NCBI GenBank assembly: GCA_963817955.1
Contig: CAWFQK010000005.1
Location: 1 to 64,000, forward strand
From: an uncultured Gemmatimonadaceae bacterium
GTDB lineage: Bacteria > Gemmatimonadota > Gemmatimonadetes > Gemmatimonadales > Gemmatimonadaceae
Reading direction: 5' to 3'
Length of the DNA stretch: 64,000 nt
In this document: positions 1 through 64,000 of the stretch, in pieces
Layout: each line of letters begins with the position of its first letter
Numbering within the stretch: position 1 is the stretch's first letter
Program-made: the position numbers and the translations under genes
The notes under the pieces: model-generated
The model's input: only the letters and a program-made list of their open reading frames with translations
Database searches by the model: none
What the model was told of the DNA's origin: nothing

Positions 1-129
1 AGACCTACGGGGTGGGACAACTCCGATGTCCGGATCGCGACAACTAGCCTAACCGCTGAGGCGTTGGCAGATACCAAACTCACTGAGGAGACCGCTGAGG
101 GTAGGATTCCCAGCTACGACTCGTGGTGG

Positions 130-144
130 GTCAGTTATGCTTAG
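130..144. repeat. 15-bp direct repeat GTCAGTTATGCTTAG, copy 1 (att-core-like)
   Basis: Identical 15-mer at 5445-5459; preceded by CCGCTGAGG/CACTGAGG repeats at about 53, 81 and 92. Confidence 0.6.
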
Positions 145-333
145 GCCTGAGCGGCCAACGCACTTGTCGCGCCCCGGACACGAGAGTTGTCGCGATTCCG
201 GGGTCAGCGCGGCATCGCAGTTGTCGCGCCCTCCGCTCACGGCATGAGTCCGAAAAGACAGCACGGGTAGGCTAGACGCGACGCCGAGGCCCGAGGCTTG
301 GCAGACGAGCAATAGGACGAGCAGCATGTTGCA

Positions 334-930
334 ATGCTGTTCGATTCGATCGGGGTCTGGCTGACCGCGCAGCGCTGCATGGCCGTCTTTAACGCGGCCG
401 GGATAGCGGCGTGCGCATACGCCGGGCTTCTCCTGACGATCACCTCGTGGGATCCGCGGCCATTTATTAGAGATCTACGAAGCAAGCAAGAGCAAAACCC
501 GAATTACTGTGACACCGTCTTCGCCAGTCAGTTGATGGGGTTTGGAATGCCGTTGGTGGTCGGCGGCGCCATCGCCGCCGGTCTTTTTCGTGAAACAGAT
601 CTGTCGCGGTTGCAGGCCGCAGCCATCGCCACAGTCGTATTCTTGCCAGCCTACTACGCGATCGGTGCCGTTGGCCGCCGCGCGATTTTGGGACGCTCGG
701 CGTGGTGGTGGACCCTGCGATTGCCATTCGGCTTACTTCTTGGATCCGGCTGGATGGTCGAAAGACTCCTACGCGGCCGCGTGCTCGCGATACTCGACTG
801 GGTCGCCGCGCAACGCGACAGAGCTGACGTCGGGCACTACGAGCCACGGACCCTGCCGGCGATTGTTTGGCTGTGTGTGGGCGTCTGCCTCCAGCTCGCC
901 ACGGCCTGCGCTACTGTTGTTCTCGGCTGA
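334..930 (+). CDS. hypothetical membrane protein
   Basis: 198-aa ORF with several hydrophobic segments; no recognised family. Confidence 0.45.
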   Translation: MLFDSIGVWLTAQRCMAVFNAAGIAACAYAGLLLTITSWDPRPFIRDLRSKQEQNPNYCDTVFASQLMGFGMPLVVGGAIAAGLFRETDLSRLQAAAIATVVFLPAYYAIGAVGRRAILGRSAWWWTLRLPFGLLLGSGWMVERLLRGRVLAILDWVAAQRDRADVGHYEPRTLPAIVWLCVGVCLQLATACATVVLG

Positions 931-1179
931 CGCCGCTCGGCCGCTCCGCGTCGCGGCTACGCCGCCCACCACCAGCGCGATCCGAGGCGCAGCGGTTCCT
1001 GAGCCTCTCGCCGCACCACGATGCTCTCATCGCTTCGCGCATCGTAGACTCTGGCCCCACAGACTACAAGACCATGGGCGGTCGAAGCGGCACTCATCCC
1101 GCCCGGGTCCACCCCGTCGATCAGGACCGGTACTCGGTCCGCGGGGATGCCGCGGGTTCGCTACACGTCTCGAGCGCCA

Positions 1180-2514
1180 TTACGCGACGTGCCGGAACGC
1201 CGACTGGATTCGCGTGACCCACTCCGTGTCGAGGCCGGCGGCCTCGGCTTCCGGTCCCCAGATCCCAAGCGCGGCCTCAACTTCTTCGAGGATCTCGACA
1301 CCGTGCTTCGGAATATCGAACTCCCTTCCAAGGGCCAGGAGATCCGCTCGGGTGAACGCATCGTCTTTGCCGCGCGCAGTCATCTGATGCGTCCGCGTCC
1401 ACTTCGAGCCGTAGGCGTACGTCACGTCGAACGCGGGTGCCAGCGCCCACTGGCCGTCCGACCCCATGAGGAACGCAAGATTCTTGACATGATCGTCCTG
1501 GTTCCGTGCGGCGATGTTGAAGACCATGCGCCGGAACGCCTGGGTGACCGCCGGTTGGCCGAGCCGCAGCCGTCGAATGGTGCGGAAGTAGCCTTCGTAC
1601 GAAAGCAGCCGGGGGACGTTGTAGTCCACATGATGGAGGCCACCCAGACTGTGCATGTGGATCCGCACGCTGCCGTGGCGATCAAAGCGCTTGGTCATGA
1701 AGTGCGCGAACTGCCGCTCGCGCAACAGGTGCGTCTCCGACATCTCCACGCCGGCCGCGCGCGCCATTTGCGAGTACGCGTACTCGATCCGTCCAAACGG
1801 TCCGGGCACGAACGCCTTGATCATCTCGTGCCCGCCGACGCCGCCGGTGACGCCGTCGAACTTGATCATCCAGGGCTCGTCGCCGTCGGTCGGCGTTGCG
1901 AACGCCGACTTGACGTGGCGTGCGTCCCGGTTCCAGAGGATCAGCGCCTTCGCACGGGCGCCCCCCGCCGATGCCCCGACCTGCATCATCTCTGGGACCG
2001 CCACGTCGGTGTCGCCCTCGATGATGCGGCGCGCTTCCTCGACCAGGCGGGCGATGTGGAGCGCTGCATCGGCGCGGCCGTCGAGGCGATCCAACGCCGG
2101 GCGGAACTCGAGCGCTCCCATCGCTCGGCTTCCGATGTAGAGGAGCTTCTGGACCGGGCTCAGCGCGGCGTCCGGCGTGCCCCGCTCCTCGAAATACCGC
2201 TTGATGACCGCATTGCCGAAGGCGTCCGGCAAGCAGTCGGCGAGCAGCCCGGGCAGGCCGAGAAATGACTCGACGCGCTGCAGTGCCGGAAAGGCGATTG
2301 GCCCGCGACGTGAGAGGGGCAGGTGGATCGGCGAGAGCTCAAGGCCCGAGGCTCGGAAGTGCTCTGCGTACTCGAAGACCACCTGACCACTCGCGTCCTC
2401 AGTGACGGCACCGACGTCCTCACCCCAGGCACTGATTCGAGCGACGGCGTAGCCTACCGGCTGGCGGCCGTTGCGCGCGCGAGGTGCGCGAGGTGCGCGA
2501 GGTGCGCTAGGCAT
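1180..2514 (-). CDS. hipA: HipA-family kinase toxin (type II TA)
   Basis: Motifs LPDAFGN, GASAGGARAKA, KRFDR, NQDDHVKN, LAPAFD; ATG at 2514 overlaps the upstream stop (ATGCCTAG). Confidence 0.92.
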   Translation of the reverse strand: MPSAPRAPRAPRARNGRQPVGYAVARISAWGEDVGAVTEDASGQVVFEYAEHFRASGLELSPIHLPLSRRGPIAFPALQRVESFLGLPGLLADCLPDAFGNAVIKRYFEERGTPDAALSPVQKLLYIGSRAMGALEFRPALDRLDGRADAALHIARLVEEARRIIEGDTDVAVPEMMQVGASAGGARAKALILWNRDARHVKSAFATPTDGDEPWMIKFDGVTGGVGGHEMIKAFVPGPFGRIEYAYSQMARAAGVEMSETHLLRERQFAHFMTKRFDRHGSVRIHMHSLGGLHHVDYNVPRLLSYEGYFRTIRRLRLGQPAVTQAFRRMVFNIAARNQDDHVKNLAFLMGSDGQWALAPAFDVTYAYGSKWTRTHQMTARGKDDAFTRADLLALGREFDIPKHGVEILEEVEAALGIWGPEAEAAGLDTEWVTRIQSAFRHVA

Positions 2515-2851
2515 GTTCGTCACCCTCGGCGCGTCGCCGACGCTTCGACGCGCGCGCACGCTGGGGTTCACGGCCAGCGCGCGCGGCGACCTCGATCGGC
2601 GAGACCAGGGGCACGGGTAGGAAGGCCTCGAATGCGTCCAAGCGGTCGAGGGCGCGGAGGATCCGAATCAGTGTGGCCAGCGTCGGGTTAGCCCCGGACT
2701 CCGCCCGCAGGACGGTCAGTCGTGTCACGCCAGCCGCGGCGGCCACGTCCTCGAGCGTCCGGTTCTGCTGGAGCCGATACCGCTGAAGTCGGCTTCCGAT
2801 CTCGGCGAGGATCTCTGGTGTCGTCGCTTCCGGCGAGATTCGACTCATCAT
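2507..2851 (-). CDS. XRE/HTH antitoxin (HipB-like)
   Basis: HTH pattern RLQQNRTLEDVAAAAGVTRLTVLRAESG; directly upstream of and overlapping hipA. Confidence 0.88.
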   Translation of the reverse strand: MMSRISPEATTPEILAEIGSRLQRYRLQQNRTLEDVAAAAGVTRLTVLRAESGANPTLATLIRILRALDRLDAFEAFLPVPLVSPIEVAARAGREPQRARASKRRRRAEGDEHA

Positions 2852-2963
2852 CGATAATGGAAATGGTGCCTTAGAAGATACCTTCCCGCGTCGGCAAGGT
2901 GTCAACATACAATATAAGTTACCTAACAAACGGAGAAATGGCAGCTGTCAGTCGCGCGGTATT

Positions 2964-3019
2964 GTATCATATATGATGCTCCATGCTGGATGATGCCAGT
3001 AGAGTATTATATGTGATAC
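2964..3019. promoter_or_regulatory. two quasi-palindromic 16-bp AT-rich boxes, alternatively one 18-bp stem-loop
   Basis: GTATCATATATGATGC (2964-2979) and GTATTATATGTGATAC (3004-3019). Confidence 0.5.
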
Positions 3020-3252
3020 CTTATCATACCGAGCAACCGGCTTGACGAAGGGCTTGGCCGCTTCACCCTCTGCAGAGGCGGCCTGCCCGTGCGTGTCGAG
3101 ATGCGCGGTCTATTGGGATTCGGTTGCACGCTCTATCGTAAGATCGTGTACGCTCTATCGTAATCCGGACCATAGCGCGTAAGTGGTAGACAGACAGCAG
3201 GGAGGCCCCGGCCGGGAGGTTGGGGCCTCTGTTTCCTAGGGTTGTTATGGCA

Positions 3253-3877
3253 CTAGCGGTACGTAACACCGAGCATGGGCAGCACTTCGACCCGGTCTGT
3301 CTCGTAGTGGGCGTGCATATGCCCGCACACCAGCTCCGGATACCCGAGGTGCGCCCATATCGCCTCGAGCACCACGGCCGAGGGGTGCGGTTGCTGCCCG
3401 GTCATGGCGACGGTGACGCTCGATGGAGGAGTGTGCGTCACTAGGAGATCGACACTTCCAGGGGAGACCTTCCTCCAGGCCTCGAGATCGACGTCGGTAA
3501 TCCTCTCCTCATCGGGCCACCAATCCACCCCTGGCTTCCGCGACGATCGGTCGGTCACGGAGTCTGCGCCTCCGAGGAAACCAACGCGTCGCCCGCCCAT
3601 GGTGTTGATCTTTCCGCGAGGGAAGAAAGTGAGCTCTGGACGGATGAGGGTTGGAACCGTGAGCCCGTGGGTATCCGGATAGTAGTGGTGGTTGCCGTCG
3701 ATAAAGCCGAGGGGTCGAGCGAGCGGCCGCCAGCGTGCCCTAGTCGCCGCAAGGTGGTCCGGGCGCACCGTGAGGTCGCCGACCTGAATGACGTGTGTCA
3801 CCCCCAGCGGGGAGGTCCGCAACGATCTCCTCGAGATCGTCCATGAACTGGTGAGTGTCTCCAATTATCGCTATCAC
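3253..3877 (-). pseudogene. calcineurin-like metallophosphoesterase with +1 frameshift (or sequencing error)
   Basis: GTG at 3877 gives MIAIIGDTHQ (motif I); GDL, GNHH, THTPP and CGHMH follow in another frame after the C5 run at 3801-3805; span 625 bp = 3n+1. Confidence 0.8.
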
Positions 3878-3947
3878 GCGGCTTCGCTACGCTTGAGGTC
3901 GGTGGCAGGATTGGGACCCCGAATTGGACCGGGCTTTCCATGCGGTG

Positions 3948-3977
3948 TTGACACTGCCGCTTCGTTCTGTATATAAT
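3948..3977 (+). promoter_or_regulatory. consensus sigma70 promoter
   Basis: TTGACA (3948-3953) - 18 bp - TATAAT (3972-3977), upstream of the MNT gene. Confidence 0.8.
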
Positions 3978-4082
3978 ACCTGCGTACCATAAATAGAACG
4001 GAAATCCTGTTAAGAAGATGGAGGGCCTATATATAGAACGTAGCGTCTATATAGGACGAATCAACTCACGACGGTCCTACCC

Positions 4083-4790
4083 ATGCGAGCGACCCCAAAG
4101 AGTCATTTCCACAACCCCGTTGACGCCCTCCTCGGAAGTGCGAGCGAGGTGCGGGTCCTTCGCGTCTTGGCTCGACACGGGGGGACCCTGTCGGCGTCAC
4201 ATCTGGTAAACCAAACACGCCTCACTCGCTCGAACGTCCATAGGGCTCTGCAGAGCCTCATGGCGGGACGAGTGGTAGAGGCGCTCGGGACCGGGCGAAG
4301 CGTGCTCTATCACATTGCCCCCCAGCATCCGCTCGTACCGGCACTCACAGCAGTATTTGAGGCCGAGGCAGGACGTGTCAACCGAGTGTTCGAGGCCATT
4401 CGCCGCACGGCAGATGGCCACGCCCCGTTTGTGCTCGGGGCATGGCTGTATGGAAGTGTCGCCCGCGGCGAGGACACGAACAAGAGCGACCTCGATGTGG
4501 CCATCGTGGTCGATGAGGAGCCAGCCGATCGGATCACGAAGGCAATCCGCGAGGATTTTGAGCCGATGGAAACTGGCGAGGGCGTCACCGTGTCGGTGCT
4601 AGGACTGAGCCCAACCGAATTCCTTCGTCTTCCCTCCATCAATCCGCAATTCTGGACGAGTCTCCGGGAAGATGCTGTCTCGCTGTTTGGGCAGTCGCCG
4701 GACAGCCTTGTCACGTATCTGAAGATCGACGCGCACAAGGCGTCCGCTGGGTCCGCAGAAACCACCCGCTCTGGACCGATCAATGGTTAG
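4083..4790 (+). CDS. wHTH + minimal nucleotidyltransferase (MNT) protein
   Basis: N-terminal HTH; LYGSVARGEDTNKSDLDV fits GS-X10-DXD. Confidence 0.88.
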   Translation: MRATPKSHFHNPVDALLGSASEVRVLRVLARHGGTLSASHLVNQTRLTRSNVHRALQSLMAGRVVEALGTGRSVLYHIAPQHPLVPALTAVFEAEAGRVNRVFEAIRRTADGHAPFVLGAWLYGSVARGEDTNKSDLDVAIVVDEEPADRITKAIREDFEPMETGEGVTVSVLGLSPTEFLRLPSINPQFWTSLREDAVSLFGQSPDSLVTYLKIDAHKASAGSAETTRSGPING

Positions 4791-5202
4791 GGCCGGGCCG
4801 ACCAAGACAGTGGGTGGCGACGAATGGCGCGGCCGCCTCTCCAACGCGAAGGCATTCCGCCGAGCCGCCGAGAATCTCTTGGAGCTCTGGGAGGAGGGTG
4901 ATACTGGGAACCCCGTTGTCGTGCTGATCGTCCTGGCCGCGATCGGCTATGGCGATGCTCTCTCGGCACGATTTGACGGCAAGGTGAACCAGACGAACCA
5001 CGCTGCACTCCCGACCACGATCAAGGCAGCCATGGGGAATCAGGCCGACACACAACAACTTTCTAGGCTCAAGAAGATCTTGGACGAGAAGGACACTGCC
5101 TCCTATGGAGCCCGCATCGGCCGCATGGATGAGGCGCGCGAGCTGCACGTCCAGCTCCAACGATTCGCCGCTTGGGTGGAGAGTGTCCTGAGCCAGCGTT
5201 AG
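4783..5202 (+). CDS. HEPN-like protein
   Basis: 139-aa helical-type protein overlapping the MNT gene; AAIGYGDA...NH...KDTASYG pattern. Confidence 0.7.
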   Translation: MVRAGPTKTVGGDEWRGRLSNAKAFRRAAENLLELWEEGDTGNPVVVLIVLAAIGYGDALSARFDGKVNQTNHAALPTTIKAAMGNQADTQQLSRLKKILDEKDTASYGARIGRMDEARELHVQLQRFAAWVESVLSQR

Positions 5203-5444
5203 GACAGCGAGCCCGCCCAATGCCTACGCGCGCCGCATCTGTCATGAGCAACGGGAGCGCGCGTGATGGCGGCACCCCCCCAGGGGTGGCTTGGCGGTCG
5301 GTACAACGCAGCTGCCTCCCGCTCCCGCTCCCGTGCAGCGGGCGCGAGTCATTCTTCGAGAGGTTACGATAGAAATCTCTCTGGTGCCGCTCTTCAATTA
5401 CGATAGACAGCGCGAGGTTTTACGATAGAGCGCGCAAAGCGACA

Positions 5445-5459
5445 GTCAGTTATGCTTAG
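5445..5459. repeat. 15-bp direct repeat GTCAGTTATGCTTAG, copy 2
   Basis: Abuts the ACA end at 5444; starts 16 bp past the pilC stop. Confidence 0.6.
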
Positions 5460-5475
5460 CCGCTAGGACCATCTC

Positions 5476-6672
5476 CTACCCCGCCGCATTCACCATATCA
5501 AAGATCGGCAAGTACATCGCCACCACCATCCCGCCCACCACCACCCCCAGGAACACGATCATCACCGGCTCCATCAGCGACAACAGCCCCGACACCGCCG
5601 CATCGACTTCCTCATCATAGAAGTCCGCGATCTTCGTGAGCATTTCATCAAGTCCGCCCGTTTGCTCACCAACAGCGATCATCGAGATCACCATGGGCGG
5701 AAAGACCTGGCTCTTCTTGAGCGGCGCCGCGATCGTCTCACCACCCGCGATCGACGCACGCGAGTCCATGATCGCGTCCTGGATGACGCGATTGCCCGCC
5801 GTCTTCGCCGTGATCTCGAGGCCGTCCAGAATCGATACGCCCGATGAAATCAGCGTGCCCAGCGTGCGCGTGAAGCGCGACACCGCGGACTTGCGCAGCA
5901 CGTCACCCAGCACCGGCGCCCTCAGCAACAGACGGTCGATCGCCAACTTGCCTTCCGACGTGGCGTAGAATCGTTTCAGGCTCGTTCCCGCGGCGGCGCC
6001 CGCAATCACCAACACGTACCAGTAGGTCTTCAGCGCATGCGACAGGCCAATGACGATGCGCGTCGGCAGCGGCAGCGCGATGTTCGCGCTGGCGAACATC
6101 GTTTGGAAAGTGGGGATCACGAACACCAGCAGCACGGTGATGGCGATGCCCGCCACGCTCATGATCACGCCCGGGTAGATCATGGCGCCCTTCACCTTCC
6201 GGACCAGTGCGTCGTTCTTCTCCATGAACACGGCGAGGCGCATGAGGATGGTGTCGAGGATACCGCCCGCCTCGCCGGCCGCCACCATGTTCACGTACAG
6301 CTCCGAGAATGCCTTGGGATGCTTGCGTAGCGCGTCAGCCACAGTGTTGCCCGACTCGACGTCGAACACTACCTGCCGCGTCACTTCCTTGAGCGCCGGG
6401 TTCTCGCTCTGGTTGGCCAGGATGTCGAGCGCCTGTACGAGCGGCAGGCCCGAGTTGATCATCGTCGAGAACTGACGCGTGAAGATCACGATGTCACGCA
6501 TCTTGATCGATCCGGTGCGCTTCTTCTTGGCCGCGACGCCTTCGTCGATCTTGACGACGTTCAGCTTCTGCTGGCGAAGCTGCTTGATGACTTCATCGCG
6601 ATTCGGCGCCTCGATGGTGGCCGACTTCAGCTCACCGTTGATCGCGCGCGCGGTGTACGTGAATTGGGGCAT
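5476..6672 (-). CDS. pilC: type IV pilus platform protein PilC (T2SS F family)
   Basis: FTRQFSTMINSGLPL, AGEAGG, MIAVGEQTGGL, MYLPIF. Confidence 0.95.
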   Translation of the reverse strand: MPQFTYTARAINGELKSATIEAPNRDEVIKQLRQQKLNVVKIDEGVAAKKKRTGSIKMRDIVIFTRQFSTMINSGLPLVQALDILANQSENPALKEVTRQVVFDVESGNTVADALRKHPKAFSELYVNMVAAGEAGGILDTILMRLAVFMEKNDALVRKVKGAMIYPGVIMSVAGIAITVLLVFVIPTFQTMFASANIALPLPTRIVIGLSHALKTYWYVLVIAGAAAGTSLKRFYATSEGKLAIDRLLLRAPVLGDVLRKSAVSRFTRTLGTLISSGVSILDGLEITAKTAGNRVIQDAIMDSRASIAGGETIAAPLKKSQVFPPMVISMIAVGEQTGGLDEMLTKIADFYDEEVDAAVSGLLSLMEPVMIVFLGVVVGGMVVAMYLPIFDMVNAAG

Positions 6673-6700
6673 TCTCGTTACTGGTTGCTAGTCTACGGCC

Positions 6701-7858
6701 TTACCGCTTTCCGGCCATTCCAGTCTTCGCGGCTGCATCGCCGTCGGGGCTGATCCCTATCATCCGCATCAGCTCCGACTGATCGTGGGTGGCGCGAAGC
6801 ACTTCTTCGAGCGCCACGGACTTGTTCATGTACAGGTTGTACAACGCGTCGTTCATGGTTTGCATGCCGTACTTCTTGCCCGACTGCATCATCGAGTAGA
6901 TCTGGTGGATCTTGTCGTCGCGAATGAGCGCACGGATGGCCGGCGTGACAACCAGGATCTCGGCCGCCATCACGCGCCCCTTGCCGCCCACCTTCGGCAG
7001 CAGGGTCTGCGTGATGATGCCCTCGAGACAGAACGCGAGCTGCGCGCGCACCTGCGACTGCTGATGGCTCGGAAAGACGTCGATGATGCGGTTGATCGCC
7101 TCCGCCGCGCTATTCGTGTGCAGCGTGGCGAACGCCAGGTGGCCCGTCTCGGCAATCGTCAGCCCCGCCTGGATCGTCTCGAGATCGCGCATCTCGCCGA
7201 TCAGCACCACGTCGGGGTCCTGTCGCAGCGCATACTTGAGTGCCGCACTGAAGCTCTTGGTGTCCGAGCCGACTTCGCGCTGATTGACGATGCAGTTCTG
7301 GTGCTTGTGAATGAACTCGATCGGATCCTCGATCGTGATCATGTGCCCCTTCATCTCCTTGTTGATCTTGTCCAGCATCGCGGCGAGCGTCGTGGACTTG
7401 CCGGAACCGGTGGGGCCGGTGACGAGGATCAGGCCGCGCGGCTTGTTGGATAGGTCGGAGATGACCTTCGGCAGATTGAGCTGCTCAAAGGTCTTGATAT
7501 CGAACGGGATCTGCCGGATCACCATCGACACGCAGCCGCGCTGCTTGAAGCAGTTGCCGCGGAAGCGCGCCAGGTTCTGGATGCCGAACGAGAAATCCAG
7601 CTCGTCCTCCATCTCGAACCGCTTCTTCTGACTCTCCGTGAGCACCGAATACGCGAGCTGCAGCGTATCCTTCGGCTGCATCATGAAGTCGACGTTCGAG
7701 CGCGCCATGTCGCCGTCGACGCGCAGCATTGGCCGCTGGCCGGCGCTGATATGGAGATCCGATGCGCCACGCTCGATCATCTCTTCGAGAAGGACGCGCA
7801 GGTTCAGCGCTTGCGCGCCAGGAAGAGGGGCAGGAGGTGTCGAGGTCGGTGCGGTCAT
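6701..7858 (-). CDS. pilT: twitching motility ATPase PilT
   Basis: GPTGSGKSTT, EDPIE, TLHTN, AIRALIRDDK. Confidence 0.95.
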   Translation of the reverse strand: MTAPTSTPPAPLPGAQALNLRVLLEEMIERGASDLHISAGQRPMLRVDGDMARSNVDFMMQPKDTLQLAYSVLTESQKKRFEMEDELDFSFGIQNLARFRGNCFKQRGCVSMVIRQIPFDIKTFEQLNLPKVISDLSNKPRGLILVTGPTGSGKSTTLAAMLDKINKEMKGHMITIEDPIEFIHKHQNCIVNQREVGSDTKSFSAALKYALRQDPDVVLIGEMRDLETIQAGLTIAETGHLAFATLHTNSAAEAINRIIDVFPSHQQSQVRAQLAFCLEGIITQTLLPKVGGKGRVMAAEILVVTPAIRALIRDDKIHQIYSMMQSGKKYGMQTMNDALYNLYMNKSVALEEVLRATHDQSELMRMIGISPDGDAAAKTGMAGKR

Positions 7859-8030
7859 TGCAGGCGGTTCGGGCTGCCACGGGAGGGATGGCGATTCTCT
7901 GGTTGTCTGACTGCTATATAGTAGCCCCCGTCACGGCACGAACCGCTTCTGTGGCAAGGACCTGCGCCACATTGCGACGCACGTCACAAATTTCGCCCGT
8001 GCGCCTTCCCACCGAACCTCTTGGACGGGC

Positions 8031-9869
8031 TCAGGCCGACGTTTCGCGGATCATCTGCTCGGTGGTGGTGATGCCCTTCATCACCTTGAGCCACGCGTCC
8101 ATGCGCAGGGTCAGCATGCCCTCGGCGATGGCGCCATCACGAATGTCCGCTGCGCCCACATTCTGCATCACGAGCTTGCGCAGCCCCGGCGTCATCAGCA
8201 TGACCTCGTAGACACCCTGCCGGCCCTTGAGGCCGGTGCCGGCGCACTGCGGACACCCTTTGCCCTTGAAGAAGCCGAGCTCCTTGATCTTGGTGTCGAG
8301 GCTGAGGGTGGCGAGATACGGCAGGGCTTCCGGCGTTGCCTTGGCCTTGGCGTTGCGCAACGCCTCCTCGGTAAAGCGCAGGTCGCCCATTGTCGTCTCG
8401 AGCGTCACTTTGGCTGCATCCAGCTCTTCCTTGCTCGGATCGTACTGCACGCGACAGCCGGAGCAGATGCGGCGCACGAGCCGCTGCGCGAGAATGAGGT
8501 TGAGCGCCGACGCCACATTGAACGGCTCGAGGCCCATGTCCATCAGACGCGTCACCGTTTCAGGCGCCGAGTTGGTGTGCAACGTGGACAGCACCATGTG
8601 GCCGGTGAGCGCCGCCTTGATCGCGATGCCGCCCGTTTCGAGATCTCGAATCTCGCCAACCATGATGATGTTCGGGTCCTGCCGCAGGAACGCCTTCAGC
8701 GCCGCGGCAAACGTCATCCCGATCTCGGTGCGCACCAGGACCTGGTTGATGCCGAAGAGGTTGTACTCCACGGGATCTTCCGCCGTCATGATGTTGACGT
8801 CGATGGTGTTGACCTTGGACAACGCCGAGTAGAGCGTGGTCGTCTTGCCCGAGCCCGTCGGACCGGTGACGAGCACCATGCCATACGGATTCGACACCGC
8901 CTCCATCAGATCCTTCTCGGCGCGCGGCTCGATGCCGAACTTCTCGAGATCGAAGGTCAGGTTGCCCTTGTCGAGAATTCGCAGCACGATCTTCTCGCCG
9001 AAGAGCGTGGGCAGCGTCGACACACGGTAGTCGATGACCTTGCTGCCGATCTTCAGCTTGATGCGGCCGTCCTGCGGCACGCGGCGCTCGGCGATGTTGA
9101 GCTGCGCCATGATCTTGAAGCGGGAAATCAACGCCGCCTTGAGCTTCAAGGGCGGCTTCATCACCTCGAACAGCGCACCATCGACGCGATAGCGGACGCG
9201 GATCTCGTGCTCGAAGCACTCGAAGTGGATGTCCGACGCCCCGCGCTTCACCGCATCCGTGAGGATGGCGTTGATCAGTTTGACGACGGGTGCGTCCTCC
9301 ATCTGCGCCTGGAGCGCAGCCTGGGAGACGTCCTCCTCCATCTCCTCGACGACTTCCACCTCGCCCGCGGCTTCGGCCTCGAGCTCCCCGATGGTGTCCA
9401 TGAGCGACGCCATCTGCTGCTCGTCCGACGCACCAAAGACTTTCTCGATCATACTACGGAGCGTGAACTCGCCCGCGATGACCGGGAAGATGTCGTAGCG
9501 CGTGATGAACTTGAGGTCTTCCAACACGCCGAGGTTGGTCGGATCGGCCATCGCGACCGTCAAGATGCGGCCGTCACGCTTCAGCGGAATGACGAGGTTC
9601 TTCTGCGCCAGGTCCGCCGGAATCATCTTCGCGATCTTTGGATCGACCTCGAAGTTCGAGAGGTCGACCGGCCGCATCTTGTACTGCTTCGCCAGCGCCT
9701 TCGTCAGCTCCTGCTCCTGGATGAAGCCAAGCTTGACGAGGTTATACCCTACCCGCGTGCCGCTCTGTTTCTGCTCCTGCAGAGCCTTGGCCAACTGCTC
9801 AGCCGTGATGAGCCCCTCACGAAAGAGGAGATCGCCAATGCGTTCTGAGGCTGAATCCGGTGCCGCCAT
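8031..9869 (-). CDS. pilB: type IV pilus assembly ATPase PilB
   Basis: MshEN-like N-terminus (RIGDLL), GPTGSGKTTT, two CxxC motifs; ATG at 9869. Confidence 0.95.
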   Translation of the reverse strand: MAAPDSASERIGDLLFREGLITAEQLAKALQEQKQSGTRVGYNLVKLGFIQEQELTKALAKQYKMRPVDLSNFEVDPKIAKMIPADLAQKNLVIPLKRDGRILTVAMADPTNLGVLEDLKFITRYDIFPVIAGEFTLRSMIEKVFGASDEQQMASLMDTIGELEAEAAGEVEVVEEMEEDVSQAALQAQMEDAPVVKLINAILTDAVKRGASDIHFECFEHEIRVRYRVDGALFEVMKPPLKLKAALISRFKIMAQLNIAERRVPQDGRIKLKIGSKVIDYRVSTLPTLFGEKIVLRILDKGNLTFDLEKFGIEPRAEKDLMEAVSNPYGMVLVTGPTGSGKTTTLYSALSKVNTIDVNIMTAEDPVEYNLFGINQVLVRTEIGMTFAAALKAFLRQDPNIIMVGEIRDLETGGIAIKAALTGHMVLSTLHTNSAPETVTRLMDMGLEPFNVASALNLILAQRLVRRICSGCRVQYDPSKEELDAAKVTLETTMGDLRFTEEALRNAKAKATPEALPYLATLSLDTKIKELGFFKGKGCPQCAGTGLKGRQGVYEVMLMTPGLRKLVMQNVGAADIRDGAIAEGMLTLRMDAWLKVMKGITTTEQMIRETSA

Positions 9870-9931
9870 GCGGGTGAGGGGCCTGGAAGGGGGGGAACCG
9901 GGAAGCTGCGGACAGGACGGGGAGGTGTCAA

Positions 9932-11152
9932 CTACTTCATTCCCATCAACTCCGCTCGGAGCAGCACGGCCCCCGTCTTCACCATCGCGGTGTCGCAGCT
10001 GAAGGCAAAGCGAAGCGCGTTGGCGCACTGTACGCCAAACGCATCGCCTGGCGCGCTGCCGATGCCATTCTGAGCCAGACGCGCGGAGAGCTCGTCGGCG
10101 TCTCGCACGCCGAGCCGCACGTACAGCGACGGCTCGAGCGCCACCCAGAGATAGAACGCACCGTGTGGCGTGAAGGGGCGAACGCCAGGGATGTCCGAGA
10201 GCGCGGTAACCATGATGTCCCGGCGAACGCAGTACTCGTCGCGCATGGCCGGGAGCTGATCCTGCGGTCCCGTGATCGCGGCAAGCGCGCCCCATTGGGC
10301 GAGACTGTTCACGCCGTTGATCGTGCATCGCAGGAGTTTCTGGATGCGCTCGCGCAGCACCTTGGACCTGGTATGGACGTAGCCCGTGCGCAGGCCGCTC
10401 ATCGCATAGCTCTTCGAAAATGAGAATATGCTGATGACGCGAGGCGCCCAGTCGCCGGCGAGCGCGGCAATGGAATGGTGCACGTACGGCTCGTACAACA
10501 CGTCCTCGTACGCCTCGTCGGAAATGATCCACAGATCGTGGGCGCGAGCGATCGTGACGATGGCCTCGAGCCGCTCGCGCGGCACGACGGCACCGGTGGG
10601 GTTGTGGGGCGAGTTGACGAAGATCGCCTGCGTGGCCGACGTGATCGCCCGCGCGATGGAGTCCGGATCGTACGCATAATCGCTGGATGCTTCGACGGCG
10701 ACGCGCACTGGCACGGCGCCCGCCAGCCGGATGTTCTCCCCCACCTCGGTCCACATGGGATCCGGGATGATCACCTCGTCGCCGTCGGTCAACAGCGCGC
10801 CGAACGCGACGAAGAGCGCATGCATGGCCCCGTTCGTCACGAAGACTTCGTTCGGCATGACGCCGGCAATCCCATTCTTGGCCCGCAGCTTTTCGGCGAG
10901 CGCCGCGCGCAATTCCGGAATGCCGTCGTTCGGCACGTAATGTGTCTTGCCGGCCGCACCGGCGGCGGCGATCGCCTCAAGGACGTGCGGCGGCACGGAG
11001 AAGCTCGGATCCCCCGACTCGAAGCGGATCACGCGCGCACCTTTGGCCTGCGCCTGCAACAATGCCTCGCGGATCTGTACGATCTTGCCGAACGAGATCG
11101 CGTCCACGCGGTGCGCGGTGCGCTGGTCCTGTGCGGCGGCGCTAGGATTCAT
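9932..11152 (-). CDS. class I/II PLP-dependent aminotransferase
   Basis: NSPHNPTG, SDEAY, SFSKSYAMSGLRTG. Confidence 0.92.
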   Translation of the reverse strand: MNPSAAAQDQRTAHRVDAISFGKIVQIREALLQAQAKGARVIRFESGDPSFSVPPHVLEAIAAAGAAGKTHYVPNDGIPELRAALAEKLRAKNGIAGVMPNEVFVTNGAMHALFVAFGALLTDGDEVIIPDPMWTEVGENIRLAGAVPVRVAVEASSDYAYDPDSIARAITSATQAIFVNSPHNPTGAVVPRERLEAIVTIARAHDLWIISDEAYEDVLYEPYVHHSIAALAGDWAPRVISIFSFSKSYAMSGLRTGYVHTRSKVLRERIQKLLRCTINGVNSLAQWGALAAITGPQDQLPAMRDEYCVRRDIMVTALSDIPGVRPFTPHGAFYLWVALEPSLYVRLGVRDADELSARLAQNGIGSAPGDAFGVQCANALRFAFSCDTAMVKTGAVLLRAELMGMK

Positions 11153-11835
11153 TGGTCCATCCGGGAATGTTGTCGCAGCAACGGTGCGTCGATCACGTCA
11201 TCGACGAGCTGGGCGAACGATTCGACGACGATGTCGGCAGCGCGCACGATGGCGTCACGGGTCACGAAGCCGGTGAACGCGGCGAATGTATCGACCGCCG
11301 GGCGCGCGGCGAGATCGGTGATGCCGTCGCCAACCATCAGCACGGGACGATCCAATTCCAGGCTGGCGATCAGCGTCCGCTTGCCGCCGGATGTGGTGAG
11401 CGGCGAAGCCGAGTCGAACCCGGCGTACGCGCCAATCATGTCGAACGAAATATCCACGGCGTGCAGATCGGCGGAATCGACGCCCAGTAACAGCGCGAGT
11501 CGCAACAGCGCCGGACGCAACCCACCGCTCACGAGCACGACATGCGTGCCGCCCCGGCGAATGCTCGCGACCGCCTGGGCGCATCCGGGGGCGATCTCCT
11601 CCACGTACGCGCGCGACAGTGCCTCGACGTCTTCCCGGCGCGGCCGGATGGCCGCCAACCTGGCGCCGTAGACATCCTCCAGCGGAATCACCCCGCGCAT
11701 GGCCTTGTCGGTGAGCGACGCCACCTTTCGCGCCACAATGTCGCCGCGCCGCCGCGCCAGCCAATCAATGCCCTCTATGCCGGACACTGTCGAGTCGACG
11801 TCGAGCACGAGCGTCGCGTAACGCGGCCGGCTCAT
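11149..11835 (-). CDS. serB: HAD-IB phosphatase, phosphoserine phosphatase-like
   Basis: DVDST, EGID, VSGG, GDGITD motifs; in an operon with serA. Confidence 0.85.
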   Translation of the reverse strand: MSRPRYATLVLDVDSTVSGIEGIDWLARRRGDIVARKVASLTDKAMRGVIPLEDVYGARLAAIRPRREDVEALSRAYVEEIAPGCAQAVASIRRGGTHVVLVSGGLRPALLRLALLLGVDSADLHAVDISFDMIGAYAGFDSASPLTTSGGKRTLIASLELDRPVLMVGDGITDLAARPAVDTFAAFTGFVTRDAIVRAADIVVESFAQLVDDVIDAPLLRQHSRMDQ

Positions 11836-13223
11836 GCCTCCCCCAGCACGTTGCCGGGCGCAAACAACCCCGCCGGGTCAAGGGTCCGCTTCAATCCGTG
11901 CATCACATCGAGTTGGAGCGGCGTCATCTGGGCACGCAACCAGCGACGCTTGAGCTTGCCCAATCCATGCTCGGCGGCAGCAGTTCCTCCGAGCGTGAGC
12001 ACATGACGTATGGTGTACTCGACCGCCGCGTTGATGCGTGCCAACTCTTCGGCATCGTTGGCGATGAAATTCTGATGTGGATGCCCGTTTCCCGCATGGC
12101 CATACGTCACTGGATGCTCCACTCCTTGTTGATCCACGAACCGGCGCGCCGCGTCGAGGGCTTCGCCGAGCCGCCAGTAGGGCACGGCCCAGTCCGTCGA
12201 CACCTTCCGGCCCCCAAATGGCCGTCGCGCCGATCCGCGCTCGTTCATGTGCGCCGGTACGGCATGTCGGAATTTTCGCGCCGCACGAATGGCCGACGCA
12301 TCACCATAGACCGCAATGTCCCCGGCGTTCGCGCCATGTAATTCGGCGAGCGCGAGCCAGGGGTCGAGTGCTGCATCGGCCGCTGCGTCATCATCGGCCG
12401 CCTGCTCCAGATACACGAGTGATGCCATGCCGGCCATCCACTGCGGCGACTCGGTGTCGGCGCGCGCAATGGCCAGCGCCTGTTCGTCGAAGAACTCGAG
12501 GCACTGCGGCCGCGGACCAGTGCCGAGATCGCCGCGTTTGCGCGCGTCGATGACGAACGACAGGGCGTTTGGCTCGCCGGGAAACGGTATCGCCAAACCA
12601 ATCTCACGAGGCGGCAACGCGACGAGCGACAGCTCCGCCTGGACCACGACGCCCAATGTTCCCTCGCTGCCAACGATCCAGTCCACCGGATCCTGCGCGA
12701 TGTGGAAGCCAACGGTGTTCTTCTCCAATCCCGGCCGTCGCAGCTCGATCGTAGTCCCGGTGCCGTCAACGATGTGAACGCCGCGAACGTGCGCACGCGT
12801 TGCGCCATAGCGCAACGATCGCGCACCCGACGCATTGCAGGCGATGGCGCCTCCGATCGTCGCGTCATGCTCGCTCGTGGGATCGGGAGCAAAACGCAGC
12901 CCGAGCGGCGCGAGCTCGCTGTTGAGCGCGCCGACGGTGACGCCGGGCTCCACTCTTGCCAATCGTGCGCCGGCGTCGATATCGAGAACGCGAGCCATGG
13001 CCCGCAGGGAGAGCAGCAGGCCTGTCTCGGTGATCGACGCCGCCGTCGTGCTCGTCTGTCCGCCGGCCGGCGTCACGGTCAACCCTTGCGCCACCGCGTC
13101 GCACACGGCGTCGGCCACCTCGGCCATGCTCGTCGGACGCGCCACGGCGTCCGGAATCAATTCGAGTCCCGACGCGTCCCGGGCGTAGGAAAGACGGACG
13201 TCGGCATCACGCGTCAACTCCAC
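11832..13223 (-). CDS. FAD-linked oxidase, GlcD/D-2-hydroxyacid dehydrogenase family
   Basis: ATIGGAIACNASG, GSEGTLG, GHAGNGHPH, AEHGLG. Confidence 0.9.
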   Translation of the reverse strand: MELTRDADVRLSYARDASGLELIPDAVARPTSMAEVADAVCDAVAQGLTVTPAGGQTSTTAASITETGLLLSLRAMARVLDIDAGARLARVEPGVTVGALNSELAPLGLRFAPDPTSEHDATIGGAIACNASGARSLRYGATRAHVRGVHIVDGTGTTIELRRPGLEKNTVGFHIAQDPVDWIVGSEGTLGVVVQAELSLVALPPREIGLAIPFPGEPNALSFVIDARKRGDLGTGPRPQCLEFFDEQALAIARADTESPQWMAGMASLVYLEQAADDDAAADAALDPWLALAELHGANAGDIAVYGDASAIRAARKFRHAVPAHMNERGSARRPFGGRKVSTDWAVPYWRLGEALDAARRFVDQQGVEHPVTYGHAGNGHPHQNFIANDAEELARINAAVEYTIRHVLTLGGTAAAEHGLGKLKRRWLRAQMTPLQLDVMHGLKRTLDPAGLFAPGNVLGEA

Positions 13224-14863
13224 GCTCGCTCCTCGCCGTCGCGGTCGCCGGTGTGAATCACCGTCGCCGATCGAACGTCGCGGATGTCGAGCAACCGGCG
13301 TCGTACGGCCTCGGGAACGGGTCCGTCCACCGAGATCGCCGCGAGCGCTTCACCGCCCTGGGTCATGCGCGCCTGATGGTATTCGCCGATGTTGACGCCG
13401 GCGTCGCCGAGTACCGTGCCGACGTGGCCGATGACGCCAGGCACATCGTCGTTTGTCAGCACGATGAGCGTGCGCCGCGGGGCCAGATCCACCTTGAAGT
13501 CGCCGATGCGCGTGAGACGCGGCGCCGCTCCCGGTACCGCCAATCCGCCCACGGTGAGTTGTTGGCTGCCGCTGCCGACCGTCGCACGGATCACGTTGGC
13601 GTCTTCGCCCTCGAGCGCGGGAACCGTGGCGACGGCAATCCCGAGCGCCCGCGCCCGCGCGCACGCATTGATGAGATTCACACGGTCTTCGCCCGTGATC
13701 GCGGCCAGCAGCCCTTCCGCGGCCGCCGCGGAGAGCAGACTGTCGGCGCCGCCGAACTGCCGCCCAATGTGAAGCGTGAGGCGCTCGACAGTCGCCGCAC
13801 CGCGCTGCGCGAGTATGGCACGGGCGATCGCGGCCGTCTGTCGCGCCAGAAACAGCGCGCCGCGCAGATCCCGCCATCGGTCGCGGCCGACGGACGCGAG
13901 ATTCACTGCGCCCGAGAGCTCTCCACTCAGCAGCGCGTCGCGCACCGCAATACACGCATCCACCGCGACATTCCGCTGCCCCTCGGCGGTCGATGCCCCC
14001 AGATGTGGTGTGAGCAGCACGTTCTCCATGCTGCGCAAGGGATGATCGGGCGCGAGCGGCTCCTTTCCGTAGACATCGAGCAGTGCGCCGCGCAACTGAC
14101 CGCTGCGCAGCGCATCGGTGAGCGCCACGTCGTCGACAATGCCGCCGCGGGCAAAATTCGCGACGACGGCGCCAGCCCGCAGCCGAGCGAGCGCGTAGGC
14201 GTCGATCATGCCGCGCGTCTCATCGGTGAGCGGCGTGTGCACCGTGAGAATATCGACGTCCGGGAGCAGCTGGCCAAGCGAGTCGGCGCGTTCCACACGC
14301 AAGATCTCGAAGCGCTCCCGCTGCACGTACGGATCGTAGGCAATGACGCGCATGCCGAACGCGTGCGCGCGCTTGGAGATTTCGCCTCCAATCCGGCCGA
14401 GCCCGACGATGCCCAGCGTGCGACCGTTGATCTCGGTGCCGAGCAGATCGCTGCGATCCCAACGACCGGCACGCATCGAATTGAACGCGCGAGGCAGATG
14501 GCGAACGAACGACAGCAAGACACCGAAGAACAGTTCGGCAACGGCGATCGTGTTGCCGCTGGGAGCATTGATGACCGCGATACCCAGTTCAGTCGCGGCG
14601 TTCAGGTCGATGTTGTCGGTGCCCACGCCGGCACGTCCGATGACGCGTAGCCGCTCCGCCTTGCCCAGTAGCTCGGCGGGGAGTTGTGTGGCGCTTCGTC
14701 CAATGAACGCATCGTACTGGCCGATCTCTCCGAGCAGTTCGCGCCAGGGACGAGTGGGGCGCACGTCGACGACGAACGACGGTTCGGCACGCAGAAGCTC
14801 AACACCCTGCGGATCGACTTCGTCGGTGACGAGCACACGCAGAGATGCCGCTGGAACCGTCAT
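13214..14863 (-). CDS. serA: D-3-phosphoglycerate dehydrogenase (long type with ACT domain)
   Basis: RAGVGTDNID, GLGRIG, TPHLGAST, C-terminal NDDVPGVIG. Confidence 0.93.
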   Translation of the reverse strand: MTVPAASLRVLVTDEVDPQGVELLRAEPSFVVDVRPTRPWRELLGEIGQYDAFIGRSATQLPAELLGKAERLRVIGRAGVGTDNIDLNAATELGIAVINAPSGNTIAVAELFFGVLLSFVRHLPRAFNSMRAGRWDRSDLLGTEINGRTLGIVGLGRIGGEISKRAHAFGMRVIAYDPYVQRERFEILRVERADSLGQLLPDVDILTVHTPLTDETRGMIDAYALARLRAGAVVANFARGGIVDDVALTDALRSGQLRGALLDVYGKEPLAPDHPLRSMENVLLTPHLGASTAEGQRNVAVDACIAVRDALLSGELSGAVNLASVGRDRWRDLRGALFLARQTAAIARAILAQRGAATVERLTLHIGRQFGGADSLLSAAAAEGLLAAITGEDRVNLINACARARALGIAVATVPALEGEDANVIRATVGSGSQQLTVGGLAVPGAAPRLTRIGDFKVDLAPRRTLIVLTNDDVPGVIGHVGTVLGDAGVNIGEYHQARMTQGGEALAAISVDGPVPEAVRRRLLDIRDVRSATVIHTGDRDGEERAWS

Positions 14864-14876
14864 GGTCAAGAGTGAT

Positions 14877-15575
14877 CTATTCTCGTCGGACTCGGTGCTG
14901 ATGCCTAGCGTACAGGTTCGGATGCCTGGCGTACAATAGAAGGGCCTGTCCGCGCAGAGCAAGCGGGACAATCCCCACCGGCGGTCGCTTGGATCGTGCC
15001 GATGGCGTACGGCGAGGCCTGACGATCACCGTGTCGTTCGGCGAAGGTTGCACGACAGAGCCGGAATAGGTGACCAGGCTATCGATTCGTTGCAGCAGGG
15101 CCGGTCCAACGCCCGTCACTCGGCGCAGACCGGAGCCATTGAGGAATGGGCCGCGCGCCATTCGGTCGGCGACGATGCGCTTGGCCATGGCCGTGCTCAC
15201 ACCCGGCAGCGAGTCGATCTGTGCAGCGATCGCGACGTCGAGATCCAGCTTGCGCCCGATATATCCCTTACGGTCGAGCGGCGCGGGAACGCTGGACGTT
15301 TTGCGCGATGGGGTAGCAAAGGCTACGGCGCTGTCCACGCGAATCCCGGCCGCCGACCGTCTGGCCCCAGGCCTCATCCGAACGGGACCATTCGTGACGC
15401 GCTTGCGGTTTCCCGCCTTGAGCGCCGAATCAGCTGCTTGCACCTGCCGCTCGAGGGTTGGCTGTACGGCCTGTGCCGTATTGCCGCCCACCGCGCGTGC
15501 TACCCTTACAGTGGCGCCGAGCACAGCCACGAGTCCTATGAACAACAGCGCTTTGTGATCTGATGGTATCGACAT
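14877..15575 (-). CDS. ComEA-like helix-hairpin-helix DNA-binding protein
   Basis: N-terminal TM segment; IDSLPGVS...AKRIVADR...GPF...LRRVTGVGP. Confidence 0.75.
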   Translation of the reverse strand: MSIPSDHKALLFIGLVAVLGATVRVARAVGGNTAQAVQPTLERQVQAADSALKAGNRKRVTNGPVRMRPGARRSAAGIRVDSAVAFATPSRKTSSVPAPLDRKGYIGRKLDLDVAIAAQIDSLPGVSTAMAKRIVADRMARGPFLNGSGLRRVTGVGPALLQRIDSLVTYSGSVVQPSPNDTVIVRPRRTPSARSKRPPVGIVPLALRGQALLLYARHPNLYARHQHRVRRE

Positions 15576-15646
15576 GGGTATAAGGTGGGGACGGCCAATG
15601 CCTGGACCAGCACCATTCCAGTGCAAGCCTTACCGAATGCACGCTT

Positions 15647-15700
15647 ATCGCCCATCGCCCACGCCCATCGCCCATCGCCCATCGCCCATCGCCCATCGCC
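15647..15700. repeat. heptamer tandem repeat (ATCGCCC)n
   Basis: About 8 units between divergent genes. Confidence 0.9.
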
Positions 15701-15801
15701 CGGCTGCCGACAATAGAGATGTCGCAAACCGCACTGGTCCAATTCATGACAGGTGGATGGCGCGTTATCGTTTACGAACGCACTTACCTATAGGTACGCC
15801 C

Positions 15802-17469
15802 ATGAAGTCGTTGTCTTCGTTCCTCCTCGCTGGCTCCGTTGCACTCGCCGCCTGCGGCGCACCGGCCACCCTGGCGACCAAGACGGCGCCCGCGCCGGCA
15901 CAGTCCGTGGTTGTCGCGCCGTCAACGCAGGTTCCCGCGGTCACGCTGTCCGAAGCCCCGCGCAATTGGCAGTTGTTGGACGAAGCCACCGATCACGTGC
16001 CGGGAATTTCCTCTGAGCGCGCCATGCACGAATTGCTCGCGGACAAGAAGCCGCGGCAGACCGTACTGGTCGCGATCATCGACAACGGCATCGACACGAC
16101 GCACGTCGATCTCAGGCCCAATCTCTGGACAAACCCGAAAGACACCGGCAGCACCCACAAGGCCGATGTCGGCGGCTTCGCCAACGACGTGCGCGGATGG
16201 AACTTCATTGGCGGACCAAGCGGCCAGGATGTGCACTGGGACACGTTCGAGGTCACACGGGAATACGCGCGGTGTCACAACAAGCCGGCGGCGAGCGGCC
16301 AGCCACCGATCGCCGACGCCGCGCGCTGCGAGCAAGTGGACGCTGGGTTCGAGAAACAACGCCGAGAACTGGAGTCGAACGTCGCGAACTATCGCGAGGT
16401 CAGCGCGGTGATGCAGCAGATCGTTCCGATTCTCAAACAGGCCGCGAACACCGATTCGCTGACGGCCGACAAGGTGCGGGCGCTGCATCCGACGACGCCG
16501 CAGGTGACGCAGGCGCGTCAGGCTTTTCTGTCGCTTGCCGATCAAGGCGCGACGCCGGCGATCATCGACGACGGACTCACGTCGCTCGAGGGACAGCTCA
16601 AGTACGGACTCAATCCCGATTACAACCCGCGTACGATCGTTGGCGACCACTACACCGACCCAACCGAGCATCGGTACGGCAACGCGGACGTGATGGGTCC
16701 CGAGGCCAAGCACGGCACGCACGTCGCGGGCATCATCGGCGCGGTGCGGGATGACCGCGCCGGCATCAGCGGGATCGCGCCGGCGGTGAAGCTCATGATG
16801 GTGCGTACCGTTCCCGACGGTGACGAGCGGGACAAGGACGTGGCGAATGCAATTCGCTACGCCACCGACAACGGGGCGAAGATCATCAGCATGAGCTTCG
16901 GCAAAGCATACTCGCCGTACAAGGAATCGGTCGACGACGCAGTGAAGTACGCCGACGCGCATGGCGTGCTGATGGTGCATGCGGCAGGCAACGACGGTGC
17001 GGATCTCGCGACGGCAAAGAATTTTCCGAATGCGTCCTACCTGGACGGCGGGCGTCCACGGAACTGGATCGAAGTCGGCGCATCGTCATGGAAGGGCGGC
17101 GCGGACCTCGCTGCGAACTTCTCGAACTACGGCAAACAGCAAGTCGACGTCTTTGCCCCAGGCGTGGACATTCTCTCGACCGTTCCCGGGAACGCCTACG
17201 AGCGTGACAGCGGCACGAGCATGGCCGCCCCAGTGGTGAGTGGCCTCGCAGCACTCATCATGGACTACTACCCGAATCTGACCGGCACCGAAGTGAAACA
17301 AGTCATCATGTCATCGGTCAGCCGGCACACCGATCAGATGGTGAAACGGCCGGGTTCCGCCAGCGACAAGGTGCCATTCGGAAGCCTGTCCGTCACGGGC
17401 GGCATCGTGAACGCGTACACGGCCATTCAGATGGCGGAGGTGTTGTCGAACGGGAAGGCGAGGCCGTAG
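15802..17469 (+). CDS. S8 subtilisin-like serine peptidase, lipoprotein
   Basis: Lipobox LAAC; IIDNG, HGTHVAG, GTSMAAP. Confidence 0.93.
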   Translation: MKSLSSFLLAGSVALAACGAPATLATKTAPAPAQSVVVAPSTQVPAVTLSEAPRNWQLLDEATDHVPGISSERAMHELLADKKPRQTVLVAIIDNGIDTTHVDLRPNLWTNPKDTGSTHKADVGGFANDVRGWNFIGGPSGQDVHWDTFEVTREYARCHNKPAASGQPPIADAARCEQVDAGFEKQRRELESNVANYREVSAVMQQIVPILKQAANTDSLTADKVRALHPTTPQVTQARQAFLSLADQGATPAIIDDGLTSLEGQLKYGLNPDYNPRTIVGDHYTDPTEHRYGNADVMGPEAKHGTHVAGIIGAVRDDRAGISGIAPAVKLMMVRTVPDGDERDKDVANAIRYATDNGAKIISMSFGKAYSPYKESVDDAVKYADAHGVLMVHAAGNDGADLATAKNFPNASYLDGGRPRNWIEVGASSWKGGADLAANFSNYGKQQVDVFAPGVDILSTVPGNAYERDSGTSMAAPVVSGLAALIMDYYPNLTGTEVKQVIMSSVSRHTDQMVKRPGSASDKVPFGSLSVTGGIVNAYTAIQMAEVLSNGKARP

Positions 17470-17601
17470 GGGGACACGAGACACGAGACACGAGACACGA
17501 GACACGAGACAACGGGACAACGGGACTTGAGGCGCTGGACGCGCAACAACGCGTTATGCGTTAGCAGTTGTCTCGTGTCTCGTTTCCCGTGTCCCGTGTC
17601 T
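17470..17601. repeat. inverted heptamer arrays (GACACGA)n ... (TCGTGTC)n
   Basis: Each array starts at the TAG stop of one of two convergent genes. Confidence 0.85.
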
Positions 17602-18579
17602 CTACTTCACCAACGTCACCGCCACATCGCCCACGATCTGCAGGCTCTTGGCCGACAGTTTATCGAAGGTGTCCTGCATGGTGTGGTGATAGTTGGGACT
17701 CGACGGCGTGAATGCGTTATGGACGGGGGGCAGTGGTCCGTATTGCATGTCGATGACATCGATCACGTGGATGCCTTTGCGTAGAAAGGGCACGTGGTCG
17801 TCGGTGATCTGCATACCCACCTCATTCAGAAAGTACTTGTCGTACCCCAGATCAGCCGCGGTCTGCCACACACGATTCACGACTTCGGGCGCCTGCTGCA
17901 CGGAGTTGGCTTCCTGGTAGATCTGCAGGTCGGCATCGCCGATCATGTCGAAGAGCACGCCATATAGCGGCTTGTAGTCCGGCGACGGCAGGTGATTCGC
18001 GAAGTACTGCGATCCGAACAATGCGTCGGGATAGTTGCCGGAGCTGTCTGGATCGAAACTGCCCCAATCCTCACCGTCGACGAACAGCAGATCGACGCCC
18101 ACCGACGGCGGTGTCTTCTTGAAGACGTCGCCGAGCGCGAGGAAGAGGCCCACACCGGAGGCGCCATCGTTTGCACCGAGGATTGGCCGTGCCTTGTTGC
18201 CGAAATTCGGATCTTCGTCAGCAGTGGGGCGCGTGTCCCAGTGGGTGAGGTACAGCACGCGCTGCGTGGCCGACGGATTGAAACGCGCCAGGATGTTGCG
18301 CAACGGGAGCTGCGCGCCCTTGGCAGTCGTCTGCATCCAAGACTGCACGACTACGCTGTCGGTGCGCTTCTTCATTTCGGCAACGATCCAGTCCCCCGCT
18401 TTGTCGTGCGCCGGAGTGCCGGGCGTGCGCGGACCAAAGGCGAGTTGTGCCTTGACGTACGCAAGCGCGGAATCGCCGCTGAACGACGTCTTGGGTCCCG
18501 AGAAACGATCCTTCAGCTTGTCACACCCGGTCAGTGCGACGATCGCGGTGCAGAGGATCGGAAAGGATGGCATTCGCAC
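17602..18579 (-). CDS. M28 family peptidase / glutaminyl cyclase-like lipoprotein
   Basis: LTGC lipobox; HWDTR, GANDGASG, DGED, DMIGD, DDHVPF. Confidence 0.9.
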   Translation of the reverse strand: MRMPSFPILCTAIVALTGCDKLKDRFSGPKTSFSGDSALAYVKAQLAFGPRTPGTPAHDKAGDWIVAEMKKRTDSVVVQSWMQTTAKGAQLPLRNILARFNPSATQRVLYLTHWDTRPTADEDPNFGNKARPILGANDGASGVGLFLALGDVFKKTPPSVGVDLLFVDGEDWGSFDPDSSGNYPDALFGSQYFANHLPSPDYKPLYGVLFDMIGDADLQIYQEANSVQQAPEVVNRVWQTAADLGYDKYFLNEVGMQITDDHVPFLRKGIHVIDVIDMQYGPLPPVHNAFTPSSPNYHHTMQDTFDKLSAKSLQIVGDVAVTLVK

Positions 18580-18912
18580 AGGTCGTTCTCGATGCGTTGA
18601 GAGATGAATACGTTAGTAAACCAGTGATGGACAATGGATACGGCGTCGTCCGCAGCGCGGGAACGGCGAGGACGCAGGTGACAGCAGTTTGCGTCGCGAA
18701 TAGGGAGGGTCGCACTAAACCCTAAAGGAGGGGTAGGAACCCGCCGACGGCCCGTGCCGCCGATCGTCCGCGGATGGGGCTGATGTCCGGAGCAGGCCGG
18801 AAACAAGCCTTGAATTCGAACGGGTAGCGGGTGGAATTTACAGGCCAGGCACGGCCGTACAACCCTGTGGAGCATTTGAAGTTCCGCAGTCGTACGCTAG
18901 TCCCGATTTTTT

Positions 18913-20484
18913 GTGAAGATAATCAACCGTTACGTACTGAAAGAGCACGTGGGGCCGTTCGTGTTCGCCCTGTCGGCGCTCACGTCGCTCCTTCTGTTGC
19001 AGTATATCGCCCGCAAGTTCGGAGACCTGGTGGGGCGCGGTCTGTCTTGGCAGGTGATCACAGAGTTTTTCATCCTGTCGATTCCGTTCACAGTGGCCAT
19101 GACGCTTCCCATGGCCGTGCTCGTCGCCGTGCTCCAGGCGTTCAGCCGCCTCGCTTCGGAAAACGAGATCACCGCGCTCAAGGCCGGGGGCATCTCCATG
19201 CGGGCGCTCATGCGCCCGGCGCTCACGGCGTCGGTGTTCCTGGCGCTGTTCATGTTGTGGTTCAACGATCAGTTGCTGCCGCAGGCCAACCACAGGTTGC
19301 AGACGCTGCAAGTGGCCATTTTCCGCACCAAACCCACCTTTGCGCTCAAACCGCAGGTGATCAACACGGTGAAGGAGGGGCAACTCTATCTGCGGGCCGG
19401 CAACATTGCCGAGGACGAGTCCGGGCGGCTGCGCGACGTCACGATCTATGATGTCGGCGACGCGCTGCACCGGCGAACCATCTACGCCGATAGCGGCGTG
19501 CTGAGCTTTGCCGCGAACCGCAAAGACTTGGCAATGCACCTGTTCTCGGGCGTCGTGCTCTCGGCGCCTACGAAGCAGTCGGGCCAGTTCAACCGCATCT
19601 ATTTCCAGCAGAACGAGCTGCGCGTTCGGGACGTGGCCAACCAGTTCCAGTCGATCGACGCCGACACCGCGGCGAAGGGCGACCGCGAGATGTCGGTGTG
19701 CGAGATGCAATCCGAGCTCGAACATGCCGACGCCCGCGTGCAGCGGGCACTGGCCGACAGCCTGATGATGGTCTGGCGGGCAAGCGAGAGGCCTGGCCAT
19801 CACACGCCCCAACCAAGAGACGTACAGCCGAAGAAAGCGGGCGGCATTGGCGCCGTCTACTGCGCGTTCGTCAAGAAATACCTGCACATCCCGGAAGCAC
19901 GCGCGGCCGAACTGCCAACAGCCGGCACTCGCTTGCTCCTGCGTCAGGACACAACGGCGAAGAAGACCGGAACAACACCGGTGCCGGCGGTAACGCCAAC
20001 GGTCACCACGCCGGCGCCCGAGGCCGCGGCGAGTGCCCGCGCCGACATGTACGAAGTGAACTTGCGCCTGGAGGCGGCGCGGCACGCCCGCAACCGGTTC
20101 GGCGTGGAGATCCAGAAGAAATTCTCACTCGCTGCCTGCTGCATCGTGTTCGTCCTCGTCGGCGCGCCGATCGCGTTGCGTTTTCCGCGCGGCGGAGTGG
20201 GACTGGTCATGGGAGTGAGCTTTCTGGTATTCGCGATTTATTACATCGGGCTGATCGGCGGGGAGTCCCTGTCGAACAACAACGTCATCACGCCGTTCTG
20301 GGCGATGTGGTCGGCGAACCTCATCTTCCTCGTCGTCGGCATCTATCTCATGAGCCGCATGGGCCGTGAGGGGGTGACCATGCGCGGCGGGAACATGGGT
20401 GAGCGGATCGACGCAACTCGTGCCTGGTTCGCGCGGCAGGCGCGGCGCGCCGGCATCAACCGTTCGGCCGAGTCCACCGTCTGA
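18913..20484 (+). CDS. lptF: LptF/LptG family permease
   Basis: IINRYVLKE, SENEITALKAGGIS, IQKKFS; long periplasmic insert. Confidence 0.85.
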   Translation: MKIINRYVLKEHVGPFVFALSALTSLLLLQYIARKFGDLVGRGLSWQVITEFFILSIPFTVAMTLPMAVLVAVLQAFSRLASENEITALKAGGISMRALMRPALTASVFLALFMLWFNDQLLPQANHRLQTLQVAIFRTKPTFALKPQVINTVKEGQLYLRAGNIAEDESGRLRDVTIYDVGDALHRRTIYADSGVLSFAANRKDLAMHLFSGVVLSAPTKQSGQFNRIYFQQNELRVRDVANQFQSIDADTAAKGDREMSVCEMQSELEHADARVQRALADSLMMVWRASERPGHHTPQPRDVQPKKAGGIGAVYCAFVKKYLHIPEARAAELPTAGTRLLLRQDTTAKKTGTTPVPAVTPTVTTPAPEAAASARADMYEVNLRLEAARHARNRFGVEIQKKFSLAACCIVFVLVGAPIALRFPRGGVGLVMGVSFLVFAIYYIGLIGGESLSNNNVITPFWAMWSANLIFLVVGIYLMSRMGREGVTMRGGNMGERIDATRAWFARQARRAGINRSAESTV

Positions 20485-21581
20485 TGAAACACTTCGTGCG
20501 GCCGCTCGACCGGTACGTGTTCAGCGAGTTCGCCAAGATCTTCGCGGTCACGGCACTCGGGTTTCCGTTTCTGCTCATCATCATCGATCTGACCGATCAC
20601 CTCCAGGGGTATCTCGAGCGCAGAATCCCATACCGCGACATCGCACTCAGCTACCTGTTCTGGATTCCGGACTCGATGTTCATGGTGCTGCCGGCAGCGG
20701 TGTTGTTTGCCACCGTCTTCTCCATCGGCGGGTTCACGCGACATGCAGAGGTGACGGCGGCAAAGGCGTCGGGCATCAGCTTCTACCGGCTGATCGCCCC
20801 GATCTTCCTTGGCGCGGTGCTCGCCTGCGGGCTCGACTTGGGCATTGGAGAGATGTCACCAAGCACGAACCGGCGGCGCAGCGAGCTACTCAACCTGGAC
20901 CAGGCGAAGATGGGTGCGGCCCGCTACAACTTCGCGTTTGGCGGCGAGTATGGGCGCGTGTACAAAGCCTTCGAGCTGCGCACCGATACGGGGCGCATTC
21001 GCAGCCTGCAGATCGAGCGGAAGGGATCCGGCCCGAAATACCCAACCTATGTTCTCACGGCCGACTCGGCGGTCTACACACCGACGTCGAACGCCCGCTC
21101 GCCGTGGACACTCCGTTCCGGCACCTTGAATGTGGTCGGTGATACGGGGCCTGTATTCACCATCACCTTTGCGGCGGCGCGGGACAAGCACTTCACGGAG
21201 CGCCCGGTCGAGATGATGAGCCGGGGACCCGACCCGCACAACATGCGCTACAACGAGATGACGCGGTTCATCAACGCCACGGAGCGGTCGGGCGGCGATG
21301 CCAACGTGTCGCGGGTGGAACGCGCGCTCAAACTCGCCGTCCCCGTCACGTGCATCATCATCGCGCTGTTCGGTGCCCCGCTCGCGACGAGTACGCAGCG
21401 TGGCGGTTCGGCGTACGGCGTGACGGTGAGTCTTGCGACGACGATCATCTTTCTCTTGATGATCCAACTCACCAGAGCCATTGGCACCCAAGGTCTGATC
21501 CCGCCCGACTATGCGGCGTGGGTCCCTGGCGCGCTATTCGGAATGATCGGTCTCATCCTGCTCGGCCGGACTCGGACTTGA
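20484..21581 (+). CDS. lptG: LptF/LptG family permease
   Basis: LDRYVFSEF, EVTAAKASGIS, AAWVPG. Confidence 0.85.
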   Translation: MKHFVRPLDRYVFSEFAKIFAVTALGFPFLLIIIDLTDHLQGYLERRIPYRDIALSYLFWIPDSMFMVLPAAVLFATVFSIGGFTRHAEVTAAKASGISFYRLIAPIFLGAVLACGLDLGIGEMSPSTNRRRSELLNLDQAKMGAARYNFAFGGEYGRVYKAFELRTDTGRIRSLQIERKGSGPKYPTYVLTADSAVYTPTSNARSPWTLRSGTLNVVGDTGPVFTITFAAARDKHFTERPVEMMSRGPDPHNMRYNEMTRFINATERSGGDANVSRVERALKLAVPVTCIIIALFGAPLATSTQRGGSAYGVTVSLATTIIFLLMIQLTRAIGTQGLIPPDYAAWVPGALFGMIGLILLGRTRT

Positions 21582-22423
21582 GTCCGCCGACGGTTGTGTC
21601 TCGTGAGACCGAGACCTATCCGGTGGTGCAGCGGGCGTTGATCCGCTTTTTCCGGCGCATCACTCGTTTCTGGATCGGTCTGTTTCACGACGTCGGCCAA
21701 CGCACCTATTTCCTGCGCGACATCCTGCGCGGCTTCGGTGATCCGGCCACGTACGTTCCGGAGACCATGCGCCAGATGAAGACGATCGGCGTCGACTCGG
21801 TCCCGATCACCGTGGTCGTCGCCGCTTTCATCGGCGGTGTCATCGCCCTGCAGACACGCTACCAGCTCCTGCCGGGCGTGCAGTTGTCGATCATCGGCCT
21901 GGCCAGCCGACTGATGGTGGTCCTGGAGCTCGGCCCGCTCCTCACAGGCCTCGTGCTCACCGGCCGTGTCGGTGGCCGAATGACTGCCGAAATCGGGACG
22001 ATGCGCGTCACGGAGCAGATCGACGCACTCGAGACGCTGGCGTACGACCCCGTGGCGTATCTCGTGGTTCCTCGCCTGCTCGCAGCGATGATCATGCTGC
22101 CTACCCTCGTGGTGCTCGCCGACGCGACGGGACTCACGAGCGCCTACCTCGTCTCGGTACGACTGACCGACGTGACCGCCGCGGATTTCACGACCGGACT
22201 CCGCCTCGGATTCGACACATTCCAGGTGGTTTACAGCCTGTTGAAGGCGTTCATGTTCGGCACGGCGATCTCTCTGGTCTGTTCCTACGAGGGTTACATT
22301 ACCGAGGCCGGAGCCGAGGGTGTCGGTCGGTCTACGGCGCGCGCGGTGGTGATCACTTCCGTCACGATTCTGGTGCTCGACGCGCTCACGACGCTCGTGC
22401 TTGCCCCACTCCTCCAATCATGA
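21578..22423 (+). CDS. mlaE: MlaE family ABC permease
   Basis: ELGPLLTG, GTMRVTEQIDALE, GAEGVG; TTG start overlapping the lptG stop (start uncertain). Confidence 0.9.
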   Translation: MSPPTVVSRETETYPVVQRALIRFFRRITRFWIGLFHDVGQRTYFLRDILRGFGDPATYVPETMRQMKTIGVDSVPITVVVAAFIGGVIALQTRYQLLPGVQLSIIGLASRLMVVLELGPLLTGLVLTGRVGGRMTAEIGTMRVTEQIDALETLAYDPVAYLVVPRLLAAMIMLPTLVVLADATGLTSAYLVSVRLTDVTAADFTTGLRLGFDTFQVVYSLLKAFMFGTAISLVCSYEGYITEAGAEGVGRSTARAVVITSVTILVLDALTTLVLAPLLQS

Positions 22424-23316
22424 AACGTCGCGACGAAGTCACCGTCGGCATGCTCATCACGGTCGCCGTCATCGTTCTGGTGCTCGGCACGTTATGGCTC
22501 GCGCGCGGTGGTCTCAGGCCCGGGTACCCACTCTACACGCGCTTCGCTTGGGGACAGAACCTCAAGCAGGGGCAGCCCGTGCTGCTCGCCGGTGTGAGCG
22601 TTGGCAACGTGGGCGACGTGAATCTCCGCCGCGACGGCTACCTCGATGTGATGCTGCGCATCGACGACAAGTTCACCGTGCCGAAGGGATCCACCGCCTC
22701 CGTCAAACCCGTTGGTATCTTCGGAGACGTCGCCGTCGCTCTGACGCCGCCCGTACCCGTACCGTCCGCATCGTACGCGGCCGGCGATACCGTGCCTCCC
22801 GGCCACGCGGCGGCGGATGTCGACGTCATCATGAGCCGCGTGGACTCGATCGGTCAGAACGTATTATTCCTGACCAGGGCGCTGCAGTCGCAGGTGGTGG
22901 AAGCGGGCACGCTGCGCGACATCCACCGCACCATGCAGTCGGCCGCCCAGTTTTCGGTACAGCTTCAGGGAATCGCAGCCGAGCAGAATCGCAACATGAC
23001 GGCGACGATGGCCTCGTTCCGCGAGGCGTCCAGTCACATGAGCCGGCTGGTCGATTCAGTGCAGGTCGAGGCAACGATCGCGAATCTCCGCCGGACCAGC
23101 GAGAACGCCGCGCGGCTGTCAGCAAACATCGACTCGACCAACGCGCAGATTCGCAGCCTGCTCGTGCAGGCGCAGCACGGCTCCGGCACCGTAGGAAAGC
23201 TGATGGGCGATTCGCTGCTCTATACCGACTTGCGGCGACTCGTCGCCCATATGGACTCGCTGGTGACAGACGTCAAGGCGAATCCCGGGAAGTACATCAA
23301 GTTGAGGCTGTTCTAG
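22420..23316 (+). CDS. mlaD: MlaD/MCE family protein
   Basis: N-terminal TM, LKQGQPVLLAGVSVG MCE signature, helical tail ending NPGKY. Confidence 0.9.
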   Translation: MKRRDEVTVGMLITVAVIVLVLGTLWLARGGLRPGYPLYTRFAWGQNLKQGQPVLLAGVSVGNVGDVNLRRDGYLDVMLRIDDKFTVPKGSTASVKPVGIFGDVAVALTPPVPVPSASYAAGDTVPPGHAAADVDVIMSRVDSIGQNVLFLTRALQSQVVEAGTLRDIHRTMQSAAQFSVQLQGIAAEQNRNMTATMASFREASSHMSRLVDSVQVEATIANLRRTSENAARLSANIDSTNAQIRSLLVQAQHGSGTVGKLMGDSLLYTDLRRLVAHMDSLVTDVKANPGKYIKLRLF

Positions 23317-23378
23317 GGACACGAGACACGGGACACGGGACAACGGCTGACTGCGTGCTAACTGCGCTAACTGCGTGC

Positions 23379-23616
23379 TTGGGCTCCGGGTGTTGACCGG
23401 CTGGATGTCGCTGGCTGCTCCGTAGCGGTCGGCCCACCGGTCGGCGAGTTTCGAGTTGCCAGTTGTGAGTTATGCGTTACGCGTTTTTAGCAACTCACAA
23501 CTCACGACTCACAACTGGACACCCGAACCTCGCCGACCGGCGATAGTGGCCGGCGAGCCAGGCACCCTGGCGCGTATGACCTGTATACTGACAACTCACC
23601 ACTGATCACTGATCAC
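23379..23616 (+). repeat. dispersed ~230-bp hairpin element, copy A
   Basis: Near-identical to 32486-32722 (-) and 39372-39582 (+); stem-loop at 23437-23540. Confidence 0.9.
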
Positions 23617-23699
23617 CCTCTCGGCAGTTCTCCGCGATCTCGGCGGACACGGGACAGCGAGACAACGAGACTGACCGATCTCTCTGCTCGGACTGGGCC

Positions 23700-24720
23700 C
23701 GCTCAGTCGAGACAGGATCGATCGGCGTGCGGAGGAGATGCACGCGTGTTCAGATGGAATTCCGGCCGATCGAGATCGAATGAGCGCCGGTCGAGCAGAG
23801 ACTCCGGCGCATCCAGCTCGCATCAACGCTTGATCAGGGCGGAGGCATTCCGGTCAAGATGGAATACCCTGGCGTCGAGGCCGAATGCCACTCGCGCCAG
23901 ACCGAACCGTCTCTCGCCAACGCGCCTCTCACGCGCGTTCACCCGCAATCCCCGCCCTGAGATTGCGTCTCCGTCACGTCGAATTCCCTCCGGTCGAGAT
24001 GGAACCCACGCCGGTTGAGGTAGAACTCACGCGCGTTCAGGTGGGACTCGCCGGTGCGGAGATCGGACGCCGCCGGTGCAAGCACGAACCCCTCGCACGC
24101 AAGCACGAACCCCTCGCAGTCAACATCGGACTCGCGACCGTATAGGAGGGTTCACGGCTCGTCTCGCTCAGATGACCGAGTGCTCACGACCAACTGCGCG
24201 CCGTGCCGGAGGGATCGACGCGTGTCGACCGAGGAGTCGTCGCCATCAACAGCAGATCCTCGGCCGTTGAGGCCTCTCTCACGCGACCCCACGTCGGAAT
24301 CACCCGCGTCGACATGGAATAGATCTTTGCCGACATGGAATAGCTCTTCGTCGACCTGCAATGGCTTCGTGTTCACCTGCAATAGCTCGGCATTCAGGAC
24401 CCAGTCGTGCGCGTACAGCAGGGATGGCTGACGCAAAAGGTGGAAGTGCCTGCTGTGCAGGCCCCACGCTCGACCGTCAAGATCGCATGCGGTCGTGTTG
24501 AGGACGGACTCCGCACCTGACAGGCAAGACCATCGCCTCTCACGCAGACACCGACCGGTTCACACGGCACGTCGCGCCGTCCCTCGATGACTCCGACCCG
24601 TCTGAAGGACCCTCCGTCGCTTTCGAAGACCACTTCATTGCGTTCGAAGACCACTTCATTGCGTTCGAAGACAACTTCGTCGCTTCCGACAGCGATTGCG
24701 GCACGTCTCACGTGCTGTTT
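23700..24720. repeat. degenerate 21-bp-periodic block
   Basis: Locally duplicated 21-mers (GCAAGCACGAACCCCTCGCAC; TTCGAAGACCACTTCATTGCG); no continuous ORF. Confidence 0.6.
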
Positions 24721-24788
24721 GTTCCTCATTTCACTCCGGCGCGTCGGCGCCCGCCGGCGTGCCGTTCACGAGACACGCGACACGAGAA

Positions 24789-24876
24789 ACTCACAACGCA
24801 CAACTCACAACTGGGACCTCGCCGCCCGCTACGGAGCAGCCAGCGACAACCAGCCAGATTAGAGCCCGGAGTCCAA
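24789..24876 (-). repeat. dispersed hairpin element, partial copy B
   Basis: CCGCTACGGAGCAGCCAGCGAC...CCCGGAGTCCAA shared with the other copies. Confidence 0.85.
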
Positions 24877-24896
24877 CAACGTTACCAGTACGTGAA

Positions 24897-26255
24897 CTAC
24901 CGCCGCCGCCCCACTGTCGCGTAGTACACCGGAATTCCCAGGAGAATCACTCCAAATACCGCCAGCGTTGGCCAGCGGCTGCTTTGGTCGATCAGCGAAT
25001 TGGCCAGCAGGTACAACGTCGCCAGGACGAACAGGATCGGGGTGATTGGGTAGAGCGGCGTGCGGAATGGCGGCTGATAATCCGCGTCGCCACGGCGGCG
25101 GAAAACGAAGATCGACATGACGCCAAGCGCATAGAAGGGCAAGATCGCCGTGACGAACGTATCGGCGAGCTGCTCGAACGTGCGCGCGAGTACGAAGGCT
25201 ACGCCGAGCACCGCAACCAATACAATCGAGATATAGGGCGTGGCGTACCGCGGATGAACCGCAGCGAGCTTCTTGAACAGCAGCCTCTCGTCGGCCATCG
25301 CGAAGAACACGCGCGGCGCCGTGAGGAGTGTGCCGTTCAGGGTGCCAAATGTCGAAAGCATGACCGTGATCGAGACGAATGCAACGCCGCCCGCCCCGAC
25401 CAGCCGCGCAGCCACGTCAGCGGCGACGAGCTTGGACACGCGCACCTCGTTGACGGACAACACCGACAGATAGGCCACGTTCGCCAGCAGGTAGATCACG
25501 ATCACCGCGACCGATCCGATGATCAGCGCGAGCGGCAGGTTTCGCCGCGGGTTCTTGACCTCACCGGAGACGAAGGTGAGGTCGGCCCATCCGTCGTATG
25601 CCCACAACACCGACACGAGCGCGAGACCAAATGGCGCGATGCTGAAGCTTCCCGGCGGCGCCGCGGGGGTGAAGTGGCCGCCAGTGCGTGGCAGGCCGAT
25701 GGCCATGGCAAGCACCACGATGAACAGCAGGCCAAAGTACTTGGCCACCGTCGTGATGTTCTGCACGAGTGATCCCGTGCGCAGCCCCACGTAGTTGAAC
25801 GTGGCCGTCAGGAGGATGGCCGCGGCAGCCAGGTAGTGCACCCACGTGTCGTGTGGCGCGACACTCGGGTCGAACCCCAGGACGCGCAGGCAGTACTCGG
25901 CAAACGTCGTCGCGATGGCGCCAAGCGAGGCTGCGCGAATGAGCGTCAGCTCCGACCAGCCGAACAGAAACGCCGGCAGTCGACCGAACGCGCGGTGAAT
26001 AAAGACAAAGATGCCACCGGTATCAGGGAATGCCCCGGCGACTTCGGCGAGTGTGAGCGCGCCGCATAACGCCAGTAGGCCACCTGTAACCCAGACGCCC
26101 ATCAGCGGCACGGGTCCGGGCAATCGGTTCGCGACACCGGCTGGTGTCCGGAAAATCCCTGAACCAATCGTCGAACCAACGACGACGGCAACGGCGCTCC
26201 AGAGGCCGAGCTGGCGCGGCAGCGCGCGGGAACGGCTGGGGGTGGTCTCGTCCAT
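24897..26255 (-). CDS. APC family amino acid permease
   Basis: IGSGIF, WAYDGW, EVKNPRRNLP; multiple TM segments. Confidence 0.93.
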   Translation of the reverse strand: MDETTPSRSRALPRQLGLWSAVAVVVGSTIGSGIFRTPAGVANRLPGPVPLMGVWVTGGLLALCGALTLAEVAGAFPDTGGIFVFIHRAFGRLPAFLFGWSELTLIRAASLGAIATTFAEYCLRVLGFDPSVAPHDTWVHYLAAAAILLTATFNYVGLRTGSLVQNITTVAKYFGLLFIVVLAMAIGLPRTGGHFTPAAPPGSFSIAPFGLALVSVLWAYDGWADLTFVSGEVKNPRRNLPLALIIGSVAVIVIYLLANVAYLSVLSVNEVRVSKLVAADVAARLVGAGGVAFVSITVMLSTFGTLNGTLLTAPRVFFAMADERLLFKKLAAVHPRYATPYISIVLVAVLGVAFVLARTFEQLADTFVTAILPFYALGVMSIFVFRRRGDADYQPPFRTPLYPITPILFVLATLYLLANSLIDQSSRWPTLAVFGVILLGIPVYYATVGRRR

Positions 26256-26460
26256 CAGCACATGTTAGCGAGGTAGTGGCGGAGAGGGACATCGAGAGAC
26301 ACATGTTTGATCCAGTGTCCATGATGACGAGGTGCCCGCAGGTGGGTACGACGGTGTAGCCAATTGTGCGGGGGGTCAAGGGCGGCGCGCCGTATGCACA
26401 GATTCCGCGAACGACGCATCGCACTCCATGGTCAACGGTCAAACACGGTACTTTTCGTCT

Positions 26461-26721
26461 ATGTCTTTTCATTTCGCCGAGGCGATTTTTTGGGTCGCCA
26501 TTGGGTGTTGTGCTGTCGCCCAACTGGCGATCCTGCATTCGGTCGTCGTTTCGCCCGTCCGTGTCGCTGGTAGCCAGCCGATATCCATGGGGCGTCGTTG
26601 GACCGAAATTGCCTGGGCGGTGATCCCTGGAGCCGCACTCGCCGTGGTGCTGGTCTTCACCTGGAGGGCCATGCACACCGTTCACGTGGTCATTTCTGCC
26701 GTTCAGGGATCCAGCACATGA
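26461..26721 (+). CDS. small two-TM protein resembling the cytochrome c oxidase subunit II membrane domain
   Basis: Two hydrophobic helices; EIAWAVIP motif; ATGA overlap with ctaA. Confidence 0.7.
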   Translation: MSFHFAEAIFWVAIGCCAVAQLAILHSVVVSPVRVAGSQPISMGRRWTEIAWAVIPGAALAVVLVFTWRAMHTVHVVISAVQGSST

Positions 26722-27986
26722 AGTCTGTGCGTCGGTTGTCGATCGTGGCGCTCATCGTCGCCTGTCTACACCTGGTGTTCGGTGCGATCGTGCGCATCTC
26801 GGGTTCCGGAATGGGTTGCGGCGACAACTGGCCGAAGTGTTATGGCTACTGGTTCCCGCCGTTCACCCGGCCCGATCTCATAGTGGAAGTGAGCCACCGA
26901 TACCTGGCGTCGATTCTCGTGGTAGCGGTGAGCGCGTTGGCGTTCGTGGCGTTTCGCAATCGCCGGACAGCGGGCGTGGGTGGCCGGGGCGGCCCTTTGC
27001 GGTCGGCGTTCGGCGCAGTCGCCGCGGTGTTTGGCGCCGCAATCCTTGGCGGCATCACGGTAAAGATGGGCAACGTACCGTGGGCGACCGTGGCGCACTG
27101 GCTCATGGCCATGGCACTTTTGGCCATGGTGACCGTCACGGCAATCCGTGCCGGTGCGCTGGGCGGATCGAGTGCCTTGGTGCAACGTGGCACGGTGAAC
27201 GCCGCACGGTGGGGGTTCGTCGCTGCGTTTCTGGCGATCTTCGCCGTGGCTTTCGGCGGCCTGACGGCCAAGATGCCCGGCGCGGCGGTTGGTTGCACGA
27301 CAATTCCGTTCTGTGGCCCGAACCCGGGCGTCGAAGCGTCTGGTGTCGACATTCAGATGACGCATCGCACGATCGCCGTGCTGCTCGGCATCGCCCTGTT
27401 CGGGACGGTATTGACGCTCCGGAAGCGGCGTGAGACGGAAGCACCAGTCGTCGTCACGGCGGCATACCTGGCATGTGGCATGGTCGTGCTGCAGATCGCC
27501 GTGGCCTCGGCAATGATTCTCTATCACTTGCCGATCGCATTGCGCTCGCTGCATGAGGCAATCGGCGTCGCCATCTGGCTGAGTTGTTTTGCGTTGGCGT
27601 ATCTGGCGCATCTGGCGGCCGTGAAGCGATCGCCGAGCAGCGCCGAGGTGGCAGAGGTAGCAGAGGTGGCACCGATGCCAGAGGTGCCAGAGGTGCCAGA
27701 GGTGCCAATCGAGGCCCCGCCAGCCGAGGCGCCAATCGTGGCGCCAGTAGTGGTGCCAGTAGTGGTGCCCCAGGTCGATCCGGTCACCATAAACGACGAT
27801 CGCGTGGCTGATGCCATTGTCGTCACGCCGCAGGTGACTGCAGCGGAGCTGGTCGAGACCGAAGCGATACCGGATCCGGATCCGGATCCGGCTCCGACTC
27901 CGACTCCGGCTCCGGCTCCGGCTCCGGCTCCAAGGCGGCCCGCACCGACGATGGCTGTCATCATCGCGCGTGGCGCGGATATGTGA
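26718..27986 (+). CDS. ctaA: heme A synthase (COX15/CtaA)
   Basis: GMGCGDNWPKC, EVSHR, QMTHR; acidic Pro-rich tail. Confidence 0.9.
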   Translation: MKSVRRLSIVALIVACLHLVFGAIVRISGSGMGCGDNWPKCYGYWFPPFTRPDLIVEVSHRYLASILVVAVSALAFVAFRNRRTAGVGGRGGPLRSAFGAVAAVFGAAILGGITVKMGNVPWATVAHWLMAMALLAMVTVTAIRAGALGGSSALVQRGTVNAARWGFVAAFLAIFAVAFGGLTAKMPGAAVGCTTIPFCGPNPGVEASGVDIQMTHRTIAVLLGIALFGTVLTLRKRRETEAPVVVTAAYLACGMVVLQIAVASAMILYHLPIALRSLHEAIGVAIWLSCFALAYLAHLAAVKRSPSSAEVAEVAEVAPMPEVPEVPEVPIEAPPAEAPIVAPVVVPVVVPQVDPVTINDDRVADAIVVTPQVTAAELVETEAIPDPDPDPAPTPTPAPAPAPAPRRPAPTMAVIIARGADM

Positions 27987-28876
27987 GCGATACCATCGTC
28001 GTCGGCAGTCCCGCGCGCGCGTTCGCGAAGGATCTCGTCTCACTCACAAAGCCGCGCATCATATCGCTGTTGCTCGTCACGACGATCGCGCCGATGTTCG
28101 TTGCCGGCCACCCGAGCTGGCTGCTCGTGGCCGCGGTATTCGTCGGCGGATATATGATGGCGGGGGGCGCGAATGCCGTGAACATGTACGTGGACCGCGA
28201 CATCGACGACCGAATGTCGCGCACGCGGCTGCGCCCGCTTCCCAGTGGCCGCATGCAGCCACGCGAGGTCCTGACGTTCGGCGTGCTGCTGTCGACCACC
28301 GCAACGTGGCTGTTCGCCGTTGCGGCAAACGTGCTGACCGCCGCACTCGCGCTGGCGGGCTTCTACTTCTACGTGTTCGTCTACACCCGTTGGCTGAAGC
28401 GGAGCACACCGCACAACATCGTGATCGGCGGCGCGGCAGGCGCGTTCCCACCGCTGGTCGGATGGGCGGCGGTGACGAACCGGATCGACCTGCTCGCCAT
28501 CTATCTCTTTCTCATCATCTTCTACTGGACCCCCCCGCACTTCTGGGCACTCGCGCTGCTCAAGCAGAAGGACTACAACCGCGCCGGCGTCCCGATGGCG
28601 CCACTCGTGTGGGGAGAGAAACAAACGAAGCGGCAGATGTTCTGGTATACCGTCATCCTCATACCGCTGACGATCCTTCCGTACACATTCGGCGTGCTCG
28701 GGTGGATTTACACGACGGCAGCGGCCGCCCTCGGCGGGACGTTCGTATTCGAGGTACTCCGTGTCGTGCGTGCCACCGAGTGGACGAAGTCGGCGTGGAG
28801 ACTGTACAAGTTCTCGCTGCTCTATCTGGCGCTGCTCTTCGCGGCGATGGTCGTCGACCGGGCGGTGCTCGGGTAG
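27983..28876 (+). CDS. ctaB: protoheme IX farnesyltransferase (heme O synthase)
   Basis: LTKPRI, DRDIDDRMSRTRLRPLPSG, WTPPHFWALA. Confidence 0.96.
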   Translation: MSDTIVVGSPARAFAKDLVSLTKPRIISLLLVTTIAPMFVAGHPSWLLVAAVFVGGYMMAGGANAVNMYVDRDIDDRMSRTRLRPLPSGRMQPREVLTFGVLLSTTATWLFAVAANVLTAALALAGFYFYVFVYTRWLKRSTPHNIVIGGAAGAFPPLVGWAAVTNRIDLLAIYLFLIIFYWTPPHFWALALLKQKDYNRAGVPMAPLVWGEKQTKRQMFWYTVILIPLTILPYTFGVLGWIYTTAAAALGGTFVFEVLRVVRATEWTKSAWRLYKFSLLYLALLFAAMVVDRAVLG

Positions 28877-28885
28877 GACAGGCTA

Positions 28886-29692
28886 TTACCGCACCGCGAT
28901 CGCCACGTCGGCGCGCGCCATTCCATTCGTCGTCACGTGGATCTGCTGTTCCACAGGCTGCGCGGCGCCTTCATGCCAGACCATCATCTTGTAGTTGCCG
29001 GGCGGCAGTGAATCGATCTTGAAGCTGCCGTCCTTCTCCGTGACGGCAAAGTATGGATGATCGAACACCGCGATGTAGCCGCGCGTCCACGGATGCTGGA
29101 CGCAGCGGATTTCGACAATCCCGGGCGTCTTGGCAAGTCGCTCGCTCGCCACGACCTGGCCAGAATTGAAGAAGGGCATGACCGTGAGCGTGTCGTGCGT
29201 GCCGGCGCGCAGGAAGATGAGACGGTGTATCAGCTTGTCGTCGTTGAAGACGTTGAAGGTGGTACCGACCACGGCCGCCTGCACGCGAGGATCGAGGGCG
29301 CAGTTGTCGCTCGCCAGCTCTTTCCGCTTGTCCATTGGCAGCGGTTTCCCAGTCTCGACATCAGTGATCCACACGATCGCATTTGACAACCCTTTTGGGC
29401 TGTTGGACACACCGCTCTCCGCTGTCGTCCCGCAAACGTCTTGATCGATCGTCACGGGTACTGTTGGCGGGGGCGCCATCCCCTGGAGCTTCACTGTGCC
29501 AGACACGGCACCCATCGCCGTCATGGTAACCGGACGGTAATGCGTGCCGCCAATGCTCACGGAACCAGCAGCAGAGTCGTCGATCTTCCCCGACTTGCTT
29601 GCGAGGATCGATGCGCTCCCGGCCGAAGGCCCGTCCTTCGAACAGGCGGCGAATAGGGTGCAAGCGAACAGAGCGGCGGCCACGTGCCGCAT
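28886..29692 (-). CDS. lipoprotein with cupredoxin-like / carboxypeptidase-regulatory-like domains
   Basis: FAAC lipobox; CVQHPWT...HPYFAVT...PPGNY...WHE. Confidence 0.75.
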   Translation of the reverse strand: MRHVAAALFACTLFAACSKDGPSAGSASILASKSGKIDDSAAGSVSIGGTHYRPVTMTAMGAVSGTVKLQGMAPPPTVPVTIDQDVCGTTAESGVSNSPKGLSNAIVWITDVETGKPLPMDKRKELASDNCALDPRVQAAVVGTTFNVFNDDKLIHRLIFLRAGTHDTLTVMPFFNSGQVVASERLAKTPGIVEIRCVQHPWTRGYIAVFDHPYFAVTEKDGSFKIDSLPPGNYKMMVWHEGAAQPVEQQIHVTTNGMARADVAIAVR

Positions 29693-29841
29693 GACAATTG
29701 CCGTCACAAGTCTTCCAAATGATGCGTGAACAGTCCTTGGGGCCCCCAAGGGGGGCAATTGACGCGCCACGTCCGAGACCCTTTCGCCGGTCGCCGGGTG
29801 CGGTAAACGTTGATGCTATATACTCACATCCGCGTTTCAGA

Positions 29842-30816
29842 GTGACTCGGCTTCTTGGCGCACTCGGGCTGGCTGCGCTCGCATCGTGTGCGCGGACAAC
29901 ACCGGCGCCGGTGCCGCTCGTGACGTGGGGCTTCACCGCCCCATGGGACGCGCGAAGCGACTCGAGCGTGCGTGCCCACGCCGCGCAGCTCGACGCGATC
30001 GTCACCGGTTGGATTCAGCTGGACAGCGTTACGGGTCAGCCGGCGCGGCTGTACGCCGACGATGCGACGCGTGTGGCGGCAACAGCCCGCTACGCGTTCG
30101 TCACCACCTGGCACGGACAGCGTTTTCACCCGGAAACAGTTCGGCTGCTCGCCGCGGATCCGGGAGCACTCGCGCTCGCGGCGTCGCGGGTTGGCACAAT
30201 CGTGCACGACAACGGATACCGCGGAATCGTGCTCGACTTCGAAAATCAATCTACGGCAGACTTGCCACTTACCGTGCGCGTTGCAGGCGCACTCGCCGAC
30301 AGCGCCCGGCGTCAGGGCGCGGCGGTGGTCGCCATCGCGCTCCCCGCCGCAGACACGGCGGCCTACCCTGCGCACGCCTTCATTCCGCTGGCGGATTTCG
30401 TGGTCGTCATGTTGTACGACGAACATTGGGCGACGTCGGCGCCCGGCCCCATCACGACGCCGGAGTGGGCGCGCCGGATGCTCGGCCAGCGAGTTGCCGA
30501 TGTGGGCGCCAGTCATGTCGTAGCTGCGCTGCCGCTCTACGGCTATCTCTGGCGGCCCAACCAGCCGGCCGAAGTAATCAGCTTTGACGACGCCAAGCAC
30601 GCCGCGGCGCAGGCGAACGTCGATCTGTCTCGCGATCCTGCGAGTCAATCGCTGCACGCCATTCAACCAGGCAGCTGGGAGCTGTGGATGAGCGACGCCG
30701 AGCAATGGCGTGCGCTGCTCTCCGAGGTAACGGCGCTCGGCGTCACCCACATTGCCGCCTGGCGGCTGGGACTCGAAGATCCCGCCATCTGGAGTGTGAT
30801 GAGCCGAGCGCCTTAG
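29842..30816 (+). CDS. glycoside hydrolase family 18-like lipoprotein
   Basis: LASC lipobox; GIVLDFE, MLYDEH, AWRLGLED. Confidence 0.82.
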   Translation: MTRLLGALGLAALASCARTTPAPVPLVTWGFTAPWDARSDSSVRAHAAQLDAIVTGWIQLDSVTGQPARLYADDATRVAATARYAFVTTWHGQRFHPETVRLLAADPGALALAASRVGTIVHDNGYRGIVLDFENQSTADLPLTVRVAGALADSARRQGAAVVAIALPAADTAAYPAHAFIPLADFVVVMLYDEHWATSAPGPITTPEWARRMLGQRVADVGASHVVAALPLYGYLWRPNQPAEVISFDDAKHAAAQANVDLSRDPASQSLHAIQPGSWELWMSDAEQWRALLSEVTALGVTHIAAWRLGLEDPAIWSVMSRAP

Positions 30817-30897
30817 CAGCAGGAAGCCGTACTTGTCGTGGAGCAGTGACTCGTTGACGTGACACTGCGTGTCGGCTCGCTGGCTACCCCGGCCCAG

Positions 30898-31233
30898 CTA
30901 TTCCTGGCTGGCGCTATCTGGGTCGCCACCCAGCGATTGCGGCCAGTGCCTCCGCAGTTCACCCAGCGCTTGCTGCTGGTGCCTCCGCACTTCCTCGGGC
31001 GTCCAGTGACAAATGCCCTGAACGCGCTCGGCGCCGCCAGCAGCGACCAATGACAAGAGCCCAAACAAGTAATCATCGCCGCCGACGGATGCGAGCGGGT
31101 CGCTATGCAGACGCTCAAAAATGGTCGCTATCTCTGCCTCCGCATCTGGCCGAGCGAGTACGTGGCTAAGAGCCTCGACGTATTCGGCTTCTGTGAAGCC
31201 CCACGCGCGCTGGATAACCGTCGGGTCATGCAT
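30898..31233 (-). CDS. hypothetical protein
   Basis: 111-aa ORF starting 4 bp after the peptidase stop. Confidence 0.5.
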   Translation of the reverse strand: MHDPTVIQRAWGFTEAEYVEALSHVLARPDAEAEIATIFERLHSDPLASVGGDDYLFGLLSLVAAGGAERVQGICHWTPEEVRRHQQQALGELRRHWPQSLGGDPDSASQE

Positions 31234-31237
31234 AGTA

Positions 31238-32416
31238 TTAGACGATCATCAGATCTCGCTGATAGTCGCGCGGGGTAATGACGGCTTCGCCAGGCGTGAT
31301 GTAGACGTTCACTTCGCTGCGCATACCGATGCTGCCGGCAATATAGATGCCCGGCTCGATCGAGAACGCCACGCCCGGAATGAGGAAACGCTCGTCCCGT
31401 GTCTCGAGGTTGTCGAGGTGCGGTCCTGACCCGTGCAGGTCACGCGAGTCGATGGAGTGGCCCGTGCGGTGCGTGAAGTACTGGCCGAAGCCGCGGGACT
31501 CGATCACACGGCGCGCCGCATCGTCGACGTCCGCTCCGCGCATCGGTTCGCCGGCTCGCGCCCGCGTCCGCACCAGATCGATTGCCGCGTCGCGCGCGTC
31601 GCGCACGGCATTCCAGATGTTCAATGCTTCCGGCGTCGGCTGGCCCAGCGAGGCCATCCACGTCTGGTCCGCGTAGACGCCGTTCTCCTCGTGCGCCCAC
31701 AGATCGATCAACAAGATGTCTCCGTCGCGGATCACGCGAGGGGCATCTGGCGACGGTTCGTAGTGTGGGTTCGCCGCGTTGTCGCCTGCCGACACGTTTG
31801 GACCGTGATCCGTCTTGAGGCCGGCACGACGGAACCGATCCTGAATCCAGGCCATCAGCTCGTGTTCGGCCATCGGCTCCGTGCCGCGCGACCGTTCGCC
31901 CGCCAGGCGCATGGCGTCCTGCGCAATGCTGGCGATCGCCTCCGCGGCGCGCAGATGCGACGCAATGTGCTCGGCGTTCCAACTGGCGTAGAAGTGTGTC
32001 ACCAGCTCGCCCGACGACATGACCGTCGCGCCCGCCTCACGCACCATCTCGATGACACCCGCCGGCACCCGATCGAGGTATGGCACAGCGTCGCCCGCCG
32101 AATATTCCATTGCCACGCGCTTGCCGGCCACGTGTTTGGCCAAGAGCGACTCGAGGCTCTTCCACGAGGCGTAGATCTCGCGCGGCCACGCGGACGGCCA
32201 ATGCCGCCACGGGCCGGGCTCGATGGCGTGCGAGATCGCCACTGGTGTGCCGCGCGCCGGGACGTAGGCAAAGGCGCGCCGGGTCGTCATACCGTCCAGG
32301 CGCAGCAGGCCGCCGGCGATCGGATTGAGTCCACGGAAATCGTACAACAGCCACCCATCGGCGCCCGCTTCGGTCAAGGCGCGCTGCACGTCGGAGAGTG
32401 TTTCAGGTGTGAGCAT
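31238..32416 (-). CDS. M24 family (Xaa-Pro) metallopeptidase
   Basis: LLIDLW, YADQT, HRTGH, SIEPGIY, RSE. Confidence 0.93.
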   Translation of the reverse strand: MLTPETLSDVQRALTEAGADGWLLYDFRGLNPIAGGLLRLDGMTTRRAFAYVPARGTPVAISHAIEPGPWRHWPSAWPREIYASWKSLESLLAKHVAGKRVAMEYSAGDAVPYLDRVPAGVIEMVREAGATVMSSGELVTHFYASWNAEHIASHLRAAEAIASIAQDAMRLAGERSRGTEPMAEHELMAWIQDRFRRAGLKTDHGPNVSAGDNAANPHYEPSPDAPRVIRDGDILLIDLWAHEENGVYADQTWMASLGQPTPEALNIWNAVRDARDAAIDLVRTRARAGEPMRGADVDDAARRVIESRGFGQYFTHRTGHSIDSRDLHGSGPHLDNLETRDERFLIPGVAFSIEPGIYIAGSIGMRSEVNVYITPGEAVITPRDYQRDLMIV

Positions 32417-32485
32417 GTTTGTGGCCTTCGCGAAGGTTCGGTGAAGAGAATCCGCGGGGTGAGGCGGATGGGACAGCGGGTGCTG

Positions 32486-32722
32486 TGATCAGTTGTGAGT
32501 TGTGAGTTGTGAGTATACGGGTCCTGCGCACCAGGGTGCCTGGCTTGCAGGCCACTATCGCCGGTCGGCGAGGTTCGGGTGTCCAGTTGTGAGTCGTGAG
32601 TTGTGAGTTTTTAACAACGCGCAACGCATAACTCACAACTGGCAACTCGAAACTCGCCGACCGGTGGGCCGACCGCTACGGAGCAGCCAGCGACATCCAG
32701 CCGGTCGATACCCGGAGTCCAA
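32486..32722 (-). repeat. dispersed ~230-bp hairpin element, copy C
   Basis: Reverse complement of copy A at high identity. Confidence 0.9.
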
Positions 32723-32745
32723 TCCCCGCCTCGCGCTGGGCTGCG

Positions 32746-32808
32746 CCGGTGGGCCGACCGCTACGGAGCAGCCAGCGACATCCAGCCGGTCGCGGGCCCG
32801 GAGTCCAA
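32746..32808 (-). repeat. dispersed hairpin element, partial tandem copy D
   Basis: Repeats the terminal ~60 bp of copy C. Confidence 0.88.
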
Positions 32809-32833
32809 GCCGAATCCTTCTCACCTGACCAAG

Positions 32834-33472
32834 CTAGTCCAGCCCGGCCGTTCGATCAAAGGAGCGCCAGTCGGCGCGCCATTCACAACTACCCTCGCCT
32901 CTCCCTGCACAGCGCACGTGCTCCACGGCACCGATACTGCCGATCAGGCACAGGAACAACTCGCGCAATGCCGACTCGTAGAACGTACACCCGAGCGTTC
33001 CCGGCGCGGTGCCCATCGTGATGGAACGCGGTACGTCCACCATGAGATGGCTGCCAACGCGGCGGACATTGCCGCCCAGGTAGCGGCTCGCGATCTTCCG
33101 CGCGTGACGAAACGCCAGTGGCCGCGCCATCGCCGATGGGAGCAGACGCATCATCTTGCGCGTGATCAGCGAGATCGTGCCGTAGGATTGGCGTGCCAGG
33201 TAGCGGCCGCCGCCGCGGAACACCGCCTCGGCATCGGGACGCCGGCCAATGAGCTTCGCGAGCGCGATGGCTTCATCCTGGCCCGTTCGCTGTCCTCTGC
33301 GCGCTGCTTCGGTGTGCCGCTTGATCTGCGCATAGATGGTATTGCTTAGACCCAGCCGCTTGTTGCGGAGCTCATCGACATACTCCGCATCGACCTCGTC
33401 GCTCGGTGTATCTACGTTGCGGACCGCTTCAAGGAGACTGAGCGGAAAGAGGGCGTCTACGGTGGCAAGCAT
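32834..33472 (-). CDS. V4R-domain-like protein
   Basis: C-terminal GCTFY...VEHVRCAGRGEGSCEW matches the V4R Cys pattern. Confidence 0.65.
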   Translation of the reverse strand: MLATVDALFPLSLLEAVRNVDTPSDEVDAEYVDELRNKRLGLSNTIYAQIKRHTEAARRGQRTGQDEAIALAKLIGRRPDAEAVFRGGGRYLARQSYGTISLITRKMMRLLPSAMARPLAFRHARKIASRYLGGNVRRVGSHLMVDVPRSITMGTAPGTLGCTFYESALRELFLCLIGSIGAVEHVRCAGRGEGSCEWRADWRSFDRTAGLD

Positions 33473-33538
33473 GTGCGTCATCAACAGGGCAAACAGCGAA
33501 GCTAGCTGTCCGTCGAGGCCCCTTCAAGCCAGTAGCTC

Positions 33539-34321
33539 ATGATACTCCGCGCAATTCTGGGATTTGTCCTTGCCGCAGGCGTCGCATGGATCGCGCGGCG
33601 CGCGCAGGGGTTGACCAGCCGTGGAGCCGGCGCGGCGACGCTCCTCGGTGGCGTCTCCACCGCCGCTGGCTGGGACTGGGGCCTGCTGCTCATCGTGTAT
33701 TTCGCTGCCGCGACCCTGCTCTCGCATATCGGCAAAGCGGCAAAGGGCGAGCGCACCGCCTCCATCATCGCCAAGGCCGGAGCACGCGACGCGACGCAGG
33801 TGCTGGCCAACGGCGTCCTGTTTGGCGCCGCCGCGCTGGCCATGCTCGTGCATCCCGACCTTCAGTGGTTCGCGCTCGGCGCCGGCTCGCTCGCGGCTTC
33901 AGCAGCCGACACCTGGGCCACCGAAATCGGAACACTCTGGGGCGGCGAGCCGAGATCCCTGTTGACATGGCAGGCCGTGCCCGCGGGAACTTCGGGCGGC
34001 GTCACCCTGATCGGGAGCGCGGGCGCTGTCGCGGGCGCGTCGTTCATAGCCCTTGTGGCCGTAGCATTTGGCTGGTCGCGTCCGCTCGGGTTCGCACTCG
34101 CCATAGGTGGATTGGCAGGCGCGCTGATCGATTCGCTACTCGGCGCCACCGTGCAGGCTCGGCGGTGGTGCGAGAAGTGCGAACGGGAAACGGAGCGCGA
34201 GACGCATGACTGCGGTGCGCCCACACGTTCGTTGCGCGGCCTTTGGTGGATGGACAATGATCTGGTCAACTTTGTCAGCAGTGCGGTCGGCGGGCTCCTG
34301 GCCATGCGGCTCGCTTCATAA
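33539..34321 (+). CDS. DUF92 / TMEM19 family membrane protein
   Basis: RDATQVLANG, ADTWATEIG, GTSGGVT, DSLLGATVQ, NDLVN. Confidence 0.92.
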   Translation: MILRAILGFVLAAGVAWIARRAQGLTSRGAGAATLLGGVSTAAGWDWGLLLIVYFAAATLLSHIGKAAKGERTASIIAKAGARDATQVLANGVLFGAAALAMLVHPDLQWFALGAGSLAASAADTWATEIGTLWGGEPRSLLTWQAVPAGTSGGVTLIGSAGAVAGASFIALVAVAFGWSRPLGFALAIGGLAGALIDSLLGATVQARRWCEKCERETERETHDCGAPTRSLRGLWWMDNDLVNFVSSAVGGLLAMRLAS

Positions 34322-34330
34322 TTCTCGCGC

Positions 34331-35557
34331 ATGAGAACGGCCGAAGTCCTCGTTGCGGGTGGAGGGCCGGCCGGTGCGAGTCTGGCATTCGCGTTGGCAC
34401 GTGCCGGCGTCGATGTGCACGTGCTCGATCGCGCCCACTTTCCTCGCGCCAAGCCGTGCGCGGAATTCCTGAGCCCCCAGGCCTCACGATTGCTTTCCGA
34501 CATGGGAGCACTCGACCGCGTCGAGGAATCTGGCGCTGCCGCATTGGCCGGCGTCCACGTCCGCGCGCCGAACGGTGCGATGATCAAAGGCGATTTTGTC
34601 TCGTCGCATGGATTTCGTGGGTATCGCGATCGCGGGTTGTCTGTTCGACGCGAGGTGCTCGATACCATTCTCCTCGATTGCGCGCGGGCCGCCGGTGCAC
34701 GAGTGAGCGAAGGCGTTCGCGTGACTGACGTGACGCGGGACGCAGGGCGTGCAATCGGCGTGACGGCGCTGTGCGACCAGACGACGCGGCAACTGCAGGC
34801 GCGCATCATTGTCGGAGCCGACGGTTTGCGAAGTGTCGTGGCCCGCCGCCTCGGCTTGTCGCACACACAGTGGTGGCCGCGGCGACTCGCGCTCGTGTCG
34901 CATTACGCGAACGTGCTCGACATCGGCGAGTACGGCGAAATGCACGTGGAACGCGACGGGTACGTCGGCATTGCCGATGTTGGCAACGGTTTGACGACCG
35001 TGGCGCTCGTGGTACCGGCGTCCCGCTCGCGGGAGATCGCGGGCAATAAGGAGCGGTTCCTCGAGTCGTGGCTACACTCCCATCCACACCTCGCGCCCCG
35101 CTTCGCTCGCGCGCAACGCATGACGCCGGTCATGGCGACGGGGCCGTTTGCCTCGCATAGCCGGCGAGCGTGGGCGCCGGGCGCGGCGCTCATCGGCGAT
35201 GCCGCGGACTTTTTCGATCCGTTTACCGGAGAGGGGATCTATTCCGCTCTGCGCGGAGGCGAGATGCTCGCCGAGTGTGTGCGTGAAGCGCTCGCGGCAC
35301 GAAAGCCGAAAGACGCCGATGGCGCGTTCGCCAACTATGATGCGCGCCGGCGAAAGGAATTCCGCGGAAAGTGGATAGTGGAGCGTGTGATTGGCGCGGT
35401 GGTCGGCAACCGCGCGCTCATCGATCGCGCGGCACACAATCTGTCTCGACGGAAGGATCTGTCGGACCTGCTCATTGGCGTGACGGGTGATTTCGTTCCG
35501 CCGAGCACGGTGATCGGCGCGGGCTTTCTGTGGCGGGTATTTGGAAATGCAGGGTAG
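34331..35557 (+). CDS. NAD(P)/FAD-dependent oxidoreductase (geranylgeranyl reductase-like)
   Basis: GGGPAG, FPRAKPCAE, GADG, GDAADFFDPFTGEGI. Confidence 0.9.
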   Translation: MRTAEVLVAGGGPAGASLAFALARAGVDVHVLDRAHFPRAKPCAEFLSPQASRLLSDMGALDRVEESGAAALAGVHVRAPNGAMIKGDFVSSHGFRGYRDRGLSVRREVLDTILLDCARAAGARVSEGVRVTDVTRDAGRAIGVTALCDQTTRQLQARIIVGADGLRSVVARRLGLSHTQWWPRRLALVSHYANVLDIGEYGEMHVERDGYVGIADVGNGLTTVALVVPASRSREIAGNKERFLESWLHSHPHLAPRFARAQRMTPVMATGPFASHSRRAWAPGAALIGDAADFFDPFTGEGIYSALRGGEMLAECVREALAARKPKDADGAFANYDARRRKEFRGKWIVERVIGAVVGNRALIDRAAHNLSRRKDLSDLLIGVTGDFVPPSTVIGAGFLWRVFGNAG

Positions 35558-35565
35558 CTTTCGAC

Positions 35566-36039
35566 ATGCTCGACTCCGACACTTTCCGAAGCGTCCTCGG
35601 GCGCTTCGCCTCCGGCGTCACGATCGTGACGGCGCGTGACGCGGAAGGCAGAGATCACGGCATGACGGTGAGCGCATTCTGTTCGCTCAGCCTCGAGCCG
35701 CCGCTCGTTCTGGCGTGCGTCGATCACGCGGCGTCGATGCACGGGTTGCTGACCGGGCACCCACGGATTGGCATCAACATCCTGTCGGTCGACCAGGAGG
35801 CGTATTCGCGCCGTTTTTCCAATCGCGAATCTGATCGTTTCGACGCCATCGCGTATACCCGCGGCGACAACGGGGTCGTGTTGCTCAACGACGCCCTTGC
35901 CCACCTGGAGTGTCAGGTCACTGCGCACCATGATGCAGGCGACCACACGATCTTCGTGGCCGAGGTGGAGCGTGCTCGGCCGCGAGACGGTCGGCCGCTG
36001 CTGTACTATCGGGGCGGGTACGCCCAGCTCGAACGCTGA
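35566..36039 (+). CDS. flavin reductase family protein
   Basis: FASGVTIVT, SLSLEPPLV, AGDHTIFV, PLLYYRG. Confidence 0.93.
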   Translation: MLDSDTFRSVLGRFASGVTIVTARDAEGRDHGMTVSAFCSLSLEPPLVLACVDHAASMHGLLTGHPRIGINILSVDQEAYSRRFSNRESDRFDAIAYTRGDNGVVLLNDALAHLECQVTAHHDAGDHTIFVAEVERARPRDGRPLLYYRGGYAQLER

Positions 36040-36043
36040 TTCC

Positions 36044-36739
36044 GTGTTCGCTCCTGCGCGGCGGCGTGGCACTGAATTCCTGGACGACCCGAACGTCGAT
36101 CCCGACATTCGGCGCCGGTCGATCGACGACGTGCGTCTGTCCAATCGGGTGCTTGGCGGCCGGCGTGCAGCGTTGCTGGCGCTCCGTGCGGCGGCGCGTG
36201 GCGTGGGCCCCTCATACGTGCTGCTCGACGTGGGCACCGGCTTTGCCGACATTCCGGCACGTGCGTGTAGCGAGGCAAAGCGCAGCGGCACGAACGTGAC
36301 CACGGTTGGAGTGGATGCAGCGTCGTCGCTGCTGGTGGCTGCCGGACCGCGTTTGACCCACGCCGTGTGCGCAAACGCACTGACGCTTCCCTTTCGTGAC
36401 CGGTCGGTGGATGTGGTGTTGTGCTCACAGGTGCTACACCACTTTGACCAGGCGCATGTGGAGGAGTTGCTGCGCGAGATCAATCGCGTGGCGCGGCACG
36501 CCGTGGTGGTGAGCGACTTGCGTCGGAGCTGGTTCGCAGCAATCGGATTCTGGCTGGTTTCCTTTCCATTGCGTTTTCATCGCGTGACGCGGCACGATGG
36601 CGTCGTATCGGTACTCCGCGGGTTCACGGCCACCGAACTGCGCACGCTCGTCGAGCGTGCGTGCGGCACGACACCGGTCGTGCACGGCCGCTTGGGTTTC
36701 CGACTGACGGCGTCGTGGCAGCCGAGGATAAGCTCATGA
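36044..36739 (+). CDS. class I SAM-dependent methyltransferase
   Basis: EFLDDP, LDVGTG, LHHF, DLRRS, HDGVVSV. Confidence 0.88.
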   Translation: MFAPARRRGTEFLDDPNVDPDIRRRSIDDVRLSNRVLGGRRAALLALRAAARGVGPSYVLLDVGTGFADIPARACSEAKRSGTNVTTVGVDAASSLLVAAGPRLTHAVCANALTLPFRDRSVDVVLCSQVLHHFDQAHVEELLREINRVARHAVVVSDLRRSWFAAIGFWLVSFPLRFHRVTRHDGVVSVLRGFTATELRTLVERACGTTPVVHGRLGFRLTASWQPRISS

Positions 36740-37278
36740 GCGCCCAACACGACCTGGGCCCAATGCCCAATGACCGGCGAATGACGGCGGTCGACGAACA
36801 GCTCGTCCGCGCGCCATTACCCGTGATCTTTAGTTTGGCGGCCGACGTCGAACGCTGGCCATCGCACCTCCGGCACTACCGTTTCGTTCGATTCACCAAT
36901 CGGACACGCGACGGAGGCGGGCTCGTCGAGATGTCGGCAAACCGGCCGTTCGGCCTCATTCAATGGCCGACGCGGTGGACGTCCCTGATGACTGTGACAG
37001 CGCCGGGTGGAACAACGCATCCGTCTATCCGATTCAGGCATGTAGGCGGAGTGACGACGGGCATGGACGTCGAGTGGTCGTTCCACCCCGCCACGGAGGG
37101 GACGCTCGTGCGAATCGTGCATGTGTGGAACGGGCCAGGCTGGCCGTTGATTGGTGAAGTTGCCGCACGAGGCGTGATTGGACCCGTCTTCGTGCACGGA
37201 ATCGCGTGTCGCACCCTTGCCGGGCTCGCCCACGCCGCCGAACGTTTGCCCACGGACGTATCACCGAGCGAGGTATAG
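36736..37278 (+). CDS. SRPBCC / polyketide cyclase-dehydrase family protein
   Basis: AADVERWP, GMDVEWSF pattern; ATGA-coupled to the methyltransferase. Confidence 0.82.
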   Translation: MSAQHDLGPMPNDRRMTAVDEQLVRAPLPVIFSLAADVERWPSHLRHYRFVRFTNRTRDGGGLVEMSANRPFGLIQWPTRWTSLMTVTAPGGTTHPSIRFRHVGGVTTGMDVEWSFHPATEGTLVRIVHVWNGPGWPLIGEVAARGVIGPVFVHGIACRTLAGLAHAAERLPTDVSPSEV

Positions 37279-37279
37279 A

Positions 37280-38521
37280 GTGGCTGATCGGCAACGGGTG
37301 GTGATCACGGGGATCGGGGCGATTACGCCGATCGGAATCACGCGCGAGGAATTGTGGAACGGACTCCACCGCTACCGCTCCGCAGTGCGCAGCGTGACGC
37401 GGTTCGACGCATCGATTTTCAGGAGCCGAATTGCAGCGGAGATCGACTTTGACCCGAACGATTTCCTCGAGCAACGCCGCGCGAAGCGCCTCGACCGGTT
37501 CGGTCAGTTCACGGTATCGTGTGCCCGTCTGGCGATCGAGGACGCCAGTCTCAACATGGCGGCAGAGGATCGAGAGCGTGTGGGGTCGATGATGGGAAGT
37601 GCCCTCGGTGGCGTGGGCTACGCCGAAGAGCAGTTCATGATCTTCAAGAACGAGGGGCTGAAATCCGTTTCAGCGACACTGGCGACTAACGTTTTCGCCG
37701 GCGCGGCGAGCTGCAATGTGGCAATCGAATTCGGCGCGCAGGGCCCGAACAGCACGAACGCGATGAGCTGCGCATCTGGCACGATGGCGATCGGCGAAGG
37801 GTTCCGGCAGATCCGCGACGGCTATGCCGACGTGATGATCTGCGGCGGGTCCGAGGCGCCGTTGAACCAGCTCTGCTTTGGTGCGTTCGCAATCATACGA
37901 GCGTTATCGACGCGCAACGACGCCCCGGATAAGGCATCGCGCCCATTCGACAAGACGCGTGACGGTTTTGTGATGGGCGAAGGCGCAGCGATCCTCGTCC
38001 TCGAGGAGTATGGCCGGGCGAAAGCCCGGGGCGCGCACATTTACGCCGAGATCATGGGATATTCGTTCTGCAACGACGCCTATCACATGACCGCGCCGCG
38101 GCCGGACGGATCACAGGCTGCGCGGGCCATGCGCGGCGCCCTGAAGGATGCACACATCGAGCCGCACGAAGTGGGGTACGTGAACGCACACGGCAGCAGC
38201 ACGCCGTTGAACGATTCGACGGAAACACGTTCCATTCACACCGTTTTCGGCGACCACGCGTCGTCGCTGCCCGTGAGCAGCACCAAGGCGTACTACGGCC
38301 ACGCGCTCGGAGCGTCTGGCGCAATGGAGGCGGCGATCTGCGCCCTCTCGCTGGAGCGTGGCTGGCTGCCGCCGACACTCAATCTCGAGTGTCCGGACGA
38401 GGAATGCGATCTCGACTACATCCCAGGCAAGGGCCGGGATGCGGACGTCGAGTTCATCCTGAGCAATTCATTCGGCTTTGGCGGGATCAACGCGGCGTTG
38501 GTGTTCAAGCGGCAGGGGTAA
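37280..38521 (+). CDS. fabF: beta-ketoacyl-ACP synthase II-like ketosynthase
   Basis: MSCASG, NAHGSST, GHALGASG, SNSFGFGG (Cys-His-His triad). Confidence 0.9.
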   Translation: MADRQRVVITGIGAITPIGITREELWNGLHRYRSAVRSVTRFDASIFRSRIAAEIDFDPNDFLEQRRAKRLDRFGQFTVSCARLAIEDASLNMAAEDRERVGSMMGSALGGVGYAEEQFMIFKNEGLKSVSATLATNVFAGAASCNVAIEFGAQGPNSTNAMSCASGTMAIGEGFRQIRDGYADVMICGGSEAPLNQLCFGAFAIIRALSTRNDAPDKASRPFDKTRDGFVMGEGAAILVLEEYGRAKARGAHIYAEIMGYSFCNDAYHMTAPRPDGSQAARAMRGALKDAHIEPHEVGYVNAHGSSTPLNDSTETRSIHTVFGDHASSLPVSSTKAYYGHALGASGAMEAAICALSLERGWLPPTLNLECPDEECDLDYIPGKGRDADVEFILSNSFGFGGINAALVFKRQG

Positions 38522-38645
38522 GGGGCGACCGAACAGCGACGGTCACTTTGTGCAGAGTTCCGCGACGTAGGCCCGGCAGCGTTAGTTTCCGGCAAGTTCG
38601 TCATTCTTGGTGCGGCATTCGCCACTCTTCACTCATCATATCACT

Positions 38646-39362
38646 ATGAAAGACGCCTGGCGCCATTTCGCCGCGGAGTTCATCGGGACGTTCGCACTCG
38701 TGTTCGTGGGCGGCGGCGCGATCATCACGAGTCCCCTGCTCTCCGCGCAGTCGTCGTTGATCAACATTGCGTTCGCGCACGGGTTGATCCTCGCGATAAT
38801 GATCACGGCCACCATGCGCGTATCCGGCCATTTGAATCCCGCCGTCACGATGGGATTTCTCGTCACGCGCCGGATCGAGCCGATGATGGCGGTGGTCTAC
38901 TGGATCGCGCAAATCCTGGGCGCAATCATCGCGGCATACGCGCTCAACGCGCTGTATCCGGCGAACATCGTCGAGGCAACGCGGCTCGGCGGCCAAACCA
39001 TCTCGGCCGACGTCACCATGCTCCAGGCGATCTCGCTCGAAGCCATCGCGACGTTCTTCCTGACCTTCATGGTCTTCGGCACGGCGGTCGATCCGCGCGC
39101 GCCCAAGGTTGGCGGCTTCGCGATCGGTCTCTCGCTCACGGCGGGCATCCTGGCCATTGGACCGCTCACCGGCGGGTCGTTGAACCCGGCGCGCTCGTTC
39201 GGCCCGGCGGTGGTGACGCACATCTTCGAGGGTCAGACAGCGTACTGGATTGGTCCGATGATCGGAAGCATCGTGGCCGCGCTGATCTATGAGAAGCTGT
39301 TCATGCCGCGCGAGGTTGAACCGGCCGATCACGGAACGATGCGGCCGGCCCAGCCATCGTGA
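38646..39362 (+). CDS. MIP family channel (aquaporin)
   Basis: AEFIGTF, HLNPAVT, SLNPARS. Confidence 0.95.
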   Translation: MKDAWRHFAAEFIGTFALVFVGGGAIITSPLLSAQSSLINIAFAHGLILAIMITATMRVSGHLNPAVTMGFLVTRRIEPMMAVVYWIAQILGAIIAAYALNALYPANIVEATRLGGQTISADVTMLQAISLEAIATFFLTFMVFGTAVDPRAPKVGGFAIGLSLTAGILAIGPLTGGSLNPARSFGPAVVTHIFEGQTAYWIGPMIGSIVAALIYEKLFMPREVEPADHGTMRPAQPS

Positions 39363-39371
39363 AGGCGGGGG

Positions 39372-39582
39372 TTGGACTCCGGGCTCTATTCTGGCTGGAT
39401 GTCGCTGGCTGCTCCGTAGCGGTCGGCCCACCGGTCGGCGAGTTTCGAGTTGCCAGTGATGAGTTATGCGTTGCGCGTTTTTAGAAACTCACAACTCACC
39501 ACTCACAACTGGAAACTCGAACCTCGCCGACCGGCGATAGTGGCCGGCGAGCCAGGCACCCTGGTGCGCACAACCTATACAC
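39372..39582 (+). repeat. dispersed hairpin element, copy E (interrupted by IS; remainder at 40973-41008)
   Basis: Matches copy A up to ACCTATACAC; TGACAACTCACCACTGA resumes after the IS. Confidence 0.88.
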
Positions 39583-40972
39583 TGTGAAGTAACGGGCTGA
39601 TAGGTGAGCAATTATCCGGGCTGATAGGTAAGCCTCGCATGGCAGCAGGGTGGTCTCTGGAGACCTGAAGCAATCCCCTCACGGGGCGGGAGTCAAAGGG
39701 AACGTCCAACGGACGTTCGGGACAAACCGATTGGTGGCGAGCAGAATCTCTCCCAGCTCGAGCGGTCCGTAGGCCACAATGAGGCGATCATCGTGCGTGT
39801 CGGTCAGGCGCACGTCTTCGCCGGCCAGGTTGTGCGAGAGCGAGTAGCTGACCTCGCGCACCTTGATCGCGCCGGCGCTGCTGACGCGGCGCACCACGGT
39901 CCCCTCCGGATAGCACATCGGGGGCAGGCGGCGCGGATAGGCCCGCGGCGAGCCGTGATAGTCCGCGCCCGGGGCGCGGTGCCCGGCGACGCTGGCGTGG
40001 GGCCGCTCGTCGTTGTATTCGCTGCGAAAGCGATCGAACCGGCGCTGCTGCGCCACGAACGAGGGCGCGGGCGGGTCCAGGGTGTGGGCCTTGAGGGTTC
40101 TGTGAAACCGCTCGTGCGCGCCGTTGGCGGCGGGCTGGCCCGGCGGCGTGTGCTCGGGCCGGATGCCCAACCGCACCCACCAGAACGCCAGGGAGCCGAG
40201 GCGGCCGATCGCGTTGGGCTGGGCGAATGGCACGCCGTTGTCCGTGCGGAGGACGTCGGGGAGCCCGTACTCGCGGAACAAGCGCTGGAAGCACTGGCGG
40301 GCCGTGGGGACCGCGGTACTGCGCAGGGCGGTGCAGCCGAGGAGAAAATGGCTGTGCAGATCCAACACGGTCAGGGGATAGCATTCGGGCCCGCCGCCTG
40401 AGAGCGCGAATTCCCCTTTGAAATCCGCCGTCCAGACCACGTTCGGGGCGGTCGCGGCGGTGCGCCCACTCGCCAGGCGGGCATGCGTCCGGCCGCGCCG
40501 GCGTCTTGAGTCGACCAGGCCGGCCCGTTTGAGCAGCGCCCCGATCGTGCTGGCGGCGGGCCACCGTCCTCCCGCCGGTTCGTGGAGCTGCAGCCAATCC
40601 CGCAGCTTCGCCGGCCCGTACAGCGGGTGGCGCTTCCGCAACGCGATGATGCGGGCGGCCATAGCGGGTGGCAGTTGGTGGCCTTGCCCATGTCGGGCGT
40701 GCGAGCGATCCGCGAGGCCAGCCGGCCCGTCGGTCGCAAAGCGGTGCAGCCACTTATGGCCGGTCTTCTCACTAATGCCAAATTCGGCGCAGACGGCGAG
40801 GAGCGACTCTCTCCGACGCATGCACTGTTGCACAAACGCCAATCGTTCCGACATCGGTGAACTCTCTTGCCAAGGCACGGACACCTCCCAGAAGATGTCC
40901 GAACGTAAGGCTGTCTCACCAAGCTCACCTATCAGCCCGGTTTGTGGCTCACCTATCAGACCGGTTTGTACC
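39583..40972 (-). mobile_element. IS481-family insertion sequence
   Basis: Two CGGGCTGATAGGTRAGC-type repeats at each end in inverted orientation; TGT at 39583; exact ends and TSD uncertain. Confidence 0.88.
39679..40878 (-). CDS. IS481-family DDE transposase
   Basis: GTG start (MPWQE) after GGAGG; WTADFKG, RTDNG, NGAHERFHRTLK. Confidence 0.93.
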   Translation of the reverse strand: MPWQESSPMSERLAFVQQCMRRRESLLAVCAEFGISEKTGHKWLHRFATDGPAGLADRSHARHGQGHQLPPAMAARIIALRKRHPLYGPAKLRDWLQLHEPAGGRWPAASTIGALLKRAGLVDSRRRRGRTHARLASGRTAATAPNVVWTADFKGEFALSGGGPECYPLTVLDLHSHFLLGCTALRSTAVPTARQCFQRLFREYGLPDVLRTDNGVPFAQPNAIGRLGSLAFWWVRLGIRPEHTPPGQPAANGAHERFHRTLKAHTLDPPAPSFVAQQRRFDRFRSEYNDERPHASVAGHRAPGADYHGSPRAYPRRLPPMCYPEGTVVRRVSSAGAIKVREVSYSLSHNLAGEDVRLTDTHDDRLIVAYGPLELGEILLATNRFVPNVRWTFPLTPAP

Positions 40973-41046
40973 CTGACAACTGACAACTGACAACTCACCA
41001 CTGACCACCCGTCGTCCCGCCCGCATCCAACCATTAGTTTCTCTTC

Positions 41047-41664
41047 ATGGCAGACGCTCCCGTCCCATCCCTCGCGCACGCGCGCGAAGCGAAGATCAAC
41101 GAGCTCTCGACGTATTTCACGAACGACGATCTGTCGATCGAGGAGCTGGAGCATCGGATCGAGCGAGTGTACCAGGCGGCGAGCGTCGCCGAGTTGGAGG
41201 CGATCACCGCGGATCTGCGCAGCAGCGTCGCCCTGCCGGCCACGGCGAGTAGCCGGGGGGCTGGTACATCGGTCGCCTCGAGTGAGGCGGGGAGTTCCAG
41301 ACTGCTGTCGCTCCTCAGCTCCACGCGCCGCGTCGGGCGCTGGCGAGTGCCCCCCAAGCTCGACATCGTGGCGATCATGTCGGACACGAAGATCGATCTC
41401 ACACATGCCGTGGTGCCACCCGGTGGCGTGGACATCAATCTGCGGGTGATCATGGCGTCGTTCAGGCTGGTCGTGCCGCCAGATATGCGAGTGGTCAACG
41501 ATACGCATGCCGTCTTGGCGAACGTGAGCAGCCACGCCGATGAGCTACCCCCGAACGACGCCTCCGCTGCGCCAATGCCGGTGGTTCGCCTGACCGGCTT
41601 CGCGTTGATGAGCGATGTCAACGTGGTCGTCCGACGCCGCGAGGACCCGGCGTACGACGACTAG
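41047..41664 (+). CDS. DUF1707 domain protein with LiaF-like C-terminus
   Basis: EELEHRIERVYQA...ELEAITADL; GRWRVP...DLTHA. Confidence 0.8.
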   Translation: MADAPVPSLAHAREAKINELSTYFTNDDLSIEELEHRIERVYQAASVAELEAITADLRSSVALPATASSRGAGTSVASSEAGSSRLLSLLSSTRRVGRWRVPPKLDIVAIMSDTKIDLTHAVVPPGGVDINLRVIMASFRLVVPPDMRVVNDTHAVLANVSSHADELPPNDASAAPMPVVRLTGFALMSDVNVVVRRREDPAYDD

Positions 41665-41716
41665 GGACACGAGACACGGGACAATTCGGTTTCACATCGG
41701 TGATCCCGCCCGGTCA

Positions 41717-42158
41717 GCGCTGAACGATGCGATGAAAGCGCTGAACGACGCGATGAAAGGGCTGTACAACGCGATGCAAGCGCTGAAATTCGCGATACCA
41801 GCGCCAAAATTCGCGATACCAGCGCCAAAATTCGCGATGCAAGCGCCAAAACTCGCGATACCAGCGCTGAAATTCGCGATGCAAGCGCCAAAACTCGCGA
41901 TACCAGCGCTGAAATTCGCGATGCAAGCGCCAAAACTCGCGATGCGAGCGTCAAAATTCGCGATGCAAGCGCTGTACGGCTGACCCTCAGCGTGTTTCGC
42001 TGACCCGATCACGTGTTTCGCTGACCCGATCACGTGTTTCGCTGACCCGATCACGTGTTTCGCTGACCCGATCACGTGTTTCGCTGACCCGATCACGTGT
42101 TTCGCTGACCCGATCACGTGTTTCGGCGGGCACATCGCGTGTTCCGATGACCCGTTCA
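41717..42158. repeat. two adjoining 21-bp tandem arrays
   Basis: 12 variant units GCGCYRAAAYTCGCGATRCMA, then 6 exact units CGTGTTTCGCTGACCCGATCA (41991-42116) and 2 degenerate units. Confidence 0.93.
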
Positions 42159-42219
42159 CGCCGTCCGCTCGCCTGAGCGGACATTCTGTCCATGTATTGA
42201 CCGAGCCCCGCGACCCGAG

Positions 42220-43210
42220 CTACTGCAGCGCTTCCTTCCGAAGCAGCGCTGCCGCTTCGCGTGCAAAGTACGTGATGATCACATCTGCGCCCGCGCGCCG
42301 AATGCCGAGCAGCGAGTCCATCATCACGCGCTCACGGTCGATCCAGCCGCGGTCGGCCGCCGCGTGGATCATGGAGAACTCGCCACTCACCTGATACGCC
42401 GCGACGGGGTAGCCGGTTTCCGACTTCACGCGGTGAATGATGTCGAGAAATGGTCCGGCCGGTTTCACCATTACCATGTCCGCGCCTTCTTCGATGTCGA
42501 GCAGCACCTCGCGCAGCGCCTCGTCGGTGTTCGCGGCGTCCATCTGATAACTGCGGCGATCCCCGAACTGCGGCGTCGATTCGGCGGCTTCGCGAAACGG
42601 GCCGTAAAATGCGCCGGCGAACTTGGCCGCATAGCTGAGAATGGGCGTGTTCGAGAACCCGTGCTCGTCGAGCGCCGCGCGGATTGCCGCGACGCGGCCG
42701 TCCATCATGTCGCTTGGCGCAATGACGTCGGCGCCGGCACGGGCGTGAGAGACCGCTTCGCGCGCCAGGAGCTCGAGCGTGGCGTCGTTGTCGACATCAT
42801 TGTCGCGGATCACGCCGCAGTGGCCGTGGTCGGTGTACTCACACAGGCAGACGTCGGTAATCACCACGAGCTCCGGCACCTCGCGCTTCAGCGCCCGCAC
42901 CGCCTGCTGCACCGGTGCGTCGTCGCTCCATGCCTCGGAGCCCGTCGCGTCCTTGCGATCGGGAATGCCGAACAACAGCACACCGCCAATCCCGAGCGCC
43001 GCAGCAGCGCGGGCGTCGCGGATCAATTCGTCCACTGATGTCTGATCGACTCCAGTCATCGACTGGACGGGCTGACGAATTCCCGTTCCCGGAGCGCACG
43101 AACAGCGGCAGAACGAGCTGGGATGGCTGGAGCCACGTTTCGCGCACCATGCGTCGTAACGCGGCGGTACGACGCAGCCGCCGAGGGCGGGAAATAGGAA
43201 AGGACGGCAT
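42220..43210 (-). CDS. hemB: porphobilinogen synthase, split by +1 frameshift near 43080
   Basis: N-terminal RPRRLR...LVLPLFV and body [19 protein letters not shown] lie in different frames; span 991 bp = 3n+1. Confidence 0.92.
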
Positions 43211-43233
43211 GATCGAAAGCTAACGTCTCGCTG

Positions 43234-44199
43234 CTACTCCGGCTGCGGCGCAGGAACTTGCTCGGCGCGACGGAGCGCCGCCAGAATCTCGCTCGCGCCG
43301 CGATGCCGCAATTCGTTCGCCAGTCGTACGCCGCTCAGTTCCGGCTGCTCGACGTCGAGGGCGATGGAGCCGCGCAGCAGTTGCTTGCCCTTCACGTCGC
43401 CAATGAAACCGTGCAGCATCGCGCCCTGGTCCGTTCGCACCACGAGCGCCCCGATCGGTACCTGGCATCCGCCCTCGAGCGCGGCAAGGAAGGCGCGCTC
43501 CGCCGTCGTGTCGATCCGCGTCTGCTCGTCGCCGAGCGGCGCGAACGCTTGACGTGCCACGTCGTCGTCACTGCGAATCTGAATGGCGATCGCACCTTGG
43601 CCGGCGGCCGGTAGCCACTGCGGCGCGTCGAGGTACGACGTGATGCGCTGTGAGACGCCGAGCCGGTGCAGCCCAGCCGCGGCGAGGACTGCCGCATGGA
43701 CCTGTCCGTCGTCCACTTTCTTGATGCGCGTCGGCACGTTTCCGCGCAGGTCCGCGATATCGAGATCGGGACGCGCCGCCAGCAATTGCGAGCGGCGGCG
43801 CAGGCTCGACGTTCCGACGCGAGATCCCGGCGGAAGTTCATGGAGCGTACTGACGCCGATGATGTCGTTGACGATCAACACATCGCGCGGGTCTTCGCGT
43901 TCGAGCAACGCGACCAGCTCGAGCCCCGGCGGCATCTCGGTGGGCAGGTCTTTCAACGAGTGCACGCAGCAATGGACCTTGCCTCTGGCCAGATCGTGCT
44001 CGAGCTCTTTGGTAAACAGACCCTTGGCGCCGATGGCGCTCAGCGATTCGTTGAGCCGCGTGTCACCGACCGTCTTGTACGTCTTGAGCTCGGAGTCGAT
44101 GCCGCGCTCGGTGAGCAACTGCTGCACCGTTCTGGCCTGTCGGAGCGCGAGCTCCGACATTCGGGTGGCGATGATGATCGGACCGTTGCGTGTGGGCAC
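43234..44199 (-). CDS. hemC: hydroxymethylbilane synthase
   Basis: KGLFTKELE, VHSLKD, GTSSLRR, LEGGCQVP. Confidence 0.95.
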   Translation of the reverse strand: MPTRNGPIIIATRMSELALRQARTVQQLLTERGIDSELKTYKTVGDTRLNESLSAIGAKGLFTKELEHDLARGKVHCCVHSLKDLPTEMPPGLELVALLEREDPRDVLIVNDIIGVSTLHELPPGSRVGTSSLRRRSQLLAARPDLDIADLRGNVPTRIKKVDDGQVHAAVLAAAGLHRLGVSQRITSYLDAPQWLPAAGQGAIAIQIRSDDDVARQAFAPLGDEQTRIDTTAERAFLAALEGGCQVPIGALVVRTDQGAMLHGFIGDVKGKQLLRGSIALDVEQPELSGVRLANELRHRGASEILAALRRAEQVPAPQPE

Positions 44200-44216
44200 G
44201 GAAGAAAGGGTGCGGG

Positions 44217-45377
44217 TCAGGGCTGCGTCGGCGCGAGATGGCGCGTGATTGCTTCCACTAGTCCAGAAATCGTCGACTCAAATGCTTCTACGGCTACCGT
44301 CAGACCGGCAGCACGCGCTGCGTCGCTCGTGACCGGACCAATGCTTGCCGCCGGCGCCAGGTGCGCGGCATCGTCACCGACGGCATCGACGAACGCCTTG
44401 ACCGCCGACGCCGACGTGAACGTCACGAGATCCGCGCCGCCATCGAGCAGCCGCGTACGAAGTTCCGCGGCGCCGGTTCCGTCGGGGGCGGAGCGATACA
44501 AGACGATCCGATCGACGACGGCGCCCAGCTCTTCCAGGCCGTCCTGAAGCGTTTCGCGCGCGCCCTGCGCTGCCGGGTATAGCATGCGCACACCGCGTAC
44601 ATCACGCCGGCCCCGCATGGCGTCGAGCAGCGCCTCGGCCACGAAGCGGTCGGGCGAGACGTCAACGGCAAGGCCCCGGTCGAGCAACGCCGCCGCCGTT
44701 GCCGGTCCCACGGCGGCGATCTTCACGCCGGCCAGCGCGCGCGCATCGCGCGATTCGGCGCGAAGCACGTCCCAGAAGATCTGAACCGCATTCTGGCTGG
44801 TGAATAGCACCCACCCATACTCGGAGAGCCGCGCCAGCGCTGCCCGTAGCTGAGCAGGATCCATCACTTCGATCCGCGTGGCCGGCATTTCCCACACGGT
44901 AGCGCCCTCTGAGGACAGCAGGCCACTGAGTGACGCCGCCTGCGAGCGCGCGCGCGTCACGACGATGCGCTTTCCGTGCAACGGACGTCGGGTGATGCCG
45001 GCCGTCACACCGGGAACGATTTCAAAACGAACACCGGCTCCGGTCAGCGCCTGCGCCTCCTCGCTGCCGCGGCCGAAGACCAGTGCGTCGCCGCCGTTCA
45101 GGCGTACGACGCGTTTCCCCTCCCGGCCGAGCCGCACGAGCAGGTCGTTGATGACGTCCTGTCGCGCCGATTCGGCCGCGTCTCCACGCGTGCCCACGTT
45201 GTGCATCTCGGCGGGAGTGCGGCGCTCATACGCCGAAGCGAGCGCGAGCAACGCAGGATTCGTCTGTGCGTCGTATACGATGGCGTCGGCGTTGACGAGT
45301 AGCTCGGCACCGCGCAGCGTCAGCAACCCTGGGTCGCCAGGTCCCGCGCCAACGAGGTAGACGATGCCCTCGGTCAT
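44217..45377 (-). CDS. hemD: uroporphyrinogen-III synthase fused to a truncated CobA/SUMT half-domain
   Basis: GAGPGDPGLLT...PGVTAGI joined directly to RRPLHGKRIVVTR; FTSQNAV, FTSASAV, SIGPVT. Confidence 0.88.
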   Translation of the reverse strand: MTEGIVYLVGAGPGDPGLLTLRGAELLVNADAIVYDAQTNPALLALASAYERRTPAEMHNVGTRGDAAESARQDVINDLLVRLGREGKRVVRLNGGDALVFGRGSEEAQALTGAGVRFEIVPGVTAGITRRPLHGKRIVVTRARSQAASLSGLLSSEGATVWEMPATRIEVMDPAQLRAALARLSEYGWVLFTSQNAVQIFWDVLRAESRDARALAGVKIAAVGPATAAALLDRGLAVDVSPDRFVAEALLDAMRGRRDVRGVRMLYPAAQGARETLQDGLEELGAVVDRIVLYRSAPDGTGAAELRTRLLDGGADLVTFTSASAVKAFVDAVGDDAAHLAPAASIGPVTSDAARAAGLTVAVEAFESTISGLVEAITRHLAPTQP

Positions 45378-45508
45378 TGCGACCGCGTCACTCCGTCGAG
45401 CCGTGCCCGCAGCTTGCGCGCCCGCGCCCACAGGGTCACGGCATAGGCGAAGTAGATGATCGCTGCGACCGCGTAGCCGGCGTAGTAGGAGCTGGTCGTA
45501 TCAGGCAT
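45374..45508 (-). CDS. ccmD: heme exporter protein D-like small membrane protein
   Basis: 44 aa, single TM (AGYAVAAIIYFAYA) plus basic tail; overlaps the ccmC stop. Confidence 0.7.
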   Translation of the reverse strand: MPDTTSSYYAGYAVAAIIYFAYAVTLWARARKLRARLDGVTRSQ

Positions 45509-46247
45509 CATAGGCTCCGTCGGCGTCGAGCGACGTAACGAGTTCGCGGAGAACCCCAAGGCGATACCGCGCTCGAATGAGCGCGACACAGAACAACGTG
45601 AATGCGCAGAACGCCAGCACGAACGTGATCAACATCTCCGACGGCAGCGACGGACGGTCCGGCTTGAGCACGACCGGCATGGGGTGCAGGCGCGCCGCGA
45701 AGAAGTAGACGCTCAAGTGAATGAACGGAATCAACAGCGCGCCCAGAATGCTCAACACCGCCGAGTAGCGCGCTCGCATCGCGGCATCATCGATGCCGTC
45801 GCGCAGAATGAGATAGGCAGCGACGATGAACCACAGGAAGAGCGTGAGCGTGAGCCGCGCGTCCCACCAGGCCCACCAGGCGCCCCAGATCTTGTGCGCC
45901 CAGATCGGGCCTGTGGTGAGTACAACGGTGAGAAACACGATGCCGACTTCGGCGCTTGCTTCCGCGAGACGGTCGGCGCGCTCGTCGTGCAACCACAGAT
46001 AGACAATCGACATCAGCGCGGTGAGCCCCACGGCGATGTACGCACTCAGCGCCGCGGGCACGTGGATGTAGTAGATCTTCTGCGCCGCGCCTTGCAGCGC
46101 TTCGAGCGGCGTGAAGTACATGGCGCGAATGTAGACGCCGATCACGGCCAGTACGGCAATGCCGAAGAACCAGTCGAACACCGGTTTGGGCTGGAGCGGC
46201 AGGTGCGCCGGCTCGACGACCGCGTCGCGGGAGTGGACAGATGTCAT
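45501..46247 (-). CDS. ccmC: heme exporter protein C
   Basis: YIHVP, TGPIW, WGAWWAWWDARLT. Confidence 0.93.
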   Translation of the reverse strand: MTSVHSRDAVVEPAHLPLQPKPVFDWFFGIAVLAVIGVYIRAMYFTPLEALQGAAQKIYYIHVPAALSAYIAVGLTALMSIVYLWLHDERADRLAEASAEVGIVFLTVVLTTGPIWAHKIWGAWWAWWDARLTLTLFLWFIVAAYLILRDGIDDAAMRARYSAVLSILGALLIPFIHLSVYFFAARLHPMPVVLKPDRPSLPSEMLITFVLAFCAFTLFCVALIRARYRLGVLRELVTSLDADGAYDA

Positions 46248-46939
46248 TCTTCGAGCGTGAAAGGAAACGCGAGCGTACACGCGACGATGAACACCAGATC
46301 GAACGCGATGAGGATCTTCAGGAACGGGACGGCTTCGGCAAGCGGACGGCTGGCAAGCACGCGAGTCGTCGCTTGCGCAGCATTCATCAGAATGGGAACA
46401 AAGAAGGGCAGACTGAGCATCGGCAACAGCAATTCGGCTAGCCGGGTGTTCACGGCCATCGCACTGAACAATGTGCCGACGGCAACGATTCCGACCATCG
46501 CCAGCAGCACGATGCCGCTGACGACCAGGAGCGGCCGACCCACCGGCAGGTTGTAGAATAGCGCCAATGCGGGAATGGCGACGGCTTGAATAGCGCAGAG
46601 GAACAGAAAATTCCCGAACGCCTTGCCGAGGTAGATCGCCTCGCGGCTGATCGGCGAGACGAGCAGCGCATCGATGCCGCGATCATGCTCCTCCAGTCCG
46701 AACGCACGCTGCAGCCCGAGAAGCGCCGAGAATGCCAGCACGACCCACAGCACTCCCGGCGCCCGCTCGGCGGGAGCGATCACCGATTCGTCCCACGAGA
46801 AATAGAAGATACAGAGAGCCAGCACCGCGAAGACGAGGGCCGAAAGAAACGCCGTGCGCGTACGGAACTCGATCGCCAGATCCTTCCGGGCCACGAGCCA
46901 CGCGGCTCCGAGCGTGCCAGGCGCGCGAAGCCCGCTCAT
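46244..46939 (-). CDS. ccmB: heme exporter protein B
   Basis: KDLAIEFR, PGVLW, LLLPMLSLP; between ccmA and ccmC. Confidence 0.92.
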   Translation of the reverse strand: MSGLRAPGTLGAAWLVARKDLAIEFRTRTAFLSALVFAVLALCIFYFSWDESVIAPAERAPGVLWVVLAFSALLGLQRAFGLEEHDRGIDALLVSPISREAIYLGKAFGNFLFLCAIQAVAIPALALFYNLPVGRPLLVVSGIVLLAMVGIVAVGTLFSAMAVNTRLAELLLPMLSLPFFVPILMNAAQATTRVLASRPLAEAVPFLKILIAFDLVFIVACTLAFPFTLEE

Positions 46940-47688
46940 ACGCCGACGCTCATCGAGATTCGCGACGCGCCGTCGTTGCCGATGACGAGCGCGCGATAAT
47001 CGGCGAAGTAGCGTCGCGGGTCGAGCGACGCGGCGGTGTCGTGACGAACCAGGCGACCACCGAGCATGATCGCGGCATGGGATGCCACGGCGAGGCCTTC
47101 GTCGACGTTGTGGGTGACCAGGAGCAGCGCGGCGCCCGCCGCGCGCAAGGTGCCGAGCATGTCCGTCAGCGCAGCCCCGCCGGCAGCGTCGAGGCCAGTG
47201 TACGGCTCGTCGAGTAGCACGACGCCTGGCCCGTGCACGATGGCTCGAGCGATCGAGACGCGCTGCTGCAATCCACGGCTCAGAGCGCGCACCGGCGCGT
47301 CGGCACGATCAAGGATACGCATCCGCTCGAGCGCGCGAGTCGCCGCGGCACCGTAGTCTGTCACGCCATACAGCCGAGCCGCGAATTCCACGTTTTCGCG
47401 GGCAGTGAGCGCGCGGTACAGCATGCTCTGGTGCGAGATCAGCCCCACCTGGGCACGTGCGCCGGCGTCGTCGCGCAGAGCACGGCCACCAACGTGCACA
47501 CTCCCCGTCGTCGGCCTGAGCAAGCCGGCGATGACGCGCAGCAACGTCGTCTTGCCGGCGCCGTTCGGACCGAACAGTGCCAAACAGTCGCCGGCAGCAA
47601 GTGAAAGGTCCACGCCAGCCACCGCTCGCCGTCGGCCATAGGTTCTGCTGACGCCGGAAACCTCGACCACCGATGGGGTTAGGGGCAT
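46936..47688 (-). CDS. ccmA: heme ABC exporter ATP-binding protein
   Basis: [27 protein letters not shown]. Confidence 0.9.
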
Positions 47689-47741
47689 GCTGCAAAGATA
47701 AGCGATCCGCGGACAAGGCTTCGGCTGGCTATGAATTGACC

Positions 47742-47837
47742 GTTGCTGGTTGCCGGTTGCTCGTTGCCGGCTGCCCGTTGCACATTCCGGCGTACTGCGA
47801 GCAACGGGTAACGAGCCACCAGTCACCAGCGACCAGC
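47742..47837. repeat. degenerate inverted heptamer arrays (GTTGCYS)n ... (SAGCAAC-like)n
   Basis: 7-bp periodicity between divergent ccmA and acs. Confidence 0.7.
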
Positions 47838-49802
47838 ATGTCTGAGATCGACGCCCTTCTCCAAGAGCACCGCAGGTTCGCCCCGCCCGACGCCTTCCGC
47901 CGTGGCGCCCACGTTTCCGACCACGCGCTCTACGAGAGCGCCGCACGGGATCCCGAGGCGTTCTGGGAAGCGCAGGCCAGAGAGCTGGAGTGGTTCAAGA
48001 AATGGGACCGCGTGCTGGACTGGAAACCGCCGCATGCCCAGTGGTTCCTGAACGGAAAGCTCAACGTTTCCGTGAACTGTATCGACCGTCACATCAAGAC
48101 GGCGCGACGCAACAAGGCGGCGCTGATCTGGGAAGGCGAACCGGGCGACCGCCGAACGTTGACGTACTGGGACTTGTACGTCGACGTGCAGAAGTTCGCT
48201 AATGTCCTCAAGAAACTCGGCGTGGTGCGTGGCGACCGCGTGGCCATCTACATGCCGCTCGTGCCCGAGGTGGCGATCGCCATGCTCGCCTGCACGCGGA
48301 TTGGCGCAATCCACTCTGTGGTGTTCGGCGGATTCTCCCCTGAGTCGCTGAGCGATCGCATCAACGATGCGCAAGCGAAGGTATTGATCACGGCCGATGG
48401 CGGCTATCGGCGCGGCGCCATTGTTCCGCTCAAGCGGAACGCGGACAAGGCGCTCGAGGACTGTCCGACCATTGAGCACGTGGTCGTGGTGCAGCGGCGT
48501 CCGGGTGCCGGGGGCGATGAAGCATTCGCCGATATGGTCGAAGGTCGCGACCACTGGTGGCATCGCCTGATGCGCGAGTCGTCCGCTGTGTGCGAGCCCG
48601 AGCAGATGGACGCAGAAGACGTGTTGTACATCCTGTACACGTCGGGCACCACGGGGCAACCGAAAGGCATCGTGCACACCACGGGCGGCTATCTCGTGGG
48701 CGTGACTGCGACGAGCAAGCTCGTGTTCGACCTGCAGGAGGATGACGTGTTCTGGTGCACCGCCGACGTCGGCTGGGTCACGGGGCATTCATATGTCGTC
48801 TACGGACCGCTCGCCAATGGCGCAACGTGCCTGATGTACGAAGGCGCTCCCGATTGGCCGGAGAAAGATCGCTTCTGGGAGCTCTGCGAGCGCCACGGCG
48901 TGACGATTCTCTATACCGCCCCCACAGCCATTCGCGCGTTCATGAAATGGGGGGATCAGCACCCAGCCAAGCACGACCTCTCGCGTTTGCGACTGCTCGG
49001 TTCCGTCGGTGAACCGATCAATCCCGAAGCATGGATGTGGTATCAACAGCAGATCGGCGGCGGCCGCTGTCCCATTGTCGACACATGGTGGCAAACGGAA
49101 ACCGGCGCGATCGTCATCTCGCCGCTGCCCGGCGTGACTGAAACGAAACCGGGCAGCGCGACGATGCCGCTGCCCGGCTATAGCGCAGCGCTCCTCGATA
49201 CCGCCGGCAATGAGATCGAGGTCGGCGGCGGACTGCTCGCGCTCACGCGTCCGTGGCCGGCGATGCTGCGCACCATCTGGGGTGACGACGAGCGATACGT
49301 GCAGACATACTTCACCAAGTGGGCGAACCGGCCGGATCTCTACTTCCCGGGCGACGGCGCGAAGCGCGATGACGATGGATACTATTGGATTCTCGGCCGC
49401 GTCGACGACGTGCTCAACGTCGCCGGCCACCGCATTGGCACGATGGAGGTGGAGTCTGCACTGGTGGAGCATCCAGCCGTTGCCGAGGCGGCGGTCGTCG
49501 GCAAGGCTCACGAGCTCAAGGGTCAGGCTATCGCCGCGTTCGTCACGCTCCGCGAGGGATTCAAGCACAACCACGAGTTGCGTGAGGAGTTGCGAGAATT
49601 CGTCGCCGAAAAGATCGGCGCGATCGCGCGCCCCGACGACATACTCTTCTCCGCCGATCTTCCCAAGACGCGTTCAGGAAAGATCATGCGTCGGCTGCTG
49701 CGTGACATCGCCGAAGGCCGCGCACTCGGTGATACCACCACGCTCGCCGATCCACACGTCGTGGCCGCGCTGAAGGACCAGTACGAGGCACAGGAGAGTT
49801 GA
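47838..49802 (+). CDS. acs: acetyl-CoA synthetase
   Basis: [31 protein letters not shown]. Confidence 0.97.
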
Positions 49803-49907
49803 GGGACAGGGGGTACGGGGATAGGCTGAGTCTGCCGGCTTATCCCCTATAGCCCGGTACGGAACGTGCCCCCTGTTCCAATCAACCCGTAGCCCTAGAT
49901 TGGATTC

Positions 49908-50297
49908 ATGTTGGCTTTTCTCCGCCGATTCTTTCCTGAACGCATTTTCCGTCGCAAGCTCGAGCCCGCCGCGGATCGCCGTTTGCGACTCGCACAGGCA
50001 CGCGCCGAAGAGGCAGTCATTCGCGCGCATGTCGACAATGCACTGATGTTCGTCGATACGCTGGCTGAAGACATGACGTTTGACCGTGCGATCGACAGCT
50101 ACGTTCGCGAGATGGCGATTCCCGAACCGCTGGCGAGCACGATCGCGACTCGTACACTCGTGGTTCTCGGGCAGGACTTGGTGCCCTACCGCAAGCGCGC
50201 GGTCGACGGCGGCGACGACGACAACCCAGACGAGCGTCCGAAGCTGCGATTGAATGACGCGCAGCGCGCAACGTCGAGAACGGTGAAGAGGGCGTGA
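49908..50297 (+). CDS. hypothetical protein
   Basis: 129-aa ORF followed by a terminator. Confidence 0.7.
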   Translation: MLAFLRRFFPERIFRRKLEPAADRRLRLAQARAEEAVIRAHVDNALMFVDTLAEDMTFDRAIDSYVREMAIPEPLASTIATRTLVVLGQDLVPYRKRAVDGGDDDNPDERPKLRLNDAQRATSRTVKRA

Positions 50298-50323
50298 AAA
50301 AAGCCGGCATTACGCCGGCTTTT
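50297..50323. terminator. bidirectional intrinsic terminator
   Basis: AAAAGCCGGC-ATTAC-GCCGGCTTTT between convergent genes. Confidence 0.85.
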
Positions 50324-50355
50324 CCATTGGCTATCCGAGCAGTGACTCCAAGCGA

Positions 50356-50799
50356 TCACTCTGGCACGCACTCCACCACGGCGCGCTGCTCTCGCCAATC
50401 AAGCTGTGCGAGCACGAAGAGGAGCAATACCATCATCGCCGATCCGATGCACCACTCACACCATGCGTGGATGACGTACGCCTCGAGGTAGTTGAGCCAC
50501 GCAGTAAAGAGGACGCCCCATCCCGTCAGCACCAGCATCGCCAGGGAGATCGCTCGCGAATCAGCAAAACGTTCCTGAAGCCCAGCGATCGACAGCGCGA
50601 GCATCCCCACGTAGAACCCCGTGCCCCACATCGCCACCGGTACGCCGAGGAACATGGCCCAGCGGCTGGTCTGCACCTGCTCGCACGAGCCGACATTGCA
50701 GGCAAGCGAGCCGACAAAGCCGTAGTGGTACAGCGTGAGGTAGACGCCAAGGAACAGCCCCGCGAGGCTGATCAGCGCCGACCACATGCGCGTGTTCAT
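50356..50799 (-). CDS. vitamin K epoxide reductase family protein
   Basis: CNVGSCEQVQTS and WCEWC motifs; coupled to the DsbA gene. Confidence 0.92.
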   Translation of the reverse strand: MNTRMWSALISLAGLFLGVYLTLYHYGFVGSLACNVGSCEQVQTSRWAMFLGVPVAMWGTGFYVGMLALSIAGLQERFADSRAISLAMLVLTGWGVLFTAWLNYLEAYVIHAWCEWCIGSAMMVLLLFVLAQLDWREQRAVVECVPE

Positions 50800-51608
50800 T
50801 CGCCCTTCTTCGCCGGCACGTGCGAGGCGCCCTGCTTGCCAGTGTCACTGCCCGCCGGCACGCTCTTGCCCGACGCGGCGATGGCATCATCGACCATCTG
50901 CTTGAACTGATCGTACGTGAGGAACTCCTCGATCTGTTTCGTGCCGAAGATGAACGTGGGCGTGCCACCCACCTGGCGCGCCATGGCAAGCTTCCAGTGC
51001 GCCTGCACCTTTGCCTGCGTCTTCTTGGTATCGACGCATTTATTGAACTGATCGGCGTTGATGCCTGGCACCTGATCGCCGACCTCCTTCAACACCTTGT
51101 CGGGATTGCTCGTTGCCTCGGTGTTCCAGCGGTCCTGGCTCCCGAAGATTGCGTCGTGGAGCTCCCAGAATTTTCCTTGCTCGTCACCACAGGCCGCGGC
51201 CCGCGACGCGTTCCACGTATTCCGGTGCATGTCGAGAGGAAAATCGATGAAGCGCATCCGGATCCGACCGGTGGCGACGAGGCGCGTACGCACGTCGGGC
51301 TCAGTCAGCGTCACGAACCGTCCGCACTGCGGACATTCAAAGTCGCCGAATTCGGTGACCTCTATGGGCGCCGAGGGGCTGCCCATCACGTATCCTGCTG
51401 ACGCGACCGTCGGGAGCGTCGAGTCGATGGGGCTCGCGTTGGCGACGCCGCTCGGGCGGGTCGACGCGTACGTGAGCGCGGCGACGCCAACAACGGCGAT
51501 CACCGCGATGATGAGATAGAACGCGCGATTTGACGTCGATGCCTTCTTCGACGCCTTCACGACTCCTGACTGTCGTCCTCGTCCGGTATCCACTCGCTTA
51601 TTTGCCAT
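50796..51608 (-). CDS. DsbA family thiol-disulfide oxidoreductase
   Basis: EFGDFECPQCG, GTPTF; alternative GTG start at 51560. Confidence 0.9.
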   Translation of the reverse strand: MANKRVDTGRGRQSGVVKASKKASTSNRAFYLIIAVIAVVGVAALTYASTRPSGVANASPIDSTLPTVASAGYVMGSPSAPIEVTEFGDFECPQCGRFVTLTEPDVRTRLVATGRIRMRFIDFPLDMHRNTWNASRAAACGDEQGKFWELHDAIFGSQDRWNTEATSNPDKVLKEVGDQVPGINADQFNKCVDTKKTQAKVQAHWKLAMARQVGGTPTFIFGTKQIEEFLTYDQFKQMVDDAIAASGKSVPAGSDTGKQGASHVPAKKGE

Positions 51609-51862
51609 TGGCCTTCGTTGTCTTGTTGGGCCTCGCGCACGATGCGCCGATTGTCGGCGACTTCCGGCGTATCATACGTGATGCGGACTTCATAGTGAAA
51701 GAGCTCGCTGCGCACGTCGCCGATCAGGCGCATCAGCTCGCCGGCCTGCTCCAGGAGTCTGCCCTGTCCGTCCAGCTCGCGAATGCGATCGGCCAAGGCT
51801 CGTAGGAGCGCCTCGAGTTGGCGCGCCCGTCCCTCGTCGTACGTCTGCTCCTGCTCCGACAT
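51557..51862 (-). CDS. hypothetical protein
   Basis: 101-aa helical-type ORF with GGAGG RBS, upstream of the DsbA gene. Confidence 0.7.
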   Translation of the reverse strand: MSEQEQTYDEGRARQLEALLRALADRIRELDGQGRLLEQAGELMRLIGDVRSELFHYEVRITYDTPEVADNRRIVREAQQDNEGQWQISEWIPDEDDSQES

Positions 51863-52042
51863 GTCGCCAGCCTCCGACCGCCGCGAATTCGGCCGTCTCA
51901 ACCATGGAGAAAGATGCTATCATGGTACCTAGGTTGCGCAAGGAAGTTGCCGAGTGCGACGGGAGAGGGGAACGACCGGTCATGAGCCGAACCTTCGACG
52001 CTATCGCGATCGCCAACCTTCCATCTCCAATTTCTCATCTCC

Positions 52043-52894
52043 ATGGACGCAGACCTCCTTCGCATTCCCGTCGGTCCTGGTTCCATGCACGTGGAGCGCT
52101 ACGGACATGGCGGCGCGCCGATATTGCTGGTACACGGGTTTGGCACCTGCAGTTTCCTCTGGCGCGAGGTCGGCCCGATACTCGCAATGGCGAACCGAAC
52201 GGCGTTCGCGGTCGACCTTTTCGGCTACGGTGAGTCCGATCGCCCGTTCGACGCACAGTATGGCATCGCTGCGCAGTCAGACTATCTCGACCGCGCCCTG
52301 ACGGCGCTCCGGCTCACCAAGGCCACGGTGGTCGGCATTGATCTCGGTGGTGCGATCGCGATGCACCTGGCATTCAACCGGCCGGATCGGGTGGAGCGTC
52401 TGGTGCTCATCAATCCGATCGCGTTCGATGACATCCCGGCCGACGACATCAAGAGAATGCAGCGCAACACCGGACGGTATGCATTCAAAATCTCGCGTGG
52501 CGTCTTGGGCGCGGCGCCGCTCATGCGCGAACTGCTGGAACGCAGCGTCGCCGACGAGTCGAAGATGCCGGACGCCCTGCTGGCGCGGTACCTGGCGCCC
52601 TTCGTCGGCGAGGACGGGCTGAACCATCTCCTGGCACTGGCTCGTGCCGTGGACGACGAGGACATGGCCGAGGTGGATCTTGGCCAGATCGACTGCCCGA
52701 CGCTGGTCGTGTGGGGCGATCAGGACCCGTTTATCGGCCCCAAATTGGGCGACGAGGTGGCGGACACAATTCCCGGAGCCCGCCTGGTGAGGCTGCCCGG
52801 AACGGGGCGACTGGTCCCGGAGGAGGCTGCGCCGACATTGGCCAGCATGATCCTCGAATTCGTAGGCACGGCGGTCATGGCACGCACGGACTGA
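52043..52894 (+). CDS. alpha/beta fold hydrolase
   Basis: HGFG, DLFGYGES, GIDLGG, WGDQD. Confidence 0.9.
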   Translation: MDADLLRIPVGPGSMHVERYGHGGAPILLVHGFGTCSFLWREVGPILAMANRTAFAVDLFGYGESDRPFDAQYGIAAQSDYLDRALTALRLTKATVVGIDLGGAIAMHLAFNRPDRVERLVLINPIAFDDIPADDIKRMQRNTGRYAFKISRGVLGAAPLMRELLERSVADESKMPDALLARYLAPFVGEDGLNHLLALARAVDDEDMAEVDLGQIDCPTLVVWGDQDPFIGPKLGDEVADTIPGARLVRLPGTGRLVPEEAAPTLASMILEFVGTAVMARTD

Positions 52895-52980
52895 GCGGAA
52901 CGCATCATGCTCTGAATTCGGCAGCGAATCTGTGCCTAAGTGCGTTAGATTGTTATCTCTCTCTCCCATAACCCCTAAGC

Positions 52981-53247
52981 ATGGCCAAAACGAAGAACCG
53001 TACCATAAAGGCCCCCGCGACGCCCTCGCCGTATGAGGAGGCTCGCGATGAGCTGTTCCAGCATATTATGCGGTGTGGCGTCGTCGAATCCGTTCCTGAG
53101 CATCGAGACGAGTGGTTCAACGAAACCATGGGCTACATGACGGACCGTTATCCTGAGCTTTCCGCTGAGCAGATCAAAGAGCTGCGGAAACTGGGTGAGC
53201 GTTTCGCTCAGCCGCCGAAGAAGCGCGACGACACGGCTGCTGCGTAG
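52981..53247 (+). CDS. hypothetical protein
   Basis: 88-aa ORF followed by a terminator. Confidence 0.75.
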   Translation: MAKTKNRTIKAPATPSPYEEARDELFQHIMRCGVVESVPEHRDEWFNETMGYMTDRYPELSAEQIKELRKLGERFAQPPKKRDDTAAA

Positions 53248-53262
53248 CACCGCTGGACATCC

Positions 53263-53287
53263 AACGCCCCCGGAATGGGGGCGTTTT
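53263..53287 (+). terminator. intrinsic terminator
   Basis: AACGCCCCC-GGAAT-GGGGGCGTT followed by TT. Confidence 0.8.
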
Positions 53288-53612
53288 CGTTGTTCCCGGC
53301 GTTGGCCTTGGCGTTGACACCGAGCAATACATGGGGCCGCCGCGCACGCCATACTTCGATGTTTCTAAACCAATCGTTGCGCGGCAAGCCCGATCGGACT
53401 ACTCTTAGAGGAGCGACACACGCGCTGTTCGCGTGGACAAGTTCCGATCGACCAGGGGCCTGCCGAAATGCGAGCAGGCTCTTTTTGCGTTGTGTCGCGC
53501 TCGTGGTCTGCGAGCTGCCTGGCGTGGGGGGTCTCACTCACGCGCACGTTGTGTCTCGGCTCGTACGGCTATACCGGACTCCGACCACAGCAAATTGTAC
53601 AAGGAGTTCGAT

Positions 53613-53825
53613 ATGCGTACGACTGGTTCCGTTAAGTGGTTCAACGACGATAAGGGCTTTGGCTTCATCACGCCGGAAGGCGGCGCCAAGGATTGCTTCG
53701 TCCATCATTCCGCCATTCAGGGCAGCGGCTTCAAGACGCTGGCCGAGGGCGAGCGCGTCGAGTTCGACATCGTGCAGGGCCAGAAGGGCCCGGCCGCCGA
53801 GAACGTGACGAAGCTCAACGCGTAA
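53613..53825 (+). CDS. cspA: cold-shock protein
   Basis: [29 protein letters not shown]. Confidence 0.96.
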
Positions 53826-53924
53826 TCGACCGACTGGCTCCGTTCGCGGAGCTGGTCAGCGCCGCGCGTTCGAGTGATCATTGCTTGAATGCGCGGCGTC
53901 GTCTTGATCTTCAACTGAGGCAAA

Positions 53925-54122
53925 ATGCCAGAGATTCATCTGAACGAAGCCGATCGCATGGACTGGGCGCTCAAGACGTTCAAGCGCCAGATGCAGAAGT
54001 CGGGAATTCTTCGCGAGCTGCGCAAGCGTCGGCATTATGTGAAGCCGAGTGAAGCGCGACAGATCAAGGCGAAAGCCGCACAGCGTATGCGCGCCAAGGC
54101 AGCCCGTCAGCGTCCTCGCTAA
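53925..54122 (+). CDS. rpsU: 30S ribosomal protein S21
   Basis: ALKTFKR...GILRELRKRRHYVKPS. Confidence 0.93.
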   Translation: MPEIHLNEADRMDWALKTFKRQMQKSGILRELRKRRHYVKPSEARQIKAKAAQRMRAKAARQRPR

Positions 54123-54227
54123 CGGGCTAGTCGCCTTACTTCACGCTTGAACTGGTAGACGCGCGAGGCAGCGCGTCGATTTCGCTATTGTGTGAACAGC
54201 GTAGACGTCAGTACGCCGAGCACGACC

Positions 54228-54788
54228 TCAGCCAGCGTCGGAGAGCTCGCGACGCGCGATATCCAAGCGCTCGGCGCAGTGCTTCGCGAGCTCGGGCGAG
54301 GTCAGACCACCAAGATCTACGCTCTTCGGCCGCCAGACCCAACTCGCCTCGTTTGAGGCGACGGCAATGAATACGTCTTCCCAAGCGGGAGACGCTGTCT
54401 GTTGGCCATTCTGCATCGGACGTTCTGGCGAGTGCGCGCGACGCGTACCGACGGTGCCGCGCCAGACGATGATCAGCAACTCACCTTCGGCGACTGAATC
54501 CGGCGTGCTCCGAAGCCACGCGAGCGTCAGCGCGACAGGTCCAAGTTGCAGGATGAATCGGCCGGGTGACAGGCGTACCTCAGGCTTCTCTCCATCGGCC
54601 ACTGGAGCCGTCTTGGAAACGTACGCGACGATCTCGTCGCCGAGTCGTGTCAGCTCTCGCGTACACGCGGCGAGCGCGCGATGCGAAGCGAGAAATGAAA
54701 GCGGATCCGACCTGTCACGCTCCGCAAAGTGGTGCGTGGGCGAGATTGCAGTCATCGAGCCTCCGTTCGGACGATAGAGTGCCGCCAA
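54228..54788 (-). CDS. hypothetical protein
   Basis: 186-aa ORF; start uncertain. Confidence 0.6.
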   Translation of the reverse strand: MAALYRPNGGSMTAISPTHHFAERDRSDPLSFLASHRALAACTRELTRLGDEIVAYVSKTAPVADGEKPEVRLSPGRFILQLGPVALTLAWLRSTPDSVAEGELLIIVWRGTVGTRRAHSPERPMQNGQQTASPAWEDVFIAVASNEASWVWRPKSVDLGGLTSPELAKHCAERLDIARRELSDAG

Positions 54789-54997
54789 TTCCGTGCTGAC
54801 GGTCGATCGGGCGGCAGCAGAACCAAAAAAGAATCGCTGTCGGTAGGCCCCTCGTGCCGGACCTTATCCACGCGGCGTTCTGCGCGCGTGTCGCTCTATG
54901 AATCTAGTCAGTTGCACACCGATTGGCAATCGGGTTTCAAACCCTCTAAACCATTCAATGCCGTGCGTTTACACGGCTCCGGCGCGCCACATGCACG

Positions 54998-55483
54998 TCA
55001 GCGCCACGTGCGCGACGACGTTCGCAACACAATACCCACTCGAGTGCCGCCACCGAGACCGACTTGAATTGCCGGGGTGATCGCGCCGCGCATTCGTCCC
55101 TCGATGTCTACGACAGCCGTGAGGTACGGTCGCACATTCCGGTCGCCGCTCGTGTACGGAACGCTCACACCACCGCCGAGAGAGAGTCCCACGGGCACCT
55201 CCCGAAAGGGATCGAGGAGAAAGCGAGCGATCGCGTCTACGCGCCCGCTCGCATGCGCAGCTGTGCCGCGCCACGTGGCGCCTGCCGCACCATCCACACC
55301 CATGCGCACGTACATACCAAACGGAATCACGATGCCGGCACCAGCTTCAGCGGCTGTACCGTTGCCGATGATGGCGTCGGCGCGATACTCGGCGTAGCGC
55401 GGCGGTGGCGCGTTCTGAGCGCGGACCGCGCGTGCGCCAACGAATGTTGCGGCCGCGAGCAGCGCACCGTGGAGCACCCTCAC
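54998..55483 (-). CDS. hypothetical exported protein
   Basis: Signal-like LLAAATFVGARAVRAQ then alternating beta-strand pattern; start approximate. Confidence 0.55.
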   Translation of the reverse strand: MRVLHGALLAAATFVGARAVRAQNAPPPRYAEYRADAIIGNGTAAEAGAGIVIPFGMYVRMGVDGAAGATWRGTAAHASGRVDAIARFLLDPFREVPVGLSLGGGVSVPYTSGDRNVRPYLTAVVDIEGRMRGAITPAIQVGLGGGTRVGIVLRTSSRTWR

Positions 55484-56007
55484 GAGACGCGCGCGCGCCA
55501 CAGCGCGTAAGCGTAGTCCACGATCGAATACGCGGACACGATGCCGACCGCCCACAGAAATGGAGTGACCCAATCGGGAAAACGAAGCAGCATGATGAAT
55601 GTTGCGAGCTGCAATACCGTGACGAGCTTCCCCGAGTTTCGCGCCTTGAACTCCACCGGCCGGAGCCACGGCACCGCGCGCGCGACGAGGAAGCCGACGG
55701 CCGTCATGAGATCGCGCGAGATCATGACAAAGTAGCCGACCGTGGAGAGCGCACCATCAAACAAGAAGGTGGACACGGCGACGAGCACGAACACCCGGTC
55801 GGCGATTGGATCGATCAGCGCGCCCCACCGCGATGTCCACTTGCCGCGACGCGCCACCCAGCCGTCGAGAAAGTCCGTCATCGCGGCGACGCCAACGAGC
55901 CCCAACCGCGCGTCGACGCCGTCAGCCCACACAAAGGCTACGGCGAGCACAACGCGCGAGGAGGAGATGATGTTTGGGAGATCGCGGAATTTCGCGCGCG
56001 GCGCCAT
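55480..56007 (-). CDS. CDP-alcohol phosphatidyltransferase
   Basis: PNIISSSR, DFLDGWVAR...GALIDPIAD. Confidence 0.93.
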   Translation of the reverse strand: MAPRAKFRDLPNIISSSRVVLAVAFVWADGVDARLGLVGVAAMTDFLDGWVARRGKWTSRWGALIDPIADRVFVLVAVSTFLFDGALSTVGYFVMISRDLMTAVGFLVARAVPWLRPVEFKARNSGKLVTVLQLATFIMLLRFPDWVTPFLWAVGIVSAYSIVDYAYALWRARVS

Positions 56008-56096
56008 GGGTCAATTCTAATGGGCGCCGTGCCCCGCTTGCCAGCGAGTTTCGGCCCTCGTAGCTTCGCCAGTCTCCGCTCTCGTTGAGGCAGCGT

Positions 56097-56561
56097 ATGG
56101 CCGACGTCACCGATCTCCTAAAAAGAGTGGCAATCTTCAAGGATCTGGATGATGACGAGCTCGCCCAGGTGGCCGAAGTCTGCACGGAGGAGAAGTTTGT
56201 CTCCGGTGAATACATCTTTCGCGAGGGCGAACACGGCAACCGGCTCTATCTGATCGTTGAAGGTCAGGTCCGCATCAGCCGCGATGTGCCAGGCAGCGGC
56301 GAGGAAGCGCTCGCCGTGCTCAAGCCCGGTTCCCTGTTCGGGGAAATGGCGGTGTTCGATCGGACCGAGCGCTCGACCGACGCGATTTCCAATGGGGGCA
56401 CGACGGTGCTGACGATCAGCCGCGCCGATTTCGAGATGCTGCTCGACTTCAATCGCGAGTTGGCGTACAAGGTGCTATGGGCATGCATACGTCTGTTGTC
56501 CATGCGACTTCGCTCGACAAACGATTCGCTGCGGTCGATCCTGGCGATGTCGATGTTCTAG
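56097..56561 (+). CDS. stand-alone cyclic nucleotide-binding domain protein
   Basis: IFREGE, LYLIVEG, FGEMAV...RST; no HTH. Confidence 0.9.
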   Translation: MADVTDLLKRVAIFKDLDDDELAQVAEVCTEEKFVSGEYIFREGEHGNRLYLIVEGQVRISRDVPGSGEEALAVLKPGSLFGEMAVFDRTERSTDAISNGGTTVLTISRADFEMLLDFNRELAYKVLWACIRLLSMRLRSTNDSLRSILAMSMF

Positions 56562-56694
56562 AACCGTTGCTCGTTGCTCGTTGCTCGTCCTCGTTACCGG
56601 ATTCTTGTTCAGCGCCTATGCTTCTGCGCTCCCGATTCATTCTCACGGCTACACTCGTCGTCGCGTGCAGCCCGTCCGCGCGAATGTCGCACGC

Positions 56695-57042
56695 GTGACG
56701 GTGGACGCGTCACACACCCATCTCACCGCTGAATTCCTCGGTGTGCCCGCCGAGCAGTTGCGCGACGCGACCTTGCTCGGCGGACTATTGATCGCCGCCG
56801 CGAGCGCGGCGGGGTTCAGTCTGCACGGGGTGCCGTCGATGCGCGTAGAGCCCGGAGATGCCGTTTCCTGTATGGTGCTGCTCGACAGCGGCCATATGGC
56901 TCTGCATTCCATTCCGGAACGTCAGGCTCTGCTGTACGACGTCGTTGCGCCGGCTTCGCACGACTTTCGCAAAGCCTTGGATGTGTTCGCCCGCCGACTC
57001 TCGGCGCGCGACATCAAGAGCGACACCCGCGGCCGCGGATGA
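56695..57042 (+). CDS. S-adenosylmethionine decarboxylase-fold protein with degenerate active site
   Basis: VSCMVLLDSGHMALHSIPE...YDV aligns by eye to SpeD class 1b; ATGA-coupled to the next gene. Confidence 0.7.
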   Translation: MTVDASHTHLTAEFLGVPAEQLRDATLLGGLLIAAASAAGFSLHGVPSMRVEPGDAVSCMVLLDSGHMALHSIPERQALLYDVVAPASHDFRKALDVFARRLSARDIKSDTRGRG

Positions 57043-58559
57043 GATCCTTGCTCGCGCCAGCGCACCTCGCGCTGACGGTCATCATTCTGATCTGGGACAT
57101 CGTGTTGGCGGGGCGCATTGCGCAGAACCGCCAGGCGCCGCGCGTCTTTCAGGCCATATGCGGCCTGGCGGCGCTGCTCGTGCTTCCCGGGCTCGTGTTC
57201 AACCTCGCGACATCGACCATGATCACGGGCCGCGCCGTGATCGCAATGGATTGGCTGTGGCCGGCCGTGCTGGTATTGATCGCCATACAGGCGTTATATG
57301 CGCTGGCCCGCAGGCTGGTGAACATCGTGTGGGGAATTCCGATCGCGGTGTACGACATTCTCATCGCCACCATCGGCGTGGTGCGCTACATGGTAGCACA
57401 CGGCCATACACCGGCCAAACCGCTGGTGGTGCTGCTGGCGGCGCAGAGCCTGGGGATGGTGTTTTCCACGGGTACTTCAAGCGTTCTGGCGACTCCGTTG
57501 TACGTCAACATGCCCATGGTGTCGCCCGCTTTCCCCGTGCTGCGCAAGCTGACGGGATCGTTCCGATTGTTCATGACAGCGCTGGCCATCTTGTGGATGG
57601 TGATACTCGTGACAATCGGTGCGCCGAACGCCGTGACGCAACTCCGCAACTCCGCAGTGCACCGGCACGATCAACTTCGCGAGCGCCCCGACGCCGACTT
57701 CGCAGTTGGACTCAAGATTCTGCCGGATCTCGCAGGTCCGCCGCCGGCCCTGGCACTGAAGAATGACTCCGCACTCGTCGACACGCTGGACGTAGATGCC
57801 ATAGAAATCGTTGTCGCACCCGGAGCGGGAAAGGCGACCATCGATTCGCTCGCGCATGTGTTTGGATCGCCGCGTCGCGACAGTACCACGTTGATCGTGG
57901 CGATTGGCTACCGGGGCGAGATCTTCCCGCAGTTGAGCCCGTTACCGCTCGACGAAGCACAGCGTCTCGCGACGCTGCGGCGGGTCATGACAACGCTTCA
58001 CCCCGACATCATTCTGCCAGCGGAAGACCCGTACGGCAGCGGAGAGCGTTCCCTCGGGTTGCTCCCTGTGCAGCAATGGAAGACCTATCTCACCGACGCA
58101 GCGCGCCTGGTAAAGAGCATCAACCGCAACACACGGGTCGGGGTCGCGGCGTCATCGTATCGCACGACGGACAGCGCCCTCTACGCGTGGGCGGCTTCAC
58201 CATCGTCGCCGATCGACATCGTCGGGTTTTCGCTTTTTCCATCGCCGTATACCGGCGGCGGAATCGAGTCAGACACGCGCACCGCCGACCGATGGATGCG
58301 CGCGACCCCATCGCGCAAGGAGCATTGGGTGTTCGCAACGGGTGGCTATCCCCTCGCCTTTGGGGAGACGAGTCAGGAGGAAGCCGTGTGGCAGGTCTTC
58401 GCCTGGGCGACCGATCATCCAGCAATCAAGGGCGTGGTGGTATACGAAGCGGGCGACTACGGTCAGTCGCGTGGCTTGCGGGCGCCGAACGGACGGTTGA
58501 GGCCCGTGACGCGCACGGTGATGCGAGCCATTCAGCAAATTCGGGAATCGGCGCGATGA
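57039..58559 (+). CDS. membrane protein with C-terminal glycoside-hydrolase-like domain
   Basis: About 7 N-terminal TM segments; DIVGFSLFP, KEHWVF.TGG, IKGVVVY barrel-like motifs. Confidence 0.65.
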   Translation: MRSLLAPAHLALTVIILIWDIVLAGRIAQNRQAPRVFQAICGLAALLVLPGLVFNLATSTMITGRAVIAMDWLWPAVLVLIAIQALYALARRLVNIVWGIPIAVYDILIATIGVVRYMVAHGHTPAKPLVVLLAAQSLGMVFSTGTSSVLATPLYVNMPMVSPAFPVLRKLTGSFRLFMTALAILWMVILVTIGAPNAVTQLRNSAVHRHDQLRERPDADFAVGLKILPDLAGPPPALALKNDSALVDTLDVDAIEIVVAPGAGKATIDSLAHVFGSPRRDSTTLIVAIGYRGEIFPQLSPLPLDEAQRLATLRRVMTTLHPDIILPAEDPYGSGERSLGLLPVQQWKTYLTDAARLVKSINRNTRVGVAASSYRTTDSALYAWAASPSSPIDIVGFSLFPSPYTGGGIESDTRTADRWMRATPSRKEHWVFATGGYPLAFGETSQEEAVWQVFAWATDHPAIKGVVVYEAGDYGQSRGLRAPNGRLRPVTRTVMRAIQQIRESAR

Positions 58560-58569
58560 GCCGTGCGCT

Positions 58570-58725
58570 TCACGGCCTCGGTGGCGGGTCGTCGTCGTGC
58601 AGCATGCGCACACTCGGTGTGTCGAGGTCGTCGAACTGACCGCGGGCAGTGGCCCAGACAAACGCCGCCACGGCGACGCCGACGATGAGAAGGGCAAGCG
58701 GGAGGACGATATACAGAACGCTCAT
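58570..58725 (-). CDS. ccoS: cbb3 oxidase assembly protein CcoS
   Basis: [16 protein letters not shown]...MLHDD. Confidence 0.93.
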
Positions 58726-61166
58726 GTCTCCTCTCTGAATGTTCTCGCTCGCCATGACGTGAGCACGACGGTGATCGAGCTGGCCGGCATCAGCACGGCA
58801 GCGACGAGCGGCGTGAGCCGCCCCGCGACGGCCATACCGGCGCCCAGGATGTTGTAAGCGAGGGCGAACGCGACATTCCATTCGATGACACGCAGGGTGC
58901 GTTGCGCGCCGTCGATGAGCCGCACTAACGGCTCCAGGCCAGGGCGCGTGAGGTAGACGTCCGCCGCCGCGAGGCAAGCTTCCGCTCCGCCATGCACGCC
59001 GACACCAACCGAGGCTGCCGCCATGGCCGCGGCGTCGTTGATGCCGTCGCCAACCATGACGACGGGCCCGCGCGCCCGAGCGGCTTCGATCACCTGCCGT
59101 TTGACTTCCGGTGTCGCACCACCGATGCAGCGCTCCGGCGGGATGCCGACGAATGCTCCGACGTCGCGGGCCACGGCCGCCGAATCTCCCGACAGTAGGC
59201 TGATTGTCCAGCCCCGGTCGCGCAGACGCGCAATGGAGACGCGCGCATCTGCGCGTACCGGATCGCCAATACGGCCGCGTGCGACGACGACGCCATCGAC
59301 GGCAACGGCGACCGGTGTGAGCGCGCCCCCATGGCTATCGCTCGTCTCGCCTCCTCGCGCGTGGCGTGCAACGAATGCCGGCGCTCCGATCACCACATCG
59401 TGTCCTTCCACACGACCGGCGATGCCGTCGCCCATCGCGTGCGATACGCGGCTCGCGGCCGCCGGTGACACCTCTGGCCAGGCACGCTGGAACGCGGAGG
59501 CGATCGGGTGAGACGATCCGTGCTCGAGCGCGAGCACGAGCGGACGCACCCAATCAGGGCCAGTCCATGCCACGAGCGTCGTACGCGCTTCCGTGATCGT
59601 TCCGGTCTTGTCGAGAAAGAGATGCCCGGGACGAGCGAGGCGTTCCAGCGCGTCGCCGCCCTTCACGAACATGCCCGAACGCGCGGCCCGGCCGATCGCC
59701 ACTGACACGGCGAGCGGCGTGGACAACGCGAGTGCACACGGGCAGGTCACGATGAGCACCGCGACGGCGGTGTCGACGGCGCGCGAGGGATCCACGAGGC
59801 GCCACACGACGAACGTCGCCGCGGCGAGCACCAGGACGGCTCCGACGAACCACGCCGCCAGGCGATTGGCCAGCAGCACGATCGGTGCGCGGCGAGCCGC
59901 ACTCTCTTCCACCTGCCGCATGATCTTCGCCACACGGCTCGTTTCGCCCGCTTGTGTCACGCGAGCCTGCACCGGTGTCGAGAGGTTCACCGTGCCCGCG
60001 AACACGGCTCCGCCCTCGCACACTGACACCGGGCGAGACTCGCCGGTGAGCAGCGACAGATCCACCTGCGTCGAACCCGAGACGATCACGGCGTCGGCGG
60101 CAAACGTCTCGCCGGCGCGAACATCCATGCGCATGCCAGGGAGCAGCGCTTGCGCCGGTATCTCCTGGACGCCGCCAGCCTCGCCAACGACGCGAGCCGT
60201 GCTCGGCGTGAGCGAGAACAGCAGCTCGGAGCTGTCCGCGGCGGCGCGCTGCCCCCGCTGCTGCAGATAGCGACCGACGAGGAGCGCAAAGATCAGCGCC
60301 GCCAAACCATCGAAGTAGATCGGGCCAGACCCTCGGATGGTGTTGATCGCGCCCTGCGTATACCCGGCCGCCAATCCGAGGGCGATAGGAACATCCATGT
60401 GCAGCGTGCGAGCGCGGAGGGCCGACCAGGCTCCCGCGAGGAAGACTCGGCCCGGCCAGAACAGCGCCGGCGTGACGAGCCCGAAGCTGATCCAGCGGAA
60501 GAATCGTGTGAACTGCGCGTCCATGCCGCCAATCCAGCCGCTGTACAGCGCCAGCGCGGCGAGCATCACATTGACGGCAATCGCACCGGCAACACCGATG
60601 CGCACGAGCATGGCGCGGTCCTCGCGCCTCCGCATGGCATCACGGGTCACCCCGCGAAACGGATGCGGTGCGTAGCCAAGCGAATCGAGCGTGCGCGCGA
60701 TGGCCGACAACCGGACGGTCGACGGATTCCACACGACGCGGGCCAGCGACCGGCGGATTTCGAGTTCGGTCCTCTGCACACCGGCAATGACGAGTGGCAC
60801 ACGCTCTACCAGCCACACGCATGACGCACAGTGTACGCCCTCGAGATACAGCTCGATTTCCGCCAGCCCGTCCGGCAGGGCGCGAACGTACAACTCGCTG
60901 AATGCGGCGTGATCGAACTCGTCGAAGTTTCTGCCACTCACGCGCACCGGCGAATCGCGGCGTTCGGCGAAATCGTAGTAGTGATCCAGCCCATGGTCGT
61001 GCAGGATCGCAAACGCGGTGCGACATCCCGTGCAGCAGAATTGCGTGGTTTCCTGCAGGTCGACCGCGCCAAGTGGCACGTCGAGTCCACAGTGTGTGCA
61101 TGTCGTGCGCGCCGTTGCCGGCGAGCCCACGAGTGACGCCAGTGACATCGTGTCACCGATCGGCAT
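58722..61166 (-). CDS. ccoI: heavy-metal P-type ATPase CcoI/FixI
   Basis: CTHCG, FCCTGC, CASC, CPC, DKTGT, GDGIND. Confidence 0.93.
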
Positions 61167-61857
61167 GCACGCCGCTCATGTGCGCATGTTGACCGATGGC
61201 CGGTGGGTGAAGCTTGCCGGCGATCGACAGGAGCCCGAGCACCAGCACGACTGTGGCGCTGACAACGGGAAGCCGGCGACGCATGGGGCCGAACAGCCGC
61301 GCCGCACCAGCGCCGATGACGACCAGCGCTGGTACCGTTCCCACCCAGAACGCCATCATCACACCGGCGCCGGCCAGTGCGCTCCCGGTGCCTCCCGCCA
61401 CGACGACGAATGTGTATAGCCATCCGCACGGCAGCAGCGTCGTGAGGAGTCCAATGAGCATCGCACGCGCGGCGGGGCGGCGGTCGCGCCCCGCGACGAG
61501 CAATTGGCCAATGAAACGCCGCGCCCACTCCGGCGCGAGCGTCACGGGAACACGGAGGCCAACGGTGGCGCCGATCGCGCTGCCCGCCCACAGGATCATC
61601 AGCACACCGGCGACCACGGCCGCCAACTGCCCGACGCCTGCCAGATGACCCACGTCGTTCACTCGTGCGCCCGCCACGCCGGCGAGGGCCCCGAGCAACA
61701 CGTACGACACCAAACGTCCACCATTGTATGATGCATGCGTGTGCCACGTGCGGGTGGCATCCGCCGGACTGTACAGGCAGGTGAACGCACCGCACATCGC
61801 GGCACAGTGCACGCTTCCCAAGAGGCTCGCCACGAGGATCCCGACGACGAGGGTCAC
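61153..61857 (-). CDS. sulfite exporter TauE/SafE (DsbD_2) family protein
   Basis: GSVHCAAMCG, YNGGRLVSY, LLPCGWLY. Confidence 0.9.
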   Translation of the reverse strand: MTLVVGILVASLLGSVHCAAMCGAFTCLYSPADATRTWHTHASYNGGRLVSYVLLGALAGVAGARVNDVGHLAGVGQLAAVVAGVLMILWAGSAIGATVGLRVPVTLAPEWARRFIGQLLVAGRDRRPAARAMLIGLLTTLLPCGWLYTFVVVAGGTGSALAGAGVMMAFWVGTVPALVVIGAGAARLFGPMRRRLPVVSATVVLVLGLLSIAGKLHPPAIGQHAHMSGVHADR

Positions 61858-62342
61858 GTGGTTCGACCAGCGGCGACTGCCTCGATTCGGGAGATGCTCG
61901 TGAAGCGCTGTGCTCCGCGCGACACGTCGAAGCGGAATTCCCATTCGCCGGTTTGGGTGACCGGCAGTTGCACAGAATACGCAGCGGGTCTGCGATCGAG
62001 CGTGGCATGGACGATGGCCGACGCGCGTGCGTTGTAGAACGCGGAGACCCGTACCGTCGCGTCGCGAATCGGCGCTCCGACGGAATCGACGAGCACGACA
62101 TCGAGCCGGGCCCCGTTGTTCGATGACATGGCCCCGAGTCGCGGCTGCAGACGCCAGCCAAGCCGCTGGTTCTCACGCGCCTGAGCCATGGTGCTGTCCC
62201 AACCGATCGCCTTCTTGTAGTAATCCTGCTCGACGGAGAATGACGGATCGTCGCCGGCGATCACCGCCATGCAGACATCCACACCGACCGTCGTGGCGAG
62301 AATCGCCATGACCGCAATGGGCCATCCCGCTCCGCGCTTCAT
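61854..62342 (-). CDS. fixH: FixH family protein
   Basis: WP + TM, DYYKKAIGWD, GEWEF; position in the cco cluster. Confidence 0.85.
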   Translation of the reverse strand: MKRGAGWPIAVMAILATTVGVDVCMAVIAGDDPSFSVEQDYYKKAIGWDSTMAQARENQRLGWRLQPRLGAMSSNNGARLDVVLVDSVGAPIRDATVRVSAFYNARASAIVHATLDRRPAAYSVQLPVTQTGEWEFRFDVSRGAQRFTSISRIEAVAAGRTT

Positions 62343-63769
62343 CGATGTCCCTCCCGTGCGCGTCGTTCCGACTCGTCCTGCTGCTCCTTCTCGGGACCTA
62401 CCAGGCGATAGGGAATCGTCTCGTGATATCTGGCTTCGTCGGTCACGGTGAGCATCACATGGCGTTCGCCATCGTGAAACGCGGATTCCGGCACCAGAAT
62501 GAACAGGCTGGTCGTCTCGGTTGCGCCAGAGGCCACGGACAGCGGCAGCCCGGGTTCGATGACCTGGGCATCCTCCGCCCCGGTGACGGCGACGCGGTAC
62601 TGATGGTCGACGCGCGAGCGATTGGTGATCTTCACTCGCACTTGATTGGCGACGCGGCCGTCGGCTTCGATCACGTACGGCTCCCCCTGTCCGCGCAGCA
62701 CGGTGACGTCCGCCGGGGGCTCGGTATCGAGCGCATACACGAAACCGCCGAGACTCAGCGCGAGCGCCAATGGATAGAGCACGACGCGCGGGCGCAGCCG
62801 CCGAACGCGTTCACCCATCAATGCCGCCGTCGATGTGTAACGAATGAGTCCGCGAGGCTTGTCGATACGTGCCATGATGCCGTCGCACGCATCGGCGCAT
62901 TGGGCGCAATGGATGCACTCCATCTGCAACCCGTCACGAATGTCGATGCCAGTGGGACACGTGAGCGTACAGGCGCCGCAATCGATACAGTCTCCGGCAT
63001 CCGGGGGACGCACCTTCCCTTTCATGCGCGGCTCGCCGCGCGCACGATCGTAGGCGACAACGAGCGACTGCTTGTCGAGGAGCACTGATTGCCAGCGCCC
63101 GTACGGGCAGGCGACGATACACGTCTGTTCGCGAAAGAACGTGAAGTCGAATACGATCGCCGCCGTCACCAGCGCCATGATGGCGAACGACGTCGGATGC
63201 TGCACGGGGGAGCGGCGCACCCAGTCTGCGAGCTGGTCCACTCCCACGAAGTAGGCGAGGAACGTGTGTGCGAGGAACAGCGCGAGCACGAGGTAGACGC
63301 TGTACTTCGCGAGACGCCGCGGGTGCAGCTGGCCGCGCGCGTGCTCCTTGTCCAACTGTACCGAGCCACTCCGGCCTCCTTCCAGCCACCGCTCGAGCGG
63401 CCGAAAGAGGAACTCCATGTACACCGTCTGCGGGCACGCCCAGCCGCACCACACCCGGCCGAACAGCGCCGTGAGCAGGAAGATGGTGATCAACACGCTG
63501 GCAATGAGCAGCATGAGCAGCAACGTGTCGGTCGGCAGGAACGTGGCGCCAAAGAAGGTGAATTGGCGCTCTGGCAGATCGAGCAGGATGAGCGGCTTTC
63601 CTCTCATCCGCACATACGGGATGACAAAGAACACGAGCATCAATCCGTACGCTGTGATACGCCGGCGTCGAAAGTACTTCCCGTATGACGGCTTGGGCCG
63701 CAGCCAACGGCGCGACCCGTCTTCATTCAGAGTCGGCAGTACGCGGCCGACTACCGCCGGCGCGCTCAT
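62339..63769 (-). CDS. ccoG: cytochrome c oxidase accessory protein CcoG
   Basis: GRVWCGWACPQT, CPYGR, CIDCGACTLTCP, CIHCAQCADAC. Confidence 0.95.
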   Translation of the reverse strand: MSAPAVVGRVLPTLNEDGSRRWLRPKPSYGKYFRRRRITAYGLMLVFFVIPYVRMRGKPLILLDLPERQFTFFGATFLPTDTLLLMLLIASVLITIFLLTALFGRVWCGWACPQTVYMEFLFRPLERWLEGGRSGSVQLDKEHARGQLHPRRLAKYSVYLVLALFLAHTFLAYFVGVDQLADWVRRSPVQHPTSFAIMALVTAAIVFDFTFFREQTCIVACPYGRWQSVLLDKQSLVVAYDRARGEPRMKGKVRPPDAGDCIDCGACTLTCPTGIDIRDGLQMECIHCAQCADACDGIMARIDKPRGLIRYTSTAALMGERVRRLRPRVVLYPLALALSLGGFVYALDTEPPADVTVLRGQGEPYVIEADGRVANQVRVKITNRSRVDHQYRVAVTGAEDAQVIEPGLPLSVASGATETTSLFILVPESAFHDGERHVMLTVTDEARYHETIPYRLVGPEKEQQDESERRAREGHR

Positions 63770-64000
63770 CGTGCCGTTACCAGCACTCCTTGGGGGGCTT
63801 TCGGATTCTTTGGCGTCGTGCCTTCGAGCGACTTCACATAGACGACGACGTCTTTGACCTGATCGGGCTTGATCAACTTGCCCCAATTCGGCATACCCTT
63901 CGCGAGGACCCCTTCGCTCACCGTCTTGTAGATCTCAGGCAACGAATTGCCGTGCAGCCAATACGCGTCAGTGAGATTGGGACCGATGATCCCGCCGCCG
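63766..64000 (-). CDS. ccoP: cbb3 oxidase subunit III C-terminus (partial, runs off window)
   Basis: Manual translation GGGIIGPNLTDAYWLHG...KGMPNWG...KAPQG; stop overlaps the ccoG ATG. Confidence 0.88.
   Translation of the reverse strand, partial: GGGIIGPNLTDAYWLHGNSLPEIYKTVSEGVLAKGMPNWGKLIKPDQVKDVVVYVKSLEGTTPKNPKAPQGVLVTAR

Follow-up and report, generated by a model that had tools for sequence, protein, structure and literature searches.

A 2.35-kb transposase-less cassette with transposon-type ends downstream of pilC in an uncultured Gemmatimonadaceae bacterium

Transposons of the Tn7, Tn5053, Mu and IS21 kinds rely on an rve-fold transposase working with an AAA+ helper. Class 1 integrons are defective elements of the Tn402/Tn5053 family, which retain IRi/IRt and the TniA sites, have lost the tni genes and move only in trans. 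We analysed a 64-kb window (the whole stretch of 64,000 nucleotides) from the 4.53-Mb genome of an uncultured Gemmatimonadaceae bacterium. It holds, beside the type IV pilus gene pilC, a 2.35-kb unit that an initial annotation had described as a transposase-less mini-transposon. Ends of the same family were found behind pilC in other Gemmatimonadota, and the unit is compared below with the systems that it most resembles.

Comparison with described mobile elements

The pilC-linked family shares with Tn7-like elements an 8-bp TGT terminus, several phased sites, and one compact and one spaced end. Insertion likewise occurs close behind a conserved gene and shows a preferred orientation in which the compact end faces that gene; the cargo is of the toxin-antitoxin (TA), defence and transporter kinds, and elements stack at the att site. 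Unlike Tn7-like elements, no member of the pilC family carries tnsA, tnsB, tnsC or tniQ, and the site core TCTATCGTAA lies beside none of the TnsA- or TnsB-like genes examined. Duplications of 5 bp are likewise missing (6 bp once; 15–35 bp around blocks), and the distance to the target gene is variable. The likeness to defective Tn402/Tn5053 elements is one of concept, a unit that lacks a transposase, has TGTCG... termini with repeated putative transposase-binding sites and would need the enzymes of a relative. Those elements, in contrast, target res sites, generate 5-bp duplications and have known autonomous partners, whereas here there are no tni genes and no 5-bp duplication, and the target is the pilC 3′ flank.

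IS21, which encodes IstA and IstB, has TG termini and several direct repeats per end at ~22–23 bp phasing. The IS21-like copies in the genome under study carry four such sites, and their ends are unrelated in sequence to those of the unit. The one 6-bp duplication seen in the family (genome G004) falls within the 4–8 bp of IS21. IS21 differs in being autonomous, multicopy and not site-specific, whereas the cassettes are without istA/istB and occupy a single locus. An IS21-type (IstA) enzyme would nonetheless fit the end architecture as well as the TnsB/TniA enzyme to which the ends had been attributed.

In the dif consensus, the XerC and XerD arms show dyad symmetry and together span 28 bp. 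The dif modules of Acinetobacter plasmids and integron cassettes are also transposase-less modules, often TA pairs, arrayed between recombination sites. They are bounded by 28-bp dyad XerC/D sites or by attC hairpins; the ends described here have a TGT terminus and no dyad. The IS1202 family is of the rve type, with subgroup-dependent duplications of 5–6, 16–17 or 27–28 bp and one subgroup that inserts beside a defined site, according to a preprint (bioRxiv 10.1101/2022.12.17.520857). IS1202 elements have single-site inverted repeats around one transposase gene, and the lengths observed here (6, 15, 22 and 35 bp) are off the IS1202 series.

Anatomy of the unit and of the block around it

The unit occupies window positions 3094–5444 and has inverted ends, each made of an 8-bp TGT terminus and three 17-bp sites that finish in TCTATCGTAA (Table 1). 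The core is degenerate in the first left site (TCTATTGGGA). Reading of the sequence confirmed both termini and all six sites as initially placed. The sites are direct repeats without dyad symmetry. When up to one mismatch was allowed, TCTATCGTAA gave five matches in the 64-kb window, every one within the unit's two ends, while shuffled windows gave a mean of 0.71 and reached five or more in 0 of 100 shuffles. The exact 10-mer has eight copies in the genome, five of them at the unit's ends. A scan with the 17-mer at up to four mismatches returned 128 matches genome-wide, and these form just three clusters of at least two matches within 120 bp, namely the unit's two ends and an end at contig C1:127215. 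Inverted repeats were found between the arms (I1, 41 nt with 78% complementarity; I11, 13 nt with 100%). Visual inspection of the 22 alignment rows with a first spacing of 23 showed a further motif, CGCGTAAGT..., in at least eight of them. The termini and sites support a TnsB/TniA/MuA-type architecture, in keeping with the initial annotation, with a TGT terminus, three putative binding sites per end and one compact plus one spaced end. The flanks of the unit (GTGCG and GTCAG) differ, as had been remarked, and hold no duplication.

Table 1 Features of the inserted block and its pilC flank (window coordinates)
Feature	Position	Strand	Details
Distal copy of 15-bp direct repeat, GTCAGTTATGCTTAG	130..144	.	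Exact match to 5445-5459
Divergent end	145..226	+	8 bp, then 17-bp sites finishing in TTGTCG at offsets 0, 23, 57; no TGT terminus
198-aa ORF, probably membrane protein	334..930	+	ORF list
hipA-like toxin kinase gene, block cargo	1180..2571	-	HipA_C 4e-45, Couple_hipA 3e-14
hipB-like HTH (XRE) antitoxin gene	2507..2929	-	HTH_3 7e-11; couple_hipB weak; ORF start probably over-called
Compact end of 2.35-kb unit	3094..3163	+	TGTCGAGA (3094-3101), then three 17-bp sites (3102-3118, 3125-3141, 3147-3163); spacing 23 and 22 bp
GCGCGTAAGTGGTAG	3175..3189	+	Copy of the CGCGTAAGT... motif located past the third site in many compact ends
Metallophosphoesterase-like cargo gene	3253..3876	-	Frameshifted near 3800; weak Metallophos_2 match, 0.0056
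Sigma-70-like promoter of HTH-MNT gene	3948..3977	+	12/12 matches
Winged-HTH fused to MNT-type nucleotidyltransferase, cargo gene	4083..4790	+	HTH_IclR + MarR_2, Polbeta + NTP_transf_2
139-aa cargo gene, probable HEPN-like partner	4783..5202	+	ESM Atlas feature search, lead only
Spaced end of unit and of whole block	5364..5444	-	TGTCGCTT (5437-5444), then inward three 17-bp sites (5420-5436, 5398-5414, 5364-5380); spacing 22 and 34 bp
pilC-proximal copy of 15-bp direct repeat	5445..5459	.	Abuts spaced end
pilC, type IV pilus platform protein	5476..6672	-	T2SSF 6e-67; stop codon 31 bp from unit terminus

From its sequence, the cargo of the unit would comprise a toxin-antitoxin-like pair, in which an HTH-MNT protein is joined by what is probably a HEPN-like partner, and a broken phosphoesterase gene. 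Three-frame translation places the N-terminal VIAIIGDTHQ motif of the phosphoesterase-like gene in a different frame. The HTH-MNT product has a below-threshold match to MntA_antitoxin (1e-7), and TATATAGAACG-type repeats (family D2) lie at 3985–4058, downstream of the gene's promoter. For the 139-aa product there was no Pfam or NCBIfam match; the ESM Atlas feature search places it near ‘HEPN domain-containing’ clusters (0.95–0.96), which serves as a lead only. A domain profile search found no tnsA, tnsB, tnsC, tniQ or other transposase gene inside the unit, in agreement with its description as transposase-less. No Rfam family matched window positions 1–7000.

The initial annotation had also suspected stacked or nested elements, and this was borne out. 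The unit makes up the portion nearest pilC of a 5.3-kb insertion (145–5444), a block that is bracketed by a 15-bp direct repeat and contains the cassette, hipBA, one unknown gene (the 198-aa ORF, with no Pfam/NCBIfam family over cut-off) and a divergent end. Apart from the distal repeat copy, the genome holds no long match to the flank next to pilC. The divergent end begins directly after it and has the same geometry as the unit's end; its triple TTGTCG is the only one in the genome at these spacings, against a chance expectation of ~0.004 by a hand estimate from 3399 TTGTCG occurrences. The two outermost ends of the block are both spaced ones and come from different site families, so that the block does not amount to a single canonical element with a left and a right end. 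The junction at 3094 has no copy of the 15-bp repeat. Direct repeats of 22 and 35 bp flank other blocks. All of these repeats, the 15-bp one included, consist of the local DNA downstream of pilC, and their sequence is different in each genome.

The end family and its pilC docking site

A two-site pattern was found in 5 of 401 genomes of the order (the reversed control gave 0 matches) and on 14 Gemmatimonadota contigs among 57 matches in 185,579 species genomes; ~20 loci in soil metagenomes also carry ends. We discarded 41 of the 57 species-genome matches, and most metagenome matches, as presumably unrelated DNA of other phyla or of low GC. Likewise set aside were all 12 matches of a viral contig scan (low-GC, unrelated). 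Resemblances to the terminus pattern at C4:720478, C5:87694 and other positions were judged, on reading, to be due to chance. A blastn search of a plasmid collection gave no match to the right end. Separately, a stretch at C4:180202-180291 has just one weak site and a GC hairpin in common with the ends.

Forty-four distinct ends, including one from Bryobacteraceae (L056), were aligned on their outermost core. Conservation begins sharply at the TGT (first T in 34, G in 35 and second T in 34 of the 44 ends), and all 30 upstream columns are at or below 0.42 bits. The 10-bp core is near-invariant (41–44 of 44) across two classes with PilC only 63–67% identical, and the same compact and spaced end types recur throughout. 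Only the ends are common to the family, and the cargo varies. When the whole unit served as a DNA query against 401 genomes, matches were confined to end sequence, one alignment, to a G040 end, broke off precisely at base 5444, and all-against-all blastp found no element-specific conserved protein among inner ORFs, including those just inside compact ends. Cassettes carry HipBA, AbiEi/Eii, a DUF4143 ATPase and MacB permeases, with a methylase nearby, a range typical of Tn7-like islands. Truncated and abutting ends occur within the family, and in G004 a solitary element of 1.2 kb is bordered at both termini by TATGCG, a 6-bp duplication.

In 16 of 17 pilC-bearing loci an end starts 6–141 bp past the pilC stop codon, and the compact end faces pilC in 13 of the 16 occupied loci. 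All two-site matches in G004, G040, G296, G138 and G403 lie at the pilC locus, bar one 3-mismatch match. The genome under study has a second site 26 bp behind queG. MITE-like dispersal is absent, with three end clusters in this genome and one locus in each of five other genomes. Of the initial designation as a mini-transposon, the transposon-type ends and the lack of a transposase stand; it overlooked that the element is specific to a site behind pilC and not of a dispersed kind. One locus per genome and no recent copies mean that there is no direct sign of present mobility.

Genus mates have pilC at 80–85% DNA identity and share nothing of window positions 1–3093. Among their pilC loci (L100–L107) an end is present only at L105, and the intergenic DNA beside ends is unalignable even inside the genus; the queG locus of relatives is likewise unalignable downstream. 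The initial annotation had looked to an empty-site allele for the target duplication. None was found at the pilC or queG loci of the relatives compared, nor was a 5-bp duplication. Four soil sequencing runs of one study contain 5–9% of the sampled words, and none of their contigs (150–320 bp) spans 144/145, 3093/3094 or 5444/5445, the sole joint reported being inside pilC. The literature searched makes no mention of pilC as an att site, nor do the main text and one supplement of PMC8649781.

Origin and movement of the cassettes

No transposase or recombinase was found in ~150 ORFs within and around the cassettes, a set of longer ORFs chosen by length (at least 100–140 aa) and by GC3. The tnsB, tnsC or tniQ genes that the initial annotation had suggested seeking between such ends appeared in no cassette scanned. 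In the genome under study, profile searches gave no cognate tnsB, tniA, tnsC or tniQ and 0 matches to PF09299; its rve matches are of IS481, IS21 and IS3 types with unrelated ends, and its TniB matches are large, unrelated ATPases. Cognate copies of these four genes were not found in the other host genomes either, where G040 has zero rve genes and G004, G040 and G296 have no Mu-transpos_C_2. Of 251 genomes sampled from the phylum, only 6, with G203 among them, have TnsB-like genes, and TnsA passes the cut-off in 4 of 401; none adjoins the motif. No clustered TCTATCGTAA sites were present at the TnsB-like loci of G112, G034, G415, G225 and G011 or at 21 TnsA-like loci of the phylum. The bacterial family does contain a genuine Tn7-like element, which has the terminus TGTCACTT and sites phased 22 and 31 bp, and carries MacB/FtsX cargo, as do some cassettes. 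The claim that the unit is mobilised in trans thus found no backing in a cognate tnsB, tniA, tnsC or tniQ gene, be it in this genome, in other hosts or beside the motif in 401 genomes.

On balance, the 3094–5444 unit is probably a non-autonomous, site-targeted cassette from a DDE transposon of the Tn7/Tn5053/Mu/IS21 kind. Its ends would retain what a transposase requires, an 8-bp 5′-TGT terminus and three phased, putative 17-bp binding sites per end in one compact and one spaced array, while the transposition genes would have been lost. Members would have been delivered into the short spacer right behind pilC, mostly with the compact end toward the gene, in a way that resembles TnsD delivery of Tn7 behind glmS. 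We infer that a TnsB/IstA-like enzyme moved the cassette in trans, supplied perhaps by a plasmid or phage, by a strain outside the sample or by a lineage now extinct, and that a TniQ/TnsD-like selector may read the pilC end. Successive arrivals, truncations and recombination would then have built an accessory island behind pilC, represented here by block 145–5444. Against this reading stand the repeats, of 15, 22 and 35 bp at blocks and none at the unit, where Tn7, Mu and Tn5053 have 5 bp; a pilC distance that varies over 6–141 bp versus the fixed TnsD offset; and the absence of a cognate transposase anywhere searched.

It is doubtful that pilC instead anchors a site-specific cassette platform based on transposon-type ends, which would be neither an integron nor an array of dif modules nor a Tn7 island of the classical sort, and in which transposase-less modules are captured, stacked and exchanged by an enzyme not encoded in the modules (a host or unrecognised recombinase) that leaves 15–35 bp duplications. 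We also think it unlikely that the cassettes are site-specific recombination modules, with the 17-bp repeats serving as integrase arm-type sites and the 15–35 bp repeats as att core, and with circles entering and leaving an att downstream of pilC. Repeats of 15, 22 and 35 bp are indeed of att-core rather than DDE-duplication size, each genome has a single locus, and the pairing of one compact with one spaced three-site array is reminiscent of lambda attP with its P′ and P arms. Direct repeats at block edges are a feature of integrase islands as well, but no recombinase gene lies within or beside any block, inner junctions such as 3094 are without a repeat copy, and the repeat sequence changes from genome to genome. 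Att arms would, moreover, need neither the identical 8+17 phasing at both ends nor the conserved TGT, and because the repeats directly abut the TGT there is no room for core-type sites.

Quite unlikely, too, is a host-run platform rather than the debris of selfish transposons, where selection would keep the ends as binding arrays of a phylum-conserved host protein, which could be a recombinase, either domesticated or so far unrecognised, or else a factor with an architectural or regulatory role. Near-invariance of the 10-bp core next to unalignable intergenic DNA, a single and fixed location and the lack of a transposase source in 401 genomes would suit such a protein. No candidate for it was found, however; the patchy occurrence (the strict pattern is present in 5 of 401 genomes of the order) fits horizontal arrival better, truncated and abutting ends look like post-insertion decay, and transposition is indicated by the TGT termini and by the 6-bp duplication in G004. 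Regulator and iteron arrays, too, typically have direct repeats phased at two helical turns, yet immobile operator boxes through which a transcription factor would control pilC or the genes between the arrays are highly improbable and were already disfavoured. The arrays are inverted pairs around unrelated cargo with a conserved TGT at a sharp boundary, they are missing in most relatives, including seven of eight genus-mate pilC loci, and in this genome the cargo comes with a promoter of its own and with repeats of another type. The initial annotation would have been refuted by arrays serving as regulator boxes upstream of unrelated genes without TGT/ACA termini; no array of that kind turned up, TGT is present in 34 of 44 distinct ends, and the cargo varies.

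The ends constitute a new transposon-end family in a little-studied soil phylum, and the pilC 3′ flank is a newly defined docking site, used across the phylum, at which genes for TA, defence and transport functions gather. As sampled, the family consists of orphans only, with well-preserved ends, repeats unlike those of Tn7, Mu or Tn5053 and a cognate transposase as yet unseen. The enzyme, if found, would represent either a pilC-homing branch of Tn7-like elements, of interest for programmable insertion tools, or a different way of moving end-bounded cassettes. Together, the end motif and the pilC anchor provide a straightforward means of locating islands of accessory genes in MAGs of Gemmatimonadota.

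Ends of the cassette family

The 2.35-kb unit is bounded by two ends, each composed of an 8-bp terminus and three 17-bp sites that close in a 10-bp core, TCTATCGTAA, with the outermost left site being degenerate. The coordinates of the termini and sites in the initial annotation match the window sequence, and its description of a terminus plus several asymmetrically spaced sites is right: the sites are 23 and 22 bp apart at the left (compact) end vs 22 and 34 bp at the right (spaced) end. At up to one mismatch, the core has five matches in the window, all within these two ends (shuffled windows: mean 0.71, five reached in 0 of 100 shuffles). Five of the eight exact copies in the 4.53-Mb genome (G000) also lie in them. 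A scan of this genome with the 17-mer (≤4 mismatches) gave 128 matches and three clusters only: both ends of the unit and one more end, on contig C1. Elsewhere in the genome, C4:180202-180291 is 73% identical to window 3142-3230; it comprises one weak site (GCACGCTCTCTCGTAG) and a similar GC-rich hairpin, and could be what is left of another end. Tandem arrays of 10-12-bp GAGAACTGCA-type units were also observed at several loci (C2:838256, C2:931299, C4:1428375, C7:113476, C8:11064, and others).

Coordinates of the unit's features and of related elements outside the window
Feature	Position	Strand	Remarks
Left (compact) end terminus TGTCGAGA	3094-3101		17-mers from 3102, 3125, 3147; window sequence
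Metallophosphoesterase-like gene	3253-3876	minus	frameshifted near 3800
Sigma-70-like promoter	3948-3977		perfect match; precedes HTH-MNT gene
Winged-HTH fused to MNT-type nucleotidyltransferase (HTH-MNT)	4083-4790		gene of the unit
139-aa gene	4783-5202		overlaps HTH-MNT gene
Right (spaced) end terminus TGTCGCTT	ends at 5444	other strand	17-mers 5420-5436, 5398-5414, 5364-5380; window sequence
Solo compact-type end	G000 C1:127215 onward (L019 10214-)		26 bp behind queG
Complete Tn7-like element	L267 7645-18956 (G034:C7)		same bacterial family as G000

A search for such motif arrays in the genome and its relatives, as the initial annotation proposed, recovered the third G000 end, a two-site pattern in five of 401 same-order genomes (G000 counted; reversed control, 0), and other Gemmatimonadota contigs. 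With one genome per species (185,579 species), the pattern has 57 matches, 16 of them on 14 contigs titled Gemmatimonadota (Longimicrobiales included); the remaining 41 were set aside as unrelated. Metagenomes (at least 122 matches) contributed ~20 high-GC loci with family ends among the matches listed.

These comparisons show a sharply defined TGT terminus, two end types that each have three phased sites, and cargo that varies. In an alignment of 44 distinct ends, anchored solely on the outermost core, all 30 columns upstream of the terminus hold ≤0.42 bits, the T, G, and T of the terminus are present in 34, 35, and 34 ends, and the core is conserved in 41-44. The 23/22 and 22/33-34 spacings recur across the family, and many of the compact ends have a CGCGTAAGT... 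motif behind them (at least 8 of 22 rows with a first spacing of 23, by eye). Matches to the whole unit in the 401 genomes are confined to the ends; that of genome G040 covers query positions 2302-2351 and stops at the element's final base. Cargo varies throughout (AbiEi/AbiEii, DUF4143 ATPase, HipA, RibD_C, MacB/FtsX permeases, ABC ATPase, many unknowns), and an all-against-all comparison revealed no element-specific protein common to the cassettes.

The Tn7-like element of genome G034 has the terminus TGTCACTT, an octamer also found at a G040 cassette end, and AAAAGACCWAAGT sites phased by 22 and 31 bp. Its genes are tnsA, tnsB, tnsC, and one for an 827-aa protein fusing a TniB-like ATPase domain to TniQ, and its cargo is MacB/FtsX. 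The end architecture is thus at home in the lineage, with a different site specificity.

Docking behind pilC and nested insertion

The family consists of site-specific elements. Seventeen loci contain the type IV pilus gene pilC (the window, genomes G004, G040, G296, G138, and G403, and eleven contigs), and 16 of them have an inward-facing end 6-141 bp past its stop codon, compact in 13 cases and spaced in three, including the window. At the exception, L080, the ends lie ~6 kb away from pilC, and L042, L055, and L077 have no pilC within ~10 kb; short metagenome loci are uninformative on this linkage. In the five genomes, all two-site matches (≤3 mismatches) fall at the pilC locus, bar one 3-mismatch match; the family is not a dispersed MITE. 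Linkage to pilC with an orientation bias is thereby demonstrated. The solo end behind queG is followed by ORFs without assigned function and then by metal/transport genes (cation efflux, ArsP, ArsR, MacB), with no partner end or flanking repeat within 73 kb.

The suspicion of stacked or nested elements raised in the initial annotation was borne out by a repeat. The one other copy of the 15 bp beside the right terminus (5445-5459, GTCAGTTATGCTTAG) lies at 130-144 and leads directly into 8 bp and three 17-bp sites (offsets 0, 23, and 57), the family geometry. The sites of this divergent end close in TTGTCG and its terminus lacks TGT; a TTGTCG triple at those spacings is unique in G000 (~0.004 expected by chance, by our own arithmetic). 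The inserted block is therefore 145-5444 (5.3 kb), and comprises the divergent end, a 198-aa ORF, hipA, hipB, and the nested unit. The contig begins just 129 bp past the distal repeat copy, and several further loci break at or within arrays. AT-rich near-palindromes (GTATTGTATCATATATGATGC ... TATTATATGTGATACC) upstream of hipB, at 2950-3030, are probably HipB operators.

Comparable repeats directly adjoin the two outer termini of further blocks, one of 7.1 kb in G040 (35-bp repeat) and one of 7.5 kb at L050 (22-bp repeat); each block has an inner complete unit, with one terminus common to unit and block. A lone 1.2-kb element in G004 is flanked on both sides by TATGCG, showing one 6-bp duplication. 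At L141, L073, L162, and L050, ends abut or truncate one another. The long repeats could stem from recombination, within elements, of two alleles with staggered insertions; repeat length would then equal the insertion offset, and the insertion points of the family do vary. Alternatively, they may be made by a transposase with long staggered cuts, as rve enzymes of the IS1202 family can yield 5-6, 16-17, or 27-28 bp (bioRxiv 10.1101/2022.12.17.520857), or may represent an att core. No empty-site allele was found among genus mates, whose flanking genes share 70-85% identity and whose sequence further out does not align, and in four soil runs the organism is present as 150-320-bp contigs only, none bridging a junction.

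Cargo and candidate enzymes

The unit holds three genes, none of them a transposase, ATPase, or recombinase, in agreement with its initial annotation as a transposase-less element with three cargo genes. In the phosphoesterase-like gene, the VIAIIGDTHQ motif lies in a separate frame from the remainder, with the switch falling within a C-rich run (3780-3880); either a pseudogene or an assembly error could account for this. The HTH-MNT gene is preceded by its own TATATAGAACG repeats. The 139-aa gene has no Pfam or NCBIfam family and adjoins HEPN clusters in the ESM Atlas, a putative affinity we treat as a lead only. The unit's left neighbours are hipB and hipA, and its right neighbours pilC, pilT, and pilB. 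The pilB ORF (8031-10754, minus strand) is a 907-aa frame with ~300 Arg/Ala-rich first residues, and its start looks over-called.

The initial annotation proposed a search for tnsB/tnsC/tniQ genes between such ends; the scanned cassettes contain no transposase or recombinase. G000 has no PF09299 match and no clustered motif sites besides the unit's ends and the C1:127215 end. Its 11 rve matches are all IS481-, IS21-, or IS3-like, and these genes were rejected as the cognate transposase because their ends are unrelated to family ends. No rve match was obtained in G040 (97% complete), Mu-transpos_C_2 is missing from G004, G040, and G296, and TniQ exceeds the cut-off in 0 of five genomes examined. 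Across the phylum, PF09299 occurs in 6 of 251 sampled genomes, a count that includes G203 (flagged unpublished). TnsA passes the cut-off in 4 of 401 genomes and reaches E ≤ 0.01 in 21 of them. Clustered TCTATCGTAA sites were absent from the TnsB-/TnsA-like loci of the phylum that were read, and viral contigs and plasmids gave no relevant match.

Three IS21-like copies in G000 (C9:~141-143 kb, C4:~486-488 kb, C4:~1706-1708 kb) encode a 550-553-aa Mu-transpos_C_2 protein and have ends of four direct sites phased by 22-23 bp, so an IstA-type enzyme would also fit, on architecture alone. Other elements observed were a second, 2582-bp IS21 type in G000 (C4:~1380 kb and C1:~551 kb, 99.96% identical); an IS481-type transposase ORF unrelated to the unit (window 39679-41535, minus strand; HTH_32, rve, rve_3, and LZ_Tnp_IS481 domains); and contig L270 (G225:C132, 3401 bp), which is entirely one IS-like element with inverted termini TGTTGRRCGCCACT, a 451-aa Mu-transpos_C protein, and a 273-aa second ORF.

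Proposed origin and movement

Gene content and duplication place the unit outside the Tn7-like, Tn5053, and IS21 elements; comparisons were also drawn with the end structure of Mu and the att arms of lambda. For Tn7, PMC11014353 gives TGT/ACA as essential, a 5-bp duplication, and att-site islands. Full-text searches found no paper joining Gemmatimonadetes, transposon, and pilC, nor pilC as a Tn7-like attachment site; the main text of PMC8649781 contains no pilC, pilus, or Gemmatimonad, and one supplement no pilC, T2SSF, or Gemmatimon.

On balance, we lean toward a transposon-derived reading, in which the unit, nested in a 5.3-kb island, is a non-autonomous, pilC-homing cassette whose ends are of Tn7/Mu/IS21 type. 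Insertion would have been the work of a TnsB/IstA-like transposase that attached to the 17-bp sites and linked the 3' ends to the 3' flank of pilC, with a TniQ/TnsD-kind selector as its guide. The cassettes would be deletion derivatives needing a partner in trans; defective Tn402 derivatives are mobilised in trans. The arrays may be the product of repeated arrivals, truncations, and recombination. Metagenome-assembled genomes lose plasmids and repeats. The strong conservation of the ends without a visible transposase points either to recent arrivals from an unsampled source or to a host protein selecting the sites.

What the first reader, a model, noticed from the sequence alone, without database searches (positions are those of the whole stretch)
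5420..5520. Candidate new attachment site at the 3' end of pilC
Seen: the ACA terminus at 5444 lies 31 bp beyond the pilC stop codon (5476-5478), exactly where core genes give way to accessory genes. Known: Tn7 TnsD recognises the 3' end of glmS and inserts a short fixed distance downstream, and Tn7-like elements use other conserved genes the same way. Inference: pilC could be the target of a TnsD/TniQ-type pathway; I do not recall pilC as a described att site.
Basis: partly seen in the sequence, partly recalled or inferred. Interest (0 to 1): 0.7.

Follow-up and report, generated by a model that had tools for sequence, protein, structure and literature searches.

The report
Transposase-less mobile elements behind pilC
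The stretch is the junction between the pilus gene pilC and the tip of a small mobile element that carries no transposase; related elements pile up behind pilC in many Gemmatimonadota, so this gene end is likely a preferred landing zone, though the enzyme that would move them was not found.

Summary
Observation confirmed: ACA at 5442-5444 ends a 2,351-bp element (3094-5444) 31 bp past the pilC stop (5476-5478). Both ends start TGT and carry three TCTATCGTAA repeats, one end closely spaced (22/22), the other wide (22/34), as in Tn7/Mu-type transposons. Cargo only: an HTH-nucleotidyltransferase pair and a phosphoesterase-like gene.

Enrichment at pilC is real. A whole-genome scan of 151 Gemmatimonadaceae genomes with an end model gave 17 ends in 11 genomes; 13 lie within 7.3 kb downstream of pilC. 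In an even sample of 92 pilC loci, 10 have TGT-type multi-repeat ends within about 100 nt of the stop, from at least three end families.

The TnsD/TniQ reading is only partly supported. Spacing is not fixed (6 to 130 nt in 13 ends). The close-spaced end faces pilC in 10 of 12. Two clean insertions show 6-bp, not 5-bp, duplications. None of more than 25 elements (0.43-10.7 kb) encodes a transposase. No TnsB/TnsC/TniQ relative was found in the genomes that hold them. One end sits behind queG.

This scan noted pilC as a landing site three times before on other DNA. The papers I searched do not mention it.

The parts
5476..6672 (-). pilC (type IV pilus platform protein, 398 aa); stop codon at 5476-5478
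   Evidence: Pfam T2SSF x2, E 6e-67. Neighbours are pilT 6701-7858 and a pilB-like gene 8031-10754. Orthologues at 72-86% identity in 104 of 121 family genomes.
5445..5475 (.). 31-bp spacer between the element terminus and the pilC stop. Its first 15 bp (5445-5459) are copy 2 of a direct repeat.
5335..5444 (-). pilC-proximal end of the element (wide-spaced, 'left-like'). Terminus TGT on the - strand = ACA 5442-5444. Repeats at 5420-5429, 5398-5407 and 5364-5373 (spacing 22 and 34).
3094..3203 (+). Distal end of the element (close-spaced, 'right-like'). TGT at 3094-3096. Degenerate repeat at 3109-3118, perfect repeats at 3132-3141 and 3154-3163. CGCGTAAG at 3176-3183, which follows the third repeat (exactly or with one change) in most close-spaced ends.
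3094..5444 (.). 2,351-bp transposase-less element. No matching target duplication at its own flanks (GTGCG on the left, GTCAG on the right).
3253..3864 (-). Cargo: 203-aa protein with no family hit. Metallophosphoesterase-like motifs seen by eye only.
   Evidence: no Pfam or NCBIfam hit.
4083..4790 (+). Cargo: winged-helix plus MNT-type nucleotidyltransferase (antitoxin-like), 235 aa.
   Evidence: Pfam NTP_transf_2, Polbeta and HTH families. Weak NCBIfam MntA match below cut-off.
4783..5202 (+). Cargo: 139-aa protein whose start overlaps the end of the nucleotidyltransferase gene. Predicted partner (toxin) of the pair; no family hit.
1180..2929 (-). hipA (1180-2571) and hipB-like HTH gene (2507-2929), accessory genes between the two end families.
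   Evidence: Pfam HipA_C, Couple_hipA, HTH_3.
145..228 (+). End of a second end family. Three TTGTCGCG repeats at 164, 187 and 221 (spacing 23 and 34), pointing into the island. The same architecture lies 9 nt behind pilC in another genome (L246).
130..144 (.). Copy 1 of the 15-bp direct repeat (identical to 5445-5459) that brackets the island 145-5444.
11..63 (-). Another second-family end, pointing left, off the start of the contig. The island continues beyond the assembled sequence.
   Evidence: The window is the start of contig C5.

Best explanation
The stretch is the junction between the 3' flank of pilC and the terminus of a 2,351-bp cargo-only element with Tn7/Mu-style ends, which is likely a non-autonomous DDE-type transposon moved in trans and predicted to be steered to the region just behind pilC.

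Shown:
- Terminal TGT/ACA inverted repeats, each with three 10-bp repeats, close-spaced at one end and wide-spaced at the other.
- The same architecture on elements of 0.43 to 10.7 kb that carry unrelated cargo: toxin-antitoxin pairs, restriction and other defence genes, MacB-type transporters, oxidoreductases.
- Two insertions with a 6-bp target duplication, one with the unoccupied site preserved in a sister species.
- Strong enrichment of ends within about 130 nt behind the pilC stop, at many different offsets, mostly with the close-spaced end towards pilC.
- Tandem arrays that form variable accessory islands.

Inferred:
- A DDE transposase binds the repeats.
- It is supplied in trans by a helper that is rare, or missing from the assemblies.
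- Some selector recognises the conserved pilC 3' end, its terminator region or resident ends, giving a landing zone and not one fixed base.

In this window the element is the pilC-proximal member of a composite island of at least 5.4 kb that runs off the contig.
For: Anatomy.

Enrichment:
- End model R1 over 151 Gemmatimonadaceae genomes gave 17 ends in 11 genomes. 13 of these lie at most 7.3 kb downstream of pilC: G017 x2, G000 x2, G034, G025, G018, G093, G200 x4, G499.
- A motif scan of one genome per species gave 67 rows. All 17 Gemmatimonadota rows (14 places) fit the end profile, against 1 weak partial fit among the other 50.
- Eight of the 14 places have an end 6-119 nt behind the pilC stop. 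A ninth is identical to part of a pilC array.
- Even sample of 92 pilC loci: 10 have TGT-type multi-repeat ends within about 100 nt of the stop, from at least 3 end families (classified by eye plus profile).

Mobility:
- The 8.65-kb element in G098 is flanked by GCGGGC on both sides. The congeneric G025 has the uninterrupted site.
- The 1,216-bp element in G017 is flanked by TATGCG.
- A 430-bp two-ends-only copy lies in G025.

Orientation and distances.

Cargo without transposase.
Against: - No transposase or target selector was identified anywhere, so the central actor is inferred. Pfam TniQ, Mu-transpos_C and TnsA_N gave nothing in the own genome, but those searches also rang in none of the 14 control genomes.
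- One Gemmatimonadaceae Tn7-like element has a TnsB-sized ORF with no Pfam hit at all. Family-based negatives are therefore weak.
- The window's own element has no target duplication.
- Whole arrays are bracketed by 15-30-bp direct repeats, which a simple cut-and-paste insertion does not produce.
- Four of the 17 genome-wide ends are not shown to be behind pilC: one is behind queG, and three sit on short contigs without pilC.
- Retention bias, that is a permissive spot and not true targeting, is not excluded.
- The own genome is 94% complete. Its contig begins inside the island, so a helper could lie in unassembled sequence.
Confidence: 0.55

Rival explanations
1. Canonical Tn7-like homing. 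The ends belong to Tn7-family elements whose TnsD/TniQ reads the conserved 3' coding end of pilC and directs TnsABC to insert downstream. The copies seen here would be decayed or mini derivatives of such elements.
For: - Tn7-like end anatomy with asymmetric repeat arrays.
- Position behind a conserved gene with an almost invariant 3' coding block.
- The close-spaced ('right-like') end faces pilC in 10 of 12 cases.
- Eight of 13 offsets fall between 6 and 37 nt.
I did not test this.
Against: - Offsets of 6 to 130 nt within one end family.
- 6-bp and not 5-bp duplications in the two clean cases.
- No tns gene inside or beside any of more than 25 elements.
- TniQ in 1 of 401 and TniB in 4 of 401 genomes of the phylum, none on the contig that holds pilC.
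- The pilC flank is empty in one genome that has a Tn7-like element.
- tblastn with two Gemmatimonadaceae Tns protein sets found nothing in the own genome or in any locus.
Confidence: 0.2
2. Homing on resident ends (accretion). One early insertion behind pilC was followed by later elements that insert into or beside the ends of elements already there, so the array and not pilC is the target.
For: - The 8.65-kb element of G098 sits about 15 bp inside a decayed solo end that G025 keeps intact.
- Neighbouring termini lie 0-12 bp apart in three arrays.
- Remnants of older ends lie between pilC and the present terminus in L101 and L014.
Against: It does not explain the first insertions at many different offsets, nor ends only 6-10 nt from the stop with no remnant between, nor the end behind queG. 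In Tn7 and Mu, resident ends repel insertion of the same family (established knowledge, recalled).
Confidence: 0.12
3. Old inherited island with cargo turnover by homologous recombination. The ends are relics kept by descent, and the variable content arises by exchange between strains with no site-directed insertion.
For: - The same decayed end lies at the same place in two species of one genus.
- 15-30-bp repeats bracket arrays whose two outer ends belong to different families. A crossover between arrays inserted at different offsets would give this.
- Segments of one island are 95% identical to segments of another in a different arrangement.
Against: - A filled/empty pair with a 6-bp duplication.
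- At least 12 different insertion offsets.
- At least three end families at the same gene.
- Perfectly kept repeats in ends of a genome that has no detectable transposase.
- Patchy presence: 10 of 92 sampled loci.
Confidence: 0.1
4. Integrase-type genomic islands. The direct repeats are att cores and the 10-bp repeats are arm-type sites of a site-specific recombinase.
For: Direct repeats of 15, 22 and about 25-30 bp bracket three arrays. The islands sit at the 3' end of a conserved gene.
Against: - No Phage_integrase, resolvase or other recombinase family among about 260 ORFs scanned in and around the islands.
- The termini are inverted repeats with TGT/ACA tips.
- No repeat copy lies at the internal junctions of arrays.
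- Single elements carry 6-bp duplications.
Confidence: 0.03

Closest known systems
Tn7 and Tn7-like transposons at attTn7-type sites (TnsABC plus TnsD/TniQ; glmS, tRNA, comM and others)
   Same: TGT/ACA termini. Arrays of roughly 22-bp-spaced repeats that differ between the two ends. Insertion just downstream of a conserved gene without disrupting it. One preferred orientation. Defence and toxin-antitoxin cargo. Stacking of several elements at one site.
   Different: No tnsA/B/C/tniQ in or near any copy. Distance to the gene end is variable (6-130 nt). 6-bp and not 5-bp duplications in the two clean cases. Arrays are bracketed by long direct repeats.
Tn552 and Tn5053/Tn402-type relatives of Mu/Tn7 (recalled from memory, not tested)
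   Same: Multi-repeat terminal inverted repeats. Regional targeting and not single-base targeting. Tn552 is recalled to make 6-7-bp duplications.
   Different: Those elements encode their transposase and ATPase and are recalled to hunt resolution (res) sites. No such genes or res sites were seen here.
MITEs and other non-autonomous derivatives mobilised in trans
   Same: Two ends without a transposase, including a 430-bp two-ends-only copy.
   Different: Low copy number (three ends in this genome). Strong site preference. Cargo of up to 10.7 kb. No autonomous partner found in one genome per species of the whole collection within 10 kb of a matching end.
Integron cassette arrays
   Same: Tandem recombinase-less cargo units at one fixed chromosomal place, rich in toxin-antitoxin and defence genes.
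   Different: No IntI-type integrase or attC-like sites. Each unit has inverted transposon-type ends.

Membership tests
Tn7-like transposon | Terminal inverted repeats starting TGT, with several spaced transposase-binding repeats arranged differently at the two ends | tested here: met
   three repeats per end, spacing 22/22 at 3094 and 22/34 at 5444. The same two end types appear in 22 aligned ends.
Tn7-like transposon | Element encodes TnsB (DDE transposase) and TnsC (AAA+ regulator), usually also TnsA | tested here: not met
   The window element holds three cargo genes only. No Tns family in the ORFs of the related loci. tblastn with two Gemmatimonadaceae Tns protein sets gave nothing.
Tn7-like transposon | TniQ/TnsD target selector linked to the element or present in the genome | tested here: not met
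   Own genome: no PF06527 match (the control genomes did not ring either, and the genome is 94% complete). Phylum sample: 1 of 401 genomes, and that one is not at pilC.
Tn7-like transposon | 5-bp target-site duplication | tested here: not met
   6-bp duplications in the two clean cases (TATGCG; GCGGGC with the empty site). None at the window element.
Tn7-like transposon | Fixed distance and orientation relative to the attachment gene | tested here: not met
   Distances are 6, 10, 19, 25, 29, 31, 37, 37, 51, 79, 81, 119 and 130 nt. Orientation is biased: 10 close-spaced, 2 wide-spaced, 1 unclear.
Non-autonomous transposon mobilised in trans | Intact ends, no transposase, evidence of insertion | tested here: met
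   with the cargo scans listed above.
Non-autonomous transposon mobilised in trans | An autonomous partner with matching ends exists | tested here: inconclusive
   None found in the genome, metagenome or viral collections at exact-motif level, nor in 151 genomes with the end model. MAGs often lack mobile DNA.
Integrase-type genomic island / integron | Site-specific recombinase gene at the island | tested here: not met
   No recombinase family in the Pfam scans of island ORFs.
Integrase-type genomic island / integron | Direct att repeats at both island borders | tested here: inconclusive
   Repeats of 15, 22 and about 25-30 bp bracket three arrays, but not others (L063, L014). No copy at internal junctions.

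The most novel reading that the evidence does not exclude
The region behind pilC is a gene-capture platform of a new kind. Cargo cassettes framed by transposon-type ends, none with a transposase of its own, would be inserted, stacked and exchanged by an enzyme encoded elsewhere (host-domesticated or on a rare helper). This would work like an integron but be built on DDE-transposon ends, with a landing zone in place of one attachment base.
Probability: 0.15. Interest if true: 0.85.

Novelty: new variant of a known kind. Interest (0 to 1): 0.58.

Why it matters
If the pilC 3' flank is a true landing zone, it adds a conserved 'safe harbour' to those known for Tn7-type elements. It would also explain where Gemmatimonadota, a large and little-studied soil phylum, keep a variable set of defence, toxin-antitoxin and transporter genes.

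The odd features are these:
- No copy carries a transposase.
- The offsets behind pilC are variable.
- The clean target duplications are 6 bp.
- Long repeats bracket whole arrays.

Together they suggest a mobilisation system that works in trans and differs from textbook Tn7 homing. Identifying that enzyme could give a new site-preferring insertion tool. It also makes the question 'who moves transposase-less cargo elements' testable with a defined DNA substrate.

Tried and rejected
- L035 (Bryobacteraceae) matched the motif scan but is a 23-bp tandem duplication at the start of a gene, not an end. Its genome's Mu-transposase hit lies on other DNA.
- The IS21 copies of the own genome have multi-repeat ends of unrelated sequence. 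The IS481-like copies are likewise unrelated.
- Viral contigs: 21 rows, all AT-rich, none fits the end profile.
- Weak TniB matches in five end-bearing genomes are 840-970-aa generic ATPases, and the control rang in all 14 genomes.
- Unknown ORFs of the 8.65-kb element: no Pfam, NCBIfam or PDB sequence match. The protein atlas gave DUF6575-like for one and nothing usable for the other.
- All-against-all BLAST of island ORFs found no protein shared between elements, apart from one duplicate locus and hipA.
- Synteny with two same-genus genomes did not locate the far border of the island. No other contig end overlaps the window start.
- A family-blind test for 8-mers repeated at 21-24 nt was noisy: 16 of 90 in the first 200 nt against 2-6 of 76-83 in five control windows.
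- Public runs X1-X3 hold only short low-depth contigs over the stretch. They gave no usable joint across the element (one joint with a 20-letter side at under 95% likeness), so they say nothing on excision or empty sites.
- Structure prediction and complex prediction were not used.

Full report
**What is at the coordinates.** The window is the first 64 kb of contig C5 of a 4.53-Mb, nine-contig genome that is 94% complete. The ORF 5476-6672 on the minus strand is pilC: 398 aa with two T2SSF domains. It is followed upstream by pilT and a pilB-like ATPase. Its stop codon occupies 5476-5478. The trinucleotide ACA at 5442-5444 lies 31 bp beyond it.

Reading inward from that ACA on the minus strand, the sequence starts TGTCG. 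It carries the 10-mer TCTATCGTAA three times, at 15, 37 and 71 nt from the tip. At 3094 a second TGTCG tip points the other way, with one degenerate and two perfect copies at 15, 38 and 60 nt. The 10-mer with up to one mismatch occurs 5 times in the window against 0.83 expected.

**Content of the unit and of the island.** The unit holds three genes:
- a 203-aa protein without family hit;
- a winged-helix plus MNT-type nucleotidyltransferase;
- an overlapping 139-aa gene without family hit.

There is no transposase or recombinase. To its left lie hipBA. At 145-228 lies an end of a second family, with three TTGTCGCG repeats in the same 23/34 spacing. At 11-63 a further end of that family points off the contig start. 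A 15-bp direct repeat (130-144 = 5445-5459) abuts the outer tips of the composite 145-5444. The element under study is thus the pilC-proximal member of an island that continues beyond the assembly.

**Is pilC a preferred site?** Three lines of evidence that did not start from pilC agree.

First, an exact two-repeat motif scan of one genome per species returned 67 rows:
- All 17 Gemmatimonadota rows (14 different places) fit an end profile. Of the 50 others only one fits, weakly and partially.
- Eight of the 14 places have an end 6-119 nt behind a pilC stop.
- One more (L051) is identical to part of a pilC array seen on a metagenome contig.
- One (L057) has pilC 6 kb away, plus a copy of the pilC-downstream stretch right beside the element.
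- Four hold no pilC in the DNA fetched.

The three that reach a flanking gene are all behind pilC.

Third, a sequence-only model of 21 ends was run over 151 whole genomes of the family and gave 17 ends in 11 genomes:
- Thirteen lie within 7.3 kb downstream of pilC: G017 x2, G000 x2, G034, G025, G018, G093, G200 x4 and G499 (coordinates).
- One lies 27 nt behind queG in this genome.
- Three are on short contigs without pilC.

I also fetched the pilC flank from an even sample of the family. pilC was found in 104 of 121 genomes. I fetched 92 loci. Left out were 7 genes within 250 bp of a contig end, 2 unpublished genomes, partial genes and weak paralogues. Ten of the 92 have TGT-type ends with two or three spaced repeats within about 100 nt of the stop, and an eleventh is partial. 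The repeats differ between them (TCTATCGTAA-like, TTGTCGCG, TCTCACGTG, TCTATCGAC, CCGTCGTAA, CTCGTAAT), so several end families use the same place. This classification was done by eye, with profile support for 8.

**Are they mobile?** In G098 an 8.65-kb unit with matching TGTGGGCTC tips lies 20 nt behind pilC. It is flanked on both sides by GCGGGC. The congeneric G025 has the same flank uninterrupted, with one GCGGGC. In G017 a 1,216-bp unit is flanked by TATGCG. G025 also holds a 430-bp copy made of two ends only, and a further end of that family about 175 nt behind pilC. Sister species therefore carry independent insertions at different offsets. Complete units of 1.2, 1.7, 1.9, 2.35, 3.1, 8.65 and 10.7 kb all have one close-spaced and one wide-spaced end where both could be scored.

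**What they carry.** Pfam scans covered about 260 ORFs in and around the islands. They gave:
- AbiE, HipA, Fic and MNT-type toxin-antitoxin genes;
- TIR, type I restriction-modification, Hachiman-like, GmrSD, AIPR and SNF2/DUF1156/DUF499 defence genes;
- MacB-type ABC transporters;
- oxidoreductases.

The only transposases are passenger IS3, IS110 and IS91 types. No protein is shared between elements.

**The Tn7 question.** The ends look like Tn7/Mu-family ends, and the close-spaced end faces pilC in 10 of 12 scorable cases. The window and G017 are the two exceptions. However:
- The offsets are 6, 10, 19, 25, 29, 31, 37, 37, 51, 79, 81, 119 and 130 nt. The four largest keep the pilC terminator between gene and end.
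- The two clean duplications are 6 bp.
- TniQ, Mu-transposase C-terminal domain and TnsA N-terminal domain are not found in the own genome.
- The Mu domain is not found in 14 other end-bearing Gemmatimonadota genomes.
- TniQ occurs in 1 of 401 and TniB in 4 of 401 genomes of the phylum, never on the contig with pilC.

The two Tn7-like elements I inspected have unrelated ends and sit elsewhere. One of those genomes has an empty pilC flank.

A caution applies. In one of them the TnsB-sized ORF has no Pfam hit, and TniQ scores under the cut-off. Family searches can therefore miss divergent sets. tblastn and protein searches with both sets still found nothing in the own genome or in any locus.

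**Unexplained.** Arrays in the window, in L025 and in G200 are bracketed by direct repeats of 15, 22 and about 25-30 bp of native pilC-downstream sequence. These repeats abut outer tips that belong to different end families. A crossover between arrays that had been inserted at different offsets would give exactly this. I did not test it. New elements also tend to lie in or beside older ends.

**Literature.**
- No paper in the library holds 'Tn7-like', 'attachment site' and 'pilC' together.
- 'pilC' is absent from the main text (passages searched) and the held supplementary text files of Faure et al. 2023 (PMC10293859; 3 files) and Benler et al. 2021 (PMC8649781; 1 file).
- A search for pilC with 'integration hotspot' or 'defense island' listed nothing relevant by title (listing only).
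- Other supplements that are not held as text could still name it.

**Earlier notes of this scan.** Three notes describe ends behind pilC in other genomes. One claims a 27-kb Tn7-type element there, which I could not check. One reached a reading like mine.

**Unpublished genomes.** The tallies include the unpublished genomes G022 and G049.

**Verdict.** The pilC 3' flank is a recurrent landing zone for a diverse group of transposase-less elements with Tn7/Mu-type ends in Gemmatimonadota. A TnsD/TniQ ruler mechanism is not supported by spacing, duplication length or gene content. The moving enzyme is unknown.

Noticed in passing
window 11-63 and 145-228; L246: A second end family (TTGTCGCG repeats, spacing 23/34) with two ends in the first 230 bp of the contig. 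The same family lies 9 nt behind pilC in another genome.
   Followed up: partly
window 130-144 and 5445-5459: A 15-bp direct repeat brackets the whole 5.3-kb island although its two outer ends belong to different families. Longer repeats bracket arrays in L025 (22 bp) and L327 (about 25-30 bp).
   Followed up: partly
G000:C1:127215 (L082:8215): A solo close-spaced end of the same family lies 27 nt behind the stop of queG (epoxyqueuosine reductase). No partner end was found within 12 kb.
   Followed up: partly
window 39593-41535: An IS481-like transposase gene (618-aa ORF) lies between multi-repeat inverted ends (GGGCTGATAGGTGAGC-type). Four copies in the genome.
   Followed up: partly
window 23379-23616, 32485-32722, 39393-39583: Three copies of a 190-238-nt inverted-repeat module (92-93% complementary) that contains short GTGAGTT-like tandem units.
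   Followed up: no
window 17457-17623: Two facing runs of a 7-bp unit (GACACGA-like), 53 nt apart.
   Followed up: no
window 8031-10754: The pilB-like ATPase is 907 aa. It has about 350 residues ahead of the MshEN domain that matched no family.
   Followed up: no
L315:7279-14160 (G478): A divergent Tn7-like gene set in a Gemmatimonadaceae genome. TnsA and TniQ score weakly, the ATPase is TniB-like, and the 729-aa TnsB-sized ORF has no Pfam hit.
   Followed up: partly
L292:9238-15627 (G087): A Tn7-like set whose last gene fuses a TniB-like ATPase domain to a TniQ domain (827 aa). AAAAGACCAAAGT-type repeats lie upstream of tnsA.
   Followed up: partly
L323:1243-1672 (G025): A 430-bp two-ends-only (MITE-like) copy of the TCTCACGTG end family, about 1.1 kb behind pilC.
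   Followed up: partly
pilC loci of the family sample: In 7 of 99 listed pilC orthologues the contig ends within 250 bp downstream of the gene, and several more end within 1 kb. Assembly trouble just behind pilC fits repeated or variable DNA there.
   Followed up: no
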